Virus record (IMG/VR): IMGVR_UViG_3300028840_005860 | Span: 62,001-126,000 of that record | Direction: 5' to 3' (one strand) | DNA length: 64,000 bases | Shown: positions 1-64,000 of the stretch, one piece after another | Layout of the letters: the number at the start of each line of letters is the position of its first letter | Position numbering within the stretch: position 1 is the stretch's first letter | Translations under genes and position numbers: made by a program | Notes under the pieces: generated by a model | The model's input: the letters and a program-made list of their open reading frames with translations, nothing else | The model's database searches: none | What the model was told of the DNA's origin: nothing

Positions 1-171
1 TCTCGGCGAAGGGGAACGACGGGCGCCCGTGCAGGATCACGTAGAAGCGGTCTTCCCCCCACTCGATCTTCGTCGCCGCGCCGCCGAAGTAGTTCCGCAG
101 GAGGGACTCGATCTCCTCCCTCGTCGGGGGCGTCGCGCCCTCCTCGAAGTGGATGAACCGGTCCGCGGCCA

Positions 172-330
172 TCAGTTCTTCTTCTTCTCAAGCTCGTCGA
201 GAAGCCTGGCGAGCTCGGTCACGTGTTCGTGCGTCTTCCGGTTGTGCCTACGGATCTTGGTCATCATGACGAGGGAGTAGACGAGCATCGCCAGGATGAG
301 GACGTCGAGGATGAGTCCCAGGGTCTGCAT
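172..330 (-). CDS. small membrane protein with coiled tail
   Basis: Real start is likely ATG at 330 (MQTLGLILDVLILAMLVYSLVMM...); hydrophobic N-terminal helix; the upstream part of the ORF-track call is low-complexity. Confidence 0.6.
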   Translation of the reverse strand: MQTLGLILDVLILAMLVYSLVMMTKIRRHNRKTHEHVTELARLLDELEKKKN

Positions 331-412
331 GGCTTCACCTTTCGGGGTCAGGAGGGCGGGTCGTCGGTCGGCTCGTCGCGCTTCATCGTCTCCTCTTCTT
401 TCGTCGTGCTGT

Positions 413-874
413 TCACGGCGACGTCTCCTCATGGGCGGAGAGCCACGCGCAGACGACCGCGAGGACGGCGTGCTCTCCGGTTCGGAAATGGATCGTCGCG
501 CCTTCCGTCCGGAGGATTCTCGAGACCTCGGACAGGTCCGCGTCGGGACGGAAGGCCGCGGCGGTCCAGTGCTCCCTCCCGTCGGGGTACCGGTGGAGGG
601 AGACGTTGCCGACGAGGTCGGGGCCGTGGTGGACGTCCCAGACCCAGCCGGTCCGGGCGTCCTCCGCGACGCGGATCGGGGACAGTTCCGGGCCGGGATC
701 CTCGACGGTCTCGTCCGGGGGATCATACGGGCTCTCGTCCGGCGCAAGGTAGTGCGGGGGGCTCAGCAGGACGAGCCTCCGGGGCGCCTTCACCTTCAGC
801 ACGGTGTCGTCGTGCCTCGTCCAACCCCTGCCCCGAAGCTCATCGATCAGCTCCTTCGTCTCGGTTTCAGACAT
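413..874 (-). CDS. hypothetical protein
   Basis: C-terminal part of ORF 413..1534 from MSETETKEL..., with normal composition. Confidence 0.6.
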   Translation of the reverse strand: MSETETKELIDELRGRGWTRHDDTVLKVKAPRRLVLLSPPHYLAPDESPYDPPDETVEDPGPELSPIRVAEDARTGWVWDVHHGPDLVGNVSLHRYPDGREHWTAAAFRPDADLSEVSRILRTEGATIHFRTGEHAVLAVVCAWLSAHEETSP

Positions 875-1004
875 CGCTCGAACTCCTCGCTTCTTCGCGA
901 CGACTCGTTCCTCGCCGGTCGCACGTGGAGATGAAGCAACTCGATCGCCATCGCCACGGTCCAGTGAGTCTCCACGGTCATGCTTCCTCCTTCGTCTGAC
1001 TCTT

Positions 1005-1850
1005 CTACCCCTCGACGACCCACCTGCCGTCGATGAGCTTCGGGACGGCGGGCTCGACGCCGTCCCCGAGCGGGAACCTCCAGCGGGGGCCCTCCTCGAT
1101 GATCCTGAACTTGGCGGCGAGCTCCTCGTCGAACATCTTGCCCTCCCGCATCTGCTGGCGGCGCCTCTCCTCCGCGTCCTCGATGCCGTGCTTCTCGGCC
1201 AGCTCGGGGAAGACTCGTCTCCTGGCCTCGCACCGTCTCCTGTAGAGGTCGGCCTCCTCGGGGGGACCGGGGTGCCACACGTGCATCCCGCCGAGGACGA
1301 TGCGGATCGTGCACAGGGAGGCGAGGTTCCGCAGGGACGTCTCGTCGCAGGCGGACTCGATCTGGAAAAATGGGCCCTTGAGCGAGGTGCGGATCTCCTC
1401 GCAAATCGTGTCGGGGAGGAGGATGTCCACCCTCTCGATCCCGCGTCGGGCCTCCCTCGCGACGGCCGCCATCTCGTCCCTAGCCGCGCGGAGGCGGCTC
1501 TCGAGGGCCTCGGCTCTCGGCCGGTGCTCGACATTGCGGGCCGCCCACCGCAGGGCGCTCCGGAACGCCTCGGGGTCCTGGTCGAACTCGTCGGCGAGCT
1601 CCCGGACCGCCTCGCCCCACTCGGCCAGCTCGGCGAGCAGCTGCGAGACGGGGAACCTCGTGCCCGGGCAGCACGGCTGGCCTCCGCGAAGATCGGGATC
1701 GACGGTCGCCTCCGCGACCTCGGCCGGTGCGGGGGCGCGCTGCCGGTCGTCTCGCAGGCGCGCTATCTCGGCGGCGGCCTCGCGGCAGAGCGAGGCGCGG
1801 CGTCCGGTCGCGGGGTCCTCCGCCATCAGCCTGTCGAGGAGGTCCTTCAC
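1005..1850 (-). CDS. DUF433 domain-containing protein
   Basis: ATVDPDLRGGQPCCPGTRFPVSQLLAELAEWGEAVRELADEF...FRSALRWAA matches the DUF433 pattern (DP..GG.P...GTR.PV..LL); GTG start inferred. Confidence 0.7.
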   Translation of the reverse strand: MKDLLDRLMAEDPATGRRASLCREAAAEIARLRDDRQRAPAPAEVAEATVDPDLRGGQPCCPGTRFPVSQLLAELAEWGEAVRELADEFDQDPEAFRSALRWAARNVEHRPRAEALESRLRAARDEMAAVAREARRGIERVDILLPDTICEEIRTSLKGPFFQIESACDETSLRNLASLCTIRIVLGGMHVWHPGPPEEADLYRRRCEARRRVFPELAEKHGIEDAEERRRQQMREGKMFDEELAAKFRIIEEGPRWRFPLGDGVEPAVPKLIDGRWVVEG

Positions 1851-2164
1851 GGCCGCGCTCCCGGGCGTCGCAGGTTCGTGTCGAAGACGAGCATCGAGGT
1901 GATCCTGCCGTCCACGGTTTCCATGGCCACGTCGATGCCGACGTAGTAGCGGTTCTCGGTGTCGCCCGGGTGGGCCATGAGGGCGTTCACGCGGTAGGTC
2001 TTGCCGACGTACCTGCGATAGTCCTCCTCCCGCACGTTCCACGGTGCCAGGCTGCCCTCCTGGTTGTCCCAGACGACCTGCTCGCCAATCTCGTAGAGCC
2101 GCTTGCCCGTCTGGAAACAGTGAGGGCAGCGGTCTCCTCGGCACTTGGGACATCGTTCGGTCAT
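1847..2164 (-). CDS. hypothetical protein with N-terminal CxxC...CxxC
   Basis: MTERCPKCRGDRCPHC; 4-nt overlap with the next gene. Confidence 0.6.
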   Translation of the reverse strand: MTERCPKCRGDRCPHCFQTGKRLYEIGEQVVWDNQEGSLAPWNVREEDYRRYVGKTYRVNALMAHPGDTENRYYVGIDVAMETVDGRITSMLVFDTNLRRPGARP

Positions 2165-2564
2165 CGGCTGATCTTCCTTCCCGCCGTCCATTCTACTCCG
2201 TTCGTGAATTCTCGGGCGATGCCTCGACATGGAAACGTCCTTCGGTCAGCTCCTCTCGCTTCTCGGGCCCGCGCGGATCTTGAGCTCGTCGCGGGCGTCG
2301 AGCCGCCATCCTTCTCATCCGCCGGGGCGCTCCCTGTTCATGGGGCGCCACGCGAGACCCGCGATCTTGGCGTCGATGGGATCCGGCATGGTCAGTCCTT
2401 TCGATCGAAGGGTGCGTCGCAGGTGGAGATGACGACGGCCAGTTCGCCGCCCGCGTAGGCGGCGAGGATGCCGAACGCGTACGGCAGCCACTGGTCGATC
2501 ATCAGTCCGGCCCCGACCGCGATCAGGACGGAGAGGGCCAGGAAGGCCTGTCGCGCGAGCGGGG

Positions 2565-3092
2565 TCACGGGGTCGCCGTCTCCTCGTCCGTGAGGGGGCG
2601 TCGGAGCTCCTCCTGGAGCGCCTCGTACCAGGCGGCGGTGTCCCGGTGGTCGGCTTTCCAGACGCGGTATCGCCAGTTCGACTCGTCCTGGGGGATGGTG
2701 TCGCCGTCGCGGCCGAGGACGTCGTTCACGATGTTCTGGGGGCCGCTCATGAAGGCGGCGTGGAGGAGCGCGGCGGCGTGGTACATCCTGACGTGGGCGT
2801 CGTCTCCGAGGACCCTGCGAGCGAGGGGCACGGCCTTCTGTGCGAGGAGGGACAGCAGGAGCGCCTGGTCGCTCACGTACTTGAGGAGCATGCACGTCCC
2901 CTCCTCGTCGAGCTGGAGGGACCAGAACTCCTCGTCGGGATCCTTGAACGTCACGCCGGTCTCTATGCCGAGCTTGAAGGGGTCCGTCTCGACGTGTTCG
3001 ACCAGCAGTGCGGGTTCGGCGGGGCCGAGGGGTCGGAAGTAGTCGCCGACGTCGAGCTCGGAGGCGAAGCGCTTGATCCACTCGTACTTCAC
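2565..3092 (-). CDS. hypothetical protein
   Basis: VKYEWIKRF...; globular composition; overlapping start/stop chain. Confidence 0.6.
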   Translation of the reverse strand: MKYEWIKRFASELDVGDYFRPLGPAEPALLVEHVETDPFKLGIETGVTFKDPDEEFWSLQLDEEGTCMLLKYVSDQALLLSLLAQKAVPLARRVLGDDAHVRMYHAAALLHAAFMSGPQNIVNDVLGRDGDTIPQDESNWRYRVWKADHRDTAAWYEALQEELRRPLTDEETATP

Positions 3093-3721
3093 GGGATCTT
3101 CTCCGTCGAGGGACTGGTTTCCGCGTAGGAGCATCGCCGGTTGGTGAGATCGACGCCGGTCTTGCCGAAGCCGTGGACGTTGGTCCACTCCCAGTGGTGG
3201 TCGCTGGTCTTGAGGTCGGTTCCCCGGTCGATGAGGAGGACTTCGTTCTCGAGGTCCGTGCACATGATCTCGTAGTGCGTGGGCGGCGGGTCGGGCAACA
3301 GCGCGACGAGCCCGCAGAGAACTCCGACGAACGCCAGGATCAGGGCGGGAAACGGGTGGAGCCTGTAGGCGACCTCGGTGACCTTCTCGGTGTCGTCGTA
3401 GAGGTCTCTGAGCATCCATCTCGGTCGACAGATCAGGGGAAGCCTCGCGTGGAACCCCTCCTTCGTACGGGTGACGCGGACGGAGCCGGGAGACATGCGA
3501 CAGGTCAGGGGGTGCTCTTTCTTGACGAACAGGTGCCCGGTCTTGCTGAGCATGAGGCCCCAGTTGTCGATCCAGGCGGATTCGCCGATCTCGAGGTTCT
3601 TGACGAGCTTCTCCCGCAGGCGCAGCGGCGCGTTCACGGGCTCGGCCGGCTCGTCTTCGTTCTCGGACATGAGGCGTCTCATGGGGTCGTTGTTCTCGGC
3701 GGTTGTCGCGTCGTCAGTCAT
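3089..3721 (-). CDS. hypothetical membrane protein
   Basis: MTDDATTAENN...; one TM segment (ALILAFVGVLCGLVALL). Confidence 0.6.
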   Translation of the reverse strand: MTDDATTAENNDPMRRLMSENEDEPAEPVNAPLRLREKLVKNLEIGESAWIDNWGLMLSKTGHLFVKKEHPLTCRMSPGSVRVTRTKEGFHARLPLICRPRWMLRDLYDDTEKVTEVAYRLHPFPALILAFVGVLCGLVALLPDPPPTHYEIMCTDLENEVLLIDRGTDLKTSDHHWEWTNVHGFGKTGVDLTNRRCSYAETSPSTEKIP

Positions 3722-3929
3722 CGGGCATCTCTTCTTCGAGCAGGCGTCCGAGTGCGAGGAGCTCGACACCCTTCAGGTTGCCGACCCTCTCGAGTACCCG
3801 GAGCGTGAGCCGCTCCAGCCTCAGTGACTTGAGAATCAGCGACGAGTCGGTCGAGGCCCCCACCTCCAACCACGGGTCGGAAATCGGCCCCACGATGGTG
3901 ACGTTCGTTCCGTTCGCTACGGTCTGCAT
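3714..3929 (-). CDS. hypothetical protein
   Basis: ORF track; overlapping chain on the minus strand. Confidence 0.55.
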   Translation of the reverse strand: MQTVANGTNVTIVGPISDPWLEVGASTDSSLILKSLRLERLTLRVLERVGNLKGVELLALGRLLEEEMPDD

Positions 3930-4147
3930 TTCAGCGTCCCTCTAATCCTCCCATCTTCGCGGCCCTTGTACACGATGGTCACCGGTGCGCAGAACTGTTC
4001 GGCGTAGAGTTGTGCGGCGAGCACGGCCGCCTGCGCGATGTCGTCGGTCGTGAGTCTCGAGTCCATCAGGAGATTCAGCATCACCTCGACGGCCGCTCTG
4101 TAGTGGGGGTCTTCTTCGTACTTCTCGCGCGGGAGCATGGCGTCCAT
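3917..4147 (-). CDS. hypothetical protein
   Basis: ORF track; preceded by a TAGAAT -10-like box on the minus strand. Confidence 0.6.
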   Translation of the reverse strand: MDAMLPREKYEEDPHYRAAVEVMLNLLMDSRLTTDDIAQAAVLAAQLYAEQFCAPVTIVYKGREDGRIRGTLKCRP

Positions 4148-4230
4148 TCTACTCCCTCGGCGATTTTCACGAACTACGTGGGCACGGGCGCCCGGGCGCG
4201 TGATCCCCCTCGGAGCCGGGCGCGCGTATC

Positions 4231-4542
4231 ATGGACAAGATGGAGCGGGGTTTGCACAAGTACAAGATCGAGGAGGTCGACGGGCGTGCGATGACGGTCT
4301 CGACCGGGGATCACGTCCCCTATGCGGACCAGTGCATCCTGGTCGATACCGAGAAGCACCCCGAGTTCTCGAATCCCGAGCTCGTGGCCCCGAAGTGGCG
4401 GGTGACGCAGGTCGAGGAGCTAGGCGTCGGGAGATACCGGCTTGAGCTGACTCCGATCACGTCCGACGAGCTAGGAACCGCGGAGCAGTGTGACGAGCTG
4501 GTGTTCCGCGATCTCGACCGGATCGCGCAAGAAGGAGCCTAG
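4231..4542 (+). CDS. hypothetical protein
   Basis: ORF track; normal composition. Confidence 0.65.
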   Translation: MDKMERGLHKYKIEEVDGRAMTVSTGDHVPYADQCILVDTEKHPEFSNPELVAPKWRVTQVEELGVGRYRLELTPITSDELGTAEQCDELVFRDLDRIAQEGA

Positions 4543-4757
4543 TCGGCCAGCTCGAGGGCGTTCAGCTGCTGGAGCGCCTCCTCGAGGGCGGCCCTCACGA
4601 AGGCAGGGTCGCCCTCGATCTCGATGATGTCATCCCTGACCTGGGGCCACCCGCGCGGTCCCTTGAGGCAGTGGATGGTGACGGTCACCGGGCTGTCGGG
4701 GCCGGAGTCCCCCGCGACCACGGTGCACGCGGTGTTGATCTCGTGGACTATCCTCAT
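4539..4757 (-). CDS. hypothetical protein
   Basis: ORF track. Confidence 0.55.
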   Translation of the reverse strand: MRIVHEINTACTVVAGDSGPDSPVTVTIHCLKGPRGWPQVRDDIIEIEGDPAFVRAALEEALQQLNALELAD

Positions 4758-4975
4758 GGTTTCATCTCCCGAGTCTTCTGGAGAGCCCTGTTCAGGTGCT
4801 GCTGGATTTCAAACAGGGACGGGTTCGGGCCTCGCTTCATGCGCCACATCTCCCCGCACTCGTCGCACCGCCAGTTGAGCTGGCCCCCGCCGGGGTCATC
4901 CCACAGGTTCGGTCCCCCGTGCGCGCCGCAGAACGGGCAGTAGGGGCACGCGAGGAAGTAGCGGTCTCCGGGCAT
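4754..4975 (-). CDS. zinc-ribbon hypothetical protein
   Basis: CPYCPFC...CDECG motifs. Confidence 0.55.
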   Translation of the reverse strand: MPGDRYFLACPYCPFCGAHGGPNLWDDPGGGQLNWRCDECGEMWRMKRGPNPSLFEIQQHLNRALQKTREMKP

Positions 4976-5153
4976 CAAGGACCTTTCTTCTCTCCGTAGC
5001 AGAGTTCGCCCCGGATGGGGTCCCATTGCCCCTTCTGCGGATAGCAGCGGGCACACGACCGCAAGTTCATGACCGCGAGGCCGAGCAGCGCTATCGCAAA
5101 CAGGGTCGTGACGACGGTCGTGAACGTCTTCTGTCCTGTCGTTTCGTACATGT

Positions 5154-5558
5154 TCAGAATGCTCCCGTCCACGACGTGTCGAAGGTGATGCGGAGGTTGT
5201 CGGCGTGGACCCGCTCCCAGACGGAGCCGTCCTTGGCGACGTTGCCGTAGTCGTCCAGGAGGAGCTGCTCGGCGTAGTTGAACATGCGCCAACCCTCTTC
5301 CGTCTCGGCCGGTGCTCTCCATGCGAGGGACCACGCCGGACGCTGGACCACGTGGTCGTCCTCGAGGACGGCGAGCACGGTGTTGCGACGCATCACGATC
5401 ACGCCCCCGGTGTGTGAGGCTGCCTCCATGAAGTTCTCCACCTTCGTCGTGCGCACGCTGGGCATCGTCATCAGGCAGCGTGGGCACGGGCCGGGAGGGC
5501 GTTCGCCTTCCCCGTACCAGAGGATGGTTTTCTTGCAGACGGGACAGGGATCGCTCAC
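5154..5558 (-). CDS. hypothetical protein with N-terminal zinc ribbon
   Basis: CPVCKK...CPRC. Confidence 0.6.
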   Translation of the reverse strand: MSDPCPVCKKTILWYGEGERPPGPCPRCLMTMPSVRTTKVENFMEAASHTGGVIVMRRNTVLAVLEDDHVVQRPAWSLAWRAPAETEEGWRMFNYAEQLLLDDYGNVAKDGSVWERVHADNLRITFDTSWTGAF

Positions 5559-5896
5559 GTGATCACCTCATCAGCGTCGAGGTCTTTCGCGGCCTTCTTG
5601 TAGGTGGGGACCTCGGCGAGCTGCGCTTCGAGCCGGTCGCACAGGTGCCAGTCTCGGTAGTCCCCGGCCGACCGGAGGGCGGAGCTTAGGTCCTTTCGTT
5701 TGTAGTAGATCGTCCTGGCCTTCTCGTCGGGCAGGCACAGGGACGGATCGTCGTCGCGGATCCAGACGAGGCCCGGTCCGTCGTGTAGGCGCCAGCCCTT
5801 CTCCACGAGATCCCTCGCGTGTGCGGGGGCCCACGCCTTCATGACCTCCTGGAGGCGGCGCTCGGGATCGAATGCTTCTGTCCTATACGGGGTCAT
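5555..5896 (-). CDS. hypothetical protein
   Basis: ORF track; 4-nt overlap chain. Confidence 0.6.
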   Translation of the reverse strand: MTPYRTEAFDPERRLQEVMKAWAPAHARDLVEKGWRLHDGPGLVWIRDDDPSLCLPDEKARTIYYKRKDLSSALRSAGDYRDWHLCDRLEAQLAEVPTYKKAAKDLDADEVIT

Positions 5897-6161
5897 CGGG
5901 ACACTCCTCCTCGGCCGCCCATCGGGCCACGATGTCGTCGGTCTTCTCGCGGATGTCTCGATCCGACGCGCCCGGGCCGTTGGCTTCGTCGTATCGAGCG
6001 ACGGCTCCGACGTGGTAGTCCATCCGAAACTCGGCGACCATCTTCAGCAGCATCGCCGCAATCTCCCGCTCCTCTAGGCTCGTCGCCAGGTGGTGCAGGT
6101 CCATCGTCCTCCGCGCGACGTCCGCTCGCTCCTCTCGGCGTCCTCTCTCGTAGTCGGTCAC
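5883..6161 (-). CDS. hypothetical protein
   Basis: ORF track. Confidence 0.55.
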   Translation of the reverse strand: MTDYERGRREERADVARRTMDLHHLATSLEEREIAAMLLKMVAEFRMDYHVGAVARYDEANGPGASDRDIREKTDDIVARWAAEEECPDDPV

Positions 6162-6400
6162 CAGTCGTACTTCCTGCGGGTTCGGGCCCGCGTCCAGTCG
6201 GCCATCTCGTCATCGTGGACCCAGGTCGGTTCTTTACGGAGCCGCCGGAACAGGCGTCGCCACCAGACGTTGACGAAATCCTGCAGGGTGTCCCGGAAGT
6301 AGAAGTCCTGCCACGCCCGCGCCTGAGCCTCCTGACGCTCGGGATCGTCCTTGAGCGGAGGGGGTAGTCGAACGGGTGGGAGCGGGTGGATGCCGCGCAT
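6158..6400 (-). CDS. hypothetical protein
   Basis: ORF track. Confidence 0.5.
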   Translation of the reverse strand: MRGIHPLPPVRLPPPLKDDPERQEAQARAWQDFYFRDTLQDFVNVWWRRLFRRLRKEPTWVHDDEMADWTRARTRRKYDW

Positions 6401-6411
6401 CGTGTACCTCG

Positions 6412-6624
6412 CTATCCTCGGATTCGGAACAGGCCTCCGGGTTCGTCGAGGAAGATCTCATCATCACCCGACCGGCGGACCATGACGTCGTAGATCCGCG
6501 CGAGGTCGAGGACCTCTCTGGGGGAGAACTGCGCGCACCACTTGTCGTGTACCAGCATCGCCCTCGGGTGCGGTCGCCGGGAGGGGTGGTGCCAGTGCCG
6601 GATGACGTAGGTGGTCTTGTCCAT
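6412..6624 (-). CDS. hypothetical protein
   Basis: MDKTTYVIRHW..., preceded by GGAGAG. Confidence 0.55.
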   Translation of the reverse strand: MDKTTYVIRHWHHPSRRPHPRAMLVHDKWCAQFSPREVLDLARIYDVMVRRSGDDEIFLDEPGGLFRIRG

Positions 6625-6864
6625 CTCTCCTTCTACGGAAGCGAGGGCCCGGTGTGTTTCATGGCTGGAGTCAGTGATCCTGGTCAGCGTCCTGGGGTCT
6701 CCCCAGGCACCATTCACCAGGCCCTCGCGGGCACCGTACCGACGGGGCGCGCCCCCACGGGACGGAGGCTGCCCTCGTGAGAGTTTTCCGAAACGCGGGG
6801 CCGAGACGTGTTTTCGGAAAAATCGCCGCGCGGGTGCGTGCACGAGAAAATGAAATGGGGTTTT

Positions 6865-7329
6865 TCAGGGCTCCAGAAAATAGTCTATGAGGTCTACGAT
6901 GGCTCCTGCGGGATCGCCTTCCTCGGCACGGTGTCGGATAGCCATCAGCCTCTTCCTGCGCTCCTCTTTTCGGCTCGCTTGCACTTTTTCCCTTTCTCGA
7001 CGCTTGCTAAGATCTGGCGGCGGTTGGTGAGCCTTCCGCTTGGTGACCTCGGACTTCAGGATGCCTCGTTTCTCTGCGATGAAACCGAGGGCGCTCTTGG
7101 CTTTGCGCCACCAATCCTCGTCGGAGCGGCCCCTTGCCTCCAACTGTGATTGGATGAGGGCCGCAGAACCCTTGACCTCGGCATTGAGGGCCCAGAGTTC
7201 AGAGTCTCGCATGCCGACGACACGACGCGTGAACTCCTCGATGCCGCAGACTTGCCACCAAGGACGTCCTTGCTGGTCTCTGGGAATTTCAGGGACGTAA
7301 CGACCGGTATAGGAGGAAGGGTGGGACAT
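6865..7329 (-). CDS. hypothetical coiled-coil protein
   Basis: ORF track. Confidence 0.6.
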   Translation of the reverse strand: MSHPSSYTGRYVPEIPRDQQGRPWWQVCGIEEFTRRVVGMRDSELWALNAEVKGSAALIQSQLEARGRSDEDWWRKAKSALGFIAEKRGILKSEVTKRKAHQPPPDLSKRREREKVQASRKEERRKRLMAIRHRAEEGDPAGAIVDLIDYFLEP

Positions 7330-7360
7330 GTTCCTTATACACCCACCGGTGCTCCCGGTA

Positions 7361-7759
7361 TCAGTCTTCCTCGTCCTCGAGGCCCTCGATCTTTTCGACG
7401 AGGTTGGAGGGGACCATCACGGTGTATTTGTCCGGGTCCTCCTCGTTGCCCTCCATCCGGTAGTAGGTCTCCCCTTCGTTCCTGAGTGCGGCCTGGGAGA
7501 GCGTGCATTCCCAGTAGAGGTGGTGGCACTCGCACTTGCAGTCGGTCTCGCTTCGGTACCCCACGGGCGCGGGGTTCATGGCGTTCTCGTCGTGGACGGG
7601 CTCGTCGTACCCGTGCTGCCTCGCCCAACACCAGTCCTCCCACGTGTCGAGGCAGTCCTCGCAGATGTGGTCCTTGGGGTCGTGGCCCTCGTGCTTGCGA
7701 GCCAGCTCGCGCTGCTCGTCCGAGAGGGTCACGACCTGGTCGGTGGGGGCGAACTTCAT
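7361..7759 (-). CDS. Cys/His-rich hypothetical protein
   Basis: MKFAPTDQ...HICEDC...CKCECHH. Confidence 0.6.
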   Translation of the reverse strand: MKFAPTDQVVTLSDEQRELARKHEGHDPKDHICEDCLDTWEDWCWARQHGYDEPVHDENAMNPAPVGYRSETDCKCECHHLYWECTLSQAALRNEGETYYRMEGNEEDPDKYTVMVPSNLVEKIEGLEDEED

Positions 7760-7833
7760 GGGATCGTCTATTCTACCGCCCCAGCGCCTGCCCCGGAAAC
7801 GGCGGGCCTGATCGTCCTCGCGTCGAGTTGAGT

Positions 7834-8511
7834 TCACGTGGAGCTGTCCTCTTCCAGACGCCTCGCGATCCACCGCGCCTTTTCGAGCTCCTCCTCGCAC
7901 AGCTCGGGAGGTCCACTCGGGAGGCAGCGCGCGCTGTCGACCGAGAGCCCGACGATGCGGCAGAGGTTCTCGAGGACCTCGGTGTCCGAGCGCTGTTCGG
8001 GCTCGTGGGCCACGTAGAAGGTCCCCTCCGGGAACGACCTCTCCAGGTCGTTCAGGAATTTCCGCGCGACGTCGACCTCGCCCCTGTCGAGGAGCCACTT
8101 GACCTGCTTGAGCGATTCGAGGACGACGAGCGGGGGTGCTTCAGACTCGGTCGAGGACTTGGGCGTTCCGGCCCCGTCGCGCAGGAGAAGCGGGTCGTCG
8201 CCCTCGTCGGTCCCCCCACGCGTCGGGCACTCGCCGCTCTCCTCCCCGTGCCTGTGTCCTAAGGCATAGTAGAGCTCCGCCTTCGTCCAGACGTGCTCGC
8301 AACCGTACATGGGACACTCGAGCCCGTAGGGGTCGACGTAGTGGGGAGAGTACCTCTGCCCGCATTCGGGGCACTTCAGCTGTCCCTCCTCGGCCCGCTC
8401 GGCTTGTTGCGCCCGTTCGGAGGAGACGCGCTGGTCTCTGTCCCTCCTCATCTCGTCGGCCACCTTTCTGATCGCGGTGGCTATCTCGTTCAGGCCCTTC
8501 CAGTCGCTCAT
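7834..8511 (-). CDS. hypothetical protein with zinc ribbon
   Basis: MSDWKGLNE...CPECG...CPMYGC. Confidence 0.6.
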   Translation of the reverse strand: MSDWKGLNEIATAIRKVADEMRRDRDQRVSSERAQQAERAEEGQLKCPECGQRYSPHYVDPYGLECPMYGCEHVWTKAELYYALGHRHGEESGECPTRGGTDEGDDPLLLRDGAGTPKSSTESEAPPLVVLESLKQVKWLLDRGEVDVARKFLNDLERSFPEGTFYVAHEPEQRSDTEVLENLCRIVGLSVDSARCLPSGPPELCEEELEKARWIARRLEEDSST

Positions 8512-8653
8512 CGCGGTCCTCGCTTCCTCCGTGGTCCGTCGTGATCGAATACGGCGATGCAGACGGCCGCCGTCCACAGGACCTCGCTGAACCAGGGCTC
8601 GCCACGATGCCAGGCCCACGTACCGAAGACGAGGAGTATCCACAGCAGCGGCA

Positions 8654-8959
8654 TCACGGATCTTCCTGGGGCATGTCGCGTGTGAACATCTCGTACGTCC
8701 TAAGCGCCTCCCGGGGACTGCCCGTGCCCTCGCTGTACAGCACGTCGGAATTCCTGAGAGCGTTCTTGAGCACCTCCGCCATCTCCTGTGCTTGAGCACG
8801 CACGTGGTCGTGACGCCGCATCGTATCTAGTGCTTCGTTGAACCGCTTCGCGGCCACGTCAGCCAGGCCGTCGGCGTGCTTCATCCAGGCGCGCAGGGCC
8901 GCCTCGACGTCCTCGGTCGCGGCGGCTCCGTCCGGCGGCAGGGGATAGCGCTGGCTCAT
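8654..8959 (-). CDS. hypothetical protein
   Basis: MSQRYPLPP...; overlaps the upstream stop. Confidence 0.55.
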   Translation of the reverse strand: MSQRYPLPPDGAAATEDVEAALRAWMKHADGLADVAAKRFNEALDTMRRHDHVRAQAQEMAEVLKNALRNSDVLYSEGTGSPREALRTYEMFTRDMPQEDP

Positions 8960-9759
8960 GGATCGTCGCCTCGGATCTCGGCCCTGACCTCGAGATACTC
9001 GGCGTATCGGTCGGGTGCCCTGCGAATGAGGCGGCGCACGTCCTTGCTGTTCCAGCCCATCTTGTGGGCATACCACGTCAGGAAGTGTTCGTTCTCCTGC
9101 CACGGCGGGCCGACGCCGGGACCGAGGGATCGTCGGCGCTGATCCTCGTTGGTCGTGAGGATCTCTTCGACCGTCTTGAAGGCACCCCACGTGTCTGACT
9201 GCGCCGCGAAGTGTCTCCGGGTCCAGGTGTCGTTCTGCCTGCGGTCCGTGAGTTCTCCGTCTCTCAGGTGCAGGGAGAGGTTCTGGTGGACCATGAGGTG
9301 GCGAAGCGCCTTCGCGAGCCTGTGGTACAGGACGGCATCGGTTCGCTCCTCCTGGCGCTGGGCGCCCTGTCGCTCGAGGACGAGCGCGCCTTCGGCTTGT
9401 CGGGCGCGAGCGTCGCTCTCGAAGTGTTCGCGTCGCATCACCTCGCAGGTTAGCTGGGCGACCTTGAAATCACATCCGAGTGCCTGGAGCTCGCTGCACC
9501 AGCACGGCTGGTGCGTCTCGTCGCTGTGCGTGTCGAAGCGCATGCGCATCCAGTCGCAGCCGGCGATGAAGCCCTGCTGAGCCACCAGACGCTCGTCATC
9601 TTGAGGCCACTGGCTCGCGTACTCCTGGGCCGCCTCCTTTTCGTCGGGGCTGGCCGGTCCGTGGTAGAGGATGCAGCCGCTCTCGCGAAGGGTCCTGCGC
9701 GTGAGTTCCTCAAGGCCGTCTCTGAACATGTCGATCAGGTCGTCGAGTGGGGCCGTCAT
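8956..9759 (-). CDS. hypothetical protein
   Basis: ORF track, 267 aa. Confidence 0.65.
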   Translation of the reverse strand: MTAPLDDLIDMFRDGLEELTRRTLRESGCILYHGPASPDEKEAAQEYASQWPQDDERLVAQQGFIAGCDWMRMRFDTHSDETHQPCWCSELQALGCDFKVAQLTCEVMRREHFESDARARQAEGALVLERQGAQRQEERTDAVLYHRLAKALRHLMVHQNLSLHLRDGELTDRRQNDTWTRRHFAAQSDTWGAFKTVEEILTTNEDQRRRSLGPGVGPPWQENEHFLTWYAHKMGWNSKDVRRLIRRAPDRYAEYLEVRAEIRGDDP

Positions 9760-9838
9760 TGGTGCTCCTCGCGCGGACCGCGCTTCGTGAAGCCGTGCTC
9801 AGGGATGCTTCATCGGGTATACCTCCACGAGAGGACCG

Positions 9839-10177
9839 GTGAAACTCATGAGCGACACGCACGCGAGACTGGCGGTCCGGTGGGGCGACGAGGAAATCGA
9901 GCTGGAACGTCACTATCCGATCCAGAAGGACCTGAGGGAAGACGCGATAGCGCTCGCGGCCATGTGCGTCCCCGACTACATGCAGAAGTTCCGTCCACCG
10001 AAGGACCTTGAACCGCAGCCGTGGATGCTGATGATCCTGCGAGCCATCGGCGAGCTGCGAAACGACGGCAGGCGCGATAGGGCGTTCGAGGACGACGCCA
10101 TGCAGCAGATCATCAGGAACCTCGGGATCCTCGGTCTCGGGCAGCTGTTCGGTGCCGACATGACCGGACTCGTGTAG
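9839..10177 (+). CDS. hypothetical protein
   Basis: ORF track. Confidence 0.6.
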   Translation: MKLMSDTHARLAVRWGDEEIELERHYPIQKDLREDAIALAAMCVPDYMQKFRPPKDLEPQPWMLMILRAIGELRNDGRRDRAFEDDAMQQIIRNLGILGLGQLFGADMTGLV

Positions 10178-10447
10178 AACGAACGGAGGTCCTCCATGAT
10201 CAGAGGGCCCGATGTACTGTTCCACCGGAACCTGGCCGCCCCTCGTGAAGGGCCATGCACTGGTTCTGGCAACGCAGGTTCTCGATGAACCGTGCGCGGG
10301 TCTCCTCGGCGGTGGTCATGGTAAGGGTTGTACCCCGGAAAGGATGAAGGGCCATCCTCCGGGGTGAGTCGGAGGGGCCCTTCATGGCTGTCCGTGACCC
10401 GGCGGGCTCAGGACATCGAGAAACCCTACCGCCGAGTTCCAGCTCGG

Positions 10448-10768
10448 TCAAGGCTCGTCGCCGAGGAGGCCGTCGTTCAGGGAGGCCATCTGGAGGGCGA
10501 CGCGCAGCTGGCTGCCGCTCGGGAGTGCCGCCATCGCGTCGTCGACGGCGTGACGCACCGCGGCGACCCCGACCTGGAGGCTCTCCACCACGGCGTCGAA
10601 GTCGCCTTCCCTGTAGAACGCCTGGATGAGGGGGACGTCCTCGGGTTTGGGCTCCTCGACGGCCTCGAGCTCCGCCTGGATCTCGTTGTCCGTGAGGTTG
10701 GGGTAGAACGTCTCGAGTAGCTGGCGGACGCGCTCGACCCCGTACCTGTAGCTTCTCTCGGCCATCAC
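10448..10768 (-). CDS. hypothetical protein
   Basis: ORF track. Confidence 0.6.
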   Translation of the reverse strand: MMAERSYRYGVERVRQLLETFYPNLTDNEIQAELEAVEEPKPEDVPLIQAFYREGDFDAVVESLQVGVAAVRHAVDDAMAALPSGSQLRVALQMASLNDGLLGDEP

Positions 10769-10790
10769 CTACGTTCCGTTCATCGAAGCG

Positions 10791-11150
10791 CTAGCGGCCG
10801 TGTTCCTCTCCTTTCGACACGACGAACGCCCGACACGCGAGGTCCTCGCCGAGGACGACGAACTTGGTTTCGTCCACGAGGACGATCTTCGCGCCCCAGA
10901 GGTGGCCTTCCGGCATCCCCTCGAGCAGCTCGGGGAGGGCGGAGTACTCGAGCAGCCACTCCCAGATCTTCCTGCACGCGACGAGCCACCGCGGACGGGT
11001 CCCGTTGCTCTCGATCCACGCGAAGGCGTTGGCTAGCGTGGAGCCCGAGGGATCGCCCTCTTCGACCTGGTCCCTCCCGGTGAGCGGCCGATTCGCCGCC
11101 TCCAGCAACTCCTTCTCCGTGGGCTCCGAAACCTCGTTGGGTTCGCTCAT
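10791..11150 (-). CDS. hypothetical protein
   Basis: ORF track. Confidence 0.6.
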   Translation of the reverse strand: MSEPNEVSEPTEKELLEAANRPLTGRDQVEEGDPSGSTLANAFAWIESNGTRPRWLVACRKIWEWLLEYSALPELLEGMPEGHLWGAKIVLVDETKFVVLGEDLACRAFVVSKGEEHGR

Positions 11151-11284
11151 GGAGAGACCCTACCGCGTCCTTCCTTGCCTCCGAGCCTGGGTCCCGCTAG
11201 GATCAGGCTAGCGGCGATCTGTAGGCGGATCGAACGCTGAGGCGGTGGCCCCGCCGGTTCCTCACGGTAGCCGGCGGGGCCCTA

Positions 11285-11316
11285 TTTTCACGAACCCTCC
11301 TCGATGGGGTACAAGG
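11285..11316 (+). promoter_or_regulatory. sigma70-like promoter candidate (TTCACG-17-TACAAG)
   Basis: TTTTCACGAA motif with a 17-nt spacer to TACAAG, followed by an SD-like GGGAGG upstream of ORF 11330. Confidence 0.45.
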
Positions 11317-11329
11317 GAGGAGTTTCACG

Positions 11330-11518
11330 ATGGAGAAGCCGCCCCTCACCCAGGCCCCTCTTGGATGGCTCAGGGCCGTCACGAACGACTGCACGGACGA
11401 GCCCGACGAGCACGAGGTCGAGTTTCGGATCCGGTCCGCGGAGGACCGGGAGTGGTACAAGTTCATGTTCAACCTCGGAGAGATTCGCGCCGAGCTCGGC
11501 AGGCGCATGGCCAACTGA
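11330..11518 (+). CDS. hypothetical protein
   Basis: ORF track; SD-like sequence upstream. Confidence 0.6.
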   Translation: MEKPPLTQAPLGWLRAVTNDCTDEPDEHEVEFRIRSAEDREWYKFMFNLGEIRAELGRRMAN

Positions 11519-11534
11519 CTGAAGGGAGACGTCG

Positions 11535-11825
11535 ATGACGAAGCACACGCAGGTGGGGCCTCCGGCCATGGTCGGCAACTACAGGGTCCGCGTCGTGTCG
11601 GACTCGGAGAACCCAGACTTCCTGTCCAAGGCCACGTGGGAGAACCCGCTAGACCGCGCGGGCCCCGTGTCGATCCGCATGAGCGGCCCCCCGGACGTTC
11701 AGACGGTCATCGTGGGAAAGCGCGAGGTCCTGTTGGAGCACGAAGGGAAGACCCGGAGGATTCCGGTCGACGCGCTCGAGGCTGTACTCAAAGTGGCCGG
11801 GTGGAAGGCATGGTATCCGCGATGA
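11535..11825 (+). CDS. hypothetical protein
   Basis: ORF track. Confidence 0.6.
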   Translation: MTKHTQVGPPAMVGNYRVRVVSDSENPDFLSKATWENPLDRAGPVSIRMSGPPDVQTVIVGKREVLLEHEGKTRRIPVDALEAVLKVAGWKAWYPR

Positions 11826-12070
11826 AGGTCCTCGCGCATGCTCTCCGGTTCGTCCTCTTCGTGCTCGTCGCCTCCGGCGCGCTCTACTCGATCTGCCGGT
11901 TCGCCGAAGGGTTGACCCAGAGCGACCGGGAGCCCGGGCAGCAGGAGCCGTGTCGGGACACCTACTACGACGGCGACTACTATCGCGAGGTCACGTGCAA
12001 GCATTCAAAGCACCGGCTCGTCATCGAGGATTCCGTCGTGAGGTGCCTGTGCGAGAGAAACGACAGATGA
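11822..12070 (+). CDS. membrane-anchored Cys-containing protein
   Basis: MKVLAHALRFVLFVLVASGALYSIC...; ATGA overlap. Confidence 0.6.
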   Translation: MKVLAHALRFVLFVLVASGALYSICRFAEGLTQSDREPGQQEPCRDTYYDGDYYREVTCKHSKHRLVIEDSVVRCLCERNDR

Positions 12071-12369
12071 CCGACGACGGCCCGTGGCGCACGGTCCTGT
12101 CGACGCGACGTGCCGAGCTGCCGGGCGGCGTCGAGCTCGAGTACACCCTCGACGACGTCGACCAAGACCCGGACACTCCGAGGGGAGCGGCCCACGCGAA
12201 GGTGGTCATGGACGTCGGCCCGCATGAGATCGTGGTGACGCGCGACCTGGTGGCATTTAGGGACGCGTACTCGTGGGGGAAGAAGGTCGCGGTGATGGTG
12301 CGGCAGCTAGGGGCCGATCTGGAACGCCTGCGCTTCGACGAGGGAGAAGATTATGACGGAGACAGATGA
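12067..12369 (+). CDS. hypothetical protein
   Basis: MTDDGPWR...; ATGA overlap. Confidence 0.6.
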   Translation: MTDDGPWRTVLSTRRAELPGGVELEYTLDDVDQDPDTPRGAAHAKVVMDVGPHEIVVTRDLVAFRDAYSWGKKVAVMVRQLGADLERLRFDEGEDYDGDR

Positions 12370-12712
12370 TCGTGAGAAGGTGTGGGAGAAAATCGTCGAG
12401 CAGACGGCTCCCGAGATCGGCGACGCCGTCATGGGCTGCCCCGGCTGCGAGAAACTGGTCCGCGCCCTGAGGCGCGAGCGGGCTCGCGTGTCGGAGCTCG
12501 AGAGCGTGGGTCACCTGAGGGCGCCGTCGTGGGGAGACCTCAGAAGGGTCCGTCCTCGGGCCTGGGTCGGCGTGGCGCTGTTCCTCGGGTTGCTCTTCTT
12601 CTACCCTCTGATCCCCGGGTACGAGCCTTTCAGCCTGTGGGACCTCGCGGCGACTCCCGTCGCGGTCCTGTCGATCTGGCTGATGCTGCACAGCGGAAAG
12701 GGGAAACGATGA
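12353..12712 (+). CDS. hypothetical membrane protein
   Basis: Two C-terminal TM segments. Confidence 0.6.
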   Translation: MTETDDREKVWEKIVEQTAPEIGDAVMGCPGCEKLVRALRRERARVSELESVGHLRAPSWGDLRRVRPRAWVGVALFLGLLFFYPLIPGYEPFSLWDLAATPVAVLSIWLMLHSGKGKR

Positions 12713-13194
12713 CGGAGAGTTCGATCTCCATCTTGGAGGCGAGGTTGGAACGCTGCGAAGTGAAGGCTCGCGAGATGCTGCACCGGCTTGAAGAGGCCCT
12801 GGTCCGCTGCGGCTACCTCCGCGACGGGACGTACAGCAACAGGCGGGCAGACGGTCCACAACAGCCGTACTCCTGTACGATCCTCTGGCGCGACGGGAAG
12901 ATCGCGCTCGGTCGTGGACTCCAGAAGAAGTACACTGGCAAACTCGTGAGGGACTCAAGAGGGCGTCCAGTACCCGAGGCCCCGCTTCCCGTCGACGAGA
13001 TGACGAGTCGCGACCTCATTCGCGTCGCCCACAACCTCGCGCCGTTCTTCGACTCGCTTGAGAACGGAGTGAGGCACCAGATCAGGGAGCTCGAGAGGGC
13101 GGCCGAGATCGTGCGGGCGTTCCTCGAGCGCATCGAGGCCGACCCGCAGCCGTCCGACGAGCCCGCGCGGACGACGGAGGATCTCGGTGCCTAG
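12709..13194 (+). CDS. hypothetical protein
   Basis: MTESSISILEARLE...; ATGA overlap. Confidence 0.6.
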   Translation: MTESSISILEARLERCEVKAREMLHRLEEALVRCGYLRDGTYSNRRADGPQQPYSCTILWRDGKIALGRGLQKKYTGKLVRDSRGRPVPEAPLPVDEMTSRDLIRVAHNLAPFFDSLENGVRHQIRELERAAEIVRAFLERIEADPQPSDEPARTTEDLGA

Positions 13195-13372
13195 GGAGGG
13201 CATCGAGGTGGCACTCCTGGACCTGAAGGAGATTCGGCGTCGGGCGCAAGCGGCGCTGGACTGGGACGGCGGCTGTGCGCTTCCTCCCGACGTGCCCGCC
13301 GAGGTGATCCTCGCGCTCCTGGACGAGATCGAGCGACTGCGAGACGTCCTCCGAGACGTTCGTAACCCCTGA
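13187..13372 (+). CDS. hypothetical protein
   Basis: ORF track; VILALLDEIERLR is typical of small phage proteins. Confidence 0.55.
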   Translation: MPREGIEVALLDLKEIRRRAQAALDWDGGCALPPDVPAEVILALLDEIERLRDVLRDVRNP

Positions 13373-13398
13373 GGAACAGAAGAGCGAAGGAGAAGTTC

Positions 13399-13584
13399 AT
13401 GGACATCGCACTTGTGACGCTCTGCGTCACCATCATCGTGTTCTTGCTAGGCTTCGCCGCCGTCAAGATGCGCCTCGTCCTTCGCGGAGGGGCTGCGTCG
13501 CAGCTGATCCTGGTCGCGCTGCCGCTCGGCCTGTGCGTGCCTCTCGCGTGGTGGGCATGGCGGCTCCTCGGGGGTTCCTCGTGA
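13399..13584 (+). CDS. small 2-TM membrane protein
   Basis: Two hydrophobic helices. Confidence 0.55.
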   Translation: MDIALVTLCVTIIVFLLGFAAVKMRLVLRGGAASQLILVALPLGLCVPLAWWAWRLLGGSS

Positions 13585-13895
13585 AGCGTGACCCCCTCCC
13601 CCAGGATCTCGCGGACCGGTGGGCCCTTCCGTCGACGGACAGACACTTCACCAAGATGCTGTTCTGCGGCGCGGGTCCGCTGACCGTCGCCATGGTCGAG
13701 CACCTCCACGCGCGACTCGACGAGGCCCTCAGGCGCCTCAATGGTCGGCAGCAACCTCCGCACTGGCAGGTCCAACCCACGCAGGAGATGCTCGACGCCG
13801 AGGAGGCGAGCGTCCGCGAGGCCGACCTGGTGTGCGAGCAGGTCGCTAGGGACGTGGCGATGGCCCTGACAGGAAAGGACATCACGTTCTGGTAG
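13581..13895 (+). CDS. hypothetical protein
   Basis: GTGA overlap. Confidence 0.55.
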   Translation: MKRDPLPQDLADRWALPSTDRHFTKMLFCGAGPLTVAMVEHLHARLDEALRRLNGRQQPPHWQVQPTQEMLDAEEASVREADLVCEQVARDVAMALTGKDITFW

Positions 13896-14334
13896 GCCGG
13901 TCGCGGGAAGACGGGCCGTCTTTTCCACCGGCTCTCGGACGTGTTTCACGGACCCCGCGTGCTGACTTGGTCAGTCGCCTCCCTGCCCACGGAAGATGGC
14001 CGGTCGTTCCGGGATCTCCCCGGACACCATGCGCCCGAGCACGATCATGCTACCCTCGCGGGAGTACAAGGATGGTGAGGGGGTTCTTCTCGGCCTACGG
14101 CTGCTGCTTCCGATGCGGACAGGTGGTTTCCTGTCGGGCGAGGACGACCGAAGCCGCGGCCGGAGCAAGACCATACCGCCACAAGTGGTGGTACTACCCG
14201 GGTGGATGGTGCGACGGGCATCTTTATCCGGCCCTCCACTTCACCGAGTCGCCCGACCGCAAGACGGTCGCCCATCTCCTTGAGCTCGAGCAAGAGTGGG
14301 CGGACGAGGTCGCGAGGCGACGACGCGACGCCTG

Positions 14335-14742
14335 ATGCAGACGTTCCTGCCGTGCCCTGACTTCGCCGAGTCTGCCGGGATCCTCGATCATAGGCGCCTG
14401 GGGAAGCAGCGGCTCGAGGCGGCACAGATCCTCGCGACGCTGGGAAGCGGAGGCGCATGGAGGCACCATCCGGCTGTGCTCATGTGGGCGGCACACGAGC
14501 CTGCCCTGCGACATTACATGAATGCGATGATCTTCGAGTGGGTCGCCCGGGGCTTCCGCAATACGATGAAGATGGCCCGGACTGGCGGCCGCGCCAAGAT
14601 GCCGCCCTGGCTCGGGGATCACGCCCTTCACGCCTCGCACAGGTCGAACCTGCTGCGGAAGGATCCCGAATTCTACGGCCAGTACGGCTGGACCGAGGGA
14701 CCAGACCTGCCGTACGTGTGGCCCGTGCGTCGAGGGGCGTAA
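14335..14742 (+). CDS. MSMEG_6728-family / pyrimidine-dimer DNA glycosylase (endonuclease V-like)
   Basis: MQTFLP..DF..SA..LD.RRLGKQRLEA.QIL...HPAVLMW...PPWLG...HASHRSNLLRKDPEFY is the family signature. Confidence 0.85.
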   Translation: MQTFLPCPDFAESAGILDHRRLGKQRLEAAQILATLGSGGAWRHHPAVLMWAAHEPALRHYMNAMIFEWVARGFRNTMKMARTGGRAKMPPWLGDHALHASHRSNLLRKDPEFYGQYGWTEGPDLPYVWPVRRGA

Positions 14743-14995
14743 AACGAGGGAAAGACGGATCGGTACCCTTGGAATGGGGCGCTCTCGTCATCGGTACAGA
14801 AAAGGGAAATCATGCGTTTCGTCTGGGATACCCTCCTTTCGGCAGTGTGTCTGTTGGCCGCCCTGGCCCTCGTCACGTGGCTTTCGGGCCGTGACTACCT
14901 GACGTGGACCTGGTTCGGTGTCCTGTTGGGGATCCTGATGGTGTCCGACGCCTTCAAGATTCTCTGGCGCCGACGCAGAGGGAGGCGGTGAGAGC

Positions 14996-16078
14996 GTGAT
15001 TCTGTTCGGACTACTCGCGATGCCCTTCGTGGTGGGAGCAGCCGCGTACCTCATCACGAAGACGACGATCACGTGGAAGGAGTACCTCCTGATGACCGTG
15101 ATCTCGGCGGCCATGGCCCTCGGCGGCTATCAGCTCGCCAAGTGGGGCGCGATGCACGACTTCGAGAACTGGAACGGCCGCATCACGAAGAAGGACCACG
15201 GCACACAGGGATGCTGTCACTGCCGGGAGGTCTGCGACAGCCGGGACAAGGACGGCAACTGCACGTCGAGTCACACCGAGTGCGACCACATCATGGACTA
15301 CTGGTGGAGCGCGGACGTCAGCACGGGCGACACGCTGACCGACGGCTGCAACGGGTGGGACATCACGCCCGAGTGGTGGGAGAAGGCGTACGTGGGCGAA
15401 CCCGCGGCGGTCGAGCACGGCTATCAGAACTACCTCAGGGCGGATCCTGACAGCCTGATGACGCCCGCTGCCGAGCAGTACATGGACCAGGTGCCCGAGC
15501 GCCCGAAGGTGACCGGCTGGTACCACGTCAGGCGGGTGATCGCTCATCAGGGCTCTAGCGTGGGGATCCCGACGATCTGGCAGAAGGAGCTCGACGAGAT
15601 GAACGCGGACCTGGGGAGGAAGCACCAGGTCGATGTGCTCCTGCTCCTGACCGCGCTGAAGGACCCGAAGTTCGCGGAGGCAGTCAAGGCCAAGTGGCTG
15701 TACGGGGCGAAGAACGGCGTCACCGTGGTCCTCGGCGTGCCGGACGGCCAGACGATCGAGTGGGCTCGGGTGGTCACGCTTTCCGACGTGGAAACCCTCA
15801 AGATCGAGATCAGGGACGAATTGCCCGGCAAGCGGCTTGATGATCCCGCGATTCTCCCGTTCATCCGTAAGGAAATCGAGATGCAGTTCACGCGCACGCC
15901 GATGGCCGAGTACGAGTACCTGGCGTCGGCCGTGAAGCCGTCGTTCTGGGCGACCGTCGGGCTGTATCTCGGAAACCTCGTCGTCATCGTCGGCCTCGCC
16001 TTCTGGATGCACAGGGCGGACGTGTTCGGGGACGAGGCCTGGAGCTCGAGGCTCGGTTTTCGTCACCGTCGCTGGTGA
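14996..16078 (+). CDS. membrane protein with Cys-rich extracytoplasmic part and TPM-like domain
   Basis: N- and C-terminal TM helices; CCHC...C cluster; alpha/beta segment (DVLLLLT...KWLYGAKNGVTVVLGV). Confidence 0.7.
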   Translation: MILFGLLAMPFVVGAAAYLITKTTITWKEYLLMTVISAAMALGGYQLAKWGAMHDFENWNGRITKKDHGTQGCCHCREVCDSRDKDGNCTSSHTECDHIMDYWWSADVSTGDTLTDGCNGWDITPEWWEKAYVGEPAAVEHGYQNYLRADPDSLMTPAAEQYMDQVPERPKVTGWYHVRRVIAHQGSSVGIPTIWQKELDEMNADLGRKHQVDVLLLLTALKDPKFAEAVKAKWLYGAKNGVTVVLGVPDGQTIEWARVVTLSDVETLKIEIRDELPGKRLDDPAILPFIRKEIEMQFTRTPMAEYEYLASAVKPSFWATVGLYLGNLVVIVGLAFWMHRADVFGDEAWSSRLGFRHRRW

Positions 16079-16098
16079 CTCACACGGAGGAGACGACC

Positions 16099-16716
16099 AT
16101 GAAGAAACCCGGAATCATCGCGCTTGCAGGGTTTGTCCTGCTCGTGCTGTTCGTCGCCATGGCGGCGATGGACTTCTACAACGACGCCGTCAAGCTCGAG
16201 AACTCGACCAAGGCCCAGTGGGGCCAGAACCAGAACAACTACGACAAGTTCTGGAAGTCGATTTCCGAGATGGCGCAGATCCCCGACAAGTACAAGGAGG
16301 ACTTCAAGGACGTGCTCGTCGGGAACATGGAGGCCCGGTACGGCGAGGGCGGCTCGAAGGCGCAGTGGCAGTGGATCCAGGAGCACAGCGTCGACTTCGA
16401 CGCCTCCATGTACAAGAAGCTCATGACGGCGATCGAGGCCGGACGCGAGAGTTTCGAGTCCAACCAGACGCTCCTGCTCGACAAGCAGCGGCGCTACCGC
16501 GATCACATCGAGTCGGTCGGCGGCGCGTTCTGGCGCAACTTCATGGACTTTCCGCGGGAGGTCATGGGAGAGATGGCGCCGCCGAGGGACCTCGACGGGG
16601 ACGCCCTCCTGACGGTGCTCGACTACCCGATCGTCACGTCCAAGAAGACCAAGGCGGCGTTCGCCGAGGGCGAGGACGAGGCGCTCGACGTGTTCGGCAA
16701 GAAGCAGTCCGGCTGA
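16099..16716 (+). CDS. LemA-like membrane-anchored helical protein
   Basis: N-terminal TM, then YNDAVKLE...AQW.QNQNNYDK (LemA-like YN.LV.....V..AW pattern); GGAGG SD. Confidence 0.6.
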   Translation: MKKPGIIALAGFVLLVLFVAMAAMDFYNDAVKLENSTKAQWGQNQNNYDKFWKSISEMAQIPDKYKEDFKDVLVGNMEARYGEGGSKAQWQWIQEHSVDFDASMYKKLMTAIEAGRESFESNQTLLLDKQRRYRDHIESVGGAFWRNFMDFPREVMGEMAPPRDLDGDALLTVLDYPIVTSKKTKAAFAEGEDEALDVFGKKQSG

Positions 16717-16926
16717 CGCAGCACGTCGGTAGGGTTTCCCTGCTCGGCGCATGGTGTCCGGGGAGATCCCGGAACGGCCAGGGTCTACGTGGGCGGAGGG
16801 CCCGGACTCGATGAACGTCCTCAGCGGTCCATGAAACACGTCGAGACGCCGGTGGAGGGATGGCCCGTTTCTCGCGACCGGCCTTCGTGAAAAGTCGGCG
16901 CGTAGAAGGAACACGGAGGTCTTCGC

Positions 16927-17346
16927 ATGAGACGACGCAGGTTCCTGACCACCCTCGGACTCGGCACGGCGGCCACGGCCACCGGAGCCCTCAAGGCCAG
17001 TGCCGAAGAGGTGAAGCACGACATTCACTGGGCTCGAAGGATGACGGAGGAGGGCCATCGGGTGCGCCTCGTGTCCTGGCGCACGCCCATCGCGGACCGT
17101 CCCAAGCGGGACAATCCGCAGTGCCTGACGGTCCAGATGGGGGGGTTGCGAGGGGTCGAGTCGGTGGACGACCTCGCGCTCACGTCGGAGATGCTCGAAG
17201 GCCCGTGGGAGATCGTGACGCCCGAGGATCTGGTAGAGCCAGAATCCGCCGTCGTGGTCGGTCCGGTGCAGGGGGTACCGTCACGCTCACCGCCGGTTAC
17301 GGGGGGCCTCGGAAGGGCGTCCGTTTCGACTGAGGTGTGCCCGTGA
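16927..17346 (+). CDS. Tat signal-bearing hypothetical protein
   Basis: MRRRRFLTTLGLGTAATATGALKASA twin-arginine motif with an ASA cleavage site. Confidence 0.6.
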   Translation: MRRRRFLTTLGLGTAATATGALKASAEEVKHDIHWARRMTEEGHRVRLVSWRTPIADRPKRDNPQCLTVQMGGLRGVESVDDLALTSEMLEGPWEIVTPEDLVEPESAVVVGPVQGVPSRSPPVTGGLGRASVSTEVCP

Positions 17347-17807
17347 ACGAGTCGAAGATCCAGACGTACTTCCACGTCGCCGCCCTCGTCGTCATCGTGG
17401 TGACGGCGATGGGCGCCGGTTCTCTGACCCTGTGGGAGGCCCTCGCGGTGGCCACCGCGCTCCTGCTTCTCCCGTGGTTCGTGGGGCGGCTCCTTCTCCT
17501 CTTCCGCAAGCCTTCCCCCGAGCCGCTCGACGGCGGCGACGTGGTGCTCAGGCCCGGAAGACCGGGCCCCGGCGGAAAGCCCGGGCAGATCCGCTTCGAG
17601 CACTACGCGGCCGAGGACTATCCCTTCCTGTGCTTCAGGAACGTAGACTACGGTCTCGACCTTCAGATGTTCATGGGGACGGGTCCCCCGGACCCCGAGT
17701 CCCTGGCAGCGCCCGGATCAGTATACGTGCTGCTCGGCACCGAGCCCGCGCTCTACGTGAAGCAGAAGTCTATCGGCGGCTGGGTGCCGATGCTCGGCGT
17801 TCGCTAG
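17337..17807 (+). CDS. hypothetical membrane protein
   Basis: Two N-terminal TM segments. Confidence 0.6.
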   Translation: MPVNESKIQTYFHVAALVVIVVTAMGAGSLTLWEALAVATALLLLPWFVGRLLLLFRKPSPEPLDGGDVVLRPGRPGPGGKPGQIRFEHYAAEDYPFLCFRNVDYGLDLQMFMGTGPPDPESLAAPGSVYVLLGTEPALYVKQKSIGGWVPMLGVR

Positions 17808-18115
17808 CCCTCCTTCGGCGCCAGAGCCTGAAGTTTGATGTCTTTTCCGGGACTGAAGTCTCGGATGTTCACGTACTCGGGTTCCAGGCCGAGCATGTAG
17901 ATGATCTCGCGCGCCGTCCCCTCGGCGACGCCCCTCATGCCGTACGCGAGGGCATCCTCGTCGGCGCCCACGCGAGCCTGTTTTCGGAGCTCGATTCCCA
18001 TCCGCATGGCGGTCAGGATGCGGTCCTGGAGCCACGCCTCGTGGTCGCAGCCGACCTTCCTGCGCGGGGGTTCAACGCTGTCGAAGTCCATCCGTTCAGC
18101 CTTCTTGTCGCACAT
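17804..18115 (-). CDS. hypothetical protein
   Basis: MCDKKAER..., SD GGAGG upstream. Confidence 0.55.
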   Translation of the reverse strand: MCDKKAERMDFDSVEPPRRKVGCDHEAWLQDRILTAMRMGIELRKQARVGADEDALAYGMRGVAEGTAREIIYMLGLEPEYVNIRDFSPGKDIKLQALAPKEG

Positions 18116-18337
18116 GTTCGCCTCCTCATGCCCAGGAGAGGACCTTGAAAGCTCCCCCCGGGTGGTAGTCCGCGCACCAACCCTCGTCTCCGATCTCGAA
18201 CCACACGCCTCCTTCATGGCCCGGATAATCGTCGGGGAGGGACCGGTGCTTCAGCTCGTGCCGCCGCAACCACGCAAGGAGGGTCTCGCGGCGCCGCATC
18301 GCGGTCAGAAACTCATCGAGGTGATCGAGGTTCACGG

Positions 18338-18616
18338 TCACGTCTTCCCTCCCCGGATGACCTCGAACCGGCGCTGGCTCGGGAGCTCCTTGGCCGTGTA
18401 GGTGACGGACGCCCCCCACGTCTCCACGGTGAGCTTGATGCCGCCCCTGCCGACGACCTCGTCCATCTCGCCCGAGATCTTACCGTACGCCACGCCCGCG
18501 TTCAGGCCCGTCTCGAGTCCGTGCTGGACTCCCAGGAGAACGCCCTGGTAGAACATGACGAGGGGGATGACGAGGGCCGTGACGACGAGCACTGCGAGCC
18601 ATCCGACGGTGGTCAT
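18338..18616 (-). CDS. membrane-anchored hypothetical protein
   Basis: ORF track; N-terminal TM. Confidence 0.55.
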   Translation of the reverse strand: MTTVGWLAVLVVTALVIPLVMFYQGVLLGVQHGLETGLNAGVAYGKISGEMDEVVGRGGIKLTVETWGASVTYTAKELPSQRRFEVIRGGKT

Positions 18617-18825
18617 GGGGGATCATACCGGCACAAGGATTGTCTACCGGGGCCCTTGGGGTAGACAACCCTTGTGCACCCCCGTAAGGAGAACACGGAA
18701 CGGGCCGACGTCCCGGAACCCCGCCGAACCGAGGCTCCGCGGGGCCTACGCGAGCTCCGAGCCGCCGGCCCTCACGACTCTACCGGCCGCGCGCTTCGTG
18801 AAAATCCGGGGTACAAGGAGTGCCG

Positions 18826-19116
18826 ATGATCATGGTGGACGAACTCAAAGACTACCTGCCTGCGCCCGGCAGGATGTCCGGGCGCTGGTGTCACCTGACC
18901 ACCGACGGCAATCTCGAGGACCTCCACGAGTTCGCTCAGGGCATCGGCCTGAAGCGCGAGTGGTTCCAGGACCATCCCCGCGTTCCGCATTACGACCTTC
19001 GCCCGAGCAAACGGGCCAGGGCGCTGGAGGCCGGCGCCGTGTTCGTGTCGGCGCGGGAGCAGGCGCTTCGTCGTCGGGCTCGGCGCGTCGAGGAGGGAGA
19101 TGGTCATGACGCCTGA
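18826..19116 (+). CDS. DUF4031 family protein
   Basis: WCHL..D...E.LHEFA..IGLKREWFQ....PHYDL...KRARAL.AGA signature. Confidence 0.85.
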   Translation: MIMVDELKDYLPAPGRMSGRWCHLTTDGNLEDLHEFAQGIGLKREWFQDHPRVPHYDLRPSKRARALEAGAVFVSAREQALRRRARRVEEGDGHDA

Positions 19117-19561
19117 CGAGGAGCGCCGACGGACTATCTTGTGCGACATGGTCCACGGCACGATGAAAGCCGCCTACCACAAGGCCGAGAAGGCCGGAAT
19201 GCCGGACGACGTATGGCAGGCATGCCTGGAGGGCGCGATGCTGGCCATGCGAATCGAGGCCGACTACCAGGTCGACCGGAGGGATCGCCCGAGGCTGCGA
19301 CTTGGCCAACTCGTCGACATGCCGGACGGCTCGTGGAGGGTGCGGCGGTTCTGCGACGAGCCGAACACGGGCCTCGTCGAGATGGAACCCGTCGAGCCCC
19401 TCCGCGGCGTGAACGTCGTGGCCCCCATCGAGTGGGTGCTGCCGTTCTGCCGCGCCCGTCCCGTCGGCGCCCTCGCGGACAGAATCGCGCGCGGCATCGA
19501 TGACGTCGTCCGAGCGTCGCTCGGAGAGGCCCGGGACGCGGACCATCCTGGGAGTGGATGA
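19106..19561 (+). CDS. hypothetical protein
   Basis: ORF track. Confidence 0.6.
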   Translation: MTPDEERRRTILCDMVHGTMKAAYHKAEKAGMPDDVWQACLEGAMLAMRIEADYQVDRRDRPRLRLGQLVDMPDGSWRVRRFCDEPNTGLVEMEPVEPLRGVNVVAPIEWVLPFCRARPVGALADRIARGIDDVVRASLGEARDADHPGSG

Positions 19562-19592
19562 ATTGTAAGATTGCCGGAAGGAAGACGAAGTC

Positions 19593-19961
19593 GTGCCTAG
19601 CAGCGACCGTGACACTCTGGAGAAGGCGCGCCACCACCTCGCGTGCCTCGTTTGGTTCGAGAAGCCTCCTGAACGTTGGCACGAGCCCGTACAGAGCGTG
19701 ATCGACCTGATCGATGCCCACCTGAAGAAGTCCGATGCCCCACCGTCGGCCCGCGAGAGGAAGGCGCTTTCCTGGCGCAGCGTCTTCTGGATCTTCTTCT
19801 ACGGGTGGATCGCCGCCGGCTACACCTACCTCGCGAATGTCGAGGGGATGACGGGCGTCTTCGAGGCCGTCGGCTTCACGGCCGTCGTCGCGGTCGTCGT
19901 GGCCGTGCTGTACGCGCTGATCACCGTCGTCTGGAACGTGGTGGAAAAGGAGCAGCGATGA
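19593..19961 (+). CDS. hypothetical membrane protein
   Basis: Two TM segments. Confidence 0.55.
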   Translation: MPSSDRDTLEKARHHLACLVWFEKPPERWHEPVQSVIDLIDAHLKKSDAPPSARERKALSWRSVFWIFFYGWIAAGYTYLANVEGMTGVFEAVGFTAVVAVVVAVLYALITVVWNVVEKEQR

Positions 19962-20197
19962 GAGGTCACTTCCGATACGTCGTGTCCGAGATCCGGTGTC
20001 TGTCTAGGAAGGACGCCGACGCCGACGTGCTGACGATCTGGAGCCGAGGAGAGTTCGCTGGACACCTTCGGTTACGGAAAGGAGATGGCGACGCGGTCCT
20101 GGAGTACCTGCTCGGGCTCGGCGTGGGCGACCACGAGGGAACATCCAGCGGGCTTCAGTCCGAGTGGGCGTGGTCGCCCGGAGATCTGAGGGACTAG
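19958..20197 (+). CDS. hypothetical protein
   Basis: ATGA overlap. Confidence 0.5.
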   Translation: MRGHFRYVVSEIRCLSRKDADADVLTIWSRGEFAGHLRLRKGDGDAVLEYLLGLGVGDHEGTSSGLQSEWAWSPGDLRD

Positions 20198-20200
20198 GGC

Positions 20201-20437
20201 GTGATCAAGGCCATCTCCGAGACCCCGGACGGCTCCTTCATCCTCCTCGGCCTGTCCGAGGAGAACCTGCGCCGTCTTCGTGAGGGCAAGCCGCTCCTAG
20301 TTCAGATGTCGGAGCTCGGGCACGAGGGACGCGTCGTCATCGTCTACGGGGAGACGGAAGAGGCGATAGTCAGGATGCTCCGGGAGGAAGGACTCCTGGA
20401 TTCCTCCACGAAGGTTCGCGGCGGTGCCGACGCGTGA
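20201..20437 (+). CDS. hypothetical protein
   Basis: ORF track. Confidence 0.6.
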   Translation: MIKAISETPDGSFILLGLSEENLRRLREGKPLLVQMSELGHEGRVVIVYGETEEAIVRMLREEGLLDSSTKVRGGADA

Positions 20438-21209
20438 CGACTGGAAGGTCGTCCCCCTGAGTCCGGGACAGCTCCTCGACGTGAATCCCGATCACGTGCT
20501 CGAGAACGGCCTGTTCCGCCTGTGCGACACCTACAAGGGTGGCGGAGGCTACGACAGCTTTCCGAGGCTCGCGAGGTCCCGCTTCGGAGAGGGCGACTAC
20601 GGGCTCCAGTTCGTCGTCCAGCTGCGCGGCTGCACCCTCGACTGCCCGTTCTGCTACGTGACGCGCGAGGGCGTCTGGGGCGACGCGGCTTCGCTCTCCT
20701 CGGGCGATCTCGTGGCCGCCTTCAACCAGACCCGGGCTCTCGTGTTCCACCTGATGGGAGGCGCCCCGGCCCTGTACCTTGACCGCTGGCCGGAACTCCT
20801 CGACAAGCTGTGGCACGCGGGCAAGCCGGGTTGGGTATTCACGAGCGACCTGATGCTTACGGAGTTCAAGTACGAGGCCGACCTCGTCCGGCAGATCGCA
20901 CGGCCACGGTGCCTCTACGCCGTCGGCCTCAAGGGGATCACGTCGGGCACGTTCAAGACAAACACGCGCCGAGAGCTGCCGGGCACCCTACTCTGGGAGA
21001 ACCTGGCTCGCCTCGAACGCGCCCTGCTCCCCTACTACGTGACGTTCACGAACGTGCCTCCGAAGGAGCGCGAGATGTTCTGGAGGTGCTTCGAGGGAGA
21101 GTTCGGCGCCACGACGGCCGTACGTCGCCGTAGCGAGGAGCTCGTCATCGACCTCGTGCAGTACGGGGCTCTGCCCCATGTCGACGCGTTCCCGTGGGGC
21201 GGCGCGTAG
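20424..21209 (+). CDS. radical SAM protein
   Basis: QLRGCTLDCPFCYV CxxxCxxC motif; later LMGGAP. Confidence 0.8.
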   Translation: MPTRDDWKVVPLSPGQLLDVNPDHVLENGLFRLCDTYKGGGGYDSFPRLARSRFGEGDYGLQFVVQLRGCTLDCPFCYVTREGVWGDAASLSSGDLVAAFNQTRALVFHLMGGAPALYLDRWPELLDKLWHAGKPGWVFTSDLMLTEFKYEADLVRQIARPRCLYAVGLKGITSGTFKTNTRRELPGTLLWENLARLERALLPYYVTFTNVPPKEREMFWRCFEGEFGATTAVRRRSEELVIDLVQYGALPHVDAFPWGGA

Positions 21210-21376
21210 TCGCTTCGTGAAAATACGACGCCCGTCGTGGCCGATGGGCAGCCTCGACGGGCGAAGGGGGCTGTAGACGCGGGTTTTCCAACGTCTAGCC
21301 GGTTCCACCACCCTCCTGGGAGGAGGGATTCCCAGGGTAGCGACGTGGCTCGCGTCGTCAAGGGGTACAACGAAAG

Positions 21377-21631
21377 ATGTTCCACCTCACCTACACGACT
21401 CCCTACGAGGGCCCGGTCGAGACCCTTCGGTTCAGGCGCGATCCGCGACGAGGGGGCCTCGGCGTCTACGAGGACGCCGAGGGCGTGCGCTGGGACGTTC
21501 ACGCGATCTTCGGCAGGCGCATCTGCGCTCGTCGCGTGGACGAGCATCCTCGCTATTACTCGACCGGGATCGACGGAACCCAGAACGGCCATCACGAGTG
21601 GCTTCCCTACGACGTGGAGATCGTCCCGTGA
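21377..21631 (+). CDS. hypothetical protein
   Basis: ORF track. Confidence 0.6.
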   Translation: MFHLTYTTPYEGPVETLRFRRDPRRGGLGVYEDAEGVRWDVHAIFGRRICARRVDEHPRYYSTGIDGTQNGHHEWLPYDVEIVP

Positions 21632-21839
21632 AGGTTTTGAGCGACTCGAGCAACCCCGTGATCGTTCTGGACCATGAGGAGGTCGTCACGTTGGTGGCAG
21701 CTGGTCATCCGTACCGTCTTCAGGTCGACAAGGACAGGCTCCTGGTAAGTGCCTCGGCCCGTTCGCCTGACGACCGCGTGGCCGTCGTCTCTGCTCTGCA
21801 CGACCAAATTGGGCTCGCCCTTGAACCCAAGGAGTAGAG

Positions 21840-22085
21840 ATGCACGAGCTAGTCAAGACCGTCGAGAGTTGGAAGTGCTATCGCAGAGACCCTCGCGACG
21901 AGAGACCCTCCGGCGGCCAGAGGTGGGCGGTGAGGGGCAGCTCGCGCGTCGAGCACCTCGAGCGAAACTCTCCCGGAGTGCTGATCACCCTGACCGCGAC
22001 GTGGCCCGCGGAGGACGCGGTTGCCGCCATCCCGCTAGAGGTCATAGAGTTCGTGGCACGGGATGAGGAGGAATCCTCGGAGTGA
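21840..22085 (+). CDS. hypothetical protein
   Basis: ORF track. Confidence 0.5.
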   Translation: MHELVKTVESWKCYRRDPRDERPSGGQRWAVRGSSRVEHLERNSPGVLITLTATWPAEDAVAAIPLEVIEFVARDEEESSE

Positions 22086-22714
22086 CGTCACCTACCCTGA
22101 GGCAGCAGGCCGAGGAGCGTGCGGTCTTGTGCACCCGGATCGCGAGGGCCCTTTTGCCAGGCGCGGGGGCAGGCGCCCTCGAGACTAGGGCCCTCGAGCT
22201 GATGGACCTCGACGACGAGCGGCTGCGGAGACTCCTCGAGAACTTCGACCTCGTCGCGAACGGCAGCGAGCAGCCAGACACGAGGAGCGAGCCGGGACGA
22301 CTACCGCTGGCCGAGGCGACGAGGCTCGCCGAGCTGATGGTGCTCGCGGGCCGCGACGGTGCACGACTCAGGATCGTCGAGGAGTTCGACCCGCTGCAGC
22401 GCAGGGAGGTCGAGAGCCTCTCCAAGAACCCGTGCAAGACCTGCGGGACGTACCGGCTCCAGGAGAAGTGGGTGGGCTCGGCCTACTGCTCGCTCGAGTG
22501 CTGTCTGAACGAGCTGGACCAGCCCGAGTACGCGGAGAGCATGCTGCGGCACTACGAGGCCCACAACGGCGTGCGGGTGTGTCGCAACTGCGGGAACGAG
22601 CAGGATGTGGGCGAGACGATGACCGGATTCCTGCGGGGTCCCCTCGAGCACACGGACGGCACGACGCGCTGGCCTCAGCACGAGTGTCCGAAGTGCGGAG
22701 AGACGACTCCGTGA
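22082..22714 (+). CDS. Cys-rich hypothetical protein
   Basis: CKTC, CSLEC, CRNC and CPKC motifs. Confidence 0.6.
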   Translation: MTSPTLRQQAEERAVLCTRIARALLPGAGAGALETRALELMDLDDERLRRLLENFDLVANGSEQPDTRSEPGRLPLAEATRLAELMVLAGRDGARLRIVEEFDPLQRREVESLSKNPCKTCGTYRLQEKWVGSAYCSLECCLNELDQPEYAESMLRHYEAHNGVRVCRNCGNEQDVGETMTGFLRGPLEHTDGTTRWPQHECPKCGETTP

Positions 22715-22942
22715 GGTACTGTCACACCAGGCGGGACGCGGCGTTCAAGCTGAGCTGCGAGGTTCAGGTCCTCATGCGTCTGTCCGCCAAGCCGCCGGAC
22801 CCAGAGGCCGAGAAGAAGGTCGTCCAGGAGATCTACGGCGCCCTTGAGGACTACGAGAGCGCGAGCTATCGCGAGGCCCGGAGGTACCGGCGTCCTAAGC
22901 CGATCTGAGGCGCTTTTCCGCCTATCCACGTCCGCCTAGCAG

Positions 22943-24349
22943 ATGGATCCCCGCGCGTTCAGGGTCGCCGAGGCGTTCGTTCGAGAGCACCTGCGTCGAG
23001 CTCGGTACGCGCCCGAGTTCATGGAGTGGACGCAGGGCCGCACCTTCAGGAACCCCGACACGGGGAACGAGGTCCTCTTCGTCTCGCTGCCAGATCCCGA
23101 GCAGGCGAAGATCTACAGGCAGTGGGCGGCGCACAGGATCGGGCCTCCCGACGAGGAGCGTGCCCGGACGCGCAGCCCCGAGGAGGTGGACCGGCGCAAC
23201 GCCGAGATCGGGTTGGACGGCGAGGTCGTCGAGTCCGAGATCCTCTCGCCCGGCGGCGAGCCCGGCGCCTACAACCAGAGCGAGATCGTGAAGCTCCGCC
23301 ACGGCGGGGAGGAGCAGGTCTTCATTCGCAAGCCCGCCGAGGGCGAGGAGAAGAACATCCGGGTCGGCATTCCCGCGGGGGCCTACCACGCGCGCGAGGC
23401 CGGGACCTACGGCCTCGACCGTCTCGTCGGAGGCCGTCCCATCGTCCCCGTGACGGTCACTCGTGGGAACGACGACGGCAGCTATCAGGTCTGGGTCCAA
23501 GGGGCCCGACCCATGTACGACGATGCCCTAGACGACCTCGTCGGGAAGGTCAAGCCCGAGGAGCTGCACCGGAGTCCGGATTTCCACCGTCTCAACGCCC
23601 TCGACCTCGTGATGGGACACGAGGACCGCCACGCCGGGAACCTGCTCTACTGGTTCGAGGGCGACGAGGAGACGCCCGAGAATCTCCGGTTTGTCGCCAT
23701 CGACAACGGCCTCACCGCCGCGGTGCCGAGCGAGACAGCCTCCCACCGCGTCTACTTCCATCCCTTCAAGTGGATGTGGATCGACGACGAGACCAAGACC
23801 GACAAGGAGCGTCAGGAGGCGGCCGACGACGCCATGCGTCGGGGGAACAGGGCCGTCGCAGACAGCCTCTCCCGCATCGGGCCCGAGCTGCACGAGCAGC
23901 TGAAGCAGGTGGACCTGGCGGACGCGGCGAAGACCCTGACCAGCTCGGGCGTCGCCGAGGAGGGGGCGATCAGGGCCCTGCTCGTGCGCCTCGCCGCCGT
24001 GCAGGAGAACCCGCGGATCTTCGAGGACTTCCTCGAGCGCAGCGGCGGCGACCTCGAAAAGGCGTGGCAGGAGTTCCAACACGCGTCCGGGCAGCGGGAC
24101 GACCTGCTCAGGCGCGCGGGCGCCATGACGCGACGGAAGGAGATCGACGAGGCGGTCGAGGCCGCGCGCCCGGAGGGCGGCTGGACCGAGCCTCAGGGGA
24201 TCGAGAACATGTTCCGAGATCTCGAGAAGGAGCTCGACGGGTTCGATTCCTGGGGGATCTTCGAGGTCGAAGGCGCCGAGGCCGAGACGAGGCGCGGGTC
24301 GACCGAGACCTTCACCACGATATGGTGGCTCACGAGGCCTGGACGCTGA
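22943..24349 (+). CDS. PI3/PI4-kinase- or HipA-like atypical kinase
   Basis: FIRKP (lysine), ARE, catalytic DLVMGHEDRHAGNLL and AIDNG motifs. Confidence 0.8.
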   Translation: MDPRAFRVAEAFVREHLRRARYAPEFMEWTQGRTFRNPDTGNEVLFVSLPDPEQAKIYRQWAAHRIGPPDEERARTRSPEEVDRRNAEIGLDGEVVESEILSPGGEPGAYNQSEIVKLRHGGEEQVFIRKPAEGEEKNIRVGIPAGAYHAREAGTYGLDRLVGGRPIVPVTVTRGNDDGSYQVWVQGARPMYDDALDDLVGKVKPEELHRSPDFHRLNALDLVMGHEDRHAGNLLYWFEGDEETPENLRFVAIDNGLTAAVPSETASHRVYFHPFKWMWIDDETKTDKERQEAADDAMRRGNRAVADSLSRIGPELHEQLKQVDLADAAKTLTSSGVAEEGAIRALLVRLAAVQENPRIFEDFLERSGGDLEKAWQEFQHASGQRDDLLRRAGAMTRRKEIDEAVEAARPEGGWTEPQGIENMFRDLEKELDGFDSWGIFEVEGAEAETRRGSTETFTTIWWLTRPGR

Positions 24350-24590
24350 GGAGCGAGCTCGAGCGGTAGGCCTTCTCGAGCGCGTTCATGAATCGGGGGC
24401 CGTCCTTCGGACGGAACACGCGGCCGCCCAGACGGACGCCACGTCGCACGTCCTGGCGGAACCGGAAGTCCCTGTACTGCTCCGAGACGTGGCCGCTCCG
24501 GTCTATCGTGAACCTGGCCAGTTCGACGTCCCTCCTGGTTCTGGGGTCGTGTCGCATAACGGTCAGGGTGCTCTTCTTCACGGTCCTCAA
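24330..24590 (-). CDS. hypothetical protein
   Basis: ORF track. Confidence 0.5.
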   Translation of the reverse strand: MRTVKKSTLTVMRHDPRTRRDVELARFTIDRSGHVSEQYRDFRFRQDVRRGVRLGGRVFRPKDGPRFMNALEKAYRSSSLLSVQAS

Positions 24591-24621
24591 CGACGGGCGG
24601 CCGAGAGGACGATCACCGACC

Positions 24622-25092
24622 CTAGTCGGCCTTCAGTGCCATCGACTTGATCGTGACGCGGACGCCGTCCGGCTTGATCGTCACCGCGCCTTTCACCGGG
24701 ACGCGCGGCAACTTCTCGATGACCTCCTCCTTCAGCCGCTTCTCGAGGCCGGCCACGCCGGTCTCGTCGAGCAGCTTCTTCTGAGCGTCCTTGCCCAGGT
24801 CGAGCGCCTCCGTCATGACCTCGCGGAAGACGGCGAGCGCCCTGTCGCGGTCGTCGGGCTGGAAGCGCTTGAGCAGCAGCGCGCAGGTCGCCAGGAGGGG
24901 GACGCTGCACGTCGCGGCCTTGTCGGTGTCCGGGGCCACCCGCATCTCGTCGACCTCGACGGTCAGATCCATCCTGAGGTTCTCGTAGACGCCGGGCTTG
25001 GTCTCGTCGCGGGCCACCTTCGCGTCGACGCCCTTCTTGACGGCGTGGGTCAGGGCGAGCGCGAACTGAGGGTCGATGTTGGCTGTGCTCAT
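24622..25092 (-). CDS. hypothetical protein (paralog of 25265..25717)
   Basis: ORF track; shared pattern with the neighbouring gene. Confidence 0.7.
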   Translation of the reverse strand: MSTANIDPQFALALTHAVKKGVDAKVARDETKPGVYENLRMDLTVEVDEMRVAPDTDKAATCSVPLLATCALLLKRFQPDDRDRALAVFREVMTEALDLGKDAQKKLLDETGVAGLEKRLKEEVIEKLPRVPVKGAVTIKPDGVRVTIKSMALKAD

Positions 25093-25264
25093 GGGTGCCT
25101 CTTCGTTCCTTGGTCCCTCCGCGGGACTCGGGGTTGGGGTCTGTCCCTTATACGCCAGATACGTCTCCCAGACTCGTCGCCCGGCCAGGTCCCCGCGGGC
25201 GCGATCCCACGCGAGCGAAGGCCGAGAGGCGACTCGTCGCCTCTCGGCCGAGGAAGGGAGGAGG

Positions 25265-25717
25265 CTACGCGGCCTCGCTGGTGGGGTCGGGCATCCCGAT
25301 GGTGCCCGCGATCTTCACGGCGCCCTTGCGATCCTGGCGCGTCGGCTCCTTCAGGGCGGCCATCTCGGCGTCCGCCTTCTTCTGGGCCTTCTTGGCCAGC
25401 TTGTCGTCGACCTTCTCGGCCATCTCGACGAGGGCCTTGAGGTCGAGTCCGGCCTCGCCCGCGGCGTCGCGGTAGGTGTTGACGAGCGTCATGAGGACGT
25501 GGATGATGGCCCACGGTCGGGCCTTCTGGGGCGTGCTCACGTCCTTCTGGTCCTCGAGGACCTTCACCTCGGCCTCGATGGCCAGGGTCAGGACGGCCTC
25601 CACCTCGTGGACGCCGACCTCGAGGTTCTCCCGGTTCCCCTTCGCGGCGTCGGCTGCCAGCTTGGCGAGGGCGGCGAGGGTGGCGGGAGGGAGGGAATTG
25701 AGGTTCGTGGTCTTCAT
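25265..25717 (-). CDS. hypothetical protein (paralog of 24622..25092)
   Basis: MKTTNLNSLPP..., SD AAGGAG. Confidence 0.7.
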   Translation of the reverse strand: MKTTNLNSLPPATLAALAKLAADAAKGNRENLEVGVHEVEAVLTLAIEAEVKVLEDQKDVSTPQKARPWAIIHVLMTLVNTYRDAAGEAGLDLKALVEMAEKVDDKLAKKAQKKADAEMAALKEPTRQDRKGAVKIAGTIGMPDPTSEAA

Positions 25718-25893
25718 GGCTTGCTCCTTGGCTCTCTGAGCTCCGGCTATCTGTGCCTTCATGGGGTGGACGCCCCTTCGGAAAAAGTTACATCGGCCGC
25801 GTGGTCTGGTTCAGATCAAGACCCCGCGCGATTCGCGCGCATTCCGGCTCCAGAAATGTAAGGATTTCGCCTCCTCCGTCCACCAGACGAACC

Positions 25894-26099
25894 ATGTCAT
25901 CCCGCAAGCACCAGACGCTCAGGATCGCGCCCTCGGCCGCCGAGCTGCTCGCGTGGCAGCGGCACGCCGACTGGCAGCTCGCGCAGGAGCAGGGCCGCAA
26001 CCGAAACGGGCGCGCCTACCTCCGCGGAGGGCCGCAGGGGTCGACCAAGACCAGGCGGGCTCGTCTCAGGAAGGCGTGCCGCGGGAAGGTGCGAGGCTG

Positions 26100-26103
<4 letters not shown>
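25894..26103 (+). CDS. small basic protein
   Basis: MSSRKHQTLR...; GTGA overlap with the next gene. Confidence 0.5.
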
Positions 26104-26498
<395 letters not shown>

Positions 26499-26572
26499 GG
26501 GCGCGCCGCTTCGTCAAAATCATCGTCCGTCCGCGTCGGTAGGGTGGTCGCGAGCGCCGGAGACAACCTCCG

Positions 26573-27775
26573 GTGCACGAACACTCGCCTCGGGATCCGT
26601 CCCGGGCTCACAGGAGACAGACAGTGCACACGACACACGACGACCCTCGTCCGTCGACCCACCTCAGGACCGTACAAGACTTCCTCGAGCAGCTCGGCCA
26701 GCTGAAGACGGAAGGACTCGGAGCACGGGAACGACTCGACTTCATCCGCAAGCAGGGGAGTTCCCTCCTTGAAGGGGACGAGCTCCAGCTGGAGGACGCC
26801 TTCGACGTGGAGAACCGCGTCCGCTCCCAGCACCTCGACAAGCTCCGCGGCATCGACCACGCGCTCGAGAGCCTCGCCGCACTCTGGGCCCAGGGCCCCT
26901 TCTCCGAGGAGGTCAGGGAGGCCGGGCAGGCGCTCCTCGGTCACGCCGAGGGGTTCGTCGTCGAGGCCAAGCGGAGGGAGGAGGCGTCCGCGACCGAGAT
27001 GCTCGGACTCCTCTGGGAGCGGGCGCCCGCCGACCTTCGATGGCTGTATCCCTGGCTCAACGCATGGGACGGCCCCGTCAAGGCGCCGAGTCAGGAGGCC
27101 GTGCAGATGTACGGGGTCCCGGCTACCCACTACGAGGGGTTCGAGGCGCCGCCGGAGCCCCAGGTACCCGTCTCCTACGAAGAGGAGCGAGAACACGAGA
27201 GGCGCCTGCCGACGGAGCACCTCGAGGGGATCGAGCAGCTCGAAAAGCAGGCAGTCGAGAAGGCGGAGACGCCCGAACCTGTGAAGATCGAGGTGCCCGA
27301 GCCCGAGACGCGCGGTTTCCCCGTCACGAGGATCGACGAGGCCGTCTCGGTGGTCGAGGAGGGGCGCGTGGTGGCCAAGGTGGGGGAGAAGGCGACGACC
27401 GACGAGGCACCCGATCCCGACAAGCTGCGGGAGCGCGTCTGGACCCAGGCGCTGCGAGACGTGACGCTCGAGAGATGGCAGCTGCGCGTCCAGGCGCACG
27501 GACACATCGGCGGTGTCGGGATGGGCACGGCCCTGATCTGGCAGAACGAGGAGAAGTCCGCGCACGAGGCCAGGCTCGAGATGATCGACCTGCTCAAGTC
27601 CGCGAGCGGGATCGAGGCGGAGCCGAGCGAGGATGCGAAGTTCGAGGTGAGGCTGTACGTCGACAGCCCGAAGCTCGGGCGCCGGAGCCTGTCCAAGACC
27701 ATGACGCGCAAGGAACTCGACGAGCTGCACCTGGACCCGGCTCCCTTCGTCGAGGAGGCATTCAAGGACAAGTAG
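26573..27775 (+). CDS. hypothetical protein
   Basis: 400-aa acidic ORF; start uncertain. Confidence 0.7.
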   Translation: MHEHSPRDPSRAHRRQTVHTTHDDPRPSTHLRTVQDFLEQLGQLKTEGLGARERLDFIRKQGSSLLEGDELQLEDAFDVENRVRSQHLDKLRGIDHALESLAALWAQGPFSEEVREAGQALLGHAEGFVVEAKRREEASATEMLGLLWERAPADLRWLYPWLNAWDGPVKAPSQEAVQMYGVPATHYEGFEAPPEPQVPVSYEEEREHERRLPTEHLEGIEQLEKQAVEKAETPEPVKIEVPEPETRGFPVTRIDEAVSVVEEGRVVAKVGEKATTDEAPDPDKLRERVWTQALRDVTLERWQLRVQAHGHIGGVGMGTALIWQNEEKSAHEARLEMIDLLKSASGIEAEPSEDAKFEVRLYVDSPKLGRRSLSKTMTRKELDELHLDPAPFVEEAFKDK

Positions 27776-27819
27776 CCGCCCTTGAGCTGTCTCGGCGCGA
27801 GACACGCACCCGCAAGGGC

Positions 27820-28008
27820 ATGAGACGCCAGTTTTGGTGCCGAGATTGCGGAAGCCCGCTCCGAGGGGGCGTGGTGGTCTGCTGTGCTGGCTGCCACGGC
27901 CATGCTGCCGCGACGATCGAGGACGTCTGGATCAGAGACCTTGATCGGGAGTATGATGACGATGGCCCCGAAGGGGCCGCAACACCCGAGGCCGAGGCCA
28001 GACGGTGA
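27820..28008 (+). CDS. small zinc-finger protein
   Basis: CRDCG...CCAGC. Confidence 0.45.
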   Translation: MRRQFWCRDCGSPLRGGVVVCCAGCHGHAAATIEDVWIRDLDREYDDDGPEGAATPEAEARR

Positions 28009-29330
28009 CGAAATCGAAGGACACAAAGCGGCAGCGTGCCGAGCTGCTGGGCATGTCGTACGGCACCGCGGAGAGGAAGCTCCGAAAGACGGTGATCCAC
28101 GAGCTTGCCCGTCAGACCGGGAAGAACGTCTGCATCGACTGTGGTCGCGAGATAGAGTCTCCCGACGACCTCGCCCTCGTTCACGTGGAGGACTGGCAGG
28201 AAGACCCTGACCAGTTCTTCGAGCTCACCAACGTCGCCTTCAGCCACGCCTCGTGCAAAGCATCGAGGGTCGGCAGGAGGCAGGAGGAAGAGAACGAGAT
28301 GAGGAGAGTAGAAGTAACCGTAGAAGACGCCGAGGGGCGAGCCCTCCCCGGCGTCAGCCACCAGGGCACCGTCTACGTGGCGGGAGAGAGGGACAAGCGG
28401 TATCAGATCAGGGTCCGCAACACCACCAACCGGCGGCTGCTCGTGGTCACCACCGTGGACGGCCGCAACGTGAACACGGGCAAGCCGGGGGACGTGAGCG
28501 ACAGCGGCCACGTCCTCGACCCCTGGCAAGAGTGGACCTTCGAGGGTTGGCGCCAGAGCGACGACCGGGTCGCCGCCTTCCGGTTCGGGGCGAAGAAGGA
28601 GGCCTACTCGAGCCAGATGGGCAGCCCGGAGAACGTCGGCGTCATCGGCGTCGCCGTGTTCGAGGAGCAGGAGCCCGAGCGGCGCATCGTCACGATCAGG
28701 GAGCGCGAGTACGTCCCGTACCCGGTGCCGAGGCCCTATCCGTGGCCGCGGCCGTGGGTGGATCCGTGGAGGCCGTGGGTTCAGCCCTACTGGTCGATCA
28801 GCACGGACAGCGTGACCCACGGCGGCGGCGGCGGCACGTTCACGTCGTCCGGGATGGTCACGTCGTCCGGGATGGTCGGGTCGGCCGGAGGAGCGGGGTC
28901 CTCGGCTGGCGGTTCCGGCGCCTCGAGCGTGCTCTCCGTGAGTTGCTCGAGTCCGGAAGCGTCCCCGAGCGGGGTCGGTGGGACGGGCATGGAGCTCAGC
29001 AACGACCTCGACCTCGACGACCACGTCTCCCTTGAGTACGGCTCAGGTAAGGGCAAGCACAAGGGGCTCCAGACGCAGCAACTCGGGACCGAGTACGGGG
29101 AGTCGGTCGTGTCTCAGGTGAGGAACACGAGCTTCAAGCGGGCCAGCGACGATCCGGTCGAGGTCCACGAGATCCGGTACGACAGCATGAAGGCGCTGCG
29201 GGCCAGGGGGATCATGGGACGAAGGCCCTCTCAGAAGCGCCGCCGGAAGCCACAGGCGTTTCCCAAGAGCCCGGCGGTGCAGGGAGGCTACTGTCCCCCG
29301 CCGCCCCACAGGAGGGCGTACAAGACCTGA
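28005..29330 (+). CDS. HNH-like N-terminal segment fused to a conserved beta-rich domain of unknown function
   Basis: CIDC...H..W...N.AFSH..C at the N-terminus; GWRQS..RVAAFRF...NVGVIGVAVFEE domain; possible internal start at 28299. Confidence 0.7.
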   Translation: MTKSKDTKRQRAELLGMSYGTAERKLRKTVIHELARQTGKNVCIDCGREIESPDDLALVHVEDWQEDPDQFFELTNVAFSHASCKASRVGRRQEEENEMRRVEVTVEDAEGRALPGVSHQGTVYVAGERDKRYQIRVRNTTNRRLLVVTTVDGRNVNTGKPGDVSDSGHVLDPWQEWTFEGWRQSDDRVAAFRFGAKKEAYSSQMGSPENVGVIGVAVFEEQEPERRIVTIREREYVPYPVPRPYPWPRPWVDPWRPWVQPYWSISTDSVTHGGGGGTFTSSGMVTSSGMVGSAGGAGSSAGGSGASSVLSVSCSSPEASPSGVGGTGMELSNDLDLDDHVSLEYGSGKGKHKGLQTQQLGTEYGESVVSQVRNTSFKRASDDPVEVHEIRYDSMKALRARGIMGRRPSQKRRRKPQAFPKSPAVQGGYCPPPPHRRAYKT

Positions 29331-29419
29331 GGGAGGGTCCGAGAACGGTCGGCCCCGACGAGCGTCTCCGGGGAACTTGGTGCCCCGGAGACGCTCCTTT
29401 TTCGGGCGTATAAGAGAAG

Positions 29420-29908
29420 ATGTCGGAGAACTGGTGGCATCGTCTCTACCTGGGGCCCGAATCGGCCTGGCTTGAGCGCCACTGCTGGCTTTCGACGGGC
29501 ACGTACTGGTACGAGCTGAAGCCGCGGCGGCCGGGGAAGTTCGTCTGGCACAACAGGCTCGTGGAGGAGATCAACTATCCATCTTGGCCCCGACAGCATG
29601 CCATTGCTCGTCGGCTCGCGGACACCACGCTCGCGAGGCAATGCGACGTCGATCCCGAGACCGGCCTCTCCAAGTGCGCCACCGGACTCCTCCTGCTGGC
29701 GTCGCACATCGAGGGCCGGGACGTCCGGTGCAGAGTGATGCAGGGCTGCGGCGCCTACCTGGCGTTCCACGCGGACGACGTCACGGGCCCCAGAGCGGAA
29801 GACACGGTGGGGCGTGTGCTCGAGATACTTCGTCTATTGGATGCGCGTCTAGGACGTTCTTCCGGCACCATCGCTGCCCTTGAGCCTGAATCGAGAATCT
29901 ACAGATGA
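29420..29908 (+). CDS. hypothetical protein
   Basis: ORF track. Confidence 0.6.
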   Translation: MSENWWHRLYLGPESAWLERHCWLSTGTYWYELKPRRPGKFVWHNRLVEEINYPSWPRQHAIARRLADTTLARQCDVDPETGLSKCATGLLLLASHIEGRDVRCRVMQGCGAYLAFHADDVTGPRAEDTVGRVLEILRLLDARLGRSSGTIAALEPESRIYR

Positions 29909-30189
29909 GCGAAGAGAAGCGCGCGGAGTCCCAGAAGAAGCGGCGAGGCAGCTGGGCCGAGGTCAAGACGTGGCAGGATCCGGACAGCAAGGTCTCGCTG
30001 ATCCTGTCCGAGCGAATCCGGGGGAAGCACGCGTACTCCCTCCAGATCGTGCACGAGGACGCGATGGGCATGAACAGGTACGTTCCCGTGCGTCCCGACG
30101 GGGCGCGACACGAGATCGAGCACATCGTGTTCTCCCTCGTCAGGGAGGCGCGCCAGTTCGTCGCGGAGCGCGAGAAGCAGCGTTCCTAG
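29905..30189 (+). CDS. hypothetical protein
   Basis: ORF track; ATGA overlap. Confidence 0.6.
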   Translation: MSEEKRAESQKKRRGSWAEVKTWQDPDSKVSLILSERIRGKHAYSLQIVHEDAMGMNRYVPVRPDGARHEIEHIVFSLVREARQFVAEREKQRS

Positions 30190-30785
30190 CTCTGCGGTAG
30201 CGGAGGGACGACCCCGTCCGAGCACGCCTTGCTCATGTAACTCAGGACGGCGACCTCGCCCTCGGTCATCGACAGTCCGTGCGCCTCCTTGAGTCCAATC
30301 CAGGCGGCGATGTAGGCGCACCGGAGCTCGGGAGAGGGAGGAAGCCACTCGTCGGGACCCTTGGCACCCTTGGACCTGTTCGTGGTCCGCGAGGTCGCCT
30401 TCAGGTTGTCCAGGTCGTTGGCGAACCCGCGCTTCCTGGCCTTGTCCCACTCCCAGCCGCCCGACTCGTGGGCGTCCCGGAGGGCGACGACGTGGTCGAC
30501 GTCGACCGTCGACGGGTCCTCGACCACGCTGCCATCGTACGGATCCATCCACCGACCTGAGGCGACCCTGCACTGCTTCTCGTCGGTGAACGCGACCGGG
30601 ACCTCCGAGTCGCGGACGAGCACCTCCTGCCTCGTGTCCTGGCAGTCGCCGTCGGCGTCGGCCCAGCGGCCCCAGTCGCTCCGGTCGTACTCGGGGACTG
30701 TCTCCTCCGGGCACGCGAGAGGGGGATCAGCGGCCACGGCGCAGGTCGCGAGGCCGAGGAGGGTTAGGGAGATCCAGCGGCTCAT
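30186..30785 (-). CDS. secreted DUF1524/HNH-family endonuclease
   Basis: Signal peptide; YDRSDW..W.D.DGDC.DTR.EVL.RD; VDVDHVV; FAND..NL...S...NRSKG.KGP..WLPP. Confidence 0.85.
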   Translation of the reverse strand: MSRWISLTLLGLATCAVAADPPLACPEETVPEYDRSDWGRWADADGDCQDTRQEVLVRDSEVPVAFTDEKQCRVASGRWMDPYDGSVVEDPSTVDVDHVVALRDAHESGGWEWDKARKRGFANDLDNLKATSRTTNRSKGAKGPDEWLPPSPELRCAYIAAWIGLKEAHGLSMTEGEVAVLSYMSKACSDGVVPPLPQS

Positions 30786-30823
30786 TTCCCCAATTCTACC
30801 CCGAAGCGCGTAAAACCAGGGAG

Positions 30824-31042
30824 ATGGCAGACCTGGGGCACGAACCGAAGGAGCACAAGGGTCGGAAGGTTTACGGAAGAGCCACGTCGTTCACCGACGG
30901 CTTCGACGTTCTCGACGGTCTCGACGGTCCTCCCAATTTCCTGTTCAACGCCTGCCGCCACTGTGGCGTCCTGTACGTGCCTACCGACGGTGCCGTCTGT
31001 CCGACGAGGCTGTACGAGTTCCTGAAGGAGAGATTGCTATGA
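30824..31042 (+). CDS. hypothetical protein
   Basis: ORF track. Confidence 0.55.
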   Translation: MADLGHEPKEHKGRKVYGRATSFTDGFDVLDGLDGPPNFLFNACRHCGVLYVPTDGAVCPTRLYEFLKERLL

Positions 31043-31467
31043 GTAGCTTGCCGCCGCCTCCGGGCGTCACGCTCATGACCGCAGGTGACGCCCGTCGAGA
31101 ATTCCCGGACAAGGAGATCGGGCCCGCGTTGCCAGCCTGGGGAGGCTCTCCCGCGCTGCCGCCGGCGCCCGACGACTCGTGGTGCTGGGTGCTAGACGCA
31201 GGTGCGGAGGTCAGGTCGCGGTTCAAGACGCGAGAAGAGGCCCTGATGGACTCGTGGAGAACCTTGTGGTGGATCTGCGAGAGCTACGCCTACACGTCGC
31301 CCGAGCAGAAGCGTCAGATGAGGGACGCGAAGATCGCGTTCCTCATGGAGCAGGGTTGGGGGTTCCCGGACGACTACAAGCGGAGGCGGCGCGAGCACGA
31401 TGCGATCGAGAGGTCTCGCCGTCAGTGGATCGAACAGGAGCGGGCTACGGAGTTCACGGGGAAATGA
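31039..31467 (+). CDS. hypothetical protein
   Basis: ORF track. Confidence 0.6.
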   Translation: MSSLPPPPGVTLMTAGDARREFPDKEIGPALPAWGGSPALPPAPDDSWCWVLDAGAEVRSRFKTREEALMDSWRTLWWICESYAYTSPEQKRQMRDAKIAFLMEQGWGFPDDYKRRRREHDAIERSRRQWIEQERATEFTGK

Positions 31468-32297
31468 GAATCTTCCTGGTACGTCACGGGCAGTCGAGGG
31501 CCAACCTCGACTGGGAGGAGAACAGGCGCGTGGCCGACCACGCCATCGCGCTCTCGGAGGAGGGCAGGAAGCAGGCGCGGGCGGCCGGAGACTTCCTGGC
31601 CCGGTACTTCTTCGACCGGCTCACCGTGGGCCAGCCCTGGAGGACGCCGCCGATCCGGCTGTGGCACAGCCCCTACCTGCGGTGTCGGCAGACCGCGGCC
31701 GAGATCGAGGGCGCCTGCCGCCTCCCACTGGTCGACTCCGACTTCGACCACGACGACCGCACAACGTGGCAGATCGGCCCCGTCTACGGCGCGGCCGCGA
31801 ACGAGCCCCGCGTCTACCCCGACCGGCGGGACGGCGACCCGTGGTTCCTCGACGCGCGCGAGCACCTGCTCTTGGCCGAGCAGCAGTTCGGGATCTTCGA
31901 TGGCCTCTCCGACGACGAGCGCCGCGAGCGATACCCCGACATGCAGGCGTACTACGAGAAGTGCAAGAAGTTCGAGGGCAAGCTCTGGCCGAAGATGCCG
32001 CTTGGAGAATCTCGCTTCGAGGTCTGCCAGCGCGTCCACCAGGCGTTCGGCACGTTCCACCGCGACGCCCAGAAGCACGGGATCGAGAACGTCGTGATCG
32101 TCGGACACGGGACGACGAACCGCGCGTTCGTCATGATGTGGCTACACCTGCGGTACGAGTGGATGCACGAGGAACCCAACCCGAGAAACTGCTCCATACG
32201 GCTGCTCGAAGACGGTGAGGACAGGGGGTACATCTTCGAGGGTTTCGAGCACGCCGAGGGGTACAACCACGAGGCCAACCGAGAGACCGAGGAGTAG
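31464..32297 (+). CDS. histidine phosphatase (phosphoglycerate mutase superfamily)
   Basis: MRIFLVRHGQS; SPYLRC.QTA; EQQFG; GES; VGHG; NCS. Confidence 0.9.
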   Translation: MRIFLVRHGQSRANLDWEENRRVADHAIALSEEGRKQARAAGDFLARYFFDRLTVGQPWRTPPIRLWHSPYLRCRQTAAEIEGACRLPLVDSDFDHDDRTTWQIGPVYGAAANEPRVYPDRRDGDPWFLDAREHLLLAEQQFGIFDGLSDDERRERYPDMQAYYEKCKKFEGKLWPKMPLGESRFEVCQRVHQAFGTFHRDAQKHGIENVVIVGHGTTNRAFVMMWLHLRYEWMHEEPNPRNCSIRLLEDGEDRGYIFEGFEHAEGYNHEANRETEE

Positions 32298-32300
32298 GAC

Positions 32301-32612
32301 GTGCTGGAACCACCGAAGCCCACCGGGAAGCCTCCCACGACCGTCGCGCTCGTCGGCAAGGTGATGCCGTGGATGCGGGGACAACCCGTGCTGCTGGAGA
32401 TGCCGGCGAGCATCTGGCGATACCTTCCCCTGTTCGACTCGCCCGAGGGCCTCTCCGTCTTCCTGACGAAGGCCGAGGTCGAGTGGGAGTCCATCAAACA
32501 GGTGGACGACGTGTCCGAGTTCCTGTCGAGCTTGGACGGCACCGACATCAAGGTCATCTGCGACCCGAGGTTCACGGACACCGGACGAGTCCGGTTCCAT
32601 CAGATTCAGTAG
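32301..32612 (+). CDS. hypothetical protein
   Basis: ORF track. Confidence 0.55.
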   Translation: MLEPPKPTGKPPTTVALVGKVMPWMRGQPVLLEMPASIWRYLPLFDSPEGLSVFLTKAEVEWESIKQVDDVSEFLSSLDGTDIKVICDPRFTDTGRVRFHQIQ

Positions 32613-32641
32613 GCCATGGCCAAGGCGAGGGGCATCCAGGA

Positions 32642-32986
32642 ATGAAGTACAGCACGCACGAGATCTCCCGGCCCCCGGGCGAGATGAAGTGCGCCTGCGG
32701 GGGTTTTCTCTGTGAGGTGCGCACGATCGTGCTGCCCGAGTCCGAGCCCCCGCATCACCGAAAGAAGCGCATCAGGAAGAAGTGGCGCAAGAGGTGGGAG
32801 CGAGACGAGGCGGTCGTCAGGGGCGTCAGCGCGATGGCGGGTCTGATGCAGCGCCCCTTCTACCGATGCGAGAAGTGCGGGAAGTCGGAGAGCTTCTACT
32901 CGGCCGTGGGTCGGAACCTCATCGAGATCCAGCCGCTTCCCTCGGGAGCACCCCCCTTCATCTACGACTGGGAGGCCGAGGACTAG
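32642..32986 (+). CDS. zinc-ribbon hypothetical protein
   Basis: CACG...CEKCG. Confidence 0.55.
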   Translation: MKYSTHEISRPPGEMKCACGGFLCEVRTIVLPESEPPHHRKKRIRKKWRKRWERDEAVVRGVSAMAGLMQRPFYRCEKCGKSESFYSAVGRNLIEIQPLPSGAPPFIYDWEAED

Positions 32987-32989
32987 CGC

Positions 32990-33196
32990 ATGAACGTGAA
33001 GCTGATCGTTCCGGCCGTGGTGCGGGAGAGGAGACCCGAACCCTCCGACAACTCGACCGAGTACCCGGATTCCGTACGCGCCGAGTACCAGGCGACGGGC
33101 CGCCAGATCGCTGACCTGGAGGAGCGCCTGCGTGAGCTCGAGGGCAGGCGAGTTCAATTGGTCACGGAGCTTGCCTTCAGGAGAACCGAGGTTTGA
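32990..33196 (+). CDS. small coiled-coil protein
   Basis: ORF track. Confidence 0.5.
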   Translation: MNVKLIVPAVVRERRPEPSDNSTEYPDSVRAEYQATGRQIADLEERLRELEGRRVQLVTELAFRRTEV

Positions 33197-33492
33197 CCAC
33201 GACGAAGGAGGCCGACATGTTTCTCATCACCCGATGCAAGTCTTGCGGGGGTCCCCACGTGCCTCAAAACTGGGGCGACGACTGGTGCGAGGACTGCATG
33301 ACGCTCCCGCGCGCCGGGTTCACCGACTGGGAGACGGACCACGTCACGGCCCGGGGTTACCAGGCACAGCCCTGCTTCGGAACGAGCTGGCCGGTCGTCC
33401 ACGGGCGTCACGTTCCCGTCCTCTTCTTCCCGAGCATCGAGCAGCGAGACGAGGCGCTCGCCCTGCTGCGAGGTCACTTCAGGCAGTCATGA
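33193..33492 (+). CDS. hypothetical protein
   Basis: CKSCG...CEDC. Confidence 0.55.
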   Translation: MTTTKEADMFLITRCKSCGGPHVPQNWGDDWCEDCMTLPRAGFTDWETDHVTARGYQAQPCFGTSWPVVHGRHVPVLFFPSIEQRDEALALLRGHFRQS

Positions 33493-33869
33493 CCGAGAGG
33501 AACTGGCTCCAGGAGATGTGGCGCTCCGGCTACTGCCGCGACGCCGTGCACATGGCGGCCGGAACGAACCTCGACGCCGAGGGCGCCGAGGAACGCCTCC
33601 TGTGGATGCAGGAGCACCTCCCGACCTGCCAGGAGTGCAAGTTCGCCAACCTCCTGAAGGCCATGGAGGCGTCGGTAGCCAAGGAGCTCGACTTCTCCGA
33701 GCAGTTCGAGAACGGAGGGGACGTCTCGAAGCAGCTTGGGTACCGCGAGGTCCTGGATCGGCACCTGAGGATCGGCATGCGACTCGGGTTGATTGACGCC
33801 TCGGTCGTGGGTTGGATGGCTCGAGTGGTTGAACGACAGCGGACCCCGTGGCCCGGCGCCACCCACTGA
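33489..33869 (+). CDS. hypothetical protein with zf-HC2-like H..C..C
   Basis: EHLPTCQEC. Confidence 0.6.
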   Translation: MTERNWLQEMWRSGYCRDAVHMAAGTNLDAEGAEERLLWMQEHLPTCQECKFANLLKAMEASVAKELDFSEQFENGGDVSKQLGYREVLDRHLRIGMRLGLIDASVVGWMARVVERQRTPWPGATH

Positions 33870-33897
33870 TCTCGGCACCCGGAAGTGAAGATCGGAC

Positions 33898-33926
33898 TTG
33901 ACTTCGCGTCCAACCTGACGTATCTC
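33898..33926 (+). promoter_or_regulatory. sigma70-type promoter upstream of the first tRNA cluster
   Basis: TTGACT-17 nt-TATCTC; near-identical to 59357..59385. Confidence 0.65.
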
Positions 33927-34027
33927 TCCCTGAGAGGCTTCAGATGGCCAGGATCATGCAGCACGCGTCGAGCACTCGCACCCTCCCACTCGGTGGGCAG
34001 GGGCGGCTCCCCCTGCCTGCGTACCTA

Positions 34028-34122
34028 GGCCGTCGCCCGCGACTGCCCGGTGTCCCATCTCCCTAGCGGGAGCACATACGAGGACACCGGGCGAGGGCGG
34101 ACAGAGGGTTCGCCCTCGGTCG
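34028..34122 (+). ncRNA. candidate structured leader/ncRNA
   Basis: Perfect 11-bp stem 34045-55/34082-92, outer cgccc/gggcg, inner ctccc-tagc-gggag, and a UUCG hairpin at 34104-117. Confidence 0.4.
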
Positions 34123-34144
34123 TTTAAGCCCCAGACACCGACTT

Positions 34145-34219
34145 CGGGCGGTGGCGCAGTCTGGCTAGCGCGCCTGCTTTGGGTGCAGGATGTCGCCGGT
34201 TCGAATCCGGCTCGCCCGA
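34145..34219 (+). tRNA. tRNA-Pro(TGG)
   Basis: Cloverleaf; cctgc-tt tgg gt-gcagg; GTTCGAATC. Confidence 0.9.
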
Positions 34220-34259
34220 CGAACAGAAGGAGCACGTCAAGCGAACGAAGAACACACAC

Positions 34260-34335
34260 GCCCCCGTAGCTCAGCGGAAGAGCATCGGTCTACGGAACCG
34301 AGCTGTCGGGAGTTCGAATCTCTCCGGGGGTGCCA
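34260..34335 (+). tRNA. tRNA-Arg(ACG)
   Basis: tcggt-ct acg ga-accga; encoded CCA. Confidence 0.9.
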
Positions 34336-34340
34336 TGCAC

Positions 34341-34417
34341 GTCCTCCGTAGCTCAATGGACAGAGCGTCCACCCCTGAGGGGTGGGAGGTTGCAGGTTCG
34401 ACTCCCGCGGGAGGGCG
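34341..34417 (+). tRNA. atypical tRNA: Arg-type body with enlarged anticodon arm (6-bp stem, cc TGA gg loop)
   Basis: Acceptor gtcctcc/ggagggc, D and T arms normal; anticodon arm 2 nt too long and lacks U33. Confidence 0.65.
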
Positions 34418-34427
34418 TGCAGCAGCT

Positions 34428-34502
34428 GTTCCCGTAGCTCAGCGGAAGAGCGTCGGTCTCCGGAACCGAAGGACGTGGGTTCGAGTCCCCCCGGGAATGC
34501 CA
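34428..34502 (+). tRNA. tRNA-Arg(CCG)
   Basis: tcggt-ct ccg ga-accga; CCA. Confidence 0.9.
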
Positions 34503-34503
34503 A

Positions 34504-34578
34504 CGGGATGTGGCGCAGTCTGGCTAGCGCGCGTCGTTCGGGTCGACGAGGCCGTGGGTTCAAATCCCACCATCCCGA
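34504..34578 (+). tRNA. tRNA-Pro(CGG)
   Basis: cgtcg-tt cgg gt-cgacg. Confidence 0.9.
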
Positions 34579-34812
34579 CTGAAAGAGAAACCATCATGGC
34601 GGACATCATCACGTGGACGACGCGGAGGCGGCTTTATCCGCATCGTGGAGTGGGCCCGCGAGGGCAGCCACGAGGCCGAGGTGGACGAGTTCCTCGCCCG
34701 GCAGAGGGCCGAGTGCGAGCGAGCTGAACGGAACAACCCCGTCCTGAGGGCGCGACGACGAAAGGAGAAACAACGAGAGAGGGCTGCACGACGCGCAGCC
34801 AAGAAAAAGCAA

Positions 34813-34887
34813 CGGGATATGGCGCAGTCTGGCTAGCGCACTTGACTGGGGGTCAAGGGGCCGCAGGTTCAAATCCTGCTATCCCGA
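34813..34887 (+). tRNA. tRNA-Pro(GGG)
   Basis: cttga-ct ggg gg-tcaag. Confidence 0.9.
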
Positions 34888-34922
34888 CGATGAGCGAGAA
34901 TCACGAAGAGACTACAAGCAAC

Positions 34923-35002
34923 GGATTTAGGGTCCCGTGTATGTCGGTTCGAATCCGGCCCTCGCCACCACGCGGCGAGGTAGGCGAATTGGAACAGCCG
35001 CG
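34923..35002 (+). tRNA. candidate circularly permuted tRNA-Leu(TAG): 3' half 34923-34970, 5' half 34974-35002
   Basis: 3' half ends cctcgcc-A-CCA; downstream 5' half starts ggcgagg with a Leu-type D arm; the joined halves give a perfect cggga/tcccg anticodon stem. Confidence 0.7.
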
Positions 35003-35040
35003 TAGCAACACCCATCCCTTCAACTCTCTCGCTCACAACT

Positions 35041-35116
35041 GCCGCGGTGGCCAAGCTGGTAAAGGCGCCTGATTAAGGATCAGGAGATTTTGTCGGTTCG
35101 ACTCCGACCCGCGGTA
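35041..35116 (+). tRNA. tRNA-Leu(AAG) with short variable region
   Basis: cctga-tt aag ga-tcagg; gccgcgg/ccgcggt; A73. Confidence 0.8.
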
Positions 35117-35145
35117 CAGTGTGCTGATGGAGGACGAAAAACCCC

Positions 35146-35679
35146 ATGAGCACAAAAGTCCCAACCTGCAAGGTGTGTGGAGAGACGGACCCAGCGAAAC
35201 TGGTGAAAATCTCCAGAAATAGACGCCCTTACTACAGAGGATGGTGCGTTCCCTGTTACAGCGCATACCGGAAAGAGTGGAACAGACGAAATCCAGAACG
35301 AGCGAAGGCGACGTGGGCTCGAGCCCACGAGCGTCAGAAGAAGAAACGGAGGCAAGGACAGGACACCGCCCGGTTTATCTGGGTCGATTCACGAAGATCC
35401 GACAAGAAACGAGGATTCAAAAACGACCTGACCAAAGAGTTCATCGCGGAGCAGATCACCAAAGGTTGCTCGTACTGCGGGGAGAAAACGATCCGCATGA
35501 CGCTCGACCGCATCGACAACGAACGAGGACACACGACGGACAACGTCGTGCCCGCGTGCATCCGGTGCAACCACATCCGTGGGAACATGCCCTACGAAGC
35601 ATGGCTCTGTTTTAGGGCAGCGTTGCGGCGGGCGCGACGGGAGGGGTTATTCGGGAACTGGACTGGAAGAACTAGATAA
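35146..35679 (+). mobile_element. free-standing HNH-type homing endonuclease
   Basis: CKVC...CVPC; CSYCGE...LDRIDN..GH...NVVPACIRCN; lower GC; lies between Leu tRNAs. Confidence 0.85.
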
Positions 35680-35764
35680 GCCCAGGTGGCGGAATTGGTA
35701 GACGCGGTCGGTTCAGGACCGGCTGTCTTACGGCGTGCGAGTTCAAATCTCGCCCTGGGCACCA
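35680..35764 (+). tRNA. tRNA-Leu(CAG)
   Basis: gtcgg-tt cag ga-ccggc; long variable arm; CCA. Confidence 0.92.
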
Positions 35765-35774
35765 GGAGCAGAAC

Positions 35775-36062
35775 ATGAAGTCTTTTGAGAAGCAGCTGGC
35801 CGAGAGCCTGACCTTCAAGCCTTTCCGGGCCCGGAAGGAGAGGGACGAGTTCGGTCTCGAGACGTGGACGGACGAGACCCGGGACCAGATCCGGCCCGGG
35901 ACCGTGATCCGTTTCAATGACGGCGTCGTGCAGATCGTCGGGCACTGCAACGAGATCTTCGGAGTCTGCGACGACTGCACGGAGTATGGCTACGACGACG
36001 TCGAGGCGGTTGCCCACGTCGAGCAGCTCCTCAAGAGCAAAAAGTCGAGACGGAAGGACTAA
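35775..36062 (+). CDS. hypothetical protein
   Basis: ORF track; SD AGGAG. Confidence 0.65.
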   Translation: MKSFEKQLAESLTFKPFRARKERDEFGLETWTDETRDQIRPGTVIRFNDGVVQIVGHCNEIFGVCDDCTEYGYDDVEAVAHVEQLLKSKKSRRKD

Positions 36063-36070
36063 GGCTGCTC

Positions 36071-36676
36071 CTAGAGCCGCTCGTACCCGTACCGGTCGAA
36101 CAGGGGGTCGAACCTGGCGTTCACGGCGTCGAGGGACTCTCGGTCGTAGTACTCGCGCCAGGGTCGTTTGTCCGGCGTCACGTTGCTGCGTGGGATCTCC
36201 ACGGGCTCCAGTCCGACGTCCGCCAGCGCCGCGTTCAGGTCGTCGTCGAGGTGCTCGTATCGGAGAACCCGGCTCCCCTGCCTGACGAGGTAGTCGAGCT
36301 CGGCGAAGCGTTGGTCCTCCAGTTCGGTGATGAACGCCGTCAGCGTGGAGAATCCGTACCGGTCCAAGGCCCACCAGGTGGCGACGAGGTCGTAGGGGTT
36401 CCTCATGGTCGACATGACCGTCTCTCGCCTCGTGTAGAGGGAGGGCGGAAGCAGGAACGTCTTCGCGTCTCGCTCTGCCTTGAACAGGGTCTTGAATTCG
36501 TCTCCTCGACGCACCTTCACGAGCCGGAAATCGCCGGCCTCGATCTCGGGGAGCCCGACGTGCTTGTAGTCGAGGACCACGGCGCCCTCGATCTTCTCGA
36601 GAGCCTGGGTGGTCGCGTAACTCGCCGTGTGTGGGGTGCAGAGGTAGAGCAGCTTGCCGGGGAAAAGGACGGCCAC
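36071..36676 (-). CDS. sulfotransferase family 2-like protein
   Basis: LLYLCTPHTASYA (degenerate H.PKTAG 5'-PSB), MRNPYD (3'-PB), RYEHLDDDL. Confidence 0.6.
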   Translation of the reverse strand: MAVLFPGKLLYLCTPHTASYATTQALEKIEGAVVLDYKHVGLPEIEAGDFRLVKVRRGDEFKTLFKAERDAKTFLLPPSLYTRRETVMSTMRNPYDLVATWWALDRYGFSTLTAFITELEDQRFAELDYLVRQGSRVLRYEHLDDDLNAALADVGLEPVEIPRSNVTPDKRPWREYYDRESLDAVNARFDPLFDRYGYERL

Positions 36677-36956
36677 GGCCCATCCTACCCCGCCTGTAAC
36701 GCCGTCGGACTAGAAGGTGGGGGACCCTGTCCGGCCCTCCGACATCCCTCAGGAGACGCCATGACCAGGAAACGAATCGCGCCGCTCAGGTGGATCGTAG
36801 GCGAGAAGAACGACGAGTACGGGAGGATCGTTGAAATCCTCGAGTGCGGCCACGAGCAACCCCGGAAGGAAGACATCTACGGGCCCACGAACGCCCTCAG
36901 GCGGAGATGCCGGAGATGTCTTCAAGAACGTGAGGATTCGACGGAGTAGAAGGGAC

Positions 36957-37502
36957 ATGCGCGTCCTCATCTCCAGCGTGTGCTCGTTCTGGCTCTCTCG
37001 GCAGGCCGTCCTGCGGGCCCGGGAACTGGGCGCTGCATGGGCGGTACCCGAGGAGATCGCCCTGCTCGGGGAGGAGCAGCACCATGAATTCGGTCCCGAC
37101 TGGCGCGACCTCGTGCGCTCGGAGGAGGGCAGGTACAGCCGTTTCCATGGAGACGAGGAGGAGTTCCTCCGCTGGGAGGACTGCCACTACAACCTCCCGA
37201 GCGAGGTGCCGCGCCACGATCCCGTCCTGCTTCAAGTCTTCGACGAGATGGGCGGGGAGGCGATGGAGGGCTCGATGCGCGAGCATCCCGATGACCCGCC
37301 CGAGTATGAGGACCGGATCGAGTGCGTCGAGGTCCCCGACGACGTGACCTACTCCATCGAGAGCTACCTCGGGGAATGGGTTGCGGAACGGCACCGAGTG
37401 TGGTCTACTGACGACGGCCCCGAGGGACACCTCCCGGGCTGGCAGTACTTCACGAAGGACAGCACCTACCAACCCCGGCGAAAGGAGAGCAGCGATGGAT
37501 GA
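36957..37502 (+). CDS. conserved phage hypothetical protein
   Basis: RHDPVLLQVFDEMG...VEVPDDV.YSIE.Y.GEWVAERHRVW pattern common in large phages. Confidence 0.7.
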   Translation: MRVLISSVCSFWLSRQAVLRARELGAAWAVPEEIALLGEEQHHEFGPDWRDLVRSEEGRYSRFHGDEEEFLRWEDCHYNLPSEVPRHDPVLLQVFDEMGGEAMEGSMREHPDDPPEYEDRIECVEVPDDVTYSIESYLGEWVAERHRVWSTDDGPEGHLPGWQYFTKDSTYQPRRKESSDG

Positions 37503-37537
37503 CGACAACTATGCGTATTCCAGCATGACGCGCTCTT

Positions 37538-37611
37538 CCGCAGGGGACCCGAGTAGGTCGGGTACGGGGTTGTAAACTCCGCGGTAGCAGGTTCGACTCC
37601 TGTCCTGCGGT
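37538..37611 (+). tRNA. atypical tRNA-Tyr(GTA): short variable loop, C1:G72, U73, no U8
   Basis: ccgcagg/cctgcgg; accc/gggt D stem; cgggg-tt gta aa-ctccg; gcagg-ttcgact-cctgt. Confidence 0.7.
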
Positions 37612-37615
37612 CGAA

Positions 37616-37692
37616 GGCGACCGCCGTCTCCCCAGCGCCCCGGCGCGGGCGAAAACCCGGCTCGGCCGAGGCCGTGTGGGACGGCGAGCGCC
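37616..37692 (+). ncRNA. multibranch structured RNA candidate between the two Tyr tRNAs
   Basis: Closing stem cgccgtc/gacggcg plus three internal hairpins. Confidence 0.35.
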
Positions 37693-37697
37693 ACCCT

Positions 37698-37784
37698 CGG
37701 TGGGTATGCAAGAGGCTAAAGCAATCGGACTGTAAATCCGCCGCGCACCGCGCTTCGGAGGTTCAAATCCTCCCCCACCGGCCA
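37698..37784 (+). tRNA. tRNA-Tyr(GTA), long variable arm, C1:G72, G73
   Basis: cggtggg/cccaccg; cgga-ct gta aa-tccg; CCA. Confidence 0.8.
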
Positions 37785-37836
37785 CGCCCTTCGCGGGCTG
37801 ACGGCTCGGAAAGACGAGTAGAAACGAGAAGGAACC

Positions 37837-39003
37837 ATGACGAAGGAGCACATGAACGTAGGCACGATCGGCCACGTCGATCACGGAAAGACCACCCTCA
37901 CGGCGGCGATCACGAAGCTCGCGGCCGCCCTGCATGGCGGGGAGGCCAAGGACTTCGATCAGATCGACAACGCGAAGGAGGAGCGCGAGCGTGGCGTCAC
38001 GATCAACGCGTCTCACGTGGAGTACGAGTCCGCGCGGCGCCACTACGCCCACATCGACTGCCCCGGGCACGCCGACTACATCAAGAACATGATCGTCGGC
38101 GCGTCCCAGATGGAGGGTGCGATCCTGCTGGTGGACGCCTCCCAGGGGCCGCAGAAGCAGACGGTGGAGCACGTCCTCCTGGCGAACCAGGTCGGCGTCT
38201 CGAGCGTCGTGGTCTTCGTGAACAAGGTGGACGTGGCCGATCCCGACCTCCTCGAGCTCGTCGAGGTCGAGGTCGCGGAGCAGCTGGAGCGCTTCGGTTA
38301 CGCACCCGTCTTCGTGCGGGGATCAGCCCTCAAGGCCCTTCAGGCCCTGGAGACTGGGGACGCGGAGTCCGAGGACGTCGCCTGCATCCGCGAGCTCCTC
38401 GACGCCATGGACGCCCACTTCAAAGCTCCCGACCGGGACATGGACTCTCCGTTCCTGCTCCCGATCGAGCACGTCTACACGATCCCAGGCCGGGGCACCG
38501 TCGTGACCGGCCGCGTCGAGCGCGGCCGCGTCAGGGTCGGCGACAGGGTCGAGATCGCCGGTCGCCGGGATGATGGCCGGGAGGTCGTGGTCACCGGCAC
38601 GCAGGCGTTCCACCGGGACATCCCGGAGGCCCACGCGGGCCTGAACGTCGGCCTGCTCCTGCGGGGCGTCGCTCGAGACGAGGTCGAGCGCGGCCAGGTG
38701 ATCGTGGCGCCGGGCTCTATCCGGTCGCACACCTCGGGGAGCGCCGAGATCTTCGTGCTCACGAAGGAGGAGGGCGGACGTCACACGCCGTTCGGCAGCG
38801 GCTACACCCCGCAGCTGTTCTTCGGGGCCTCGGACGTGTCCGCGACCCTGAGGACCGACGAGGACGCGGCCGTCGAGCCCGGCGACAGGGCGACCGTCGC
38901 GTTCACCCTCGACAAGCCGACCGCCTTCGAGCCCGGGATGCGCTTCGCCATCCGCGAGGGCGGGAAGACGGTGGGTGCCGGCGTCGTGCTCGACGCGGGC
39001 TAG
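37837..39003 (+). CDS. tuf: elongation factor Tu (divergent)
   Basis: [18 protein letters not shown]; ERERGVTI; [15 protein letters not shown]; NKVD; GSALKAL; [14 protein letters not shown]; [13 protein letters not shown]. Confidence 0.95.
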
Positions 39004-39016
39004 GGGGATCACCGGG

Positions 39017-39042
39017 CCCCGGGGAAGCCTGAGACCCCGGGG
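39017..39042 (+). terminator. inverted repeat downstream of tuf
   Basis: ccccgggg...ccccgggg arms; no U tract, so termination is uncertain. Confidence 0.3.
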
Positions 39043-39114
39043 CCCTCTCTCGTGGCCGGACGCGGGGACCGTTTGAGGGCAGGCGCTTTTCGCGTAGAAT
39101 GGACGGCTGCCCTC

Positions 39115-39582
39115 ATGTCACGGGATCCACGAAAGACGTTCTGGTTCCGGGTGGCCCGGAACGTCGACAACCCCCCGATCCCGGGCCAGTGCCACTACGT
39201 GTACCCCGACGGCCGCTCCCGTTGCGGGCAGGCGCTCTCCGAGAAGCACGGCGACGGTAAGTGGTGCTGGGCCCACAGGGGCGTGCGTCCCGACGGCAGG
39301 CGGTGCACGGGCCCGAGAGGTACGCCCGAAAAGCAGACCATGGATGCCAAAGCAGAAATCAAGCTTCAGTATCGCGTTCGCAAGATCCAGAACGAGCGCG
39401 TGCTCAGGCACCTCACCGACGCGGCCCACGCCGTCTCGCCGTGTCCCGACGACAGCAGCGTGCGCCCCGACTACGTCGAACTCGCATCGGGCTTCCGGGC
39501 GGAGCGCAAGCGGTGGCCTCTCTGGTGGGAGATGGCGAAGGCGATCCAGGAGGACGGAACACGCGGAGACCGAGGGGGCTGA
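39115..39582 (+). CDS. Cys/His zinc-finger protein (paralog of 39853..40557)
   Basis: GQCHYVY...RC...KHGDGKWCWAH. Confidence 0.7.
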   Translation: MSRDPRKTFWFRVARNVDNPPIPGQCHYVYPDGRSRCGQALSEKHGDGKWCWAHRGVRPDGRRCTGPRGTPEKQTMDAKAEIKLQYRVRKIQNERVLRHLTDAAHAVSPCPDDSSVRPDYVELASGFRAERKRWPLWWEMAKAIQEDGTRGDRGG

Positions 39583-39583
39583 C

Positions 39584-39856
39584 ATGGACGCGAACAAGCT
39601 CAAGGTGCTCCAGGAAATTGGGTACACGATCGTGCCCTCCTGTGCGACGTGTCAGCACTCCGACCTCTCGAGGGACGGGTGGGGCTACTGCAACGCCCAC
39701 GAGTACGAGCACCTCAAGCACAGCGAGGAGACGAGTCGGCTGAGCGTGCATCAGCTCGGGCACTGCGACTCGTGGATTCGTGATGCGTACAAGGTCGCCG
39801 CCCTTGGTCTGCATGCGTTCAAGAGTTTTTGCACGGGCACGACAGAAGAACCATGA
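39584..39856 (+). CDS. Cys-rich hypothetical protein
   Basis: CATCQH...YC...HC. Confidence 0.6.
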   Translation: MDANKLKVLQEIGYTIVPSCATCQHSDLSRDGWGYCNAHEYEHLKHSEETSRLSVHQLGHCDSWIRDAYKVAALGLHAFKSFCTGTTEEP

Positions 39857-40557
39857 CTCGAACATTCCGGTTTCGGACAACTCGAAGCGTGCAGCAAGGG
39901 CCCCCAATTGAGGGGCAGTGCCATTACATGTACGAGAGCGGCGTCCGGTGTTCCCAAGCGGCCTCGAAGAAGCACGGTGACGGCGAATGGTGCTGGTCTC
40001 ATCGGATTCTGAACGCGGATGGTACTCGGGGCGCTGGCCCACGACGCAAAAGGAAGGGCATGAAGCCGAAGAACAACAACTCTCGGTCGATCGAGAAAGC
40101 GAAGGATCAGTACGATCCCGACCACTGGGCCTACGACATGCGCCGCTGCCCGATGGCGGGATGTCTCGGCGTAGTGGACGACGAGTTGCATCCCCCGAGG
40201 TGCTGTGCCTGCGAGACGAAACTGCCGGACGGCCCCGGAGTGATGGCCCTCCCTGCTCCGTCAGGGCGGAAGTTCCAGAACGAGTGGCGCCGCAGTCCTC
40301 CTGACCGCCGTCCTCCGAACGTCATGTCGCTCGAGCGGTGTCCGTTCTGCGGTGCTAGGGAGGTCGAGACCGACATGGGCCCGCACCGGTTCGTGATCAT
40401 GCACGACGGCCGGAAGTGGTCCGACAGGCTCCGCTATCCGGCTTTCCATTGCCTCTCCTGCGACCAGGGCTGGACCGATCACCGGGCCGAGAGCGTCCGG
40501 GACGACGCGGCCAGGAGGGGTCGGGCCAAGATGACGCAGGACGAGGTGTTCCCGTGA
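39853..40557 (+). CDS. multi-zinc-finger protein
   Basis: GQCHYMY...RC...KHGDGEWCWSH; CPMAGC; CPFCG; CLSC. Confidence 0.7.
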   Translation: MTRTFRFRTTRSVQQGPPIEGQCHYMYESGVRCSQAASKKHGDGEWCWSHRILNADGTRGAGPRRKRKGMKPKNNNSRSIEKAKDQYDPDHWAYDMRRCPMAGCLGVVDDELHPPRCCACETKLPDGPGVMALPAPSGRKFQNEWRRSPPDRRPPNVMSLERCPFCGAREVETDMGPHRFVIMHDGRKWSDRLRYPAFHCLSCDQGWTDHRAESVRDDAARRGRAKMTQDEVFP

Positions 40558-41030
40558 ACGAGCGTTCCGACAAGCCGCCCAGGGGTTACATGCCCTTCCT
40601 CGTGGAGTACCAGTGCGAGTGCAGGTGGGCCTGCGCGACGCCGCACTGCGACTCCGCCGAGGACCTCGTGTACGAGGTCGAGGACGACGAGACCTTCGAA
40701 CGGATCGACATCCTGGAGTGGAGGGGGGAAATTCACGATCAGCGAGAAAGGATCCTGCGCCTGTTCGAGACCCGCGAGGGGGCGGTCGAGGCGTGCTGGA
40801 ACCACGCGCGCAGGTGGTGGGACGGCGAGCCCCCGGCCGTTCCCGGGATTCCCGACTACGACGTGCTTCCGGACGGATACGCGATCTTCGTGGAGGTCGA
40901 GCAGCGCCGCGTGTGGCTGCGATACCCGGACGGCAACACCTGGGGGGGAGTTCAGCGGGATCAGCCTGTCCTCGGGCCTCCGCTCCTACGAGGCCGACGC
41001 CCGAGCCCACGCCGAGAAAGTCCTCGGTAG
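40554..41030 (+). CDS. hypothetical protein
   Basis: GTGA overlap. Confidence 0.55.
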   Translation: MNERSDKPPRGYMPFLVEYQCECRWACATPHCDSAEDLVYEVEDDETFERIDILEWRGEIHDQRERILRLFETREGAVEACWNHARRWWDGEPPAVPGIPDYDVLPDGYAIFVEVEQRRVWLRYPDGNTWGGVQRDQPVLGPPLLRGRRPSPRRESPR

Positions 41031-41033
41031 TGG

Positions 41034-41336
41034 TTGATCGTGCGCGGCATCACCGTGAACCTGCCGCCGGGGTGGAGGAGCAGCGATCCCGGGCTCCCCG
41101 AGATGCTGCCCGTAGCGCCCGACGAGCGCGAGGGCTACGAGGGCGTGGCGTGGCGGGCCACGAAGGGGTCCTGGCAGCTCGAGGTCCGGTGGCGAGGGGA
41201 CCATGGTCTGTTCGTCTGCCGGGCGGTCAAGGATGGGGCCGAGGAGAATCCGATGGAGCACCGGACCTTCCCATATCCGCACGAGGTGGTCGAGTGGTTG
41301 GGAATCTGGTTCGCCCAGCTCGTCAAGGCCCGCTAG
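41034..41336 (+). CDS. hypothetical protein
   Basis: ORF track. Confidence 0.6.
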   Translation: MIVRGITVNLPPGWRSSDPGLPEMLPVAPDEREGYEGVAWRATKGSWQLEVRWRGDHGLFVCRAVKDGAEENPMEHRTFPYPHEVVEWLGIWFAQLVKAR

Positions 41337-41515
41337 GCGTAGCCGTCCTTCGCCCAGCCTGAGCCGACTAGCTCGAAGTTGCAGGGCGCGAGCGTGCGCT
41401 CGAGGGTCCCCTCGGCGTCGCACTCGGGGCAGCGCGGCGGGGGAGGATCGTCCATCTTCTGGAGCTCCTCGACCTCGCGCTTGCAGGCCCGGCAGCGGTA
41501 GGTGTAGACTGGCAT
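41333..41515 (-). CDS. FmdB-family zinc ribbon regulatory protein
   Basis: MPVYTYRC..C...E.LQKM.D.....CPEC...F.L.GSGW..DGY. Confidence 0.9.
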   Translation of the reverse strand: MPVYTYRCRACKREVEELQKMDDPPPPRCPECDAEGTLERTLAPCNFELVGSGWAKDGYA

Positions 41516-41589
41516 CGCGATGGCACTCTACCTGCCGCACGACACTCGATTGCGCCGCTCCTTACGCTAGGAGACGGAGACGCTCTCGT

Positions 41590-41666
41590 GCGTGCGTAGC
41601 CCAAATGGTAGAGGCGCTGGCTTCAAATCCCAGGAGTTGGAGGTTCGAGTCCTCCCGCGCGCACCA
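41590..41666 (+). tRNA. tRNA-Leu(CAA) with short variable loop
   Basis: ctggc-tt caa at-cccag (C31:C39 mismatch); 5-nt variable loop; A73, CCA. Confidence 0.75.
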
Positions 41667-41667
41667 C

Positions 41668-41748
41668 GGCCCCGTGGCGGAAATGGTCTACGCGGCGGAC
41701 TTAAACTCCGCGCCTCCGGGCGTCTCGGTTCGAATCCGAGCGGGGCCA
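41668..41748 (+). tRNA. tRNA-Leu(TAA)
   Basis: gcgga-ct taa ac-tccgc; long variable arm. Confidence 0.9.
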
Positions 41749-41749
41749 C

Positions 41750-41908
41750 CTAGTCGGCGGAGAACCAGTTGCCCTGGCTGTCCTGGAGCACCCTGCGGCC
41801 GCACACGCCGCACCGGCTGCTGAACGAGCATCCGTCGAAGTCGAGCCGAGCTCCGCGACCGTCGTGCCAGCCGAGCACGTCGTGGGCGAACCACCGCAGG
41901 AACCGCAT
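41750..41908 (-). CDS. small Cys-containing protein
   Basis: MRFLRWFAHDVLGWH...CGVCG. Confidence 0.5.
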   Translation of the reverse strand: MRFLRWFAHDVLGWHDGRGARLDFDGCSFSSRCGVCGRRVLQDSQGNWFSAD

Positions 41909-43080
41909 CACTCGTCGTCTCCGTGAAAGAGGATCCTGTCCTCGGTGGTCTCGACCTTCCAGTCGGCGGCCATCTTGGGGGTCTTCGTCTCGATGCGCTG
42001 GACCGAGACCTTTAGGCCGTCGCCGTCTCCTTCGGTGACGACGGGCTTCGTCCTCTCGTGAACCGCGTAGCCGAAGTCGGGAACCATGAAGTCCCCCTCC
42101 TGGTACGAGTAGAACAGGCCGTCCTGCATGCGGAACCTCCGCACCCTCTCGGGCATGAAGAGTCCGGCTAGGGTCCGCGTCGCGGGTCGCTTCTCCTTGT
42201 AGTCCACGACGGCGACGTTGGTCGGAAAGTTCTGCACGTACCGCGGGCCCTCCGGCTGGACGCGGAACAGGTCGGGGAGCCAGCCCGAGATCTCCGTCTG
42301 ACTGCCTGAGCCGCAGCGTTCGAGGCTGAACATGGCGCGCCACCAGGTAGCATCGACGAGGCGAGCGACGCACTCGTCGAGAGTCCGCTGCACGCGCTCC
42401 ATCCAGGGGGCCGCGGCGCCGAACAGCGGCACGAGCTTGCGCCACTGTGCGGCGACGAGATGCCAGTCGTCGCGCGTGCCCTGGACCGAGATCGCCGGGA
42501 ACCCGCACGCGTACATGCCGTACTCGTAGTAGGGCGAGCACAGGTCGCAGAACGAGGCGTACATGGCGTGTCGCGACCGCTCGGAGGTGGTCGAGAACTG
42601 CGGCAGGAACAGGCTCGCTTCCGTCGGGACGGCCCCCCGGAGGGCCTGCACGAGCCGGTTCAGGGGCATCACGATCTCCTCCGCGGCCTCGACCCAGATC
42701 TCCTGTTTCTCGTGGCTCCTCGTGAACAGGTGCCGGTACGGTTCGGGGCTCTCCTTGACGACGCCGACGAGCTCGGAGAGGACCGTGAACCACAGGACGT
42801 CGGGCGTGATCACGATGCCCAGGTGGTCGGCCCAGCACTTCTCGAGGTACTCGAGGTAGTTCCGATGGTAGATCGAGCCGTCCTTGGGCATCCCGACGTG
42901 ACGCAGGAACAGGCTCTGCGTCGTGGCACCAGTGCGCCAGTCCTTCTCGCGGTCGTGTAGCCGGTCGAGGAATGCGTCGCAGGGGTCGAGGTCTTCGGCC
43001 TGGCTCGTCTCGTTGTTGAACGAGCGTGGGACGCGCGGAGTCCCCACCTTCACGTCGGACAGCTTGAACTCGGTCGTCAT
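41908..43080 (-). CDS. DUF4419 family protein
   Basis: H..LVITPD.LW..VL; FSTT; YYEY....CGFPAI.V.GT.DDW. Confidence 0.8.
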   Translation of the reverse strand: MTTEFKLSDVKVGTPRVPRSFNNETSQAEDLDPCDAFLDRLHDREKDWRTGATTQSLFLRHVGMPKDGSIYHRNYLEYLEKCWADHLGIVITPDVLWFTVLSELVGVVKESPEPYRHLFTRSHEKQEIWVEAAEEIVMPLNRLVQALRGAVPTEASLFLPQFSTTSERSRHAMYASFCDLCSPYYEYGMYACGFPAISVQGTRDDWHLVAAQWRKLVPLFGAAAPWMERVQRTLDECVARLVDATWWRAMFSLERCGSGSQTEISGWLPDLFRVQPEGPRYVQNFPTNVAVVDYKEKRPATRTLAGLFMPERVRRFRMQDGLFYSYQEGDFMVPDFGYAVHERTKPVVTEGDGDGLKVSVQRIETKTPKMAADWKVETTEDRILFHGDDE

Positions 43081-43091
43081 GGTCTCCTCCT

Positions 43092-43529
43092 CTATACCCC
43101 CTCGGAGGCCCAAGGGCAGCCCACGAGGGCGAAGGAGGGGTCGACGGCCCTCCCGCCCCGACGCACCTCCAGGTGCAGGTGAGGGCCCGTGGTGCGTCCT
43201 GAGCGGCCCATGTGGCCTATCTGATCCGCAGCCTCGACGCGCTGCCCGACGTGGACGGCAACGTCCTTCAGGTGAGCGAACATGACTCGGAGTCGCGCGG
43301 TGCGCATCACGACGTAGAGCCCGGCCCTCCGGGTTCGACGGATTTTCACGATGCGCCCAGGCCAGGGCGCGAGAACCTCCGTGCCGCGGGCATTGGCGAT
43401 GTCGACGCCGCCGTGCATGCGCCACCGACCCGTCACGGGATGCTGGCGTCGTCCGAATTCGGAGGAGACCCATCCGTCAGTCGGACAGACCGGCCAGACC
43501 TTGAGGAGGATCAGGAGCAGAACCACCAC
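43092..43529 (-). CDS. M23 family metallopeptidase
   Basis: SS.FG.R.HPV...HGGVDIA...; FAHL; G.TTGPHLHLEV. Confidence 0.9.
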   Translation of the reverse strand: MVVLLLILLKVWPVCPTDGWVSSEFGRRQHPVTGRWRMHGGVDIANARGTEVLAPWPGRIVKIRRTRRAGLYVVMRTARLRVMFAHLKDVAVHVGQRVEAADQIGHMGRSGRTTGPHLHLEVRRGGRAVDPSFALVGCPWASEGV

Positions 43530-43532
43530 GCC

Positions 43533-43964
43533 CTAGGGGGCAAGTATCGGAAGATCTTGGAGAGTGCGGGTGATGTCGAGCCAGTGGGTCTCGGCGTCGA
43601 ATCCTGCCTTGTCGTCGAGGAGGAGGTTGAAGTAGATCTTCCGGTCGTAGCAGCCGTAGCCCTCGCTTGCGACTTCGGGGTTCTCGTTGACGTAGTCGAA
43701 CTTGATCCCGTCGGCGCCGAACTTCTGAAGGTACGCCTCGACCTCCTTCGGCCACGAGCACGTGTACATGATGAGGACGACGTCGGGACGTTCCGACAAC
43801 ATGCGCATCGCCTCCAACGCGTGCGGATAGTAGTCGACCGGAAGCTCGTCGTCCCGGTAGTTCGGACGGATCAACGTCTCGTGGAGGTCCACGGCCCAGT
43901 ACGTGCGGTCCCACTTGCGGGCCACGGCGATCTTGAACTGCTTACGAATGGCTTGGGCGATCAC
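43533..43964 (-). CDS. HAD-superfamily (BT0820-like) protein
   Basis: AVDLHETLI motif I variant; MYTC; NENP; LLDDKA. Confidence 0.7.
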   Translation of the reverse strand: MIAQAIRKQFKIAVARKWDRTYWAVDLHETLIRPNYRDDELPVDYYPHALEAMRMLSERPDVVLIMYTCSWPKEVEAYLQKFGADGIKFDYVNENPEVASEGYGCYDRKIYFNLLLDDKAGFDAETHWLDITRTLQDLPILAP

Positions 43965-44711
43965 GCGGAACTCCTCTCATCTCCTGCACGGACTTCGGGA
44001 AGATTTTACACGCGCATGTCGCGCAGGCGCCTGGCCCGGTTACCGACGCGTGCGGTGAAGCCCGTAGGAGGTGGCCCAACCCGAGCCGGCTGCGAACGCG
44101 GTGAAGAGGAGCCAGTCGCGGACGTCCTCGAAACCGAGGCAGAGGCCCGCGAAGGCCCACAGCAGGACGAAGGGAACGGACATGAGAACGCGAAACTCCA
44201 TCCCTACTCTCCCTGGGCCGTCCTCGCTAGCTTGCGAACTCTCTGAAGGAACTCGTCTCCAAACCACACCACCTCCAGGGTGTTGCCGTGGCCCCGATCG
44301 ACGATCCAGATGCAGATCTGTTCCCACTCGTCGGCGTCTTCGGGATCGGTGTAGACGGTGACGACGATTTTGCCGTGAGTTTCCAGGTCTCGTTTCCAGG
44401 CCCACAGCAAGTCGTTCGTGGGGAGATTGTCAGGCCCGACTACCTCGGTGTAGAAGTCACCCATGCCGAGTTCGACTCGCTCCAAGCCGAGCTTGCGGAT
44501 CAACCCCGCGAGTGCTTCGCATCCCGCGTCGCGGATGTGTTCCCACCGACCCGTCCAGCGTTCGGCGTACAGGATCTCGTGGTTCCTGGGGCGCCTCACG
44601 GCGTGGCACGTCTCCTGAGCTGGGAGAGTCGCTCGTAGGTCGCTCTGGAGATGACCCATGACGGCACCTGACCGTCTTCGTGGTCGTAAGCCATGACGAT
44701 GACGCGCCTGG

Positions 44712-45467
44712 TCACAGCGGCTTCGTGATGTCGACCACGAGTTCGTCGTTCTCGATCTCGCAGGCGAACACGTCACCGTGGTTGAACTGCCCGGAGCCTG
44801 CCTTCGGGAACAGCACGCGGCCTCGGGTCTGGGACACGTCGTAGTCCACGGCGCCGGTCACCTGCTCGAGTGCCAGGACGGCCTTGTCGTAGTCGGGCTC
44901 GGGTCCCTCGAAGCGTACCCAGACCTTGTCACCCGCGCGGAACGGACGGCCGAGTGCGTGGAGCAGGCCCTCGAGCGCGGCTCGAGGGACGCAGAGGCGG
45001 TGGTCGGCGTGGACCGTCGCCTTCATGTCGGCCGGGGACGGCGGCTTCGCCGGGACCTGGGCGTTCGGCTGGATGGGGTGCTCCTGGGGCATCTGGGTCA
45101 GGCCCGCACCCGGCTTCGGGATGTCGAGTTCGAACGGGAAGTCCTCGGCCTCGTCCTGCTCCGCCGCGTAGGTGAAGACGGGCTGGCCCGCGGGCGTGCG
45201 CCCTAGCCCGACGCAGGTGCGCGTGACCTGGACCGCGGGCGTCCCGTTGTAGACGATCTGCCCGTTGTAGAAGAGGTCCTGGCACTTCTCGCCGATCCAC
45301 TCCTGCTTGAACACGAACTCGGGCCGGTAGACCCGGAGGATGGTGGTGACGTGCCCGGACGTGAACGGCTGTCCGAGCTGCGTAGTGGCCTCGATGAAGT
45401 CCTCGACGGCCTGTTGCCAGTCGGCCGATCTCTCGACGGCCGCCTTGAGCACCTGTTCGTTCTGCAT
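44712..45467 (-). CDS. hypothetical protein, possibly with a C-terminal AbrB/SpoVT-like barrel
   Basis: ATVHADHRLCVPR motif; same strand as the PARP. Confidence 0.65.
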   Translation of the reverse strand: MQNEQVLKAAVERSADWQQAVEDFIEATTQLGQPFTSGHVTTILRVYRPEFVFKQEWIGEKCQDLFYNGQIVYNGTPAVQVTRTCVGLGRTPAGQPVFTYAAEQDEAEDFPFELDIPKPGAGLTQMPQEHPIQPNAQVPAKPPSPADMKATVHADHRLCVPRAALEGLLHALGRPFRAGDKVWVRFEGPEPDYDKAVLALEQVTGAVDYDVSQTRGRVLFPKAGSGQFNHGDVFACEIENDELVVDITKPL

Positions 45468-45585
45468 GGTTCGTTTTCTCCTCGTTGCCTTGGTCGCCTG
45501 ACTCGGGCGGTGGGTTCTGCTCGTTGTAAGTCCAGGCTGCTTTACCTTGGATATGGGTTATACTTCACGATAGACGCGTCCTGAC

Positions 45586-46836
45586 TTGGATGAGGTCTTG
45601 GAGCGGCGTTTACCGAAGGATCGCCCCGGTTCTTTTGTCGGCCGTCGCTTCGGTAAACTTGTCGTGATTGCGGAGTTCGCGGGCAAGAAGTATGCGTTTG
45701 CTCCGCAGTGTCTGTGTCGGTGTGACTGCGGGAAAGAGCACTGGGTCGTTCGGGGCAACCTCGTGCGTACAAAGAGCTGTGGGTGTGGACGCCGTCCCAA
45801 TCTCGTGGGACGTAGGTTTGGAAACCTCGTTGTCGGGCGCCCCATGCCGCGCAGAACAAAGTCGGGACGCAAGCAGACGGCCTACGCTTGTCGCTGTGAC
45901 TGCGGAAAGGAGACGACCGTGTATCCCGGCGCGTTGCGGTCTGGAGAGACGGTCAGCTGTGGTTGCGTGCGAGAGATGCGATGGGCAGCTTCTCGGATTC
46001 CTACCGGGCGGCGGTTCGGTCGCCTTGAAGTGCTGGAACGTGTGCGCCGGGACGGACATCCCGGGTGGTTCTATCGATGTCGCTGTGACTGTGGAAAACA
46101 GACTATCGTCGACGGCGTCGCGCTGAAGAGAGGCGCCACGCGGAGCTGCGGGTGTCTTCGAGACGAGGTCGCTAGCCTTCCTGACGGAGAGGCCATGCGT
46201 AACGCGATCTTTTCGGGATACCGCAAGAACGCCCGAAAGAGGAACCTGCGGTTTGAGTTGGGCTTGGAGGAGGCTGGGTCTTTGTTTCAGGGGACCTGTC
46301 ACTACTGTGGCAGCCCTCCTCAGATGCGTAGCCATGCAACGGTGCGTGGAGGATACGCGGCGAACGGGATTGATCGTCCTGATAACTCCTCGGGTTACAT
46401 TCCGGGAAACATGGTTTCGTGCTGCACGATCTGTAACTTGGCAAAGGGCACGAAATCCGTGGAAGGTTTCCTGCGATGGGTTCGTCGTGTCGCGTATTTC
46501 GCGGCGACGTCGCCCATTCTCGTGCACGGAAAGCGCGAGACAGCGAAAGACCGACGCAGATTGTCGAAATACAAGGAAGGCGCTCGTGGGCGACGACTTG
46601 CCTTTGAGCTGACAGACGACCTTGCGATCGTGCTCCTGCATTCGCCCTGCACGTACTGTGGTCGGATGCCTGGTAACGGAATCGATAGGATCGATAACTC
46701 GAGAGGTTACGAGCCCGACAACGTTGTGCCATGCTGCGCGGTCTGCAATCGGGCGAAGATCTCGCTTTCCGTAGAGTGCTTCTTCGCTTGGGCTCGGCGT
46801 CTCGTAGCGCATCAGACGGAGATCTCCAACAGATAG
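45586..46836 (+). mobile_element. homing endonuclease with four G.RFG.L.V...C.CDCG repeats and two tandem HNH-like domains
   Basis: Repeats visible in the translation; CHYCG...GIDRPDN..GY...N.V.CC.ICN and CTYCG...GIDRIDN..GY...NVVPCC.VCN; lower GC; antisense to its neighbours. Confidence 0.85.
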
Positions 46837-48455
46837 CGCAACCTGTGGCTCGGCCCCTTCGTGGTTCCGAAGACCACGTGCTCGTCGTTGACGAGGGAGG
46901 CACAGTGACGGTTCGTCGCGTAAATGCTGTCGAACCCCCTCGGGCAGCCATAGAGGCTCCACGCCTTCTTAGCCATGTAGGGTTTGCCGAGCACGACGTC
47001 TCCCATGAACATGAAGGCTCCCCGCCCTCGTATGGCTCCCGCGCCGGAAGAGTACAGTCCCGAACCTATCGAGCAGTAGTTCGCGGCCTTGCGAAAGTCC
47101 GACGCCCAGTAGATTCCGTGCCCGAACGCCGCCCCCGTGATGTGGACGCCCTTCAAAGACTTGGGGAGACGCAGGTCGGTCTGCAGGATCGGAGCCACGT
47201 TCACCGAGCGCGTTCCGTGGAACAGGAGAGCCATGTTCGCTCGCTCGTAGAGATCTGCGATGTCCGAGACGTCGTGTCGCTCGTCCGGCTGCATGTCGGC
47301 CTGCTCGTGATTCCCTTTGCGGACCGACGCGACGTGCTTGGCCCCCGCGACGAAGAGGTCGTCCACTCGAGAACGCCGAATGACGAACGCATTGAGGACG
47401 CGCACGTCTCCGATGTTTCTGTGTCGGTCCTTGGACATCCTCGTGAAGGTCTCGACCACCCACTTCCCGCGCCCGCTCTTCATGTCGAGCCACTCGATCT
47501 CCGCCTTCAGCGCGGCGTTCGGATCGATCTGCTGCTCCTCCTGGACCTCGACCTCCCAGTCCTCGTTCTTCAGCGCGGCCTCGAACGCGTCGAGGTCCTG
47601 CTGCACGAGGAGGATGTTGGTCGAGTTCAGGATGACGGCGGACGGGTCTCCGCCACGAGGGATGGGTCTCGGCACGATGGTCGCGACGTAGGTCGAGAGC
47701 TCCTGGAGCTTCTTGTCCCTGAGCTGGCGGTCGTGGTCGTCACCGATCCGTTTGATCATCGCGAGGGCCTGCGGGATGAGGTCGTCGCGGACCTCGGTGA
47801 TCGCCTCCATGGTGGGGGTGACGCCCGACGCCCTGGAGGCCGCGCGGGCGTAGTCGGCGGTGCCTCCGACGAGCGACTTCGCGAGCGCGATGACCTGCGG
47901 CTGCGCGTCGATCTTCTTCTTGGAGGTCTTCTTCTTGGTGGCTTTCTTCTTGGCCTTCTTCTTCTCGACGCCGCTGTCGTCCTTGATCAGGCATGCGTCG
48001 GGGAGCCCGCGCTCGCGGGTCGCGAGGCGCTGGACGACGTATCCGTCCTTGCCGGACTTGCCGACCCAGATCTCCTTGCCGCCGACCTTCTTCTGCTGGA
48101 GCCGCTTGATGTTCTTGCTGCGGCACTGCTTCTCGAAGAACGTGCGGGCGTCATCCTCTCCGCTGCACGTGACGAACTGGAAGTCTTGCCCTCGGAAGGA
48201 GCCGTCCCAGGTCTTGCCTCCGCCGCTGACTCGTCCCCACTCGAGGTAGACGTACCAGGCTCCGTCCTGGCGCACGACCCCGGCGTGGTAGTACTTGTTG
48301 TTGTTCGCGTCCCCGAACTGGTTGACGCAGACCATGTCCGCGATCCCCACCTCGGATCCGAAGTCGTCCTGGTCGACCGCGGGGCGACCCTGGTACTTGA
48401 AGTCGTCCGCCGAGCAGCCCGACGGCATCTCTTTCCTGCCGAGTTTGACAGCCAT
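46812..48455 (-). CDS. poly(ADP-ribose) polymerase-like protein (WGR + helical + ART catalytic domain)
   Basis: NNNKYY...YLEWGRV (WGR); LLFHGT, FGHGIYWAS..KAANY, VVLGK and NDEHVVF give the H-Y-E triad. Confidence 0.9.
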   Translation of the reverse strand: MAVKLGRKEMPSGCSADDFKYQGRPAVDQDDFGSEVGIADMVCVNQFGDANNNKYYHAGVVRQDGAWYVYLEWGRVSGGGKTWDGSFRGQDFQFVTCSGEDDARTFFEKQCRSKNIKRLQQKKVGGKEIWVGKSGKDGYVVQRLATRERGLPDACLIKDDSGVEKKKAKKKATKKKTSKKKIDAQPQVIALAKSLVGGTADYARAASRASGVTPTMEAITEVRDDLIPQALAMIKRIGDDHDRQLRDKKLQELSTYVATIVPRPIPRGGDPSAVILNSTNILLVQQDLDAFEAALKNEDWEVEVQEEQQIDPNAALKAEIEWLDMKSGRGKWVVETFTRMSKDRHRNIGDVRVLNAFVIRRSRVDDLFVAGAKHVASVRKGNHEQADMQPDERHDVSDIADLYERANMALLFHGTRSVNVAPILQTDLRLPKSLKGVHITGAAFGHGIYWASDFRKAANYCSIGSGLYSSGAGAIRGRGAFMFMGDVVLGKPYMAKKAWSLYGCPRGFDSIYATNRHCASLVNDEHVVFGTTKGPSHRLRYLLEISV

Positions 48456-48623
48456 GTTTTCCTCCGGGTCCTCTGTCCGGGTCTGTGACTTGGAGCTGAC
48501 CGCTCACGGGTTATACTCCCTCGGGGCTCGGACCGAGGAGCCGTCGGCGTAGAACGAGAGAGGGTCCCCTCCTCCTCAGGAGGGGGTCGTTCGGACGCGC
48601 TGTTCGCGCGCAGGAGGATCACC

Positions 48624-49391
48624 ATGGCGGATCGCTGCCCAGAATGCTCGAACGTATTGCCCGACCACGCGAGCTGGTGTTCACGTTTCCCTGACGGCGT
48701 GCCGCATCCCGACGGTTTCGGAGGGTCCGACGAGGAGTCGCATTACATGTCACAGAAGCGCATCACGACCAAGGAAGAATTCGAGGCCGAGTACGGCGAC
48801 TTCGATCCGTCTCGCGAGCCCACGTTACTTCGCGAGCGTCTGGACGGTTCTCTTGCCCGCGTGATGTCGGAACGTCGAGGTCCGTCCAAGCTGGACGAGA
48901 TGATCGAGGCCGAGCGGGCCGTAGTGGGTCCCACCCCGGAGCAGGAGGCCGCGATGAAACGCGATGTGGAGCAACAGCTCGGGCCGAAACAGGTCCTCGT
49001 GGTGCGCACCGACCTCCAGATGCGCAAGGGCAAAATGGTCTCGCAGGGGGCTCACGCGAGCGGCAAGGTCTTCTTCGACACCATCCCCCGCGAGGCGCTT
49101 GAGGTCGGGTTCCCCGAAGGCTTCGAGCGCGTCAGGGTGACTCTCGAGCTGGACAGGTCGATGTTCATGTGGCTCGCCGGCATCTTCACGAAAATCTGTT
49201 GCCGCGTCGACTCCGAGGACGAGCTCCTCGAGATCTACGAGAAGGCCACGACGGCCGGGCTCCCGTGCGTCCTCATCGAGGACAGGGGCCTCACCGAGTT
49301 CGGCGGCGTCCCGACCAAGACGTGCTGCGCCATCGGGCCGGCACCGCCCGAGGAGGTCGACCCCATCACCGGACACCTCAAATTGCTGTAG
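48624..49391 (+). CDS. pth2: peptidyl-tRNA hydrolase, Pth2 type, with N-terminal extension
   Basis: KQVLVVRTDL.M.KGK...QGAHAS; KI...V.SE.EL; I.D.G.TE...T.TCCAIGP...EVD.ITG.LKLL. Confidence 0.9.
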   Translation: MADRCPECSNVLPDHASWCSRFPDGVPHPDGFGGSDEESHYMSQKRITTKEEFEAEYGDFDPSREPTLLRERLDGSLARVMSERRGPSKLDEMIEAERAVVGPTPEQEAAMKRDVEQQLGPKQVLVVRTDLQMRKGKMVSQGAHASGKVFFDTIPREALEVGFPEGFERVRVTLELDRSMFMWLAGIFTKICCRVDSEDELLEIYEKATTAGLPCVLIEDRGLTEFGGVPTKTCCAIGPAPPEEVDPITGHLKLL

Positions 49392-49401
49392 GAACGAAAC
49401 C

Positions 49402-49743
49402 ATGTCCGACAAGCCAGCCGTCGTCGCCCAACAGGTGGTCCCCCTGGCCAGGGCCTTTCGTACTCCGGCGCCGTGCGAGCGTCCCCGATCGAGACCCGTG
49501 GCCGAGGGCCGGGTGGAACTCCAACCCTTCGGGAACCGAACCGAGAAGGTTGCCTGGGTCGTCTGGGCTCGGGTGTTCGAGCCCGACGCCGCGCACCTCA
49601 AGGACCCCACCGTGTGGACGCGTCTCGCGGAGATCAAGGTCGAGTTCTCCGGGCGCGGTTTCAAGAGGCGCCTCGCCGAGGCGAAGGAGAAGGCGGTGAC
49701 CATCCTGCTCGCCCACGAGGGCGTGCCTCCCGAACAGTGGTAG
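49402..49743 (+). CDS. hypothetical protein
   Basis: ORF track. Confidence 0.6.
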   Translation: MSDKPAVVAQQVVPLARAFRTPAPCERPRSRPVAEGRVELQPFGNRTEKVAWVVWARVFEPDAAHLKDPTVWTRLAEIKVEFSGRGFKRRLAEAKEKAVTILLAHEGVPPEQW

Positions 49744-49755
49744 TCGAATCTGGCT

Positions 49756-49784
49756 TGACGACGCCTCGCGAGGCGTGTAGAGTA
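49756..49784 (+). promoter_or_regulatory. sigma70 promoter with palindromic spacer
   Basis: TTGACG-acgcctcgcgaggcgtg(17)-TAGAGT; the spacer contains a perfect 16-nt palindrome. Confidence 0.7.
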
Positions 49785-49802
49785 CCTCTCGTCGTGGCAC
49801 TC

Positions 49803-49940
49803 CTGCTCAATACAAACCCGCGCGGGCCCGCTCTCGTCGAACGAGAGCGCGAGGCTGAAGTTCGCCTGCGCGGGGATGACAACTGAGCAGTCCGAGGGCC
49901 CGAAGACCTCGACACCCCGCGCAGGAAGCCGAGAAGGCTC
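49803..49940 (+). ncRNA. structured leader RNA candidate upstream of the Glu/Asn tRNAs
   Basis: ctgctca/tgagcag, several hairpins and alternative pairings for 49865-75. Confidence 0.4.
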
Positions 49941-49944
49941 ATCT

Positions 49945-50021
49945 GCCGGAGTGGTCCAGTTGGTCAGGACATGGGACTTTCAATCCCAAGATCGCGGGTT
50001 CGAACCCCGTCTCCGGTGCCA
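49945..50021 (+). tRNA. tRNA-Glu(TTC)
   Basis: tggga-ct ttc aa-tccca; CCA. Confidence 0.9.
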
Positions 50022-50022
50022 C

Positions 50023-50100
50023 GCCCCGTTGGTCTAGCGGCCTAGGACGCCTGGTTCTCAGCCAGGAGATTCGTGGGTTCGAATCCCACACGGGGTACCA
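50023..50100 (+). tRNA. tRNA-Glu(CTC)
   Basis: cctgg-tt ctc ag-ccagg; CCA. Confidence 0.9.
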
Positions 50101-50105
50101 TACAT

Positions 50106-50178
50106 TCCGGGGTAGCTCAGTTGGTAGAGCGTTCGATTGTTAGTCGAGGGGTCGGGGGTTCGAGACCCTCCCCCGGAG
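50106..50178 (+). tRNA. tRNA-Asn(GTT)
   Basis: ttcga-tt gtt ag-tcgag. Confidence 0.9.
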
Positions 50179-50198
50179 CCGCTTTCAAGGAGATTCCC

Positions 50199-50420
50199 AT
50201 GGTCATCCGATCCAGCAAACGAGGCACGAGAAACCCGAACGCCAAGCTCGATCTCGAGAAGGTCCGGTACATCTTGGGCTCTGGTGAAAGCAACGCTGTG
50301 CTCGCTCGCAGACTGAGTGTCTCCCCTGCTGCCGTGTCCAACGTGCGGACCGGCAGGACTTGGTCCTGGATCGACGCCGACTGGGACGACGACGGCCTCG
50401 AGTACGAGAACGCCGCCTGA
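50199..50420 (+). CDS. stand-alone HTH resembling the C-terminal DNA-binding domain of HNH endonucleases
   Basis: GTRNPNAKL...V..I...ES..VLARRL.VS...VSNVRTGRTW. Confidence 0.7.
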   Translation: MVIRSSKRGTRNPNAKLDLEKVRYILGSGESNAVLARRLSVSPAAVSNVRTGRTWSWIDADWDDDGLEYENAA

Positions 50421-50712
50421 CGGCTTTCGTTCCACGCGTCCTCCTCGACAGAGAGGGCATGGACCTCGGAACCTTCATCGAGCGCCACCTCGACTGCCTG
50501 GAGGGCCTGCGCGACGCGCCTCCGTCGCTCGAGGCCCTCCCCGAGCCCGAGAGGGGCGCGGCCCTGACGTGGCTCGGTTCGCTCAAGGCTGCCCGCGGGA
50601 TCAACCCGTATGCGGAACGACCGCCCACGGCCGAGCTCCTGGACCGTGTTTTCACGAAGAACGTGCCCGAGGGGTAGAATGGGTGGTCCCGGAAACGAGA
50701 GCGGGGAGCGCG

Positions 50713-51513
50713 ATGACCGAAGTTGAGGTTCGCAGGGCAGAGAACGAGAGGCTGGGCTCCTTGGTCGAAGGACTGACCTCCGCTGAGAGGGAGGCGCTCC
50801 TGCAGTGTCGGGGCGGCTGGACGGAGCACCCGAAGCGGCTGCTCATGGCCGCGATCACCCTGACGACGAAGGGGTTTCTCGAGCCCCACCCTCGGCACGG
50901 TCGGCGTCTCACCGTCCTGGGTCACAGGGCCGTCGACTTGCTCCTTGGAGGGGACATGAACGAAGACAGGACTGTATCGGAACGCGAGCACCTTCAGGAG
51001 ATCGTGGGTTCCCCAGACTGGGACGGCTCGTGTCCGAAGTGCGGGAGCCCGAGCGTGTGGTACCACGAGGGCCCGCGACGGGCCGTGTTCGGGGTGAGGG
51101 AGGGAGAGGTCTTCGCCAACGTCCACGCCGAGATCCATCCGTACCTCCAGTGTTGCGAGTGTAACATCCAGTGGCCCGTTCCGAAGGGGCTCACGGTTCG
51201 CGTGGCGGGAGTGGAAGAGTGGGCACCGACTGCCGAGCCGCCCACACTCCGAGTGGGTCGGTTGGCGTTACAGTGGCGGGAGTGGGAGGCAGAGCAGAAG
51301 GCCCGCGCCGAACGACTGGCGGGGATGTTGCGGGGTGTGCTGGAGACGCCGAGATACCTGTTGCTCGCTCGCGCCCTGGCAATCAACGTCGACGACGCAC
51401 GAGCACTGTGCGACGAGTACGGCGTCCACCCGGAGCGGATTTCCGCCGACGAGCTTGGCATACCAGATGCCGCTATCACCACCTTTGAGCCCGAGGGAGG
51501 GCAGCGTGGCTGA
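50713..51513 (+). CDS. hypothetical protein
   Basis: MTEVEVRR...; CPKC...CCEC. Confidence 0.55.
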   Translation: MTEVEVRRAENERLGSLVEGLTSAEREALLQCRGGWTEHPKRLLMAAITLTTKGFLEPHPRHGRRLTVLGHRAVDLLLGGDMNEDRTVSEREHLQEIVGSPDWDGSCPKCGSPSVWYHEGPRRAVFGVREGEVFANVHAEIHPYLQCCECNIQWPVPKGLTVRVAGVEEWAPTAEPPTLRVGRLALQWREWEAEQKARAERLAGMLRGVLETPRYLLLARALAINVDDARALCDEYGVHPERISADELGIPDAAITTFEPEGGQRG

Positions 51514-51720
51514 CAGGTGCCCACGTGCGGGATTCGCCAAGCTGGCGCACGATCACTGGCTCGTGAACGTCTTCACGGAGGACGGCGCGACGGGGGGCGA
51601 AGGCAGGACGAAGCGGGAGGCCCTGGCGTCCCTCGGACTCGATCCGACGGAAGTCGATTACCTGATGCGGCCGGAGAACCACAGCATGGAGAACTTCGAG
51701 GCTCACTGAGGGGAAGTGGG

Positions 51721-51963
51721 ATGAGTAAGGAACGACTGCGCGAATGCCGAGAGGCCCTGCAAAGGTTGGACACCCGTCCTCCGCTCGATCGGCTCGCCGT
51801 GAGCAACAACCTGGCCACGATCGTGGCGGTTCTACTCGACGTAGTGGACGATTTGTTGGACGACGAGCATGGCCAAGAGCACGTTTGCACAGCAGAGGAT
51901 CCGTGCCTGGACTACGAAAACTGTCCACGGTGCAAAGACTTCCCGTCGGGGAGCGGAGGCTAG
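51721..51963 (+). CDS. hypothetical protein
   Basis: MSKERLRECRE... Confidence 0.5.
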   Translation: MSKERLRECREALQRLDTRPPLDRLAVSNNLATIVAVLLDVVDDLLDDEHGQEHVCTAEDPCLDYENCPRCKDFPSGSGG

Positions 51964-51965
51964 GG

Positions 51966-53021
51966 ATGACCGAAGTCGACGATCTCAAGGCGGAGAACGA
52001 GCGGCTCAAGCGCGAGTTCGAGCAACTGCAGGTTCGCCGCGAGTACGAGAGGGAGGGGCACGCGCTCTTGGTGGTCGACCACGAGCGTCTCAAGGCCCGT
52101 GCAGGCGAGTTCGCGGACTTCATCAACAAGGTCACGGTGACGCTCCCGCGCGACCACGCACTCGCGAACGAGGCGCGCGACCTACTTCGTGACGGGCTCT
52201 ATGGAGGGAAGATCGGCTTGCCGAAGGGTTGGGAGTGGTGGAAAGGGATCCCCCCCGAGGCGGAGGACGAGGACAGGCGCGTGCTCTGTGCCGCGAGCAG
52301 GGAGGGCTACACCGTCGAGGTCTGGAACGACGGCGAAGACTACCTGTGTGCGGACGGCGCGTCCTTCAGGGCGGTGGAGGCGGTGATCGCTCGTCGCAGA
52401 ACCGGGGCGGACGATGCCCGGCAGGCGCTTCGGCCGGATCGGAATGCCTCAGAGGAGCAGGAGGTGCCGACAGAGGTTTCCTTTGAGGAGGCTCTGGACC
52501 ATCTCCTGCTCGAGTGCCAGGCCGTCGAGGAGCTCGAGTGGGACTCCGAGGGGCTCACCCAGTACTGCGGCGAGCCGTTCGGGAAGAGCGAGTTCATCGA
52601 GGGATCGATGACCAAGATCTCCTTCGAGGTGGTCGAGGATCACTGCCGGAGGCTCCAGGCCCGGATGGGCGACGGGGGCGAGCGGCTGGCCATCAACTGG
52701 CGGCTGGTCGCGGAGGGGCGCCCGACCGAGACCAAGGAGAACATGGCTCAAGCGACGAGAGGTGGGGGGCCCGGTAAGCTCAGCGCCGAACGAGACCCTC
52801 TCCTTGAGGCGCTGCAGGAAGCGCGGGCTAAGGTGGAGGACGGCAGGACCGTGCTCGGCATCGCTGACGCGGCCTGGCGCAAGGACAATCCGCCGAAGCC
52901 CGACCCTCCTGGGGGCCTCGGACTCACGCAGCAACGCCGCATGGCGTGGAAGGGCGGCTTCGTCTACGGCTGGATCGCGTGTCTCGCCGAGCTCGGCGTC
53001 GAGATCAAGGAGGACGACTAG
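51966..53021 (+). CDS. hypothetical protein
   Basis: MTEVDDLKAENERL... Confidence 0.6.
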   Translation: MTEVDDLKAENERLKREFEQLQVRREYEREGHALLVVDHERLKARAGEFADFINKVTVTLPRDHALANEARDLLRDGLYGGKIGLPKGWEWWKGIPPEAEDEDRRVLCAASREGYTVEVWNDGEDYLCADGASFRAVEAVIARRRTGADDARQALRPDRNASEEQEVPTEVSFEEALDHLLLECQAVEELEWDSEGLTQYCGEPFGKSEFIEGSMTKISFEVVEDHCRRLQARMGDGGERLAINWRLVAEGRPTETKENMAQATRGGGPGKLSAERDPLLEALQEARAKVEDGRTVLGIADAAWRKDNPPKPDPPGGLGLTQQRRMAWKGGFVYGWIACLAELGVEIKEDD

Positions 53022-53023
53022 GG

Positions 53024-53266
53024 ATGACCTGCTACGAAGATGCAGTCGCCACGCACAAGCACGCCGCCAGGGAGGCGTGCCTGAACCTCACGGAGGCGCA
53101 GCTTGAGGGCGTGTGGGCCATCTGGGAACACCACAGCCGGAAGGCGAGCCGCGAGGAGCACGACTTCGCCGTGAGGAAGTACCTGACGCACGACTGCGGC
53201 GTCTCCGTGGAGGATGCCAAGAAGGTCGTCGCGGCCCTTCGCCAGTACGACCTGTGTCTTTTCTGA
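53024..53266 (+). CDS. hypothetical protein
   Basis: MTCYEDAV... Confidence 0.55.
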   Translation: MTCYEDAVATHKHAAREACLNLTEAQLEGVWAIWEHHSRKASREEHDFAVRKYLTHDCGVSVEDAKKVVAALRQYDLCLF

Positions 53267-53300
53267 AGCAAAGTAAACCAGTCGACGGAGGAGAGAGTTC

Positions 53301-54026
53301 ATGACACGAAGCAAGTTTCGCGAGAGACTCCAGAGTCTCATCAACGAGGAGAGCATGGAGGGCGGCTCCGACACGCCGGACTTCGTCCTGGCGACGTACC
53401 TCGACGGCGTGCTGAGCGCCTTCGAGGATGCGGTGCGCGGGCGCGAGAAGTGGTACGGCCGCGAGCCCGAGGAGACCGCGCCTCCCGAGGACGACGTGCG
53501 GCCGAAGTTCCTTCCATGCCAGTGTGGCCACTACATCGACCGGATCGCCAAGAGGCCCGACAAGGACGGGGAGACCTGGTGGTGGTGCGGAGCCTGCGGA
53601 CGCATGGCCACGGTGCGGGAGGAGGACGACTTCATCTCGACGTGGTGGGAACCCAACCACGCGCTCGAGGGCGTCTCTCGCGAGGACGAGATCGAAGAGG
53701 AGAGGCAGCTGCTCAGGAAAGATGACCTGGAGGTGGCCGTGAAGCGTCTGATGGAGACGGACTGCACGGACGACGCCTACGACCACCATGCTCGCCGCGT
53801 GTGGGGCCTGCTCGACTCGGGGGCGCGCGACACCCTCATAGGACTCGTGAGGAACGGTCCCGTCTGGGACGGCGACCTCCCCTGCAAGACGGGGAGGGAC
53901 ACGCTGATCCGGCTGGGGCTCGCCGCCAAGGCCGTGAAAGAGGGCAAGCAGGGATACCAGGTGGCGACCTACAAGGGCTGGGACGTCTGCAAGCACTGGG
54001 ACGGCAACGAGGAGAATTCGGGATGA
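53301..54026 (+). CDS. hypothetical multi-module phage protein
   Basis: LIN..SME.GS.TPDF.LA.YL module; CQCG...CGAC. Confidence 0.7.
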   Translation: MTRSKFRERLQSLINEESMEGGSDTPDFVLATYLDGVLSAFEDAVRGREKWYGREPEETAPPEDDVRPKFLPCQCGHYIDRIAKRPDKDGETWWWCGACGRMATVREEDDFISTWWEPNHALEGVSREDEIEEERQLLRKDDLEVAVKRLMETDCTDDAYDHHARRVWGLLDSGARDTLIGLVRNGPVWDGDLPCKTGRDTLIRLGLAAKAVKEGKQGYQVATYKGWDVCKHWDGNEENSG

Positions 54027-54286
54027 CCGACTGGCAGAAACTAAACCAGAACCTGGACCGCGCCGAGAGGCGCCCTTCCATCGAGCACAGAATCCTCGAC
54101 GCCATGGACTGCGCCGGGAAACGCGGACGGCGTGTGGCCCGCGTCGCCATGCACCCCAACGCCTGCCGGGCATGGAAGGCCACCGAGATTCCTGGTGGGG
54201 ACGACGAGTCCCTAGAGTGGGCTGGAATCCTGTTCACGAAGGACCACCGACTTCGGGGCGGCGAGCTTCGTGTCCGCACGGTCTGA
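54023..54286 (+). CDS. hypothetical protein
   Basis: ATGA overlap. Confidence 0.5.
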   Translation: MTDWQKLNQNLDRAERRPSIEHRILDAMDCAGKRGRRVARVAMHPNACRAWKATEIPGGDDESLEWAGILFTKDHRLRGGELRVRTV

Positions 54287-54294
54287 GGTAGCTG

Positions 54295-54567
54295 ATGTCC
54301 GAACTCGACGATGCTCGCTCCCGGCTCCTGGGTCTGCTACGCCATCTCACGACCGTGGGGTACTGGCTCCCTCGCCGTCGCCGGTACTACGACCCCGACG
54401 ACTGGCGGAACATGTTCAACCCGCTCCGCATGCGTCGGGACTACGACCCCTCCGGGCGCCGGACGGTCCTCGTCAACGTACTTCCGCCGTCGCCGATCCT
54501 GGTGGAACGCATCCCCGAAGACGACCAAGCCCTGCCGTTCTACGACCGTGAACCCGGCGAGGACTGA
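54295..54567 (+). CDS. hypothetical protein
   Basis: ORF track. Confidence 0.55.
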   Translation: MSELDDARSRLLGLLRHLTTVGYWLPRRRRYYDPDDWRNMFNPLRMRRDYDPSGRRTVLVNVLPPSPILVERIPEDDQALPFYDREPGED

Positions 54568-54572
54568 GTCCC

Positions 54573-54794
54573 GTGCACGACGTGAGCGTTCGAATCCGGT
54601 TCCATCCAGCCGGTGAGATCGAAAGGCTCGAGGACGGCTCTCTGCGGTTCCCCGAGGGGGGTTCCGTCGAGCTCGACGGAATCGAGCGTCGGGTGCGCGC
54701 CGGAGACGAGATCGCGGTCCGCCTCGAGGAGGACGGCGCCCTCACGCTCCTGATCAACGGACGCCCGGCGGACGAGATCCCGCTGGACTCCTGA
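54573..54794 (+). CDS. hypothetical protein
   Basis: ORF track. Confidence 0.55.
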   Translation: MHDVSVRIRFHPAGEIERLEDGSLRFPEGGSVELDGIERRVRAGDEIAVRLEEDGALTLLINGRPADEIPLDS

Positions 54795-54811
54795 CTCGGT
54801 AGGGTGCGTTC

Positions 54812-55420
54812 ATGCACCGCACCGGCTGTCGCTTTCCCACCCTTGGATTCCTGACTGGAGGTACCGGTCAGTCAGACCTCGGCATCCCGCCCCAGGAGTA
54901 CGAGACGTTCGCCTACGACAGTGCGCTCCTCGAGGCCGGGATCGAGAACTTCAACGTCGTCCCGTACACGAGCGTGCTGCCCGCGGCGCTGTACGGCAAC
55001 ATCTACGACGTGAACGAGGTTCGCTCCTCCTTCCACCACGGCGCCGTCTTGGAGGTCATCATGGCGGGCGTGGGGGCCACGCAGGACTTCGCGGCCATCG
55101 CCACGGGGCTCGGGCTCGTCTGGGCCCAGACTCAGAACGGCAAGTTCGTCGGAGGGTTCGCCGCCGAGTACGTCGAGAGGTTCACCTCCCAGATCGACGA
55201 CTCCATCGCGCGATCAACCTCACAGATGTGGCTCCGCAGGTCGCTCGAGCACGAGCTGCGGATCAGGAACCTGCGTCCCTACACGGGTCCCGACGACGAC
55301 AGGCCGCACATGGAGTTCTTCCACAACTACGTGAACCTCCAGCAGCGGTTCGGCTACTGCCTCACCGCGCTGGGGTTCCTCGAGTTCAAGTGGCTCGACC
55401 CCGTTCCGGGGCCGACCTGA
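54812..55420 (+). CDS. pdaD: pyruvoyl-dependent arginine decarboxylase
   Basis: FLT.G.G.S....AYDSALLEAGIENFNVVPYTSVLP (Thr-Ser self-cleavage site); GAVLEVIMA; GFAAEY. Confidence 0.85.
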   Translation: MHRTGCRFPTLGFLTGGTGQSDLGIPPQEYETFAYDSALLEAGIENFNVVPYTSVLPAALYGNIYDVNEVRSSFHHGAVLEVIMAGVGATQDFAAIATGLGLVWAQTQNGKFVGGFAAEYVERFTSQIDDSIARSTSQMWLRRSLEHELRIRNLRPYTGPDDDRPHMEFFHNYVNLQQRFGYCLTALGFLEFKWLDPVPGPT

Positions 55421-55423
55421 CGC

Positions 55424-56479
55424 TTACCAGACTCCGACCCGGACCTCGCCGGGATCTCCCTGAATCACGACGACGTTCTCGGGGTCGCAGGAGACGTTCT
55501 CGGGCAGGATGTTGAGCCCCTTCTGGAAGCCCATCTCGAGCACGCTCTTGAGATCAGCGAGTTTCTCGGTGCCGCCTAGGGCCTCGACGTCGTCGCGGTA
55601 GTGATCGAACCAGGGGTACTTGCTGTTCGTGTACGTCTCGGCAGTGATCGGCGTGGCCGGAGCCTCCTGGCCCGTGATGGCGCGCCACGCGAGCGAGTTC
55701 GCGAGGTGCACGAAGCAGCGTGCCCGCGCCGAGGTCTTCCACGCGTCGAGCCCGTGCGTGTCCTTGAAGATCTGCTGCTTCATCTTTCCGCCGGGCGCGA
55801 GGCCCATGTCGGCAGTGACGGCGTTGCAGCCGCGCATCATGTGTCTGCTGCGCCTGCTGGACAGCCGGATGCCGGCCATGCCTCGCCTCCCGCGTCCGGA
55901 GAAGTCGCGCTCGATCTTCGGGAACTTCTCGTCGAAGACCTTCGGGTCCATCGGAAAGACCTCGATCTGGAGTCCGCCGTGTTCGGCCTTCTCCGTGATC
56001 TGCTCCTCGGCCGTGAACCCCCACCCGAGAGGCGCGGCGATGAACTGTCGGATCTCGCCCTCCTTCACGACGTAGCCGTCGAGCCATGGCTGTGGCGGGA
56101 CTACGAGGTAGTCCTTCTCGGTCAGGCCCTCCTTCCACTCCTTGCCGGTGACGGCCGACACCTTGCCGGTGGCGACCTTGACCGCGAAGGGGTACCGGGT
56201 GTTGCGGTCGGAGATGTGGGGGGAGCGAAAGCTGATCCAGAGGGCTTCGCTCTGGTACATGGGCAGCATCACGCCCCCGTGTTCGACCCAGTTCGCCGGC
56301 ACGCGTTCACGGAACTCATCGATGAGTTTCATGGGGAAGTTCCCGAGTCCCGGAGGGAGCGGGTAGGTCTTGTCGTCGTCCGGGATCCGCAGGGTTCGCT
56401 GGAACGTGACCGATAGCGTCGCCTGCTCGTGGATCTCGGGGAAGCTGAAGTGCAGGGTGTCTCGTTCGAGTTTCAACAT
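55424..56479 (-). CDS. conserved hypothetical protein (bacterial/fungal family of unknown function)
   Basis: FQRTLRIPDD...LPPGLG.FP; LPMYQSEALWISF; QPWLDG; RQFIA.PLG.G.T.EEQIT; MGLA.GG...Q.I..D. Confidence 0.8.
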   Translation of the reverse strand: MLKLERDTLHFSFPEIHEQATLSVTFQRTLRIPDDDKTYPLPPGLGNFPMKLIDEFRERVPANWVEHGGVMLPMYQSEALWISFRSPHISDRNTRYPFAVKVATGKVSAVTGKEWKEGLTEKDYLVVPPQPWLDGYVVKEGEIRQFIAAPLGWGFTAEEQITEKAEHGGLQIEVFPMDPKVFDEKFPKIERDFSGRGRRGMAGIRLSSRRSRHMMRGCNAVTADMGLAPGGKMKQQIFKDTHGLDAWKTSARARCFVHLANSLAWRAITGQEAPATPITAETYTNSKYPWFDHYRDDVEALGGTEKLADLKSVLEMGFQKGLNILPENVSCDPENVVVIQGDPGEVRVGVW

Positions 56480-56513
56480 GGTTCTGTCCTCCTGTTCACA
56501 TCGGGTTTGGGTT

Positions 56514-56870
56514 TCACCAGTCGCCGTCTCGGACTTCCTGGGCGACACGGTCGAAGGTCTCGGTCGGCTTGCCGCCGAGCGCCTCGATGACCTTCGCGAA
56601 TGCCTCCGGCTGCTCGATGATCAGGTCGAGCAGCTCCGACCGGACCTTGCCCGCGAGGGCGAGGAGCCTGTCTGGATCCTCACCTAGTTCATGAGCGAGT
56701 TTCACGATGTTCTCCTCACTCGGCAAAGCGTCCCCTTTGCCGGTCTCGATCCGGCTGAGAAACGTCGGGGAGATCCCGACCCGCTGAGCGACTCTCCGCA
56801 GCCCGAATTCTGGGTCCTGCGCCGCCTTGGCCTCGCGAAGAGCGCGAACGCGCTGTCCGAACGCCGACAT
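56514..56870 (-). CDS. XRE-family HTH transcriptional regulator
   Basis: FGQRVRALR...LRRVAQRVGISPTFLSRIETG...PS. Confidence 0.9.
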   Translation of the reverse strand: MSAFGQRVRALREAKAAQDPEFGLRRVAQRVGISPTFLSRIETGKGDALPSEENIVKLAHELGEDPDRLLALAGKVRSELLDLIIEQPEAFAKVIEALGGKPTETFDRVAQEVRDGDW

Positions 56871-56967
56871 GGTGTTGACTGTTTACCACCCACGCAACAG
56901 AAGGTCAAGCACTTGAATCCCGGCGCGTTTCTCGCTCTATCGACCCCCAGCTTGAAGGAGGTCACGT

Positions 56968-57177
56968 ATGCGCACATTGCTCATCTCCGCAGCGGCACTG
57001 CTGCTCATCTCCGGCTGCCCCGAGGCCGAGGAGGCCAAGGAGGTCAAGAAGGAGGAGGACAAGGCGGCCGAGGCGAAGGAGCCTGAGGCCAAGAAGGCCG
57101 AGGAAAAGAAGGCCGAGGAGAAGAAGGCCCCTGAGGCGAAGGCCGAGGAGAAGAAGGCCCCCGAGACGAAGAAGTAG
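56968..57177 (+). CDS. small lipoprotein with AEEKK repeats
   Basis: Lipobox LISG-C; K/E/A-rich repeats. Confidence 0.75.
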   Translation: MRTLLISAAALLLISGCPEAEEAKEVKKEEDKAAEAKEPEAKKAEEKKAEEKKAPEAKAEEKKAPETKK

Positions 57178-57180
57178 TCG

Positions 57181-58068
57181 TCAGCTCGCGGAGGCCAGGA
57201 GCCAACGTCGCGCGACCCGTCGTGTCATCTCGTGCCCGAGGTCGAGCTCGAGGCTCAGCAGCGTGCGCTCCTCGCCGCCCTCGGCCATGTGCTCCTTGGC
57301 CCCCGTCGTCCCGGGCTGTGACGGACGGGTCGGCCTGCCGGCGCTCATCCACTGGCGGAACCGCCTGCGGACGAGCTCGGCGAACCGGGGGTCGCTCTTG
57401 ATCAGGTAGTCGGCCCTGACGGTCGGATGCTGGTCGCGGCTCTCAGCGTTCGTGTTGGGGACCTGCTTCGCGCCGCCGTCGAACATGACGTCCATGAACT
57501 TGTCCCACGTGCGCTCGGCCTTCGCCTCTTCGATGTAGTGCGGGTGGAACTGGAAGCCCTCCTCCTCGGCGGCCCGCTGGAAGTCGCGGAGGTGCGACTC
57601 GCGGTCCTCGTAGAAGTGGATCTTCCTCGCGTGAGGGGTCTCGTCCATGATCCGCTTCATCTCGCGGATCTTGTAGGGCCTCGTCTGCTCCTTCTTCTGC
57701 TTGAGGACGAGCTCGTCGGGCTCGCCCACCTGGGAGAGCAGCTCGAGGATCTTGTCGCGGAAGGGTTCGGACCGGCCCGTGATGACGACCACCTTGGCGC
57801 GCGGGTTCTTCTTCGCCTTGCGGTATTCGTCGATGACGCGCTGGACGTACCAGTTCTGGTTTGGGTCAGACGGGACCAGAGGGTCGGCGAGCGATTGCGG
57901 ATCGTGCCAGAAGCTCCCGTGCTGGCTCTTCGGGACGTCGGGAGGAGGCCCTGGACTGTGGAAGATCGTGTGATCGAAGTCGAAGAAGTGCACCTCGGTC
58001 TTCGGCCCGGTCTCCTGGCGCTCGCGCTTCTTCCTGGTGGGCGCGCGTCTGGCAGATCGCAGGAACAT
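57181..58068 (-). CDS. Swiss-Army-Knife RNA-repair-like HAD phosphatase
   Basis: FFDFDHTIFHSP; VVITGRSE; LVLK...T..YK; FYEDRESH. Confidence 0.7.
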   Translation of the reverse strand: MFLRSARRAPTRKKRERQETGPKTEVHFFDFDHTIFHSPGPPPDVPKSQHGSFWHDPQSLADPLVPSDPNQNWYVQRVIDEYRKAKKNPRAKVVVITGRSEPFRDKILELLSQVGEPDELVLKQKKEQTRPYKIREMKRIMDETPHARKIHFYEDRESHLRDFQRAAEEEGFQFHPHYIEEAKAERTWDKFMDVMFDGGAKQVPNTNAESRDQHPTVRADYLIKSDPRFAELVRRRFRQWMSAGRPTRPSQPGTTGAKEHMAEGGEERTLLSLELDLGHEMTRRVARRWLLASAS

Positions 58069-58171
58069 GCCTCACCGGACGCCGCACGATAGGTGAATTA
58101 CCGCTCCCGCCAGACGCGCGGACCCCCGAGCAGGGTTCGCCGGGGGTCCGTCACGTCGAGTTGAGCCCGAG

Positions 58172-58447
58172 CTAGGCTGCCTTGCGCGTCCGCGAGGGCA
58201 CCTTCCTGGTGGCCGGCTTCTTCCTGGCCGTGGCCTTCTTCTTCGGCGTGGTCTTGCGCGCCTTGGTCCGGTTGATCTTCTTCCTGGCCGTCGGCTTCTT
58301 GGCGGTCTTCTTCCTGGCCGTCGGCTTCTTGGCGGTCTTCTTCTTGGCGCGCGAGCTCGACGCCTTCTTCTTCGCGCGGGGCTTTGGGGTCTTCTTGGCC
58401 GTCGGCTTCTTCCCCGTCGGCTTCTTCGTCTTCGATCCGGTTGGCAT
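58172..58447 (-). CDS. histone H1-like (Hc2/AlgP-like) basic protein
   Basis: K/A/T/R/P-rich with repeated KKTAKKPTAR. Confidence 0.75.
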   Translation of the reverse strand: MPTGSKTKKPTGKKPTAKKTPKPRAKKKASSSRAKKKTAKKPTARKKTAKKPTARKKINRTKARKTTPKKKATARKKPATRKVPSRTRKAA

Positions 58448-58634
58448 GTGTTTCTCCGTCTTCGCAAAGAGGATGATGCGGCGGCGCCGCATCGTGAAAA
58501 TACTACCCGCGACGAGCCGGATCGTCTCGGCCGGTATGGTGGAAATTCGGCGGCTCGGTGACCGAGCTATCCGAGTACACGAGGCGAGGGGTCGTACAGC
58601 GCGGCCCCGCCACAGACGACAGGAGACAGGACAC

Positions 58635-59192
58635 ATGACCGACACGAAACAGACCTCGAGGCTGCCGGGCGACGAGGAGACGGCCACGGAGTCGTCGATC
58701 CAGCCCGATCCGAAGGAGGAGGGGCCGCGGCCCGTCGTCCAGATCAAGGGGAACGACGAGCTCTACCGCCTGCACCGGGAAGGGAGGCTCGGCCAGGGGG
58801 CCCGTCGTCCCGATCCGACCGACCCGACCCGAGGATTCGACGTGAGGCCCAGGGAGTACACCGTCGAGCGCGACGACAACCTTCCCCTGCGGTTCACGGG
58901 TCGCCTGGTCGGCTGGAACGAGGTCGACCCCTCGGTCCCTCGAGGGACGAGGGTGACGATCTTCGTCACCCGCTCCACCCGGATCGTGACCGCGGTGCAC
59001 CAGTGGCAGCGAGGCGAGAAGAGCGAACGCAGCCGCCACGACGCCGGAGTGCACGACAGACCCGACGAGGCCCTGGCGTGGCTCATCCGAGACGGCGGCA
59101 ATCAGCTCGGCCGCAGCTCGCGAGAGGCGTGGGAGATGGCCTGCCAGGTCTGGCCCGCCTTCAAGGGTCACGACGTCGAGGTCATCGACTAG
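58635..59192 (+). CDS. hypothetical protein
   Basis: MTDTKQTS..., SD AGGAG. Confidence 0.7.
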   Translation: MTDTKQTSRLPGDEETATESSIQPDPKEEGPRPVVQIKGNDELYRLHREGRLGQGARRPDPTDPTRGFDVRPREYTVERDDNLPLRFTGRLVGWNEVDPSVPRGTRVTIFVTRSTRIVTAVHQWQRGEKSERSRHDAGVHDRPDEALAWLIRDGGNQLGRSSREAWEMACQVWPAFKGHDVEVID

Positions 59193-59356
59193 CCCGGTGA
59201 CCGTCCGATGGTGCGCCGTCGGTGAGACGCGCCGGCCGGCGCCCGGAGGGTTCTCGGGATCCGACGACGCCCGAGTAGGAGAAGCGGGACAGCCCTCCTG
59301 GCCATGTCCTCCGGTCGGGGTTCGACTCCCCGGCGGCGCGCCGTGAAGATTCCGGC

Positions 59357-59385
59357 TTGACTTCGCGTCGAAACTCGCGTATCCC
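59357..59385 (+). promoter_or_regulatory. sigma70-type promoter upstream of the Arg/Ser tRNA cluster
   Basis: TTGACT-17-TATCCC; shares TTGACTTCGCGTC with 33898. Confidence 0.65.
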
Positions 59386-59560
59386 GTTGGAACGAGGTAC
59401 CAATCATGACTCTCCAGATCATCAACCGTCGAGCGTACTGTCCCGCTGCAGCACCACTCGCTGCCGCCGCGGCCGGTTCATGCTCCGGATCGTGGTCTGG
59501 GGCGGGTACCGAGCCCAGTAGCGGCGCTCTGTCCAGGCAGAGACGCCCCGTCTAGCACAC

Positions 59561-59636
59561 GGGGCACTAGCTCAACGGACAGAGCAGCGGCCTTCTAAGC
59601 CGCCGGTTGCAGGTTCAAGTCCTGCGTGCCCTGCCA
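59561..59636 (+). tRNA. tRNA-Arg(TCT)
   Basis: gcggc-ct tct aa-gccgc; CCA. Confidence 0.92.
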
Positions 59637-59678
59637 CTACTGGGCGGACCCGAAGGGCCTCCGTCCAGGGAGAAATCT

Positions 59679-59765
59679 GGAGCGGTGGCCGAGAGGCCGA
59701 AGGCGTCGTCCTGCTAAGGCGAAGTGCTCGAGAGGGCACCGTGGGTTCGAATCCCACCCGCTCCG
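59679..59765 (+). tRNA. tRNA-Ser(GCT)
   Basis: tcgtc-ct gct aa-ggcga; long variable arm. Confidence 0.9.
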
Positions 59766-59776
59766 CAACGCCACAC

Positions 59777-59861
59777 GGGGTCGCAGCAGCTCCTCGCGGG
59801 GACGCCCCGAAGGAGTTTGGTAGGCGGGACGACCGCCGGGTTCGAATCCCACTGCGCCCCT
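59777..59861 (+). ncRNA. tRNA-like RNA (9-bp acceptor, 3-bp T stem, no D/anticodon cloverleaf)
   Basis: ggggtcgcag/ctgcgcccc; ggg-ttcgaat-ccc; long 13-bp arm and 5-bp arm. Confidence 0.5.
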
Positions 59862-59865
59862 CTTT

Positions 59866-59952
59866 GGAAGGTAGGCGAATGTTGGTTCGTCGCGCTCGCC
59901 TGGAAAGCGAGTGGGCCACACGGTCCCGAGAGTTCGATTCTCTCACCTTCCG
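59866..59952 (+). tRNA. tRNA-Ser(GGA)
   Basis: ctcgc-ct gga aa-gcgag; long variable arm. Confidence 0.88.
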
Positions 59953-59960
59953 CCGGACAT

Positions 59961-60047
59961 GGAAGGCCAAGCAGATCGGCGACTGCATCCGGCTTGAACC
60001 CGGACGAGGCGTGACAGCCCTTGGGAGTTCGACTCTCCCGCCTTCCG
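59961..60047 (+). tRNA. tRNA-Ser(TGA)
   Basis: tccgg-ct tga ac-ccgga; long variable arm; C8. Confidence 0.85.
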
Positions 60048-60114
60048 CTGAGGACCGAAAAGGACCAACGCACCTGTTATTGACAAGCTCTAGCTACCTT
60101 TCTAACCTTTTCTC

Positions 60115-60780
60115 ATGAGGAAAAACCGAGCGCGAGCACGGATTGTGCTCAGCCAGATACCAAAACGAACCCTTCAAAAAATCGTCCGGGAGCACGCCAC
60201 TTTCGTCGGGGTGCTTCGACAACTGGACCTCAGTCCACGGAGCCGAACGACCGTTCAACTTCAAGACGTCCTCGATGAACGAGGGATCGATTACTCACAC
60301 ATCGAAAACCGTTCCCAGTTACGGTGGGAAAAAATCGCAGAGGTCATCGCATGTTCTCACTCTCACACGGAGGTCCTGACCAAACTCGGACTCAAAAACG
60401 CGGGCGGTAACCGAAAACACCTGATGAAGGAGATCGAGAAACGAGGGATCGACACATCTCATTTTCGTCGCAAAGCGTGGAACGAGGGCCGCCCCAGCCA
60501 CAATCGTGTCCCCGCACGAGAGATTTTGGTCCTACTGCCCGAGTCCGCGTACCGCACCCGACGAAGTCAACTACGCAGGGCCTTGCTGGAGATCGGGGTG
60601 GAGGAGGTCTGTCGGGAATGCGGTCAAGGGCCTGAATGGAACGGAAAGCCCCTGCGCTTGGACATCGATCACATCGACGGCAACTGGAGAAACAACAGGA
60701 GGAAAAATCTCAGGTTTCTGTGTCCGAACTGCCACACTCAAACACCCACATACGGAAATCGTGGAGGGTCAAGCCGATAG
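60115..60780 (+). mobile_element. HNH endonuclease with duplicated N-terminal RGID.SH repeat
   Basis: CRECG...WNGKPL.LDIDHIDG...NN...NLRFLCPNCH; the stop lies inside tRNA-Ser(CGA). Confidence 0.9.
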
Positions 60781-60855
60781 CTGGCGACGGCACCGGTTTC
60801 GAAAACCGGCGAGGTGTAACAGCCCTTCTGGGTTCGACCCCCAGGCCCTCCGCCA
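60763..60855 (+). tRNA. tRNA-Ser(CGA)
   Basis: ccggt-tt cga aa-accgg; long variable arm; CCA. Confidence 0.88.
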
Positions 60856-60856
60856 C

Positions 60857-60946
60857 GCGGATGTAGCTCAGCTGGCTAGACTGCAACCTTGAAAACCGGC
60901 ATGGGGCGACTCATCGGGGGTTTGAATCCCTCCTCCTCCGCTACCA
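60857..60946 (+). pseudogene. chimeric tRNA: Gly-type 5' end joined to a Ser(TGA)-type 3' half
   Basis: 5' part identical to the tRNA-Gly(GCC) start; 3' part cttgaaaaccgg...ggggg-tttgaat-ccctc-ctcctcc-g. Confidence 0.6.
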
Positions 60947-60963
60947 CGGAAAGATGACCGACG

Positions 60964-61188
60964 ATGCGAACAACAGATGGCGACTACCTTCTGCCCAACA
61001 TGACCCGAGAACAGGCTCTCCAGATTCGTGCCTGGCGCGAACGAGGAAGCTGGCGACAAGTCGCCACCCGGATCCATAACTCCATGTACCAAGGCGTCCC
61101 TGCCGAACACCAGAGCGCCGGTGAAGACATCTGCCGCCAAGCGGCCAACCTGCTCGGAGAAGACCCGGACCAAAGCCCCTGGAACTGA
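60964..61188 (+). CDS. hypothetical protein
   Basis: ORF track; lower GC; lies between 22-nt direct repeats. Confidence 0.55.
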   Translation: MRTTDGDYLLPNMTREQALQIRAWRERGSWRQVATRIHNSMYQGVPAEHQSAGEDICRQAANLLGEDPDQSPWN

Positions 61189-61194
61189 AAACAC

Positions 61195-61268
61195 GCGGAT
61201 GTAGCTCAGCTGGTCAGAGCGCGACGTTGCCAACGTCGATGTCGGGAGTTCGACTCTCCTCATCCGCT
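61195..61268 (+). tRNA. tRNA-Gly(GCC)
   Basis: cgacg-tt gcc aa-cgtcg. Confidence 0.92.
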
Positions 61269-61470
61269 CCGACGAACCCCAACAAGGAGAACGACACCAT
61301 CGATCATGACATCTTTCGCCCGGGCCTCTTGGAGGGCCTTTTTGGACCCGGACGCGCGCGGCGCCGGGGGCGACGAAAAGACCGCGAAGCCGTGGACCCG
61401 GAGCCTTCGCCGGCGCTCCGGTTCTCCTACCCGGTCGGGCAGCGCCGGGGCGCGGAAGCTGCCCAACCCT

Positions 61471-61541
61471 GCGCGTGAAGTGTTGTGGCTGCACACTTCC
61501 CTCCCTAGGAAGAAGCGAGGGTTCGATCCCCTCTACGCGCT
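61471..61541 (+). tRNA. tRNA-Gly(CCC)
   Basis: gcgcgtg/tacgcgc; cttcc-ct ccc ta-ggaag. Confidence 0.8.
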
Positions 61542-61557
61542 CCGCGAAAGGAAACCC

Positions 61558-61740
61558 ATGACACCGAGATACCATAAGCTCAGGGGCCACCTGGCGGCCA
61601 CGCATCACTGGTCGTGGTTCCCCGTCAGCAAGAACCGGCTCGCCCGTCGGGCGCGCCGGGCTCTCAAGCGGGCGACCCGCAGGGAGGTCAAGCGACACGG
61701 GCTAACCCTGATCGAGGAGGGGTTGAACGACAGGGGATGA
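61558..61740 (+). CDS. small basic protein
   Basis: MTPRYHKLRG...RRARRALKRATRRE. Confidence 0.5.
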   Translation: MTPRYHKLRGHLAATHHWSWFPVSKNRLARRARRALKRATRREVKRHGLTLIEEGLNDRG

Positions 61741-62086
61741 GAGGACCAGGTGGGCCCAGTGCCACCTCGAGCGCCGCACGGAGATCGGGACCGAGGAGAC
61801 GACGTCCTGGTTCCCGGTCCGACACGCGAGGGTCGGGAACTCGGTCGAGCTCAAAAGAGGCGACGGAGAGTGGACGACGGGCTGGATCGTGAGGCGGGCC
61901 CGGCCCGAGGTCGACGAACCCCCCGACTGGAGGAAGGCGATCAGACAGCACAGACACCGAACGGGAGACGACAGACCCAAGCAACGAAAGGAAGAGTGAA
62001 TTGGGAGCGGCAAACGAAAAGGAAGGGGCGGCAGGAACCTCGAGAACCTTCGCGTCTCGGGACACACCGAGGACGACCGTCCGGTC

Positions 62087-62329
62087 GTGTCGGGATGGTT
62101 CCCCCTCGTCAACTCCGAGGGCATCCCCCTCGACGTCCTGCTCGGTCAGTTCCAGCGCCGCGGCCTCGTGCCCGACTGGATCGACTTCGTCGAGAGCTGC
62201 CTCAGGTGCGACTGGAACGTTGGCTCCCTGAGGACCAAGATCGAGACCGCCGTGGGCGACGTTTACGGACCCGAACACAGAGGGGAGGTGATGAGGAGAT
62301 TCGACGACTACATGCGCATGCGGGAGTAG
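62087..62329 (+). CDS. small protein resembling an internal alanyl-tRNA synthetase segment
   Basis: SGWFPLVNSEGIPLDVLL..FQRRGLVPDWIDF resembles AlaRS G..AF.LYDT.GFPLDL.....ERGL.VD..GF; start uncertain. Confidence 0.45.
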   Translation: MSGWFPLVNSEGIPLDVLLGQFQRRGLVPDWIDFVESCLRCDWNVGSLRTKIETAVGDVYGPEHRGEVMRRFDDYMRMRE

Positions 62330-62392
62330 CTCAGCTGGCAGAGCGTCAGCCTTCCAAGCTGAATGTCGCGAGTTCGATTCTCGTCTCCCGCT
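62320..62392 (+). tRNA. tRNA-Gly(TCC)
   Basis: tcagc-ct tcc aa-gctga. Confidence 0.92.
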
Positions 62393-62396
62393 CAAT

Positions 62397-62472
62397 GGGG
62401 CCTTAGCTCAGATGGGAGAGCGCTGGTTTTGCACGCCGGAGGGCGTCGGTTCGAATCCGACAGGCTCCACCA
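62397..62472 (+). tRNA. tRNA-Ala(TGC)
   Basis: ctggt-tt tgc ac-gccgg; G3:U70; CCA. Confidence 0.88.
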
Positions 62473-62483
62473 GGAAGGACGAC

Positions 62484-62831
62484 ATGGCCAAGCCAATCGA
62501 AATAGACGGCATCCTCTACCGAAAACGCCGGGGGAGGCTCGTGAAGATCCCCGACGAGTGGGTGGGCCGCACGGTCGGTTCCCGGACGATCCGCAGGAGG
62601 CACTCCAAGACCAGAGCCAAGGCCATCTACGGCAAGGTGAACCGAGCCAAGGACAAGGCCGCGATGCGACGAGGCGAGGAGCCGCATCCGAAGAGCCGCA
62701 AGACGATAGGCTGCTGGCACCCGTTCTCGGGGCGCACCGACAGATACCGGAACAAGTACCGGACCCAACGATCGAGGAACACGAAACGACGAGACGACCA
62801 CCAAGGAGACGCAGGAGACGTGGGGCAGTAG
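62484..62831 (+). CDS. basic hypothetical protein
   Basis: MAKPIEIDGILYRKRRG...; SD AGGAAGGA. Confidence 0.6.
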   Translation: MAKPIEIDGILYRKRRGRLVKIPDEWVGRTVGSRTIRRRHSKTRAKAIYGKVNRAKDKAAMRRGEEPHPKSRKTIGCWHPFSGRTDRYRNKYRTQRSRNTKRRDDHQGDAGDVGQ

Positions 62832-62894
62832 CTCAGCTGGGAGAGCGCCACGTTCGCAACGTGGAAGTCGTGGGTTCGAATCCCACCTGCTCCA
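62822..62894 (+). tRNA. tRNA-Ala(CGC)
   Basis: ccacg-tt cgc aa-cgtgg. Confidence 0.9.
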
Positions 62895-62910
62895 CCGCAC
62901 CATGACACAC

Positions 62911-62983
62911 GGGGCCATAGCTCAACTGGGAGAGCACCACGCTGGCAGCGTGGGGGTTCGGAGTTCAAATCTCCGTGGCTCCA
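62911..62983 (+). tRNA. tRNA-Ala(GGC)
   Basis: ccacg-ct ggc ag-cgtgg. Confidence 0.9.
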
Positions 62984-63045
62984 CATCGCTCATCAACGTC
63001 GAAAGGAACCAGAGGAAACATGTAACAAACGAGGAGGTCGTCATC

Positions 63046-63261
63046 ATGCGCACCGTACACGCAGACATGAGCATGCGGAACCGAACCCGCGATTGGAAGA
63101 TCCCGCTCGGGGGCAACACCGCCTCCCTGAGGGCCATCGCCAAGCCGGGGACGGTGGTTCGCGTGACTGACGACGACATGGAAGTCGAGGCCCTGGTCGA
63201 GGTCAGCAACGGGATGCTCGTTGCTTCGCCGCGGTGGAAGACCCTGGCGTACGTCCACTGA
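63046..63261 (+). CDS. hypothetical protein
   Basis: MRTVHADM..., SD GAGGAGG. Confidence 0.55.
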   Translation: MRTVHADMSMRNRTRDWKIPLGGNTASLRAIAKPGTVVRVTDDDMEVEALVEVSNGMLVASPRWKTLAYVH

Positions 63262-63337
63262 CTCGGGTCCGACAAGCAAGGAGGGCATGCCTATGACACG
63301 TACAGAACGATGGCGAGGCTGTCGATGACAGCCTCCA

Positions 63338-63410
63338 AGGGCGTTAGCTCAGCTGGTAGAGCAGCGGTCTCCAAAACCGCAGGTCGGGGGTTCGAGACCC
63401 TCACGCCCTG
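63338..63410 (+). tRNA. tRNA-Trp(CCA)
   Basis: gcggt-ct cca aa-accgc. Confidence 0.92.
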
Positions 63411-63471
63411 CTGAGTCCAAGTCGAGAAGAGTACTCGTGGTCTCGCCTCCCGCAAGAGATGCAAAAGACCA

Positions 63472-63543
63472 GGCTGGATAGTCAAGTGGCAAGACGCTCG
63501 GCCGCAACCCGAGAGATCGTCGGTTCGATTCCGACTCCAGCCT
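63472..63543 (+). tRNA. tRNA-Cys(GCA)
   Basis: ctcgg-cc gca ac-ccgag; U73; C33 in place of U33. Confidence 0.85.
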
Positions 63544-63583
63544 CAGTTGATCGAACCCAGAAAGAGGGTTATGATGGGGTTCG

Positions 63584-64000
63584 ATGGGACACCCTCAACA
63601 GGTCAAACAACGGGCGCGGCGATTGCGTCGGAAAGGATTCTCGCTCAACGAAATTAGTGCCAAGCTCCATATCGCAAAATCAACGGCATCTCTGTGGCTA
63701 CGGGGAGTTGAGATTTCACGGCAGGGGCAACAAAGGCTTCACGCACGGGAGGAGAGAGGGCACGAGTACGGGTTACGTCGTGCCAAATCTCGGGTGCAGC
63801 GAAAATACCGAGCCGTGCGGCAGGAAGCCTATGAGGCAGGTAAAGCGTCACGTCTCACGAAACTCGACGCTTTGTGCGTGGGCCTCTATTGGGGAGAGGG
63901 TAACAAGTACGATCGACGGTGGGCTTTCTCGAACTCTGATCGGAAGACCGTGGAGTTGATGGTCAACTGGGCTGTGCGTGCTGGTCAGAGACCGGATCAG
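63584..64000 (+). mobile_element. HTH plus LAGLIDADG-like homing endonuclease, truncated by the window end
   Basis: Own translation: MGHPQQVKQRARRLRRKGFSLNEISAKLHIAKSTASLWLR...GLYWGEGNK...FSNSD; absent from the ORF track because no stop occurs in the window. Confidence 0.7.

What the first reader, a model, noticed from the sequence alone, without database searches (positions are those of the whole stretch)
35041..35116. tRNA-Leu with an A34 anticodon (AAG) replacing Leu(GAG), with a near-absent variable arm
Bacteria normally use A34 (edited to inosine by TadA) only in tRNA-Arg(ACG); Leu(AAG) is a rare exception. No Leu(GAG) is present in the window although CTC is a very frequent codon in these ORFs. 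The variable region is only 7 nt, against the class II long arm. It would need extended TadA specificity or unmodified-A superwobble.
Basis: partly seen in the sequence, partly recalled or inferred. Interest (0 to 1): 0.65.

Follow-up and report, generated by a model that had tools for sequence, protein, structure and literature searches.

The report
Phage tRNA-Leu(AAG) with short variable loop
A huge uncultured marine-sediment phage carries a real leucine tRNA with the unusual anticodon AAG and no long extra arm, and tRNAs of this kind turn out to be common in phages but absent from the bacterial genomes sampled.

Summary
Window 35041-35116 is a well-formed tRNA (ARAGORN; Rfam 58 bits) with anticodon AAG, A73 and a 7-nt variable loop. 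A34 is identical in contigs from three independent metagenome runs, so it is not a base-call error.

The window lies in a 230-kb IMG/VR phage record (65.7% GC) with 36 tRNAs and its own EF-Tu. The record has no Leu(GAG) or Leu(UAG), and CTC is 51% of Leu codons.

Synteny shows a replacement. The slot after tRNA-Pro(GGG) holds Leu(GAG) in two sister phages, a long-armed Leu(AAG) in a 619-kb sister, and the short Leu(AAG) here.

Neither oddity is unique.
- Short-loop Leu tRNAs form a covarying phage family that carries only Leu anticodons, including in cultured phages.
- The same scan found it in at least 116 bacterial species of many phyla (0 of 100 short).

Most likely it is charged by host LeuRS and read as IAG after host TadA deamination. 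No phage deaminase or LeuRS was found. Editing is inferred, not shown. The main rival is unmodified A34 reading mainly CUU.

The parts
35041..35116 (+). tRNA-Leu(AAG), 76 nt to the discriminator. Acceptor 35041-47/35109-15 (G1.U72), D arm 35050-66, anticodon arm 35068-84, V loop 35085-91, T arm 35092-108, A73 at 35116. CCA is not encoded.
   Evidence: ARAGORN, Rfam 58.2 bits, sequence
35075..35077 (+). Anticodon AAG in loop U32 U33 A34 A35 G36 G37 A38. The loop fits the YUAMGRA motif of the Streptococcus pyogenes TadA.
   Evidence: the motif is from PMC11472039. A34 is unchanged in contigs of three runs.
35085..35091 (+). 7-nt variable loop AGAUUUU in place of the class II arm. The same loop occurs in L098:1122-1200. 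AGAUUCU occurs in Tunturiibacter phage Tunturi_5 Leu(CAG).
34145..34888 (+). Upstream tRNA run: Pro(UGG), Arg(ACG) 34260-34335, an odd 77-nt tRNA-like gene, Arg(CCG), Pro(CGG), Pro(GGG). It is syntenic with L027 and with L010/L033.
35680..35764 (+). tRNA-Leu(CAG), long-armed, 85 nt. It is the only other CUN-box Leu tRNA of the phage.
41590..41666 (+). Second short-loop tRNA-Leu of this phage: CAA, 5-nt V loop, A73, CCA encoded. It sits next to the long-armed Leu(UAA) at 41668-41750.
37837..39003 (+). Phage-encoded EF-Tu (388 aa) inside the tRNA island. It was used as the anchor to find related huge phages.
   Evidence: Pfam GTP_EFTU 5.4e-56 plus domains D2 and D3; 26 viral relatives

Best explanation
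This is a functional phage-encoded leucine tRNA for the CUN box. It sits in the tRNA/EF-Tu island of an uncultured huge phage from marine sediment or seawater.

It occupies the genomic slot that sister phages fill with tRNA-Leu(GAG). It belongs to a phage-specific type of tRNALeu in which the long variable arm is replaced by a 5-8 nt loop, while the Leu-type D arm and A73 are kept.

Inferred steps:
1. The host CCA-adding enzyme completes the 3' end.
2. The host LeuRS charges it. Bacterial LeuRS reads A73 and the D/T-loop core, not the arm or the anticodon.
3. The host TadA deaminates A34 to inosine.
4. Together with Leu(CAG), it then covers all four CUN codons, including the phage's commonest Leu codon CUC. 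This mirrors Arg(ACG)+Arg(CCG) in the CGN box.

Shown: the gene, its structure, its synteny, its family and its distribution. Inferred: charging, editing and decoding.
For: A real, constrained tRNA:
- Rfam 58 bits.
- 23 short-loop Leu tRNAs from 11 records, our phage among them, keep the cloverleaf in 96.7% of cells. All 20 pairs show double changes, 0 of 500 shuffles reach this, and slid controls give 36-49%.
- Family members carry only Leu anticodons: GAG, CAG, UAG, CAA, UAA, AAG.
- A73, A14, G18G19, A20a and a 3-bp D stem are kept.

Charging:
- E. coli LeuRS needs A73 and the D/T core, not the arm. Arm-less variants are still charged (PMC9976931).
- No class-Ia synthetase is found in the phage.

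AAG replaces GAG:
- Synteny of Pro-Arg(ACG)-...-Pro(GGG)-Leu(x)-...-Tyr-EF-Tu-Leu-Leu, with x = GAG in L010/L033, AAG long in L027 and AAG short here.
- GAG and AAG co-occur in 1 of 80 viral loci.

I34 logic:
- The 619-kb sister G001 (92% complete) has 54 tRNAs for all 20 amino acids, with GNN+UNN+CNN in the other four-codon boxes (Gly lacks CCC) but only AAG+CAG for CUN and ACG+CCG for CGN.
- CTC is 51% of Leu in G000 and 38% in G001.
- The loop UUAAGGA fits YUAMGRA and equals the phage's own Arg(ACG) loop at positions 33-38 except position 35.
- Cellular Leu(AAG) genes with this same loop occur in many phyla, including high-GC sediment lineages.
- TadA editing of tRNALeu(AAG) is proven in Streptococcus (PMC11472039, PMC13249217).

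A34 is genuine.
Against: - There is no RNA data, and no listed run is RNA.
- The host is unknown. The nearest cultured phage by terminase is only 26% identical.
- E. coli TadA does not edit S. pyogenes tRNALeu(AAG) in vitro (PMC11472039). In E. coli, changes at loop positions 32, 37 or 38 block editing of an AAG tRNA (PMC11066159). This loop has U32 and G37.
- No TadA-like gene is found in G000, G001 or G002, so editing depends on an unidentified host enzyme.
- A phage does not need a self-sufficient tRNA set, and this phage also carries tRNAs for very rare codons (UUA 0.4 per 1000), so a pure CUU reader is not excluded.
- G15 stands in place of the A15 of the E. coli A15-U48 identity pair.
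- The nearest-neighbour MFE is a rod at -31.1 kcal/mol, against -28.0 for the cloverleaf.
- The records are only 90-92% complete, so a Leu(GAG) gene could lie in a missing part.
Confidence: 0.55

Rival explanations
1. The tRNA is functional and charged with leucine, but A34 stays unmodified. It then reads mainly CUU, with weak CUC reading by A:C wobble, and host Leu(GAG) handles CUC.
For: - E. coli TadA does not edit S. pyogenes tRNALeu(AAG) (PMC11472039).
- Unmodified A34 Leu and His tRNAs strongly prefer U-ending codons, and loop changes at positions 32, 37 or 38 block editing in E. coli (PMC11066159).
- No phage deaminase was found.
- The phage keeps tRNAs for other rare codons such as UUA, AUA and AGA.
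Against: - AAG sits exactly where sisters have GAG and almost never co-occurs with it. That fits equivalent decoding of CUU and CUC.
- CUU is only 7% of Leu here, against 51% for CUC.
- G001's otherwise complete tRNA set would lack any CUC or CUA reader.
- Cellular Leu(AAG) is widespread and is edited wherever it has been tested.
Confidence: 0.3
2. The short loop or the A34 is a counter-defence feature. On this reading, phage copies of class II tRNAs that lack the long arm, and that often have A37, escape host tRNA-targeting toxins or nucleases that use the variable arm or anticodon loop as a handle. They would also replace depleted host tRNALeu.
For: - Short loops occur in 16 of 71 unique viral Leu(AAG) sequences and 0 of 100 cellular ones (p = 2.6e-7). 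A37 occurs in 27 of 71 against 0 of 100.
- Short and long Leu isoacceptors coexist in the same phages.
- There is precedent for arm-dependent recognition: MenT3 loses activity on tRNASer when the variable loop is deleted (PMC11541572).
- Phage tRNAs with anticodon-loop changes have been proposed to evade tRNases (PMC10264068).
Against: - No arm-dependent defence against tRNALeu is known in any candidate host.
- The one prokaryotic Schlafen studied cleaves class I tRNAs (PMC13056530).
- This is compatible with the best explanation rather than exclusive of it.
Confidence: 0.15
3. It is a decaying or non-functional tRNA gene, or a tRNA-like element with a role outside translation.
For: - CCA is not encoded.
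- The MFE is not the cloverleaf.
- The same phage holds weak tRNA-like genes at 34341-34417 (31.7 bits) and 37538-37612 (29.8 bits).
Against: - All four stems are fully paired, and the T loop, U8, A14, G18G19, U33 and A73 are canonical.
- The sequence is identical in three samples.
- The same design, down to the 7-nt loop, recurs in unrelated phages with compensatory stem changes.
- 21 of the 35 parsed tRNAs of this phage also lack a complete encoded CCA.
Confidence: 0.05
4. The tRNA is charged with an amino acid other than leucine and recodes CUN codons.
For: The class II arm, a hallmark of tRNALeu, is missing. G15 replaces A15.
Against: - G36 with A35 occurs only in Leu anticodons, so the anticodon-reading synthetases for Val, Ile, Met and Phe should reject it (inference from known identity rules, PMC9976931).
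- There is no G3.U70 for AlaRS.
- There is no long arm for SerRS.
- The family bears only Leu anticodons.
Confidence: 0.03

Closest known systems
Bacterial tRNALeu(AAG), read as IAG, edited by TadA (Streptococcus pyogenes, S. mutans, Oenococcus oeni; PMC11472039, PMC13249217)
   Same: - Anticodon AAG stands in place of GAG, never beside it.
- The loop fits YUAMGRA (U33 A34 A35 G36 G37 A38).
- A73 and a Leu-type D arm are present.
- It sits alongside tRNAArg(ACG).
   Different: - It is encoded by a phage of 65.7% GC from marine sediment, not by low-GC Lactobacillales.
- It has a 7-nt variable loop instead of the class II arm; the cellular genes sampled are all 82-91 nt.
- Leu(UAG) is absent from this phage but kept in those bacteria.
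- Editing is not shown here.
Short-variable-loop tRNALeu genes of phages. They are annotated as tRNA-Leu without comment in Sinorhizobium phage Phosso PV764938.1, Acinetobacter phage phi1_092033 PQ859668.1 and Vibrio phage vB_ValS_X1. In Tunturiibacter phage Tunturi_5 PP885688.1 the gene is not annotated and was found here by ARAGORN.
   Same: - 74-80 nt with a 5-8 nt V loop.
- The D arm is GYCCAA..GGYAGAGG or GGYAAAG.
- A73 is present, and G1.U72 is frequent.
- They lie in tRNA arrays next to long-armed Leu genes.
- Tunturi_5 Leu(CAG) and L098 Leu(AAG) share the 7-nt AGAUUYU loop.
   Different: The cultured examples seen carry GAG, CAG, UAG, UAA or CAA, not AAG. I found no paper describing the group.
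Animal mitochondrial tRNALeu
   Same: A class-I-like tRNALeu that is leucylated without a long arm. Its identity rests on A73 and A14 (PMC9976931).
   Different: It is unrelated in descent, AT-rich and structurally relaxed, with a dedicated mitochondrial LeuRS. The review states that mitochondria are the only place where tRNALeu lacks the arm.
Unmodified A34 tRNAs (Mycoplasma tRNAThr(AGU), yeast mitochondrial tRNAArg(ACG); from my own knowledge, plus PMC3711424 and PMC11066159)
   Same: A34 is encoded outside tRNAArg(ACG), and no dedicated deaminase is in sight.
   Different: Those occur in reduced genomes with minimal tRNA sets. Here the tRNA is one of 36 in a phage that also carries Arg(ACG), and Arg(ACG) itself presupposes a host TadA.

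Membership tests
tRNA (Rfam RF00005) | Cloverleaf with conserved U8, A14, G18G19, U33 and the T loop, scoring above the gathering threshold | tested here: met
   58.2 bits against 29; ARAGORN; all stems paired
Bacterial class II tRNALeu | Long variable arm (stem-loop, more than 10 nt) | tested here: not met
   The variable region is 7 nt, AGAUUUU, with no stem
Bacterial class II tRNALeu | Discriminator A73 | tested here: met
   A at 35116
Bacterial class II tRNALeu | Leu-type D arm: 3-bp stem with a 13:22 mismatch, A14, G18G19 placement, A20a | tested here: met
   GCC-A-AGCUGGUAA-A-GGC has the same architecture as the long-armed Leu genes of G000 and G001
Bacterial class II tRNALeu | A15-U48 reverse Levitt pair (E. 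coli identity element) | tested here: inconclusive
   Position 15 is G and the last V-loop base is U. A G15.U48 pair is possible but is not the E. coli element. Most short-family members have A15.
Bacterial class II tRNALeu | Leucylation by LeuRS | not testable with these tools
   Needs an aminoacylation assay. No phage LeuRS was found.
TadA substrates (I34 tRNAs) | A34 in a 7-nt loop on a 5-bp stem that fits YUACGAA (strict) or YUAMGRA (relaxed) | tested here: met
   UUAAGGA fits the relaxed motif only. It differs from the strict E. coli motif at positions 35 and 37.
TadA substrates (I34 tRNAs) | Observed A-to-I conversion | not testable with these tools
   No RNA run holds the locus
TadA substrates (I34 tRNAs) | A deaminase of suitable specificity present in the system | tested here: inconclusive
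   No PF00383 or PF14437 hit in G000, G001 or G002. The host and its TadA are unknown. Phage Arg(ACG) implies reliance on a host TadA.
Phage short-variable-loop tRNALeu (group delimited here) | 74-80 nt, V loop of 5-8 nt, Leu-type D arm, A73, a Leu anticodon, and cloverleaf kept by compensatory changes | tested here: met
   Alignment A1 with pair counts. Closest designs are L098 (same V loop), L117, and the short L026 GAG gene.

The most novel reading that the evidence does not exclude
Phages have evolved their own class-I-like version of tRNALeu, with a 5-8 nt variable loop and often A37, across all Leu anticodons. This design is absent from the cellular genes sampled. It would serve a phage-specific purpose, such as escape from host factors that grip the long arm or the anticodon loop, or tuning to phage EF-Tu.

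Leu(AAG)/I34 decoding would also be far more widespread in bacteria and their phages than the Lactobacillales-centred literature says. That implies relaxed TadA specificity in many phyla.
Probability: 0.3. Interest if true: 0.75.

Novelty: new variant of a known kind. Interest (0 to 1): 0.55.

Why it matters
Three textbook statements are touched by this gene.
- Bacterial-type systems are said to use A34/I34 almost only in tRNAArg.
- tRNALeu(AAG) is said to be essentially confined to Bacilli.
- tRNALeu is said to keep its long arm everywhere except in animal mitochondria.

This gene and its relatives suggest that all three are too narrow. If the editing is confirmed, many bacterial TadA enzymes accept a second substrate. 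That bears on mRNA editing and on base-editor ancestry.

If the short-loop Leu tRNAs are charged and used, phages have repeatedly built minimal leucine adaptors. These could serve as compact orthogonal tRNA scaffolds. They could also be a read-out of host tRNA-directed defences.

Cultured systems for testing exist: Sinorhizobium phage Phosso, Tunturiibacter phage Tunturi_5, 100-kb Acinetobacter phages and T5-like Vibrio phages.

Tried and rejected
- An exact search for the anticodon arm (GCCTGATTRAGGATCAGG) in viral contigs gave 8 hits. None was a tRNA, so they are chance matches.
- Megablast of the region against cultured phages gave only a 47-nt tRNA-Pro match.
- 'Relatives' cannot be drawn for a virus record.
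- I tested whether the Leu(AAG) loop mimics the Arg(ACG) loop of the same phage at position 37. They agree in 8 of 14 loci, and A37 is also common in phage Leu(CAG) and Leu(UAG). This is not informative and was dropped.
- EF-Tu against cultured phages gave only bacterial contamination at about 55% identity. EF-Tu and Leu(AAG) are absent from LR745208.1, Tunturi_5 and Phosso.
- Phage T5 itself has a normal 85-nt Leu(UAG), so the older T5 tRNA literature does not cover the short type.
- Short-pattern tests for Leu(GAG) in five Leu(AAG)-bearing MAGs were near the chance level. They only hint that three of the MAGs lack GAG.
- Host assignment failed. tRNA similarity (G001 Leu(AAG) is 81% like that of a 9.3-Mb 'Deltaproteobacteria' MAG) is not decisive.
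- No RNA run holds the locus.
- The second ARAGORN 'Leu(aag)' calls in G000 (29103-29174) and G001 (386700-386778) have G33 in the loop (GUAAGCA) and G73 or U73. I do not count them as Leu tRNAs.
- Paper searches for phage Leu(AAG) or short-arm phage tRNALeu found nothing. The library is open-access only, so this is weak evidence of novelty.

Full report
**What is there.**
The window is bases 62001-126000 of a 230,069-bp IMG/VR virus record (G000; 65.7% GC; CheckV about 90% complete). ARAGORN finds 28 tRNA genes in the window and 36 in the record. One of them is tRNA-Leu(AAG) at 35041-35117, and Rfam's tRNA model matches 35041-35116 at 58.2 bits.

The sequence parses into these parts:
- a 7-bp acceptor stem with G1.U72
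- U8 and G9
- a Leu-type D arm (3-bp stem, A13:A22 mismatch, A14, G18G19, A20a)
- a perfect 5-bp anticodon stem with loop UUAAGGA (A34 at 35075)
- a 7-nt variable loop AGAUUUU
- a perfect T arm with loop UUCGACU
- A73
- no encoded CCA (21 of the 35 parsed tRNAs of this phage also lack a complete encoded CCA)

The whole record has Leu tRNAs for AAG, CAG, CAA and UAA only. In about 266 ORFs picked by GC3, CTC is 51% of Leu codons (45.5 per 1000), CTT 7% and CTA 3%.

Contigs of three public runs from three studies reproduce the locus without a single difference. A base-call error at position 34 is therefore excluded.

**Context and relatives.**
The tRNAs lie in an island that also encodes an EF-Tu at 37837-39003. 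Using that protein as an anchor, I fetched 26 loci from IMG/VR, mostly from contigs of 190-620 kb. EF-Tu again sits among tRNAs in most of them.

Gene order is conserved across three of these phages:
- G000: Pro(UGG)-Arg(ACG)-Arg(CCG)-Pro(CGG)-Pro(GGG)-Leu(AAG, 77 nt)-Leu(CAG)-...-Tyr-EF-Tu-Leu(CAA)-Leu(UAA).
- L027 (619-kb record G001; EF-Tu 67% identical): the same order, with a canonical 87-nt long-armed Leu(AAG).
- L010/L033: the same slot holds an 87-nt Leu(GAG), followed by a 77-nt Leu(UAG).

Our gene and the G001 gene share G1.U72, A73 and an identical anticodon loop. AAG has therefore replaced GAG within this lineage, and the arm was lost or exchanged afterwards.

G001 (92% complete) has 54 tRNAs for all 20 amino acids. 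It has GNN+UNN+CNN in the Pro, Ala, Thr, Val and Ser boxes (Gly has GCC and UCC only). It has only ACG+CCG for CGN and AAG+CAG for CUN. That set reads every sense codon only if AAG behaves like IAG. In G001, CTC is 38% of Leu.

**The short loop is a family trait.**
ARAGORN 'Leu' genes of 74-80 nt are frequent in these loci. I aligned 23 of them from 11 records, our phage among them (alignment A1).
- They keep the cloverleaf in 96.7% of cells.
- Every one of the 20 pairs shows compensatory double changes.
- 0 of 500 shuffles reach this, and slid controls give 36-49%.
- U8, A14, U33 and A35 are invariant, and A73 is nearly so.
- The anticodons are GAG, CAG, UAG, CAA, UAA and AAG, and nothing else.

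The type also exists in cultured phages:
- Sinorhizobium phage Phosso (469 kb) has four such genes. It is the best INPHARED match to our gene.
- Tunturiibacter phage Tunturi_5 has a 79-nt Leu(CAG) with V loop AGAUUCU.
- Acinetobacter phage phi1_092033 has an 80-nt Leu(UAG) with V loop UGAUUCU.
- The T5-like Vibrio phage vB_ValS_X1 has 77-nt Leu(UAG) and Leu(UAA).

T5 itself has a normal 85-nt gene. L098 (a 296-kb contig) carries a 79-nt Leu(AAG) with exactly our V loop, AGAUUUU. L117 (62% GC) carries a 77-nt Leu(AAG) of the 5-nt-loop subtype.

**Leu(AAG) is not rare.**
I scanned with a pattern for the Leu-type 5' half followed by YUAAGR. The pattern says nothing about the variable region.
80 of them hold an ARAGORN Leu(AAG), at 28-63% GC and usually inside tRNA arrays. 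Only one of the 80 also has Leu(GAG).
116 hold a Leu(AAG), nearly all as a lone tRNA gene.

The bacterial hits come from Clostridia, Prochlorococcus/Synechococcus, Verrucomicrobiota, Planctomycetota, Cloacimonadota, Fermentibacteria, Synergistota, Myxococcota/'Deltaproteobacteria', Acidimicrobiales, Ca. Actinomarina and only a few Lactobacillales.

This is wider than the statement that almost all bacterial Leu(AAG) genes lie in Bacilli (PMC13249217). Some MAG contigs could be misbinned.

Among unique sequences, the two collections differ sharply:

| Feature | Viral | Cellular | Fisher p |
|---|---|---|---|
| Short loop (80 nt or less) | 16 of 71 | 0 of 100 | 2.6e-7 |
| A37 | 27 of 71 | 0 of 100 | 1.4e-12 |

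Both features are therefore phage-specific within this sample.

**Mechanism.**
*Charging.* E. coli LeuRS uses A73, the A15-U48 pair, G18G19 and A20a, and D/T-loop contacts. The long arm and the anticodon are dispensable, and arm-less variants are still charged (PMC9976931). Our gene has all of these except A15, which is G15. The phages encode no class-Ia synthetase, so host LeuRS is the inferred enzyme. A35 with G36 occurs only in Leu anticodons, which argues against other anticodon-reading synthetases.

*Editing.* The loop fits the YUAMGRA motif of S. pyogenes TadA, an enzyme that edits tRNALeu(AAG). E. coli TadA does not edit that tRNA (PMC11472039). In E. coli an AAG tRNA in an Arg2-type loop is about 15% edited, and loop changes at positions 32, 37 or 38 abolish this. 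Unedited A34 then reads U far better than C (PMC11066159). No PF00383 or PF14437 deaminase is present in G000, G001 or G002. The phage's own Arg(ACG), with loop CUACGGA, already presupposes a host TadA, and it matches the Leu loop at positions 33-38 except position 35.

Four observations bear on editing:
- AAG substitutes for GAG in synteny and almost never accompanies it.
- The tRNA-set logic of G001 requires an IAG-like reader.
- CUC dominates among Leu codons.
- Leu(AAG) is widespread in cellular lineages typical of sediments.

From these I judge I34 more likely than not. It remains an inference. An unmodified, CUU-biased reader is the main rival.

**What stays open.**
- The host is unknown. 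The terminase is 54% identical to that of an uncultured 485-kb phage (LR745208.1) and 26% identical to Tunturi_5.
- Why phages shorten the arm is unknown. MenT3 needs the long loop of tRNASer (PMC11541572), which shows that arm-dependent tRNA toxins exist. Nothing links such a toxin to tRNALeu here.
- In the 7-nt-loop subtype, the D loop GGYAAAG and the V loop AGAUUYU are complementary. RNAfold therefore prefers a rod (-31.1 kcal/mol) over the cloverleaf (-28.0 kcal/mol). I cannot say whether this reflects a tertiary contact.

**Limits.**
- Codon usage rests on a crude GC3-based ORF picker.
Counts are lower bounds, and the 'UA' (positions 8-9) subtype is under-sampled.
- ARAGORN isotypes follow the anticodon only.
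- The literature search covers open-access papers only.

Noticed in passing
window 37837-39003 (+): The phage encodes a full-length EF-Tu (GTP_EFTU, D2 and D3) in the middle of the tRNA island. 26 IMG/VR loci, mostly from 190-620-kb contigs, hold relatives at 49-69% identity, in most cases again among tRNAs. Cultured-phage hits are only bacterial contamination at about 55% identity. This looks like an uncultured huge-phage EF-Tu clade.
   Followed up: partly
Genome-contig loci L207-L326: tRNA-Leu(AAG) genes occur in at least 116 bacterial species representatives from many phyla: Clostridia, picocyanobacteria, Verrucomicrobiota, Planctomycetota, Cloacimonadota, Myxococcota-like MAGs, Acidimicrobiales and others. 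This is much wider than the 'almost all in Bacilli' of the literature. All have G37 and long arms.
   Followed up: partly
viral loci L078-L193: 38% of unique phage Leu(AAG) genes have A37 (loop CUAAGAA, the E. coli Arg2 loop with C35A). None of 100 cellular ones does. A37 is also common in phage Leu(CAG) and Leu(UAG).
   Followed up: partly
window 34341-34417 (+): A 77-nt tRNA-like gene is called Ser(UGA) by ARAGORN but scores only 31.7 bits. It has a class I D arm, C33 instead of U33 (loop CCUGAGG) and a T-stem mismatch. It is not a credible tRNASer. It is inserted between Arg(ACG) and Arg(CCG), where sister phages have nothing.
   Followed up: no
window 37538-37612 (+); G001:C1:373827-373897: An odd 75-nt tRNA-like gene lies just upstream of the long-armed tRNA-Tyr (ARAGORN Tyr(GUA); 29.8 bits; C1-G72; U73; unusual D arm). 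A 71-nt element called 'Ile(AAU)' sits at the same syntenic place in G001. It may be a conserved non-standard tRNA-like RNA.
   Followed up: no
G000 tRNAs: G1.U72 wobble pairs close the acceptor stem in 7 of 35 tRNAs of this phage: Arg ACG, CCG and UCU; Glu UUC and CUC; Ile UAU; Leu AAG. They also occur in 9 of 23 short-loop Leu tRNAs. This is unusual for bacterial-type tRNAs.
   Followed up: no
window 35041-35116; L098:1122-1200; L197:6001-6079; L198:2489-2568: In the 7-nt V-loop subtype, the D loop GGYAAAG and the V loop (A/U)GAUUYU are complementary in all four examples. Thermodynamic folding prefers a rod over the cloverleaf by about 3 kcal/mol.
   Followed up: partly
G000:C1:42837-44432 (-) = L205:12837-14432: A fusion of DpdA (7-deazaguanine DNA transglycosylase family, 1.6e-52) with a QueD-like PTPS domain. 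It suggests deazaguanine modification of the phage DNA.
   Followed up: no
window 46812-48455 (-), 31179-32297 (+), 41908-43473 (-): A PARP catalytic-domain protein (1.2e-16), a histidine-phosphatase-family protein (6e-26) and a DUF4419 protein (4e-31) lie within or beside the tRNA island.
   Followed up: no
G001:C1:386700-386778 (-) and G000:C1:29103-29174 (-): Both phages have a second ARAGORN 'Leu(aag)' call with loop GUAAGCA (G33), U73 or G73, and a class I body. These are either false calls or tRNA-like genes with a non-standard loop, conserved between the two phages.
   Followed up: no
window 35146-35679 (+): A 177-aa ORF lies between Leu(AAG) and Leu(CAG), where L027 has only a short spacer. 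It has an N-terminal CxxC...CxxC motif and no Pfam hit. It may be a homing-endonuclease-like insertion, like the heg genes among the T5 tRNAs.
   Followed up: no

What the first reader, a model, noticed from the sequence alone, without database searches (positions are those of the whole stretch)
37837..39003. Divergent phage EF-Tu co-located with tRNAs
All GTPase motifs are intact, but the N-terminal KEKFER segment is missing, the conserved T in KNMITG is V, and the domain 3 loops are shortened. It may be resistant to host EF-Tu-targeting defences (Lit cleavage, Doc phosphorylation) or tuned for non-canonical tRNAs (inference).
Basis: partly seen in the sequence, partly recalled or inferred. 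Interest (0 to 1): 0.6.

Follow-up and report, generated by a model that had tools for sequence, protein, structure and literature searches.

The report
Accessory EF-Tu inside jumbo-phage tRNA array
A 230-kb marine phage carries an intact but unusual copy of the protein that delivers charged tRNAs to the ribosome, placed inside its own tRNA gene array; it belongs to a distinct EF-Tu subfamily shared between related huge phages and marine myxobacteria, and its odd features come with that subfamily rather than being anti-defence changes made in this phage.

Summary
The ORF at 37837..39003 (+, 388 aa) is a real, intact EF-Tu homologue in a 230-kb jumbo phage that has a terminase, a portal and 36 tRNAs. 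All five G motifs are intact. The "shortened domain 3 loops" claim fails: the net loss there is one residue.

These traits are not specific to this phage. The protein belongs to a well-supported "short-N" EF-Tu clade (100/100). That clade sits inside tRNA arrays of related huge phages, and also occurs as a stand-alone third EF-Tu in about half of the Nannocystaceae genomes sampled.

The phage allele, with its 89% twin, lies within clades that contain bacterial stand-alone copies.

The Doc target T382 and most kirromycin sites are unchanged. The Lit site differs only by I60V.

The subfamily does change residues that are invariant in ordinary EF-Tu: E259Q, R333G, D109Q, M112Q, and the aminoacyl-pocket residues D216 and F218.

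Most likely it acts as an extra aminoacyl-tRNA carrier expressed together with the phage tRNAs. Phage EF-Tu was already reported in 2020. I found no description of this subfamily or of the tRNA-Tyr–EF-Tu module.

The parts
37837..39003 (+). EF-Tu homologue of the short-N subfamily, 388 aa. G domain aa 3-196, domain 2 aa 220-289, domain 3 aa 294-385.
   Evidence: It is the only PF00009 GTPase in the 230-kb genome. Identical contigs occur in three metagenome runs.
37826..37833 (+). Purine-rich Shine-Dalgarno-like stretch (GAGAAGGA), 3 nt before the ATG.
   Evidence: Read directly from the sequence. Its role is inferred.
37698..37784 (+). tRNA-Tyr(GUA), class II, 87 nt, ending 52 nt before the EF-Tu start. 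It is the partner in the conserved tRNA-Tyr–EF-Tu module.
   Evidence: ARAGORN; Rfam tRNA 48.2 bits. The same adjacency is seen in phage loci L002/L025 and L019 and in bacterial loci L121, L122, L125, L128, L131 and L133. It is 79% identical to the L002 tRNA-Tyr.
37538..37612 (+). Second, short (75 nt, class-I-shaped) tRNA-Tyr(GUA)-like gene. Weak score; it may be degenerate.
   Evidence: ARAGORN. Rfam 29.8 bits against a gathering score of 29.
34145..35764 (+). Upstream block of the tRNA array: Pro(UGG), Arg(ACG), Ser(UGA)-like, Arg(CCG), Pro(CGG), Pro(GGG), Leu(AAG), Leu(CAG).
   Evidence: The same order is found beside EF-Tu in related huge phages L019 and L002/L025.
41590..41750 (+). Downstream tRNA-Leu(CAA) and tRNA-Leu(UAA), closing the conserved Tyr–EF-Tu–Leu–Leu order.
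37990..38001 (+). Switch I R52-G53-V54-T55, equivalent to E. coli R58-G59-I60-T61. This is the Lit cleavage site (G59/I60, from my own knowledge). I60V is shared with P0002.
38095..38097 (+). V87, equivalent to E. coli T93 in KNMITG.
   Evidence: Contigs of other organisms laid here read ACx (Thr).
38470..38478 (+). Aminoacyl-pocket residues H212-V213-Y214, equivalent to E. coli D216-V217-F218.
   Evidence: The role of these residues in the pocket is described in PMC6386890 and PMC4150793.
38602..38607 (+). Q256-A257, equivalent to E. coli E259-M260. Both are invariant in 89 canonical sequences.
38824..38829 (+). G330-A331, equivalent to E. coli R333-T334. G at 333 is found in 98% of short-N sequences.
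38968..38970 (+). T378, equivalent to E. coli T382, the Doc phosphorylation target. Retained.

Best explanation
The gene encodes an intact and probably working EF-Tu-type GTPase of a separate accessory subfamily, here called short-N EF-Tu.

In this 230-kb phage from marine sediment it holds a fixed position just after tRNA-Tyr inside a long tRNA array. Related huge phages keep the same layout.

The most likely role is as an extra carrier for aminoacyl-tRNA, made together with the phage's 36 tRNAs. That would keep supply of ternary complexes (EF-Tu·GTP·aa-tRNA) in step with the added tRNAs and keep elongation going during infection. It would have to use the host ribosome and the host EF-Ts, because these phages encode no EF-Ts.

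The allele is of the type that marine myxobacteria (Nannocystaceae) keep as a stand-alone third EF-Tu, and the phage and host copies have been exchanged repeatedly. The N-terminal truncation, E259Q, R333G and the remodelled aminoacyl pocket came with the subfamily; T93V is a trait of one subclade that includes bacterial copies.

Shown: family membership, intact motifs, the phage genome, the array layout, the phylogenetic position.
Inferred: expression, activity, dosage role, host.
For: Family and motifs.

Phage genome: terminase, portal and clamp loader; 36 tRNAs.

Array layout: the order Pro-Arg-(Arg)-Pro-Pro-Leu-Leu-Tyr-EFTu-Leu-Leu is shared with L019 and L002/L025. Most of the viral short-N loci examined carry 9-30 tRNAs in 13 kb on the same strand.

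One phage lineage: the terminase of this phage is 68% identical to G348, 52% to G346/G349, 49% to G353 and 43% to G355.

Tree: the short-N clade is separated from canonical EF-Tu at 100/100. The query plus P0002 (100/99) lie inside the 10-, 30- and 57-row clades, which contain bacterial copies.

Bacterial contexts of the nearest relatives are ordinary chromosome. No terminase of this phage lineage was found in five of those genomes.

Distribution: 20 of 41 genomes sampled from the family of G001 carry the short-N copy beside two canonical tuf genes. In a sample across the phylum only 3 of 151 do.

Repeated exchange: holding the related phages' EF-Tu as one clade is rejected, p-AU 4.7e-71. L019 is 80.8% identical to the Enhygromyxa copy but 72% or less to the other phage copies. 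tRNA-Tyr types travel with EF-Tu.

No EF-Ts in five phages of the lineage, with a positive control in 10 bacteria.

The gene is intact and identical in three metagenome runs from three studies.

Literature: Al-Shayeb et al. 2020 (PMC7162821) proposed that EF-G, EF-Tu and EF-Ts encoded by huge phages maintain translation efficiency.
Against: - There are no expression data. No RNA run holds the region.
- No promoter or terminator stood out above chance.
- The score is below the TIGR00485 equivalog cut-off.
- Residues invariant in ordinary EF-Tu are changed in the aminoacyl/A76 pocket and at the three-domain junction. General aa-tRNA delivery may therefore be impaired or narrowed.
- Streptomyces EF-Tu3, another accessory EF-Tu, is reported to be less active than EF-Tu1 (PMC12309360).
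- Short-N copies diverge faster than canonical ones within the same bacterial family: median identity 68% against 82%. That fits relaxed or shifted constraint.
- The direction of phage-host transfer is unresolved. Placing the query outside its 28 nearest relatives is only weakly rejected, p = 0.03, and that test was chosen after seeing the tree.
Confidence: 0.6

Rival explanations
1. Replacement EF-Tu for counter-defence. The phage copy keeps translation running when a host abortive-infection system cleaves or modifies the housekeeping EF-Tu (Lit-like protease, type IV Thoeris, Doc-like kinase), because it escapes recognition.
For: EF-Tu is a known target of defence systems: Lit and type IV Thoeris cleave it (PMC13581612). 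I60V, the residue just after the Lit cut, is shared by the query and its probably phage-borne twin P0002, but occurs in only 1% of bacterial short-N copies. At least 12 other phage EF-Tu genes (L006, L007, L010, L014-L018, L020-L023) replace the whole RGITI switch-I stretch with KTVTI/KQVTI inside a different motif.
Against: In this protein R58, G59, T61 and I62 are unchanged, and V60 occurs in 6% of ordinary EF-Tu. Doc target T382 is retained. The striking traits (short N-terminus, T93V/I, R333G, E259Q) are also found in bacterial chromosomal copies. No Lit- or Doc-like system was looked for or shown in the presumed hosts.
Confidence: 0.13
2. Specialised carrier. The remodelled aminoacyl pocket makes this EF-Tu favour a subset of aminoacyl-tRNAs that ordinary EF-Tu binds poorly (bulky, acidic or modified amino acids, or particular phage tRNAs). 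The array plus the factor would then form a partly separate elongation channel.
For: D216 and F218 are 98% and 97% conserved in canonical EF-Tu. In the short-N clade they are G/N/H/S and H/Y/C; in the query they are H and Y. These positions line the amino-acid pocket. D217A/G and F219Y/G (numbering that counts the initial Met) are the changes used in engineered EF-Sep and EF-pY and in variants that accept bulky amino acids (PMC6386890; PMC4150793). E259Q and M260A next to the A76 site are clade-wide. A second, canonical-N phage lineage (L020-L021) also has the G-V-H pocket. The array holds class-I-shaped tRNAs with Leu anticodons.
Against: H66, E215, T228 and N273 and all the tRNA-body contacts checked are retained. 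Several basal short-N members keep D-V-F, so the pocket change does not define the clade. No aminoacyl-tRNA synthetase or aa-tRNA-modifying enzyme was found among about 50 phage proteins scanned. A tRNA-Tyr upstream also occurs in ordinary tufB operons (L116).
Confidence: 0.15
3. Inhibitor-insensitive accessory EF-Tu, like Streptomyces EF-Tu3. It would have evolved in antibiotic-rich myxobacterial settings and been picked up by the phage with no phage-specific role.
For: R333G (98% of the clade) and T334A fall on positions where, from my own knowledge, E. coli pulvomycin-resistance mutations map (R333C, T334A). Y160, a kirromycin-resistance position, is Q/F/H in the clade. Streptomyces tuf3 is a stress-induced EF-Tu resistant to GE2270A (PMC12309360 and PMC7157823). 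One bacterial copy lies next to extra CysRS and ThrRS genes (L147).
Against: The other kirromycin sites (120, 124, 316, 329, 375, 378) and the GE2270A sites (226, 257, 275) are wild type. The gene keeps its place in a tRNA array across a phage lineage whose terminases are only 43-68% identical. That argues for a use in the phage itself.
Confidence: 0.08
4. Passenger gene, or a role outside translation such as a structural or chaperone partner of phage proteins.
For: EF-Tu is used outside translation by other phages and defence systems: Qβ replicase, T4 major capsid binding, the Avs7 scaffold (PMC13581612; PMC13157829). GC3 of 0.93 is at the 93rd percentile of phage genes, which would fit recent import.
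Against: All catalytic and nucleotide-binding motifs and the tRNA contacts are kept. There are no stops or frameshifts in any of the phage copies. The slot in the array is conserved.
Confidence: 0.04

Closest known systems
Housekeeping bacterial EF-Tu (TufA/TufB; TIGR00485, PRK00049)
   Same: Three-domain architecture. G1-G5 motifs, H84, V20 of the V20/I60 hydrophobic gate (I60 itself is V here) and the tRNA-body contacts are kept. It is 55-59% identical to canonical EF-Tu. A tRNA-Tyr upstream recalls the tufB operon.
   Different: Seven N-terminal residues are missing. A 3-residue loop at 163-165 is deleted. Positions invariant in canonical EF-Tu are changed: A96S, V104L, D109Q, M112Q, E259Q, M260A, R333G, T334A, D216H, F218Y. 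It scores below the equivalog cut-off. It does not lie in a str or tufB operon. It is encoded by a phage.
Translation factors encoded by huge phages (Al-Shayeb et al. 2020, PMC7162821)
   Same: An EF-Tu encoded by a phage of more than 200 kb that carries many tRNAs. The proposed role, keeping elongation efficient, is the same.
   Different: The passages of that paper retrieved here list EF-G, EF-Tu and EF-Ts among genes found. In those passages I saw no description of a separate EF-Tu subfamily, its position in tRNA arrays, the tRNA-Tyr linkage or exchange with myxobacterial secondary copies. This phage has no EF-Ts and no other GTP_EFTU-family (PF00009) translational GTPase.
Streptomyces EF-Tu3 (tuf3)
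   Same: A non-essential, divergent extra EF-Tu kept beside the housekeeping copy, linked to translation stress and inhibitor resistance.
   Different: I had no sequence to compare, so whether tuf3 belongs to the short-N clade was not tested. From memory, tuf3 keeps a full-length N-terminus. A sample of 301 genomes from one actinobacterial class held only canonical copies at 55-59% identity.
Engineered EF-Tu variants EF-Sep, EF-pY and D216A
   Same: The same pocket positions are changed (D216 and F218 in mature numbering). EF-Sep carries D→G and F→Y; the query carries D→H and F→Y; many clade members carry D→G.
   Different: These are natural variants. H66, E215, T228 and N273 stay wild type, whereas the engineered factors change them too. 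No substrate is known.
[quoted passage not shown]
   Same: Long, same-strand, non-periodic tRNA arrays with embedded protein genes and homing-endonuclease neighbours, shared between bacteria and phages. In Anabaena the array is induced by translational stress. L110 shows 37 tRNAs, a short-N EF-Tu and an HNH-like gene in a 9.4-Mb bacterial chromosome.
   Different: EF-Tu appears in that paper only in its reference list, so I saw no report of an EF-Tu gene embedded in an L-array.
SelB and other specialised EF-Tu paralogues (nematode mitochondrial EF-Tu1/2)
   Same: EF-Tu relatives whose aminoacyl pocket or tRNA interface is altered for particular substrates.
   Different: No extra domains. Much closer to EF-Tu: the SelB model scores 165 bits against a cut-off of 242. 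There is no evidence for a single dedicated substrate.

Membership tests
EF-Tu (translational GTPase, bacterial type) | GTP_EFTU domain followed by domains 2 and 3 | tested here: met
   Pfam PF00009 5e-56, PF03144 4e-17, PF03143 1e-24. Solved EF-Tu structures E = 3e-142 over residues 2-385.
EF-Tu (translational GTPase, bacterial type) | Intact G1-G5 motifs, catalytic H84, Mg-binding T25 and T61 | tested here: met
   All are identical to the canonical consensus.
EF-Tu (translational GTPase, bacterial type) | Score above curated family cut-offs | tested here: inconclusive
   Subfamily models are passed: PRK00049 534.9 > 449; PRK12735 519.1 > 479. The equivalog model TIGR00485 is missed: 509.5 < 522.4.
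EF-Tu (translational GTPase, bacterial type) | Conserved N-terminal segment (S/A)KEKF(E/V/D)R | tested here: not met
   Residues 2-8 are absent and the upstream frame closes after 5 codons.
EF-Tu (translational GTPase, bacterial type) | Canonical pocket for the aminoacyl group and A76 (H66, E215, D216, F218, T228, E259, N273) | tested here: not met
   H66, E215, T228 and N273 are kept. D216H, F218Y and E259Q are changed.
EF-Tu (translational GTPase, bacterial type) | GTP-dependent delivery of aa-tRNA to the ribosome, with nucleotide exchange by EF-Ts | not testable with these tools
   The complex prediction with a Nannocystaceae EF-Ts gave no verdict.
Short-N accessory EF-Tu clade (defined here) | Branches inside the clade that is separated from canonical EF-Tu | tested here: met
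   The split has 100/100 support. The query lies in nested clades supported at 100/93, 100/99 and 97/95.
Short-N accessory EF-Tu clade (defined here) | Signature states: truncated N-terminus, V104L, D109Q, M112Q, deletion at 163-165, E259Q, R333G | tested here: met
   The query has all of them. Their frequencies in the clade are 82-100%. Caveat: the 164 sequences are mostly top hits to this query, so the sample is biased.
Phage-encoded translation factor of huge phages | Encoded on a genuine phage genome | tested here: met
   Terminase large subunit, portal, clamp loader and ExoV/Dda helicase. The record is an IMG/VR virus record of 230,069 bp, about 90% complete.
Lit-resistant EF-Tu | Altered cleavage site R58-G59/I60 | tested here: inconclusive
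   R58 and G59 are kept; I60V. The effect of V on cleavage is not known to me.
Doc-resistant EF-Tu | Loss of the phospho-acceptor T382 | tested here: not met
   T is retained in GGKTVGAG.
Kirromycin-resistant EF-Tu | Substitution at 120, 124, 160, 316, 329, 375 or 378 | tested here: inconclusive
   Only Y160F is changed; the other six are wild type. The resistance alleles I know of at 160 are D/N/C (my own knowledge).
Streptomyces EF-Tu3 type | Groups with tuf3 in a tree | not tested
   No tuf3 sequence could be fetched. The paper PMC1855904 is not held. The class-level genome sample did not reach Streptomyces.

The most novel reading that the evidence does not exclude
The short-N EF-Tu and the tRNA array may together form a mobile, partly self-contained elongation module that moves between huge phages and marine myxobacteria. 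Its factor would have a widened, less acidic aminoacyl pocket, and in sister phages a replaced switch I. It could then either serve aminoacyl-tRNAs that host EF-Tu handles poorly, or keep working after the host's EF-Tu has been disabled. The disabling could come from a host defence or from the phage's own enzymes; the phage encodes a PARP-like ADP-ribosyltransferase domain and an ADP-ribosylglycohydrolase. That would amount to a natural orthogonal elongation factor.
Probability: 0.15. Interest if true: 0.8.

Novelty: new variant of a known kind. Interest (0 to 1): 0.5.

Why it matters
EF-Tu is among the most conserved and least transferable proteins known. Here a separate EF-Tu lineage changes residues that are invariant elsewhere, sits in tRNA arrays of one huge-phage lineage, and has been swapped repeatedly with a bacterial family.

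If it is active, it gives three things:
- a natural example of how the amino-acid pocket of EF-Tu can be reshaped, at the same positions that synthetic biologists mutate;
- a concrete model in which phages supply tRNAs and their carrier as one unit;
- a marker linking these uncultured huge phages to marine Nannocystaceae hosts.

If it is only a spare copy, it still shows that the "odd" features in a phage gene can simply be inherited from an overlooked host paralogue.

Tried and rejected
- Megablast of the 5-kb region against deposited phages found no match.
- tblastn of the protein against deposited phages gave only hits under 60% identity. These lie in records named as bacterial assemblies, in unannotated short records that look like host EF-Tu, or in host flank of a prophage record (Moraxella Mcat7, unannotated tuf before attL/integrase).
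- PHROGs has no full-length EF-Tu family. Only the G domain matches, to a 604-position elongation-factor family.
- Protein atlas search returned only generic EF-Tu clusters.
- Complex prediction of phage EF-Tu with a Nannocystaceae EF-Ts: no verdict, score 0.32 against a mark of 0.34. This is not evidence either way.
- I tried to place Streptomyces EF-Tu3. The key paper is not held. The question stays open.
- The promoter and terminator scan found nothing above the shuffled expectation near the gene.
- Sequencing runs: only DNA contigs, identical to the window. The many "other letters" over 37880-38170 come from other organisms' EF-Tu laid at 85% likeness. There is no population variation and no RNA.
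- Pfam and PHROGs on the immediate neighbours (36071-37502, 39052-41336) gave no informative hits.
- Prophage origin of the bacterial copies: the terminase of this phage lineage was not found in five genomes that carry them.
- Reading the shared ECF-sigma plus Ser/Thr-kinase-TPR neighbours of three bacterial copies as strict synteny: the proteins align over their full length but only at 30-45% identity. This is suggestive only.
- The AU test for the query being nested rather than sister to its 28 nearest relatives gave p = 0.03, chosen after seeing the tree. I treat it as weak.
Full report
**What is there.** The window is bases 62001-126000 of a 230,069-bp IMG/VR virus record, about 90% complete and 65.7% G+C. 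PHROGs scans find a terminase large subunit, a portal protein, a clamp loader and an ExoV/Dda-type helicase. ARAGORN finds 36 tRNA genes, 28 of them in the window. It is therefore a jumbo phage.

The ORF at 37837..39003 (+) encodes 388 residues.
- It has the three EF-Tu Pfam domains.
- NCBIfam places it above the cut-offs of the EF-Tu subfamily models, but just below the equivalog model TIGR00485 (509.5 against 522.4).
- It matches solved EF-Tu structures over its whole length at E = 3e-142.
- It is the only GTP_EFTU-domain gene in the phage.
- Identical contigs occur in sediment and seawater metagenomes from three studies. No RNA run holds it.

I aligned the protein with a Salmonella TufA, which has the same numbering as E. 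coli. It came from a record in the phage collection that is really bacterial DNA. I also aligned 89 canonical and 164 related sequences.
- All G motifs, H84, T25 and T61 are intact.
- Mature residues 2-8 (KEKFERT) are missing. Only five codons are open upstream of the ATG, so the gene cannot start earlier.
- T93 of KNMITG is V, whereas T is found in 100% of the canonical set.
- "Domain 3 loops shortened" does not hold. Domain 3 is shorter by a net one residue at 344-346, plus the last residue. The sizeable indels are in domain 1.
- Co-location with tRNAs holds. A class II tRNA-Tyr ends 52 nt upstream, a weak Tyr-like tRNA lies before it, eight tRNAs lie 2-3.7 kb upstream and two tRNA-Leu 2.6 kb downstream, all on the same strand.

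**Where the protein belongs.** The word-index protein search returned a graded series of short (381-399 aa) EF-Tu proteins. One is 89% identical (P0002, on a 15-kb contig of mostly unannotated genes). Many lie at 65-79%, and the named ones come from Nannocystaceae, Enhygromyxa, Paraliomyxa, other Myxococcota and a few Alphaproteobacteria.

The contigs of P0003 (79%), P0007 (77%), P0013 (75%), P0092 (Paraliomyxa) and P0029 (a 9.4-Mb chromosome) show ordinary bacterial neighbours and no ribosomal-protein operon.

I searched 41 genomes of the family of a Nannocystaceae MAG.
- Twenty carry one copy at 65-73% identity to the phage protein.
- Canonical tuf genes at 56-59% were also found in these genomes, where both are assembled typically as a pair about 17 kb apart.
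- In a sample across the whole phylum only 3 of 151 genomes have the divergent type.
- In 301 genomes of an actinobacterial class none does.

The upstream translations show that all these divergent copies, and most EF-Tu genes on IMG/VR contigs, share the truncated N-terminus.

**Phylogeny.** A quick tree and a careful IQ-TREE tree (LG+C20+F+G4 by PMSF) both split canonical EF-Tu from a "short-N" clade, at 100 (SH-aLRT) and 100/100 respectively. With the canonical sequences as outgroup, the earliest short-N branches are mostly viral contigs: L026 with L008, then L005, then a pure clade of ten. The bacterial copies and a few phage copies branch further in.

The query pairs with P0002 (100/99). 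The pair lies inside three nested clades:
- a 10-row clade (97/95) with copies from bacterial contexts (L111, L147);
- a 30-row clade (100/99);
- a 57-row clade (100/93) that holds the Nannocystaceae copies.

Forcing the query pair outside its 28 nearest relatives is only weakly rejected (p-AU 0.03, chosen after seeing the tree). Not all 28 are verified as bacterial.

**A conserved phage module.** In most IMG/VR loci with a short-N EF-Tu, the gene lies inside a dense, same-strand tRNA array of 9-30 tRNAs per 13 kb. The local order in this phage is Pro(UGG), Arg(ACG), Arg(CCG), Pro(CGG), Pro(GGG), Leu, Leu, Tyr, EF-Tu, Leu(CAA), Leu(UAA). It recurs in L019 (a 618-kb record) and in L002/L025 (372 and 497 kb).

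The terminase of this phage is 68% identical to that of the 618-kb record, 52% to the 372/497-kb records, 49% to G353 and 43% to a complete 436-kb genome with terminal repeats. One lineage of huge phages thus carries the array with EF-Tu in a fixed slot. None of five such phages encodes EF-Ts, while the control search found it in all ten bacteria.

**Exchange with hosts.** Although the phages are related and the slot is conserved, their EF-Tu sequences do not form a clade (p-AU 4.7e-71).
- L019 is 80.8% identical to the Enhygromyxa copy but at most 72% to the other phage copies.
- Six bacterial copies have a tRNA-Tyr(GUA) 37-104 nt upstream.
- These tRNAs resemble the phage array tRNA-Tyr types rather than the tRNA-Tyr of a canonical tufB operon. 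The L019 tRNA-Tyr matches the Enhygromyxa-type one. The query's matches L002 (79%) and L131 (74%).
- tRNA-Tyr plus EF-Tu therefore behaves as a two-gene module that has moved between these phages and Nannocystaceae more than once.
- The bacterial copies are not inside prophages of this lineage, as far as a terminase search of five genomes shows.

The direction of transfer is unresolved.
- For an old phage residence and phage-to-host donation: the early viral branches and the phage-type tRNA-Tyr beside bacterial copies.
- For capture from the host, or allele replacement by recombination, in this particular phage: its nesting among chromosomal copies that have similar ECF-sigma and kinase neighbours. 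That synteny is weak, at 30-45% identity.
- The gene's GC3 of 0.93, at the 93rd percentile of phage genes, fits either recent import or high expression.

**What is changed in the protein.** Changes found across the clade at positions that are at least 98% conserved in canonical EF-Tu:
- loss of the N-terminal segment;
- A96S, V104L, D109Q, M112Q;
- a 3-residue deletion at 163-165;
- E259Q, M260A, R333G;
- less uniformly, T334A, F304G, F323G and G339A.

The amino-acid pocket residues D216 and F218 are variable in the clade (G/N/H/S/D and H/Y/C/F). They are H and Y in the query and in P0002. These are the positions that line the pocket and that were mutated to make EF-Tu accept bulky or negatively charged amino acids: D→A/G and F→Y/G in the D216A, EF-Sep and EF-pY variants (PMC6386890; PMC4150793).

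All residues I checked that contact the tRNA body or its 5' phosphate are kept (Y87, K89, N90, R288, R318, H319, Q329, E378; T338 is S).

Within the same bacterial family the short-N copies are 68% identical to each other, against 82% for the housekeeping copies. The subfamily evolves faster.

**The defence hypothesis.**
- Doc's target T382 is present.
- At the Lit site R58-G59/I60, only I60 is changed, to V. I60 is also one half of the V20/I60 hydrophobic gate (my own knowledge).
- V60 is rare in bacterial short-N copies (1%) but is shared by the query and P0002. This is a weak hint, not evidence.
- Kirromycin and GE2270A positions are wild type apart from Y160F.
- R333G and T334A coincide with positions I recall as pulvomycin-resistance sites in E. 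coli. I could not confirm the exact residues in the held literature.

Another group of phage EF-Tu genes has a stronger candidate for a defence-evading variant. In L006, L007, L010 and L014-L018, and separately in L020-L023 (which keep canonical states at 109, 112, 259 and 333), the whole switch-I stretch is replaced by a motif of the form AKGGxVRDxxKxVT. That removes R58-G59. The window's gene does not have this.

**Most likely function.** EF-Tu and aa-tRNA act in roughly one-to-one complexes (my own knowledge). A phage that adds 36 tRNA genes therefore has a simple reason to bring the carrier along and place it in the same array. The factor must fit the host ribosome and the host EF-Ts, which would explain why its alleles track the hosts' own short-N copy. 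This agrees with the proposal made for huge phages in general (PMC7162821).

I give this reading 0.6 confidence. The specialised-carrier, counter-defence, inhibitor-insensitive and passenger readings share the rest. No part of the activity is shown. Expression, GTPase cycling and substrate range all need experiments.

**Novelty.** EF-Tu encoded by huge phages was reported in 2020, so the kind is known. PHROGs has no full-length EF-Tu family, and deposited phage genomes gave only host-derived hits. In the held literature I found no description of the following:
- the short-N subfamily;
- its fixed place in phage tRNA arrays;
- the tRNA-Tyr–EF-Tu module;
- its exchange with Nannocystaceae;
- the natural remodelling of pocket positions 216 and 218.

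I rate it a new variant of a known kind, with interest 0.5.

Noticed in passing
L006, L007, L010, L014-L018 and L020-L023 (IMG/VR loci), EF-Tu residues equivalent to E. coli 50-62: Two separate phage EF-Tu lineages replace the switch-I stretch DNAPEEKARGITI with a longer motif of the form AKGGxVRDxxKxVT. This removes the R58-G59 Lit site. All but L022/L023 also have the pocket G-V-H in place of D-V-F. This is either convergence or partial recombination.
   Followed up: partly
L110 (9.4-Mb bacterial chromosome, ENA), about 2600-9400: A short-N EF-Tu sits inside a run of 37 tRNA genes in about 7 kb, followed by a gene with a faint HNH hit. It looks like a horizontally spread long tRNA array (L-array) with an embedded elongation factor.
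   Followed up: partly
window 35041-35117 and 41590-41666; 34341-34417 and 37538-37612: tRNAs with Leu anticodons (AAG, CAA) that lack the long variable arm yet score well (58 and 52 bits). A short Ser(UGA)-like and a short Tyr(GUA)-like tRNA score barely above threshold (31.7 and 29.8 bits). Their charging identity is unknown.
   Followed up: partly
window 46815-48455 (-); G000 129329-130594 (-); G000 138032-139093 (-): A PARP-domain protein, an ADP-ribosylglycohydrolase and an NAD synthase-like protein. Together they form a set of NAD/ADP-ribose genes in the phage. From my own knowledge, T4 ModB ADP-ribosylates EF-Tu; no link to the EF-Tu gene is shown here.
   Followed up: no
G000 42837-44432 (-): A fusion of DpdA and a 6-pyruvoyl-tetrahydropterin synthase (QueD-like) domain, suggesting 7-deazaguanine modification of the phage DNA.
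   Followed up: no
window 57184-58068 (-) and 31179-32294 (+): An HAD domain of the 'Swiss Army Knife' RNA-repair type and a histidine-phosphatase domain protein. These are possible tRNA or RNA repair functions near the tRNA arrays.
   Followed up: no
window 39052-39582 (+) and 39829-40557 (+): Two ORFs just downstream of EF-Tu share a Cys/His-rich motif (GQCHY..(5 or 6)..C..A.S.KHGDG.WCW.HR). Neither hits Pfam or PHROGs. The second was not picked by my GC3-based gene call.
   Followed up: partly
L147 (JGI contig, 73 kb) 5604-11167: A bacterial short-N EF-Tu lies next to CysRS and ThrRS genes. This may be a cluster of spare translation genes.
   Followed up: no
G000 48780-49751 (-), 175940-177235 (+), 147226-148794 (+): A DruA-like protein, a RecA homologue, and a protein whose C-terminus matches the fusellovirus VP2 capsid family.
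   Followed up: no
window about 38070-38094: Metagenome contigs of two runs break inside the most conserved part of the EF-Tu gene (DCPGHADY region). Many foreign EF-Tu fragments pile up there. This is an assembly hazard for this gene, not a feature of the phage.
   Followed up: yes

Follow-up and report, generated by a model that had tools for sequence, protein, structure and literature searches.

We find that a jumbo phage (~230–237 kb) carries a gene for a PARP-family ADP-ribosyltransferase alongside a conserved companion gene, and we consider it probable (roughly 60%) that the two form a module—a break-gated enzyme of the PARP1-3 type and its dedicated partner—into which an HNH gene was later inserted. 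The stretch of DNA analyzed, referred to here as the window, is 64,000 nucleotides long and belongs to a phage contig in IMG/VR that derives from marine and sediment metagenomes. The phage origin that had been proposed from the DNA letters (hereafter, the original prediction) agrees with the position of the window in this 230-kb contig, and the window itself holds 28 tRNAs as well as PHROG matches to virion and HNH proteins. Identical DNA is present in contigs of three sequencing runs from three separate studies, and the region is therefore not an assembly artifact.

The PARP gene occupies positions 46812–48455 of the minus strand (stop codon included; GC3 0.89) and encodes 547 amino acids, arranged as a WGR domain, a Lys-rich linker, a helical domain, and a catalytic ART domain. 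The last of these (46815–47501, minus strand; approximately residues 319–547), placed by Pfam and by sequence matches to the PDB, scores above the curated Pfam cutoff for the PARP catalytic domain (PF00644, E = 1.2e-16; 61.2 bits, cutoff 26.7). Its H413, Y449, and E525 align with the HGS, GIYFA, and NEY motifs of PARP1, and all three are invariant, together with K456 and Y460, in an alignment of 36 family sequences—the H-Y-E triad is thus intact, as had been claimed. The AF2 model of the whole protein (pLDDT 82, pTM 0.80) matches WGR-CAT chains of PARP1 and also PARP2 in Foldseek over ~570 columns at E~1e-19, with the domains in the order WGR-helical-ART.

Outside the catalytic domain, it is the predicted structure that backs the presence of a WGR and a helical domain. 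The putative WGR domain (47985–48398, minus strand; approximately residues 20–157) was delimited by invariant columns and ESM Atlas matches; it contains the motif E72-W73-G74-R75 and conserved N51, K54, and Y56. Residues 1–165 retrieve WGR clusters in the ESM Atlas (score 0.88, 187 shared features), with TM scores of 0.70–0.71 when normalized to WGR-only proteins. The Pfam WGR model is sub-threshold in this PARP (E = 3.1), and a precomputed PF05406 match is present in two members of its family. The helical, PARP_reg-like domain (47508–47900, minus strand; approximately residues 186–316, with model helices at 186–297) aligns in Foldseek to PARP1 chains comprising the HD and ART (TM 0.65–0.69) and its sequence weakly matches the PARP3 HD motif (query 248–346 against PARP3 73–176); the Pfam PARP_reg model does not match the phage PARP. 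Taken together, the Pfam catalytic match, the model match to PARP1 and PARP2, and the ESM Atlas clusters uphold the full-length WGR-helical-ART architecture of the original prediction. Between the two putative regulatory domains lies the low-complexity linker (47904–47969, minus strand; approximately residues 163–184), evident from the translation and predicted to be disordered (pLDDT 53–61); the linkers of close relatives in the family alignment are also K-rich. In the search of sequencing-run contigs, this linker drew unrelated contigs.

The companion gene (44712–45467, minus strand; 251 amino acids, GC3 0.92) is preceded by a GAGGAG Shine-Dalgarno sequence and had been singled out beforehand as a likely partner. 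Synteny bears this out: of the 28 non-redundant related loci, 26 have the gene downstream of the PARP in the same orientation, and the loci span huge phages of 35–64% GC and myxobacterial chromosomes of the Nannocystaceae. The gene directly adjoins the PARP stop codon or overlaps it in many of these loci, with overlapping PARP and partner start and stop codons in three (L004, L008, and L071), and in all Nannocystaceae genomes the two genes are adjacent amid unrelated flanking genes. We found 73 homologs of the partner, mostly sharing contigs with PARPs, and the match lists of the two proteins include 27 cases of contigs equal in size. No partner lies within 10 kb of the PARP in L014 and L019, and a partner HMM detects none in a distant PARP clade (34–39% identity). 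When the genes that follow the PARP in two distant relatives were compared with the partner family, profile against profile, L022 gave a weak full-length alignment (E = 0.06) and L023 a match of just 19 residues, and for this reason we do not claim a partner for the distant clade. These observations strongly support the partner as a real, conserved companion of the PARP.

What the partner resembles is suggested by weak structural leads. Its model (pLDDT 94) contains a beta-beta-alpha-beta-beta pattern twice, and Foldseek searches of the PDB and BFVD returned nothing better than E = 0.04; its profile had no match among PDB sequences, nor did the protein match Pfam (E ≤ 10), NCBIfam, or PADLOC. 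Residues 145–251 resemble ESM Atlas models of MazE, MraZ, and SymE (TM 0.5–0.58, with no Pfam or PDB match), and residues 14–106 resemble models of BlaI, RepA, Fur, PadR, and MarR types (TM 0.4–0.66, with no sequence-level match). The gene downstream of the L022 PARP has a below-threshold match to MazE_antitoxin (E = 6.5e-4). The N-terminal half (~14–106) may therefore be winged-helix-like and the C-terminal half (~145–251) tandem AbrB/MraZ-like; the AbrB-like C-terminus of the original prediction is in line with the MazE and MraZ models but finds no counterpart in Pfam.

PARP and partner are separated in this phage by an HNH homing-endonuclease-like ORF on the plus strand (45586–46836; 416 amino acids), which is convergent with the PARP gene and overlaps its 3′ end by 25 nt. 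This ORF matches HNH endonuclease PHROGs (phrog_374, E = 6e-39) and has no Pfam match. Its GC3 is 0.65, compared with ~0.9 in its neighbors, and homologs of 55–57% identity sit at this position in some relatives (L003 and L010/11/15/20), with a remnant in L019; the site lacks an HNH gene in L001/L007, the sister phage of the window in the tree. The data support the putative HNH gene as a selfish later insertion that is not part of the PARP-partner module. Because it is a compositional outlier and only sporadic at this site, and since PARP and partner touch or overlap one another in L004, L008, L071, and the Nannocystaceae, the earlier suggestion that they were adjacent before the insertion fits well. 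Among the three runs holding the sequence we saw no HNH-free variant, and HNH-bearing contigs match at 100%. A public annotation places a 400-aa gene on the same strand as PARP and partner in this interval; we prefer the opposite-strand HNH reading because it has PHROG matches and protein-level homologs. The HNH PHROG match, deviant codon composition, and presence at one precise intergenic site in some relatives are shared with free-standing phage HNH homing endonucleases, whereas a tandemly duplicated HNH-like module and three CxCxCGK repeats set the inserted ORF apart from them.

The PARP belongs to a large family. Its homologs, each ~545 amino acids, form at least 600 clusters at 90% identity, and 62 clusters at 50% identity fall within E < 1e-30; purifying conservation is strong across hundreds of relatives. 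Relatives lie on contigs of 222–618 kb, dozens of them on IMG/VR contigs of 200–600 kb with GC contents of 27 to 64%, and in the tree the Nannocystaceae PARPs form a single clade nested within viral sequences. One family member, from P. pacifica SIR-1 (L030), is 47% identical over its full length; it probably corresponds to the PARP that Perina et al. 2014 give for this species (PMC4245714). Cultured phages offer less: their PARP matches cover the catalytic third only, at 30–34% identity, and megablast of positions 44000–49500 and 1–25000 found no DNA similarity to them, while the sole full-length match in INPHARED comes from an unannotated 595-kb metagenomic phage (36% identity). Jumbo-phage and bacterial PARPs, including WGR-PARPs, were catalogued earlier, and phage-directed repair or host modification was hypothesized as the role of the jumbo-phage enzymes (PMC7824862, PMC9503650, PMC11662467, PMC4245714). 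The novelty of the enzyme is accordingly modest, and both this and its rarity had been overstated; none of these four papers mentions a conserved partner, and the tight PARP-partner pairing appears to be unreported.

In relatives, the surrounding genes are consistent with NAD+ consumption and with repair of nucleic acids. The PARP-partner pair is flanked by NAMPT and NUDIX genes and by UvdE in L004/L071, and in L072 it lies downstream of an NAD-dependent LigA with an anti-Pycsar gene nearby; a pyrimidine-dimer glycosylase is also found beside the pair among relatives. The distant relatives L022/L023 encode an ARH 3–8 kb from the PARP and an RNA ligase immediately upstream of it, L019 has HAD_SAK_2 directly downstream, and L001 a CCA-adding enzyme nearby. 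In the window itself, the PARP has as a neighbor on the plus strand a divergently oriented gene for a Pth2-domain protein (48624–49391; Pfam PTH2 E = 2e-29), which is syntenic and also found in L001 and falls below the curated cutoff of one NCBIfam Pth2 model and above that of another. The original prediction had proposed searching the genome for PARG or macrodomains; among 65 ORFs scanned in the window, profile searches (Macro, PARG, ADP_ribosyl_GH) identified no PARG, macrodomain, ARH, NUDIX, or NAMPT. A search of IMG/VR with patterns from the L022/L023 ARH, drawn from these two sequences only, did not return the contig of the window. PADLOC anti-phage defense profiles matched neither PARP nor partner, and promoter and terminator motifs between 44100 and 48800 were no more frequent than chance. 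An H1-like protein had also been named as a candidate target of the PARP: a Lys-rich ORF does exist at 58172–58447 on the minus strand, but apart from its position 10 kb away we found no connection to the PARP. The plus-strand ORF at 58182 was rejected as this protein, as it is not Lys-rich.

By analogy with PARP1, PARP2, and HaPARP, the helical domain would hold the ART domain off until the WGR domain engages broken nucleic acid—most probably at a 5′-phosphorylated DNA nick or end—and the block is released; NAD+ would then be consumed in ADP-ribosylation of the PARP itself and of nearby targets. Synteny and the fold leads suggest that the partner, being DNA-binding-like, may work with the PARP as a DNA-bound substrate, effector, or targeting subunit, such that the pair could serve as a break-sensing module for phage genome maintenance or damage signaling in infection. 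A more specific and decidedly tentative form of this proposal is that PARP and 250-aa partner constitute an undescribed two-component break-response switch of huge phages and Nannocystaceae, in which the WGR-gated PARP ADP-ribosylates its DNA-bound partner and thereby, upon cleavage of the genome, alters transcription or protects DNA ends.

Polymer formation requires the H-Y-E triad but is not guaranteed by it, since human PARP3 and PARP4 possess the triad and yet are mono-ARTs; PARP1-like and PARP3/4-like enzymes cannot be separated by sequence, and the phage enzyme might make either polymer or single ADP-ribose. It could thus be a PARP3-like mono-ADP-ribosyltransferase that places single units on proteins or on 5′/3′ DNA-end phosphates, for example capping phage ends against host exonucleases, which we regard as a possible but doubtful alternative. 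PARP1-3 do ADP-ribosylate DNA ends, sequence matches of the phage PARP in the PDB comprise PARP1/2/3/4 with the mono-ART PARP4 as the best match of the family profile, the window has no PARG or macrodomain gene, and the eraser near the PARP in relatives is an ARH rather than a PARG. On the other hand, neither the Lys nor the second Tyr of the acceptor/NAD site varies in the family alignment, and bacterial enzymes of WGR-PARP_reg-PARP organization, from H. aurantiacus and C. difficile, synthesize long PAR chains in vitro, for which HaPARP requires DNA (PMC8120803, PMC4245714).

Alternatively, the break sensed might be in RNA, with the WGR domain reading tRNA or RNA ends that anticodon nucleases of the host have left and the ART domain modifying RNA ends or translation factors. 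The 28 tRNAs, the Pth2-domain protein, a phage EF-Tu, and a HAD_SAK_1 protein in the window would suit such a translation/RNA-repair island, as would the RNA ligase, HAD_SAK_2, and CCA-adding enzyme of relatives. We nevertheless consider it unlikely, given that jumbo-phage neighborhoods are mosaics, that the pair lies beside the DNA-repair genes UvdE, LigA, and pyrimidine-dimer glycosylase in other relatives, that the Nannocystaceae copies lack an RNA-repair context, and that the structural match is to DNA-break-bound PARP1/2. Less likely still is a break-independent effector of host takeover or counter-defense that modifies host RNA polymerase or defense proteins or drains NAD+, as might be read from the anti-Pycsar gene in L072 and from the suggestion of Iyer et al. 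that phage PARPs target host proteins like other phage ARTs (PMC7824862). Family-wide retention of the WGR and autoinhibitory helical domains argues instead for ligand-gated activity, PADLOC gives no match, and in Nannocystaceae the same pair is a chromosomal operon with no host to take over. Finally, absence from cultured phages and close homologs in bacterial chromosomes could hint at a recent cellular capture, a decaying gene, or a mis-binned bacterial contig; this is largely refuted and scarcely credible, as the ORF is intact with phage-typical GC3 and invariant catalytic residues, dozens of relatives lie on 200–600 kb IMG/VR contigs of 27 to 64% GC, identical DNA recurs in three independent runs, and the Nannocystaceae clade is nested among viral sequences.

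The family is large, strictly conserved, and spread over huge phages with very different hosts, and its occurrence in the culturable marine myxobacteria Enhygromyxa and Plesiocystis makes genetics feasible. The tightly linked partner gene supplies a specific initial candidate for a substrate or effector, and NAD+ salvage, UvdE, LigA, and ARH near the pair in relatives suggest a phage-run, NAD+-fueled circuit for repair or damage signaling. If the enzyme is gated by DNA breaks, the PARP1-3 activation mechanism would operate in bacterial viruses, with a bearing on the debate over the origin of eukaryotic PARPs; the two-component switch, if true, would represent prokaryotic or viral PARP signaling with a dedicated accessory factor, loosely like the logic of PARP1-HPF1 or RecA-LexA.

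Among known systems, T4 Alt/ModA/ModB and DarT are likewise NAD+-dependent ARTs of phage-host biology, but they are mono-ARTs of other clades (R-S-E or DarT-like) that lack WGR and helical domains (PMC8120803). The jumbo-phage PARPs or PARTs of Xanthomonas phage XacN1, Aeromonas phage Aeh1, and Cellulophaga phage phi4:1 (“NAD-jumbo phages”) share a PARP-family ART and a large genome, whereas their similarity is restricted to the catalytic third (30–34%) and no partner is mentioned for them. Human PARP1 and PARP2 WGR-CAT structures (7s6h, 8g0h, 4dqy, 6x0l) are the best structural matches and have the same NAD-site residues; the phage PARP is only 17–18% identical to them and lacks the zinc fingers, BRCT, and N-terminal region; there is no HPF1 homolog, and the partner is unrelated in fold. 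The papers cited here describe activity assays of only two bacterial PARPs and of no phage PARP. A PARG accompanies the PARP in H. aurantiacus and in C. difficile CD160 (PMC8120803), unlike in the 64-kb window, and the present PARP differs from bacterial PARPs in being phage-borne, equipped with a Lys-rich linker, and paired with a 250-aa, putatively winged-helix/AbrB-like protein. It nonetheless shares with these enzymes—HaPARP, CdPARP, and that of Plesiocystis pacifica—the WGR-helical-ART order, the H-Y-E triad, and the size class.

The 547-aa protein encoded at 46812-48455 on the minus strand matches the Pfam PARP catalytic domain over residues 405-519 (61 bits, cutoff 26.7; E = 1.2e-16), and PDB sequence searches with this protein returned the catalytic domains of PARP1, PARP2, PARP3, and PARP4. 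In an alignment of 36 family members with 53-71% identity to the window PARP, H413-G-T, G447-x-Y449, K456, Y460, and N-D-E525 were invariant or nearly so. These columns align with HGS, GIYFA, K-S-A-N-Y, and Y-N-E of PARP1, and we therefore take the whole NAD+ pocket to be intact, including the H-Y-E triad, as originally predicted for the triad. The N-terminal third contains a W-G-R motif (E72-W73-G74-R75) and a conserved N-x-x-K-x-Y stretch, with a marginal match to Pfam WGR (E = 3.1). An AlphaFold2 model built from the family alignment (pLDDT 82, pTM 0.80) matched DNA-bound WGR-CAT chains of PARP1 (8g0h, 7s6h, 4dqy) and PARP2 (6x0l) over ~570 columns (E~1e-19), and HD+ART chains, comprising the helical and catalytic domains, at TM 0.65-0.69. 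Residues 1-165 alone retrieved WGR clusters in the ESM Atlas (feature score 0.88; TM 0.70-0.71 when normalised to WGR-only proteins), and a disordered Lys-rich linker (residues 163-184) lies between the WGR and helical domains. The predicted order of WGR, helical domain, and ART is thus borne out, with the assignments of the WGR and helical domains resting on predicted structure, not curated profiles.

These comparisons establish the anatomy and conservation of the phage PARP; its activation logic is modelled on PARP1/2 and on HaPARP, a bacterial enzyme that depends on DNA and synthesises long chains of PAR (PMC4245714, PMC8120803). By this analogy, the WGR domain would bind a break, the block imposed by the helical domain would be released, and the released ART would then transfer ADP-ribose from NAD+. 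We estimate a probability of about 0.7 that the protein is an active, nucleic-acid-gated ART. That its product is polymer rather than mono-ADP-ribose we regard as slightly short of an even bet, because PARP3 and PARP4 also keep H-Y-E, and PARP4 is the marginally best-scoring PDB match of the family profile.

Immediately 3′ of the PARP gene (GC3 0.89) lies a 416-aa plus-strand ORF (45586-46836; GC3 0.65) which runs 25 nt into the 3′ end of PARP before its stop, followed by a second minus-strand gene (44712-45467; 251 aa, GC3 0.92), which we refer to as the partner. In codon signature, both minus-strand genes match the genome around them (65% GC). The plus-strand ORF matches HNH endonuclease PHROGs (phrog_374, E = 6e-39) and is laid out as three CxCxCGK repeats followed by two HNH-like modules. 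Relatives L003 and L010/L011/L015/L020 carry HNH homologues with 55-57% identity at exactly the same site just 3′ of PARP, on the opposite strand, and L019 carries a 49-residue remnant; no HNH homologue was present at the junction in L001/L007, the sister of the window in the tree. Sporadic same-site homologues together with a deviant GC3 are typical of a homing endonuclease targeting the PARP-partner junction and support the earlier proposal that the two genes were adjacent before the HNH insertion. A public 400-aa ORF on the PARP strand, antisense to the HNH ORF (45610-46812, minus; L073:11644-12846), is probably a mis-call, since the HNH reading has both PHROG matches and protein-level homologues. 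The tRNA region contains another, short HNH-like segment (35425-35607), which shares 36% identity with the C-terminal module of the inserted HNH ORF.

The partner proved a well-supported companion of PARP, as originally suggested: with an HMM of the 251-aa protein, a co-oriented homologue was detected downstream of PARP in 26 of the 28 non-redundant loci having a PARP of at least 42% identity (all but L014 and L019). In three relatives (L004, L008, and L071), the partner start and the PARP stop codon overlap by 1-4 nt. A partner search returned 73 homologues, 27 of them on contigs of the same size as contigs in the PARP match list, and the two genes therefore travel together. The partner structure model (pLDDT 94) had no significant match in PDB or BFVD, and the protein none in Pfam, NCBIfam, or PADLOC. 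Three partner residues, E113, R90, and R162, are invariant. As leads, an Atlas structure search likened residues 14-106 to winged-helix domains of BlaI/RepA/Fur/PadR/MarR types (TM up to 0.66) and residues 145-251 to MazE/MraZ/SymE of the AbrB swapped-hairpin superfamily (TM 0.5-0.58); in the model, the C-terminal half contains two beta-beta-alpha-beta-beta units, as in MraZ. The AbrB-like C-terminus proposed earlier is thus plausible from the Atlas matches, although Pfam, PDB, and BFVD returned no counterpart. We consider a functional link between PARP and partner quite likely; we can only guess whether the partner serves as substrate, effector, or targeting subunit.

The surrounding genes place PARP within a translation and RNA-repair island, comprising 28 tRNA genes in clusters (34145-63544), EF-Tu (37837-39003, plus; GTP_EFTU, E = 5e-56), a Pth2-domain protein with a ~120-aa N-terminal extension that is divergently transcribed from PARP (48624-49391, plus), and a HAD_SAK_1 RNA-repair-type HAD protein (57181-58068, minus). 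PHROG matches among window ORFs include a virion structural protein, a translation elongation factor, and peptidase/endolysin-type proteins. Pfam matches at 1-30800 include a pyrimidine-dimer DNA glycosylase (T4 endonuclease V type, E = 3e-20), a GmrSD_C nuclease domain, DUF4031, DUF433, and a radical SAM protein, and further window genes encode a pyruvoyl arginine decarboxylase and an M23 peptidase. PARG or macrodomain genes had been suggested as something to look for; a Pfam scan of 65 ORFs of the 64-kb window found no macrodomain, PARG, ARH, NUDIX, or NAMPT. The protein originally described as H1-like is a Lys/Ala/Pro/Thr-rich basic ORF (58172-58447, minus; 91 aa from an internal Met, GC3 0.96), and of the plus-strand ORF at 58182 that overlaps it, probably only the part beginning around Met 152 is real.

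Gene neighbourhoods among relatives are mosaic. In a subclade on 351-355-kb contigs (L004 and L071), the PARP-partner pair sits between NAMPT-NUDIX and UvdE-NUDIX: one flank encodes an R2K ATP-grasp protein, NAMPT, and a 305-aa NUDIX protein, with a radical SAM gene in L004 only, and the other encodes UvdE and a second NUDIX protein (flanks at L004:525-5386 and 8968-10303; L071:5401-8912 and 12653-14045), placing an NAD+ salvage set directly beside a predicted NAD+ consumer. On a 229-kb contig (L072), PARP lies downstream of NAD-dependent LigA, with an anti-Pycsar Apyc1-like gene also upstream, and a second, short PARP-domain protein of 295 aa (L072:11930-12817) lies between the full-length PARP and partner. 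In a distant clade (~37% identity; L022:8306-21164 and L023:8983-16262), an RNA ligase gene is followed by PARP, a partner-like gene, and an AAA ATPase gene, the ATPase showing a proteasomal-ATPase-like OB signal; an ADP-ribosylglycohydrolase (E = 1e-45) is encoded further downstream, 3-8 kb away from the pair. The HMM detected no partner in this clade; the co-oriented gene downstream of PARP in L022 has a sub-threshold MazE_antitoxin match (E = 6.5e-4) and a weak full-length profile alignment to the partner family. These settings fit an NAD+-consuming enzyme in nucleic-acid repair, but they do not decide between DNA and RNA.

The family is widespread. At 90% identity, a word-indexed search gave at least 600 clusters, almost all 536-566 aa long and many on 140-618 kb contigs; at 50% identity, 62 clusters reached E<1e-30 in an exhaustive search. 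In IMG/VR there are 19 loci, on contigs up to 618 kb, and GC content ranges from 27% to 72% across 14 measured viral and genomic loci. The IMG/VR contig containing the window, IMGVR_UViG_3300028840_005860, is 230 kb (other assemblies of that genome reach 235-237 kb), and contigs from three runs in three studies, of sediment and seawater metagenomes, showed zero differences over 44000-48129. No DNA-level likeness to cultured phages was found; at the protein level, Xanthomonas XacN1, Klebsiella, and Stenotrophomonas phages match the catalytic third only (30-34% identity), and a full-length match, at 36%, comes from one unannotated 595-kb metagenomic phage. In GTDB, the family occurs in several MAGs and, at full length with 47-49% identity, in cultured Nannocystaceae (three Enhygromyxa salina strains, Plesiocystis pacifica SIR-1, and strain ST9), in every genome of which PARP and partner lie side by side on the chromosome, flanked by unrelated housekeeping genes. 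In a maximum-likelihood tree with the 34-39% identity clade as outgroup, the Nannocystaceae PARPs formed one clade (100/100 support) among viral sequences, which fits a single exchange between phages and Nannocystaceae, in either direction. The loci of ST9, P. pacifica SIR-1, and E. salina (L027-L036) have a GC content of 68-72% and come from marine habitats, raising the possibility that relatives of these myxobacteria host the window phage. Full-length members also occur on large contigs binned as Woesearchaeota (L037/L038), Bacteriovoracaceae (L041, a 546-kb contig), and Isosphaeraceae (L039) MAGs, which may be mis-binned huge-phage contigs.

In a limited search of the literature on bacterial and phage PARPs, we found no mention of a conserved partner or of a homing HNH at its junction with PARP. 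Bacterial WGR-PARPs have been catalogued and two assayed in vitro (PMC4245714, PMC5966428, PMC8120803), and our P. pacifica homologue is probably the PARP that Perina et al. list for this species (PMC4245714). Phage PARPs appeared in the literature in 2014 (Aeh1, phi4:1), and their presence in jumbo phages was noted in 2021. By a 2022 ranking they are among the most common ART families of viruses, and a 2024 proposal makes them sensors of DNA damage in “NAD-jumbo phages” (PMC7824862, PMC9503650, PMC11662467). Given these earlier reports from bacteria and phages alike, the window PARP belongs to a known kind.
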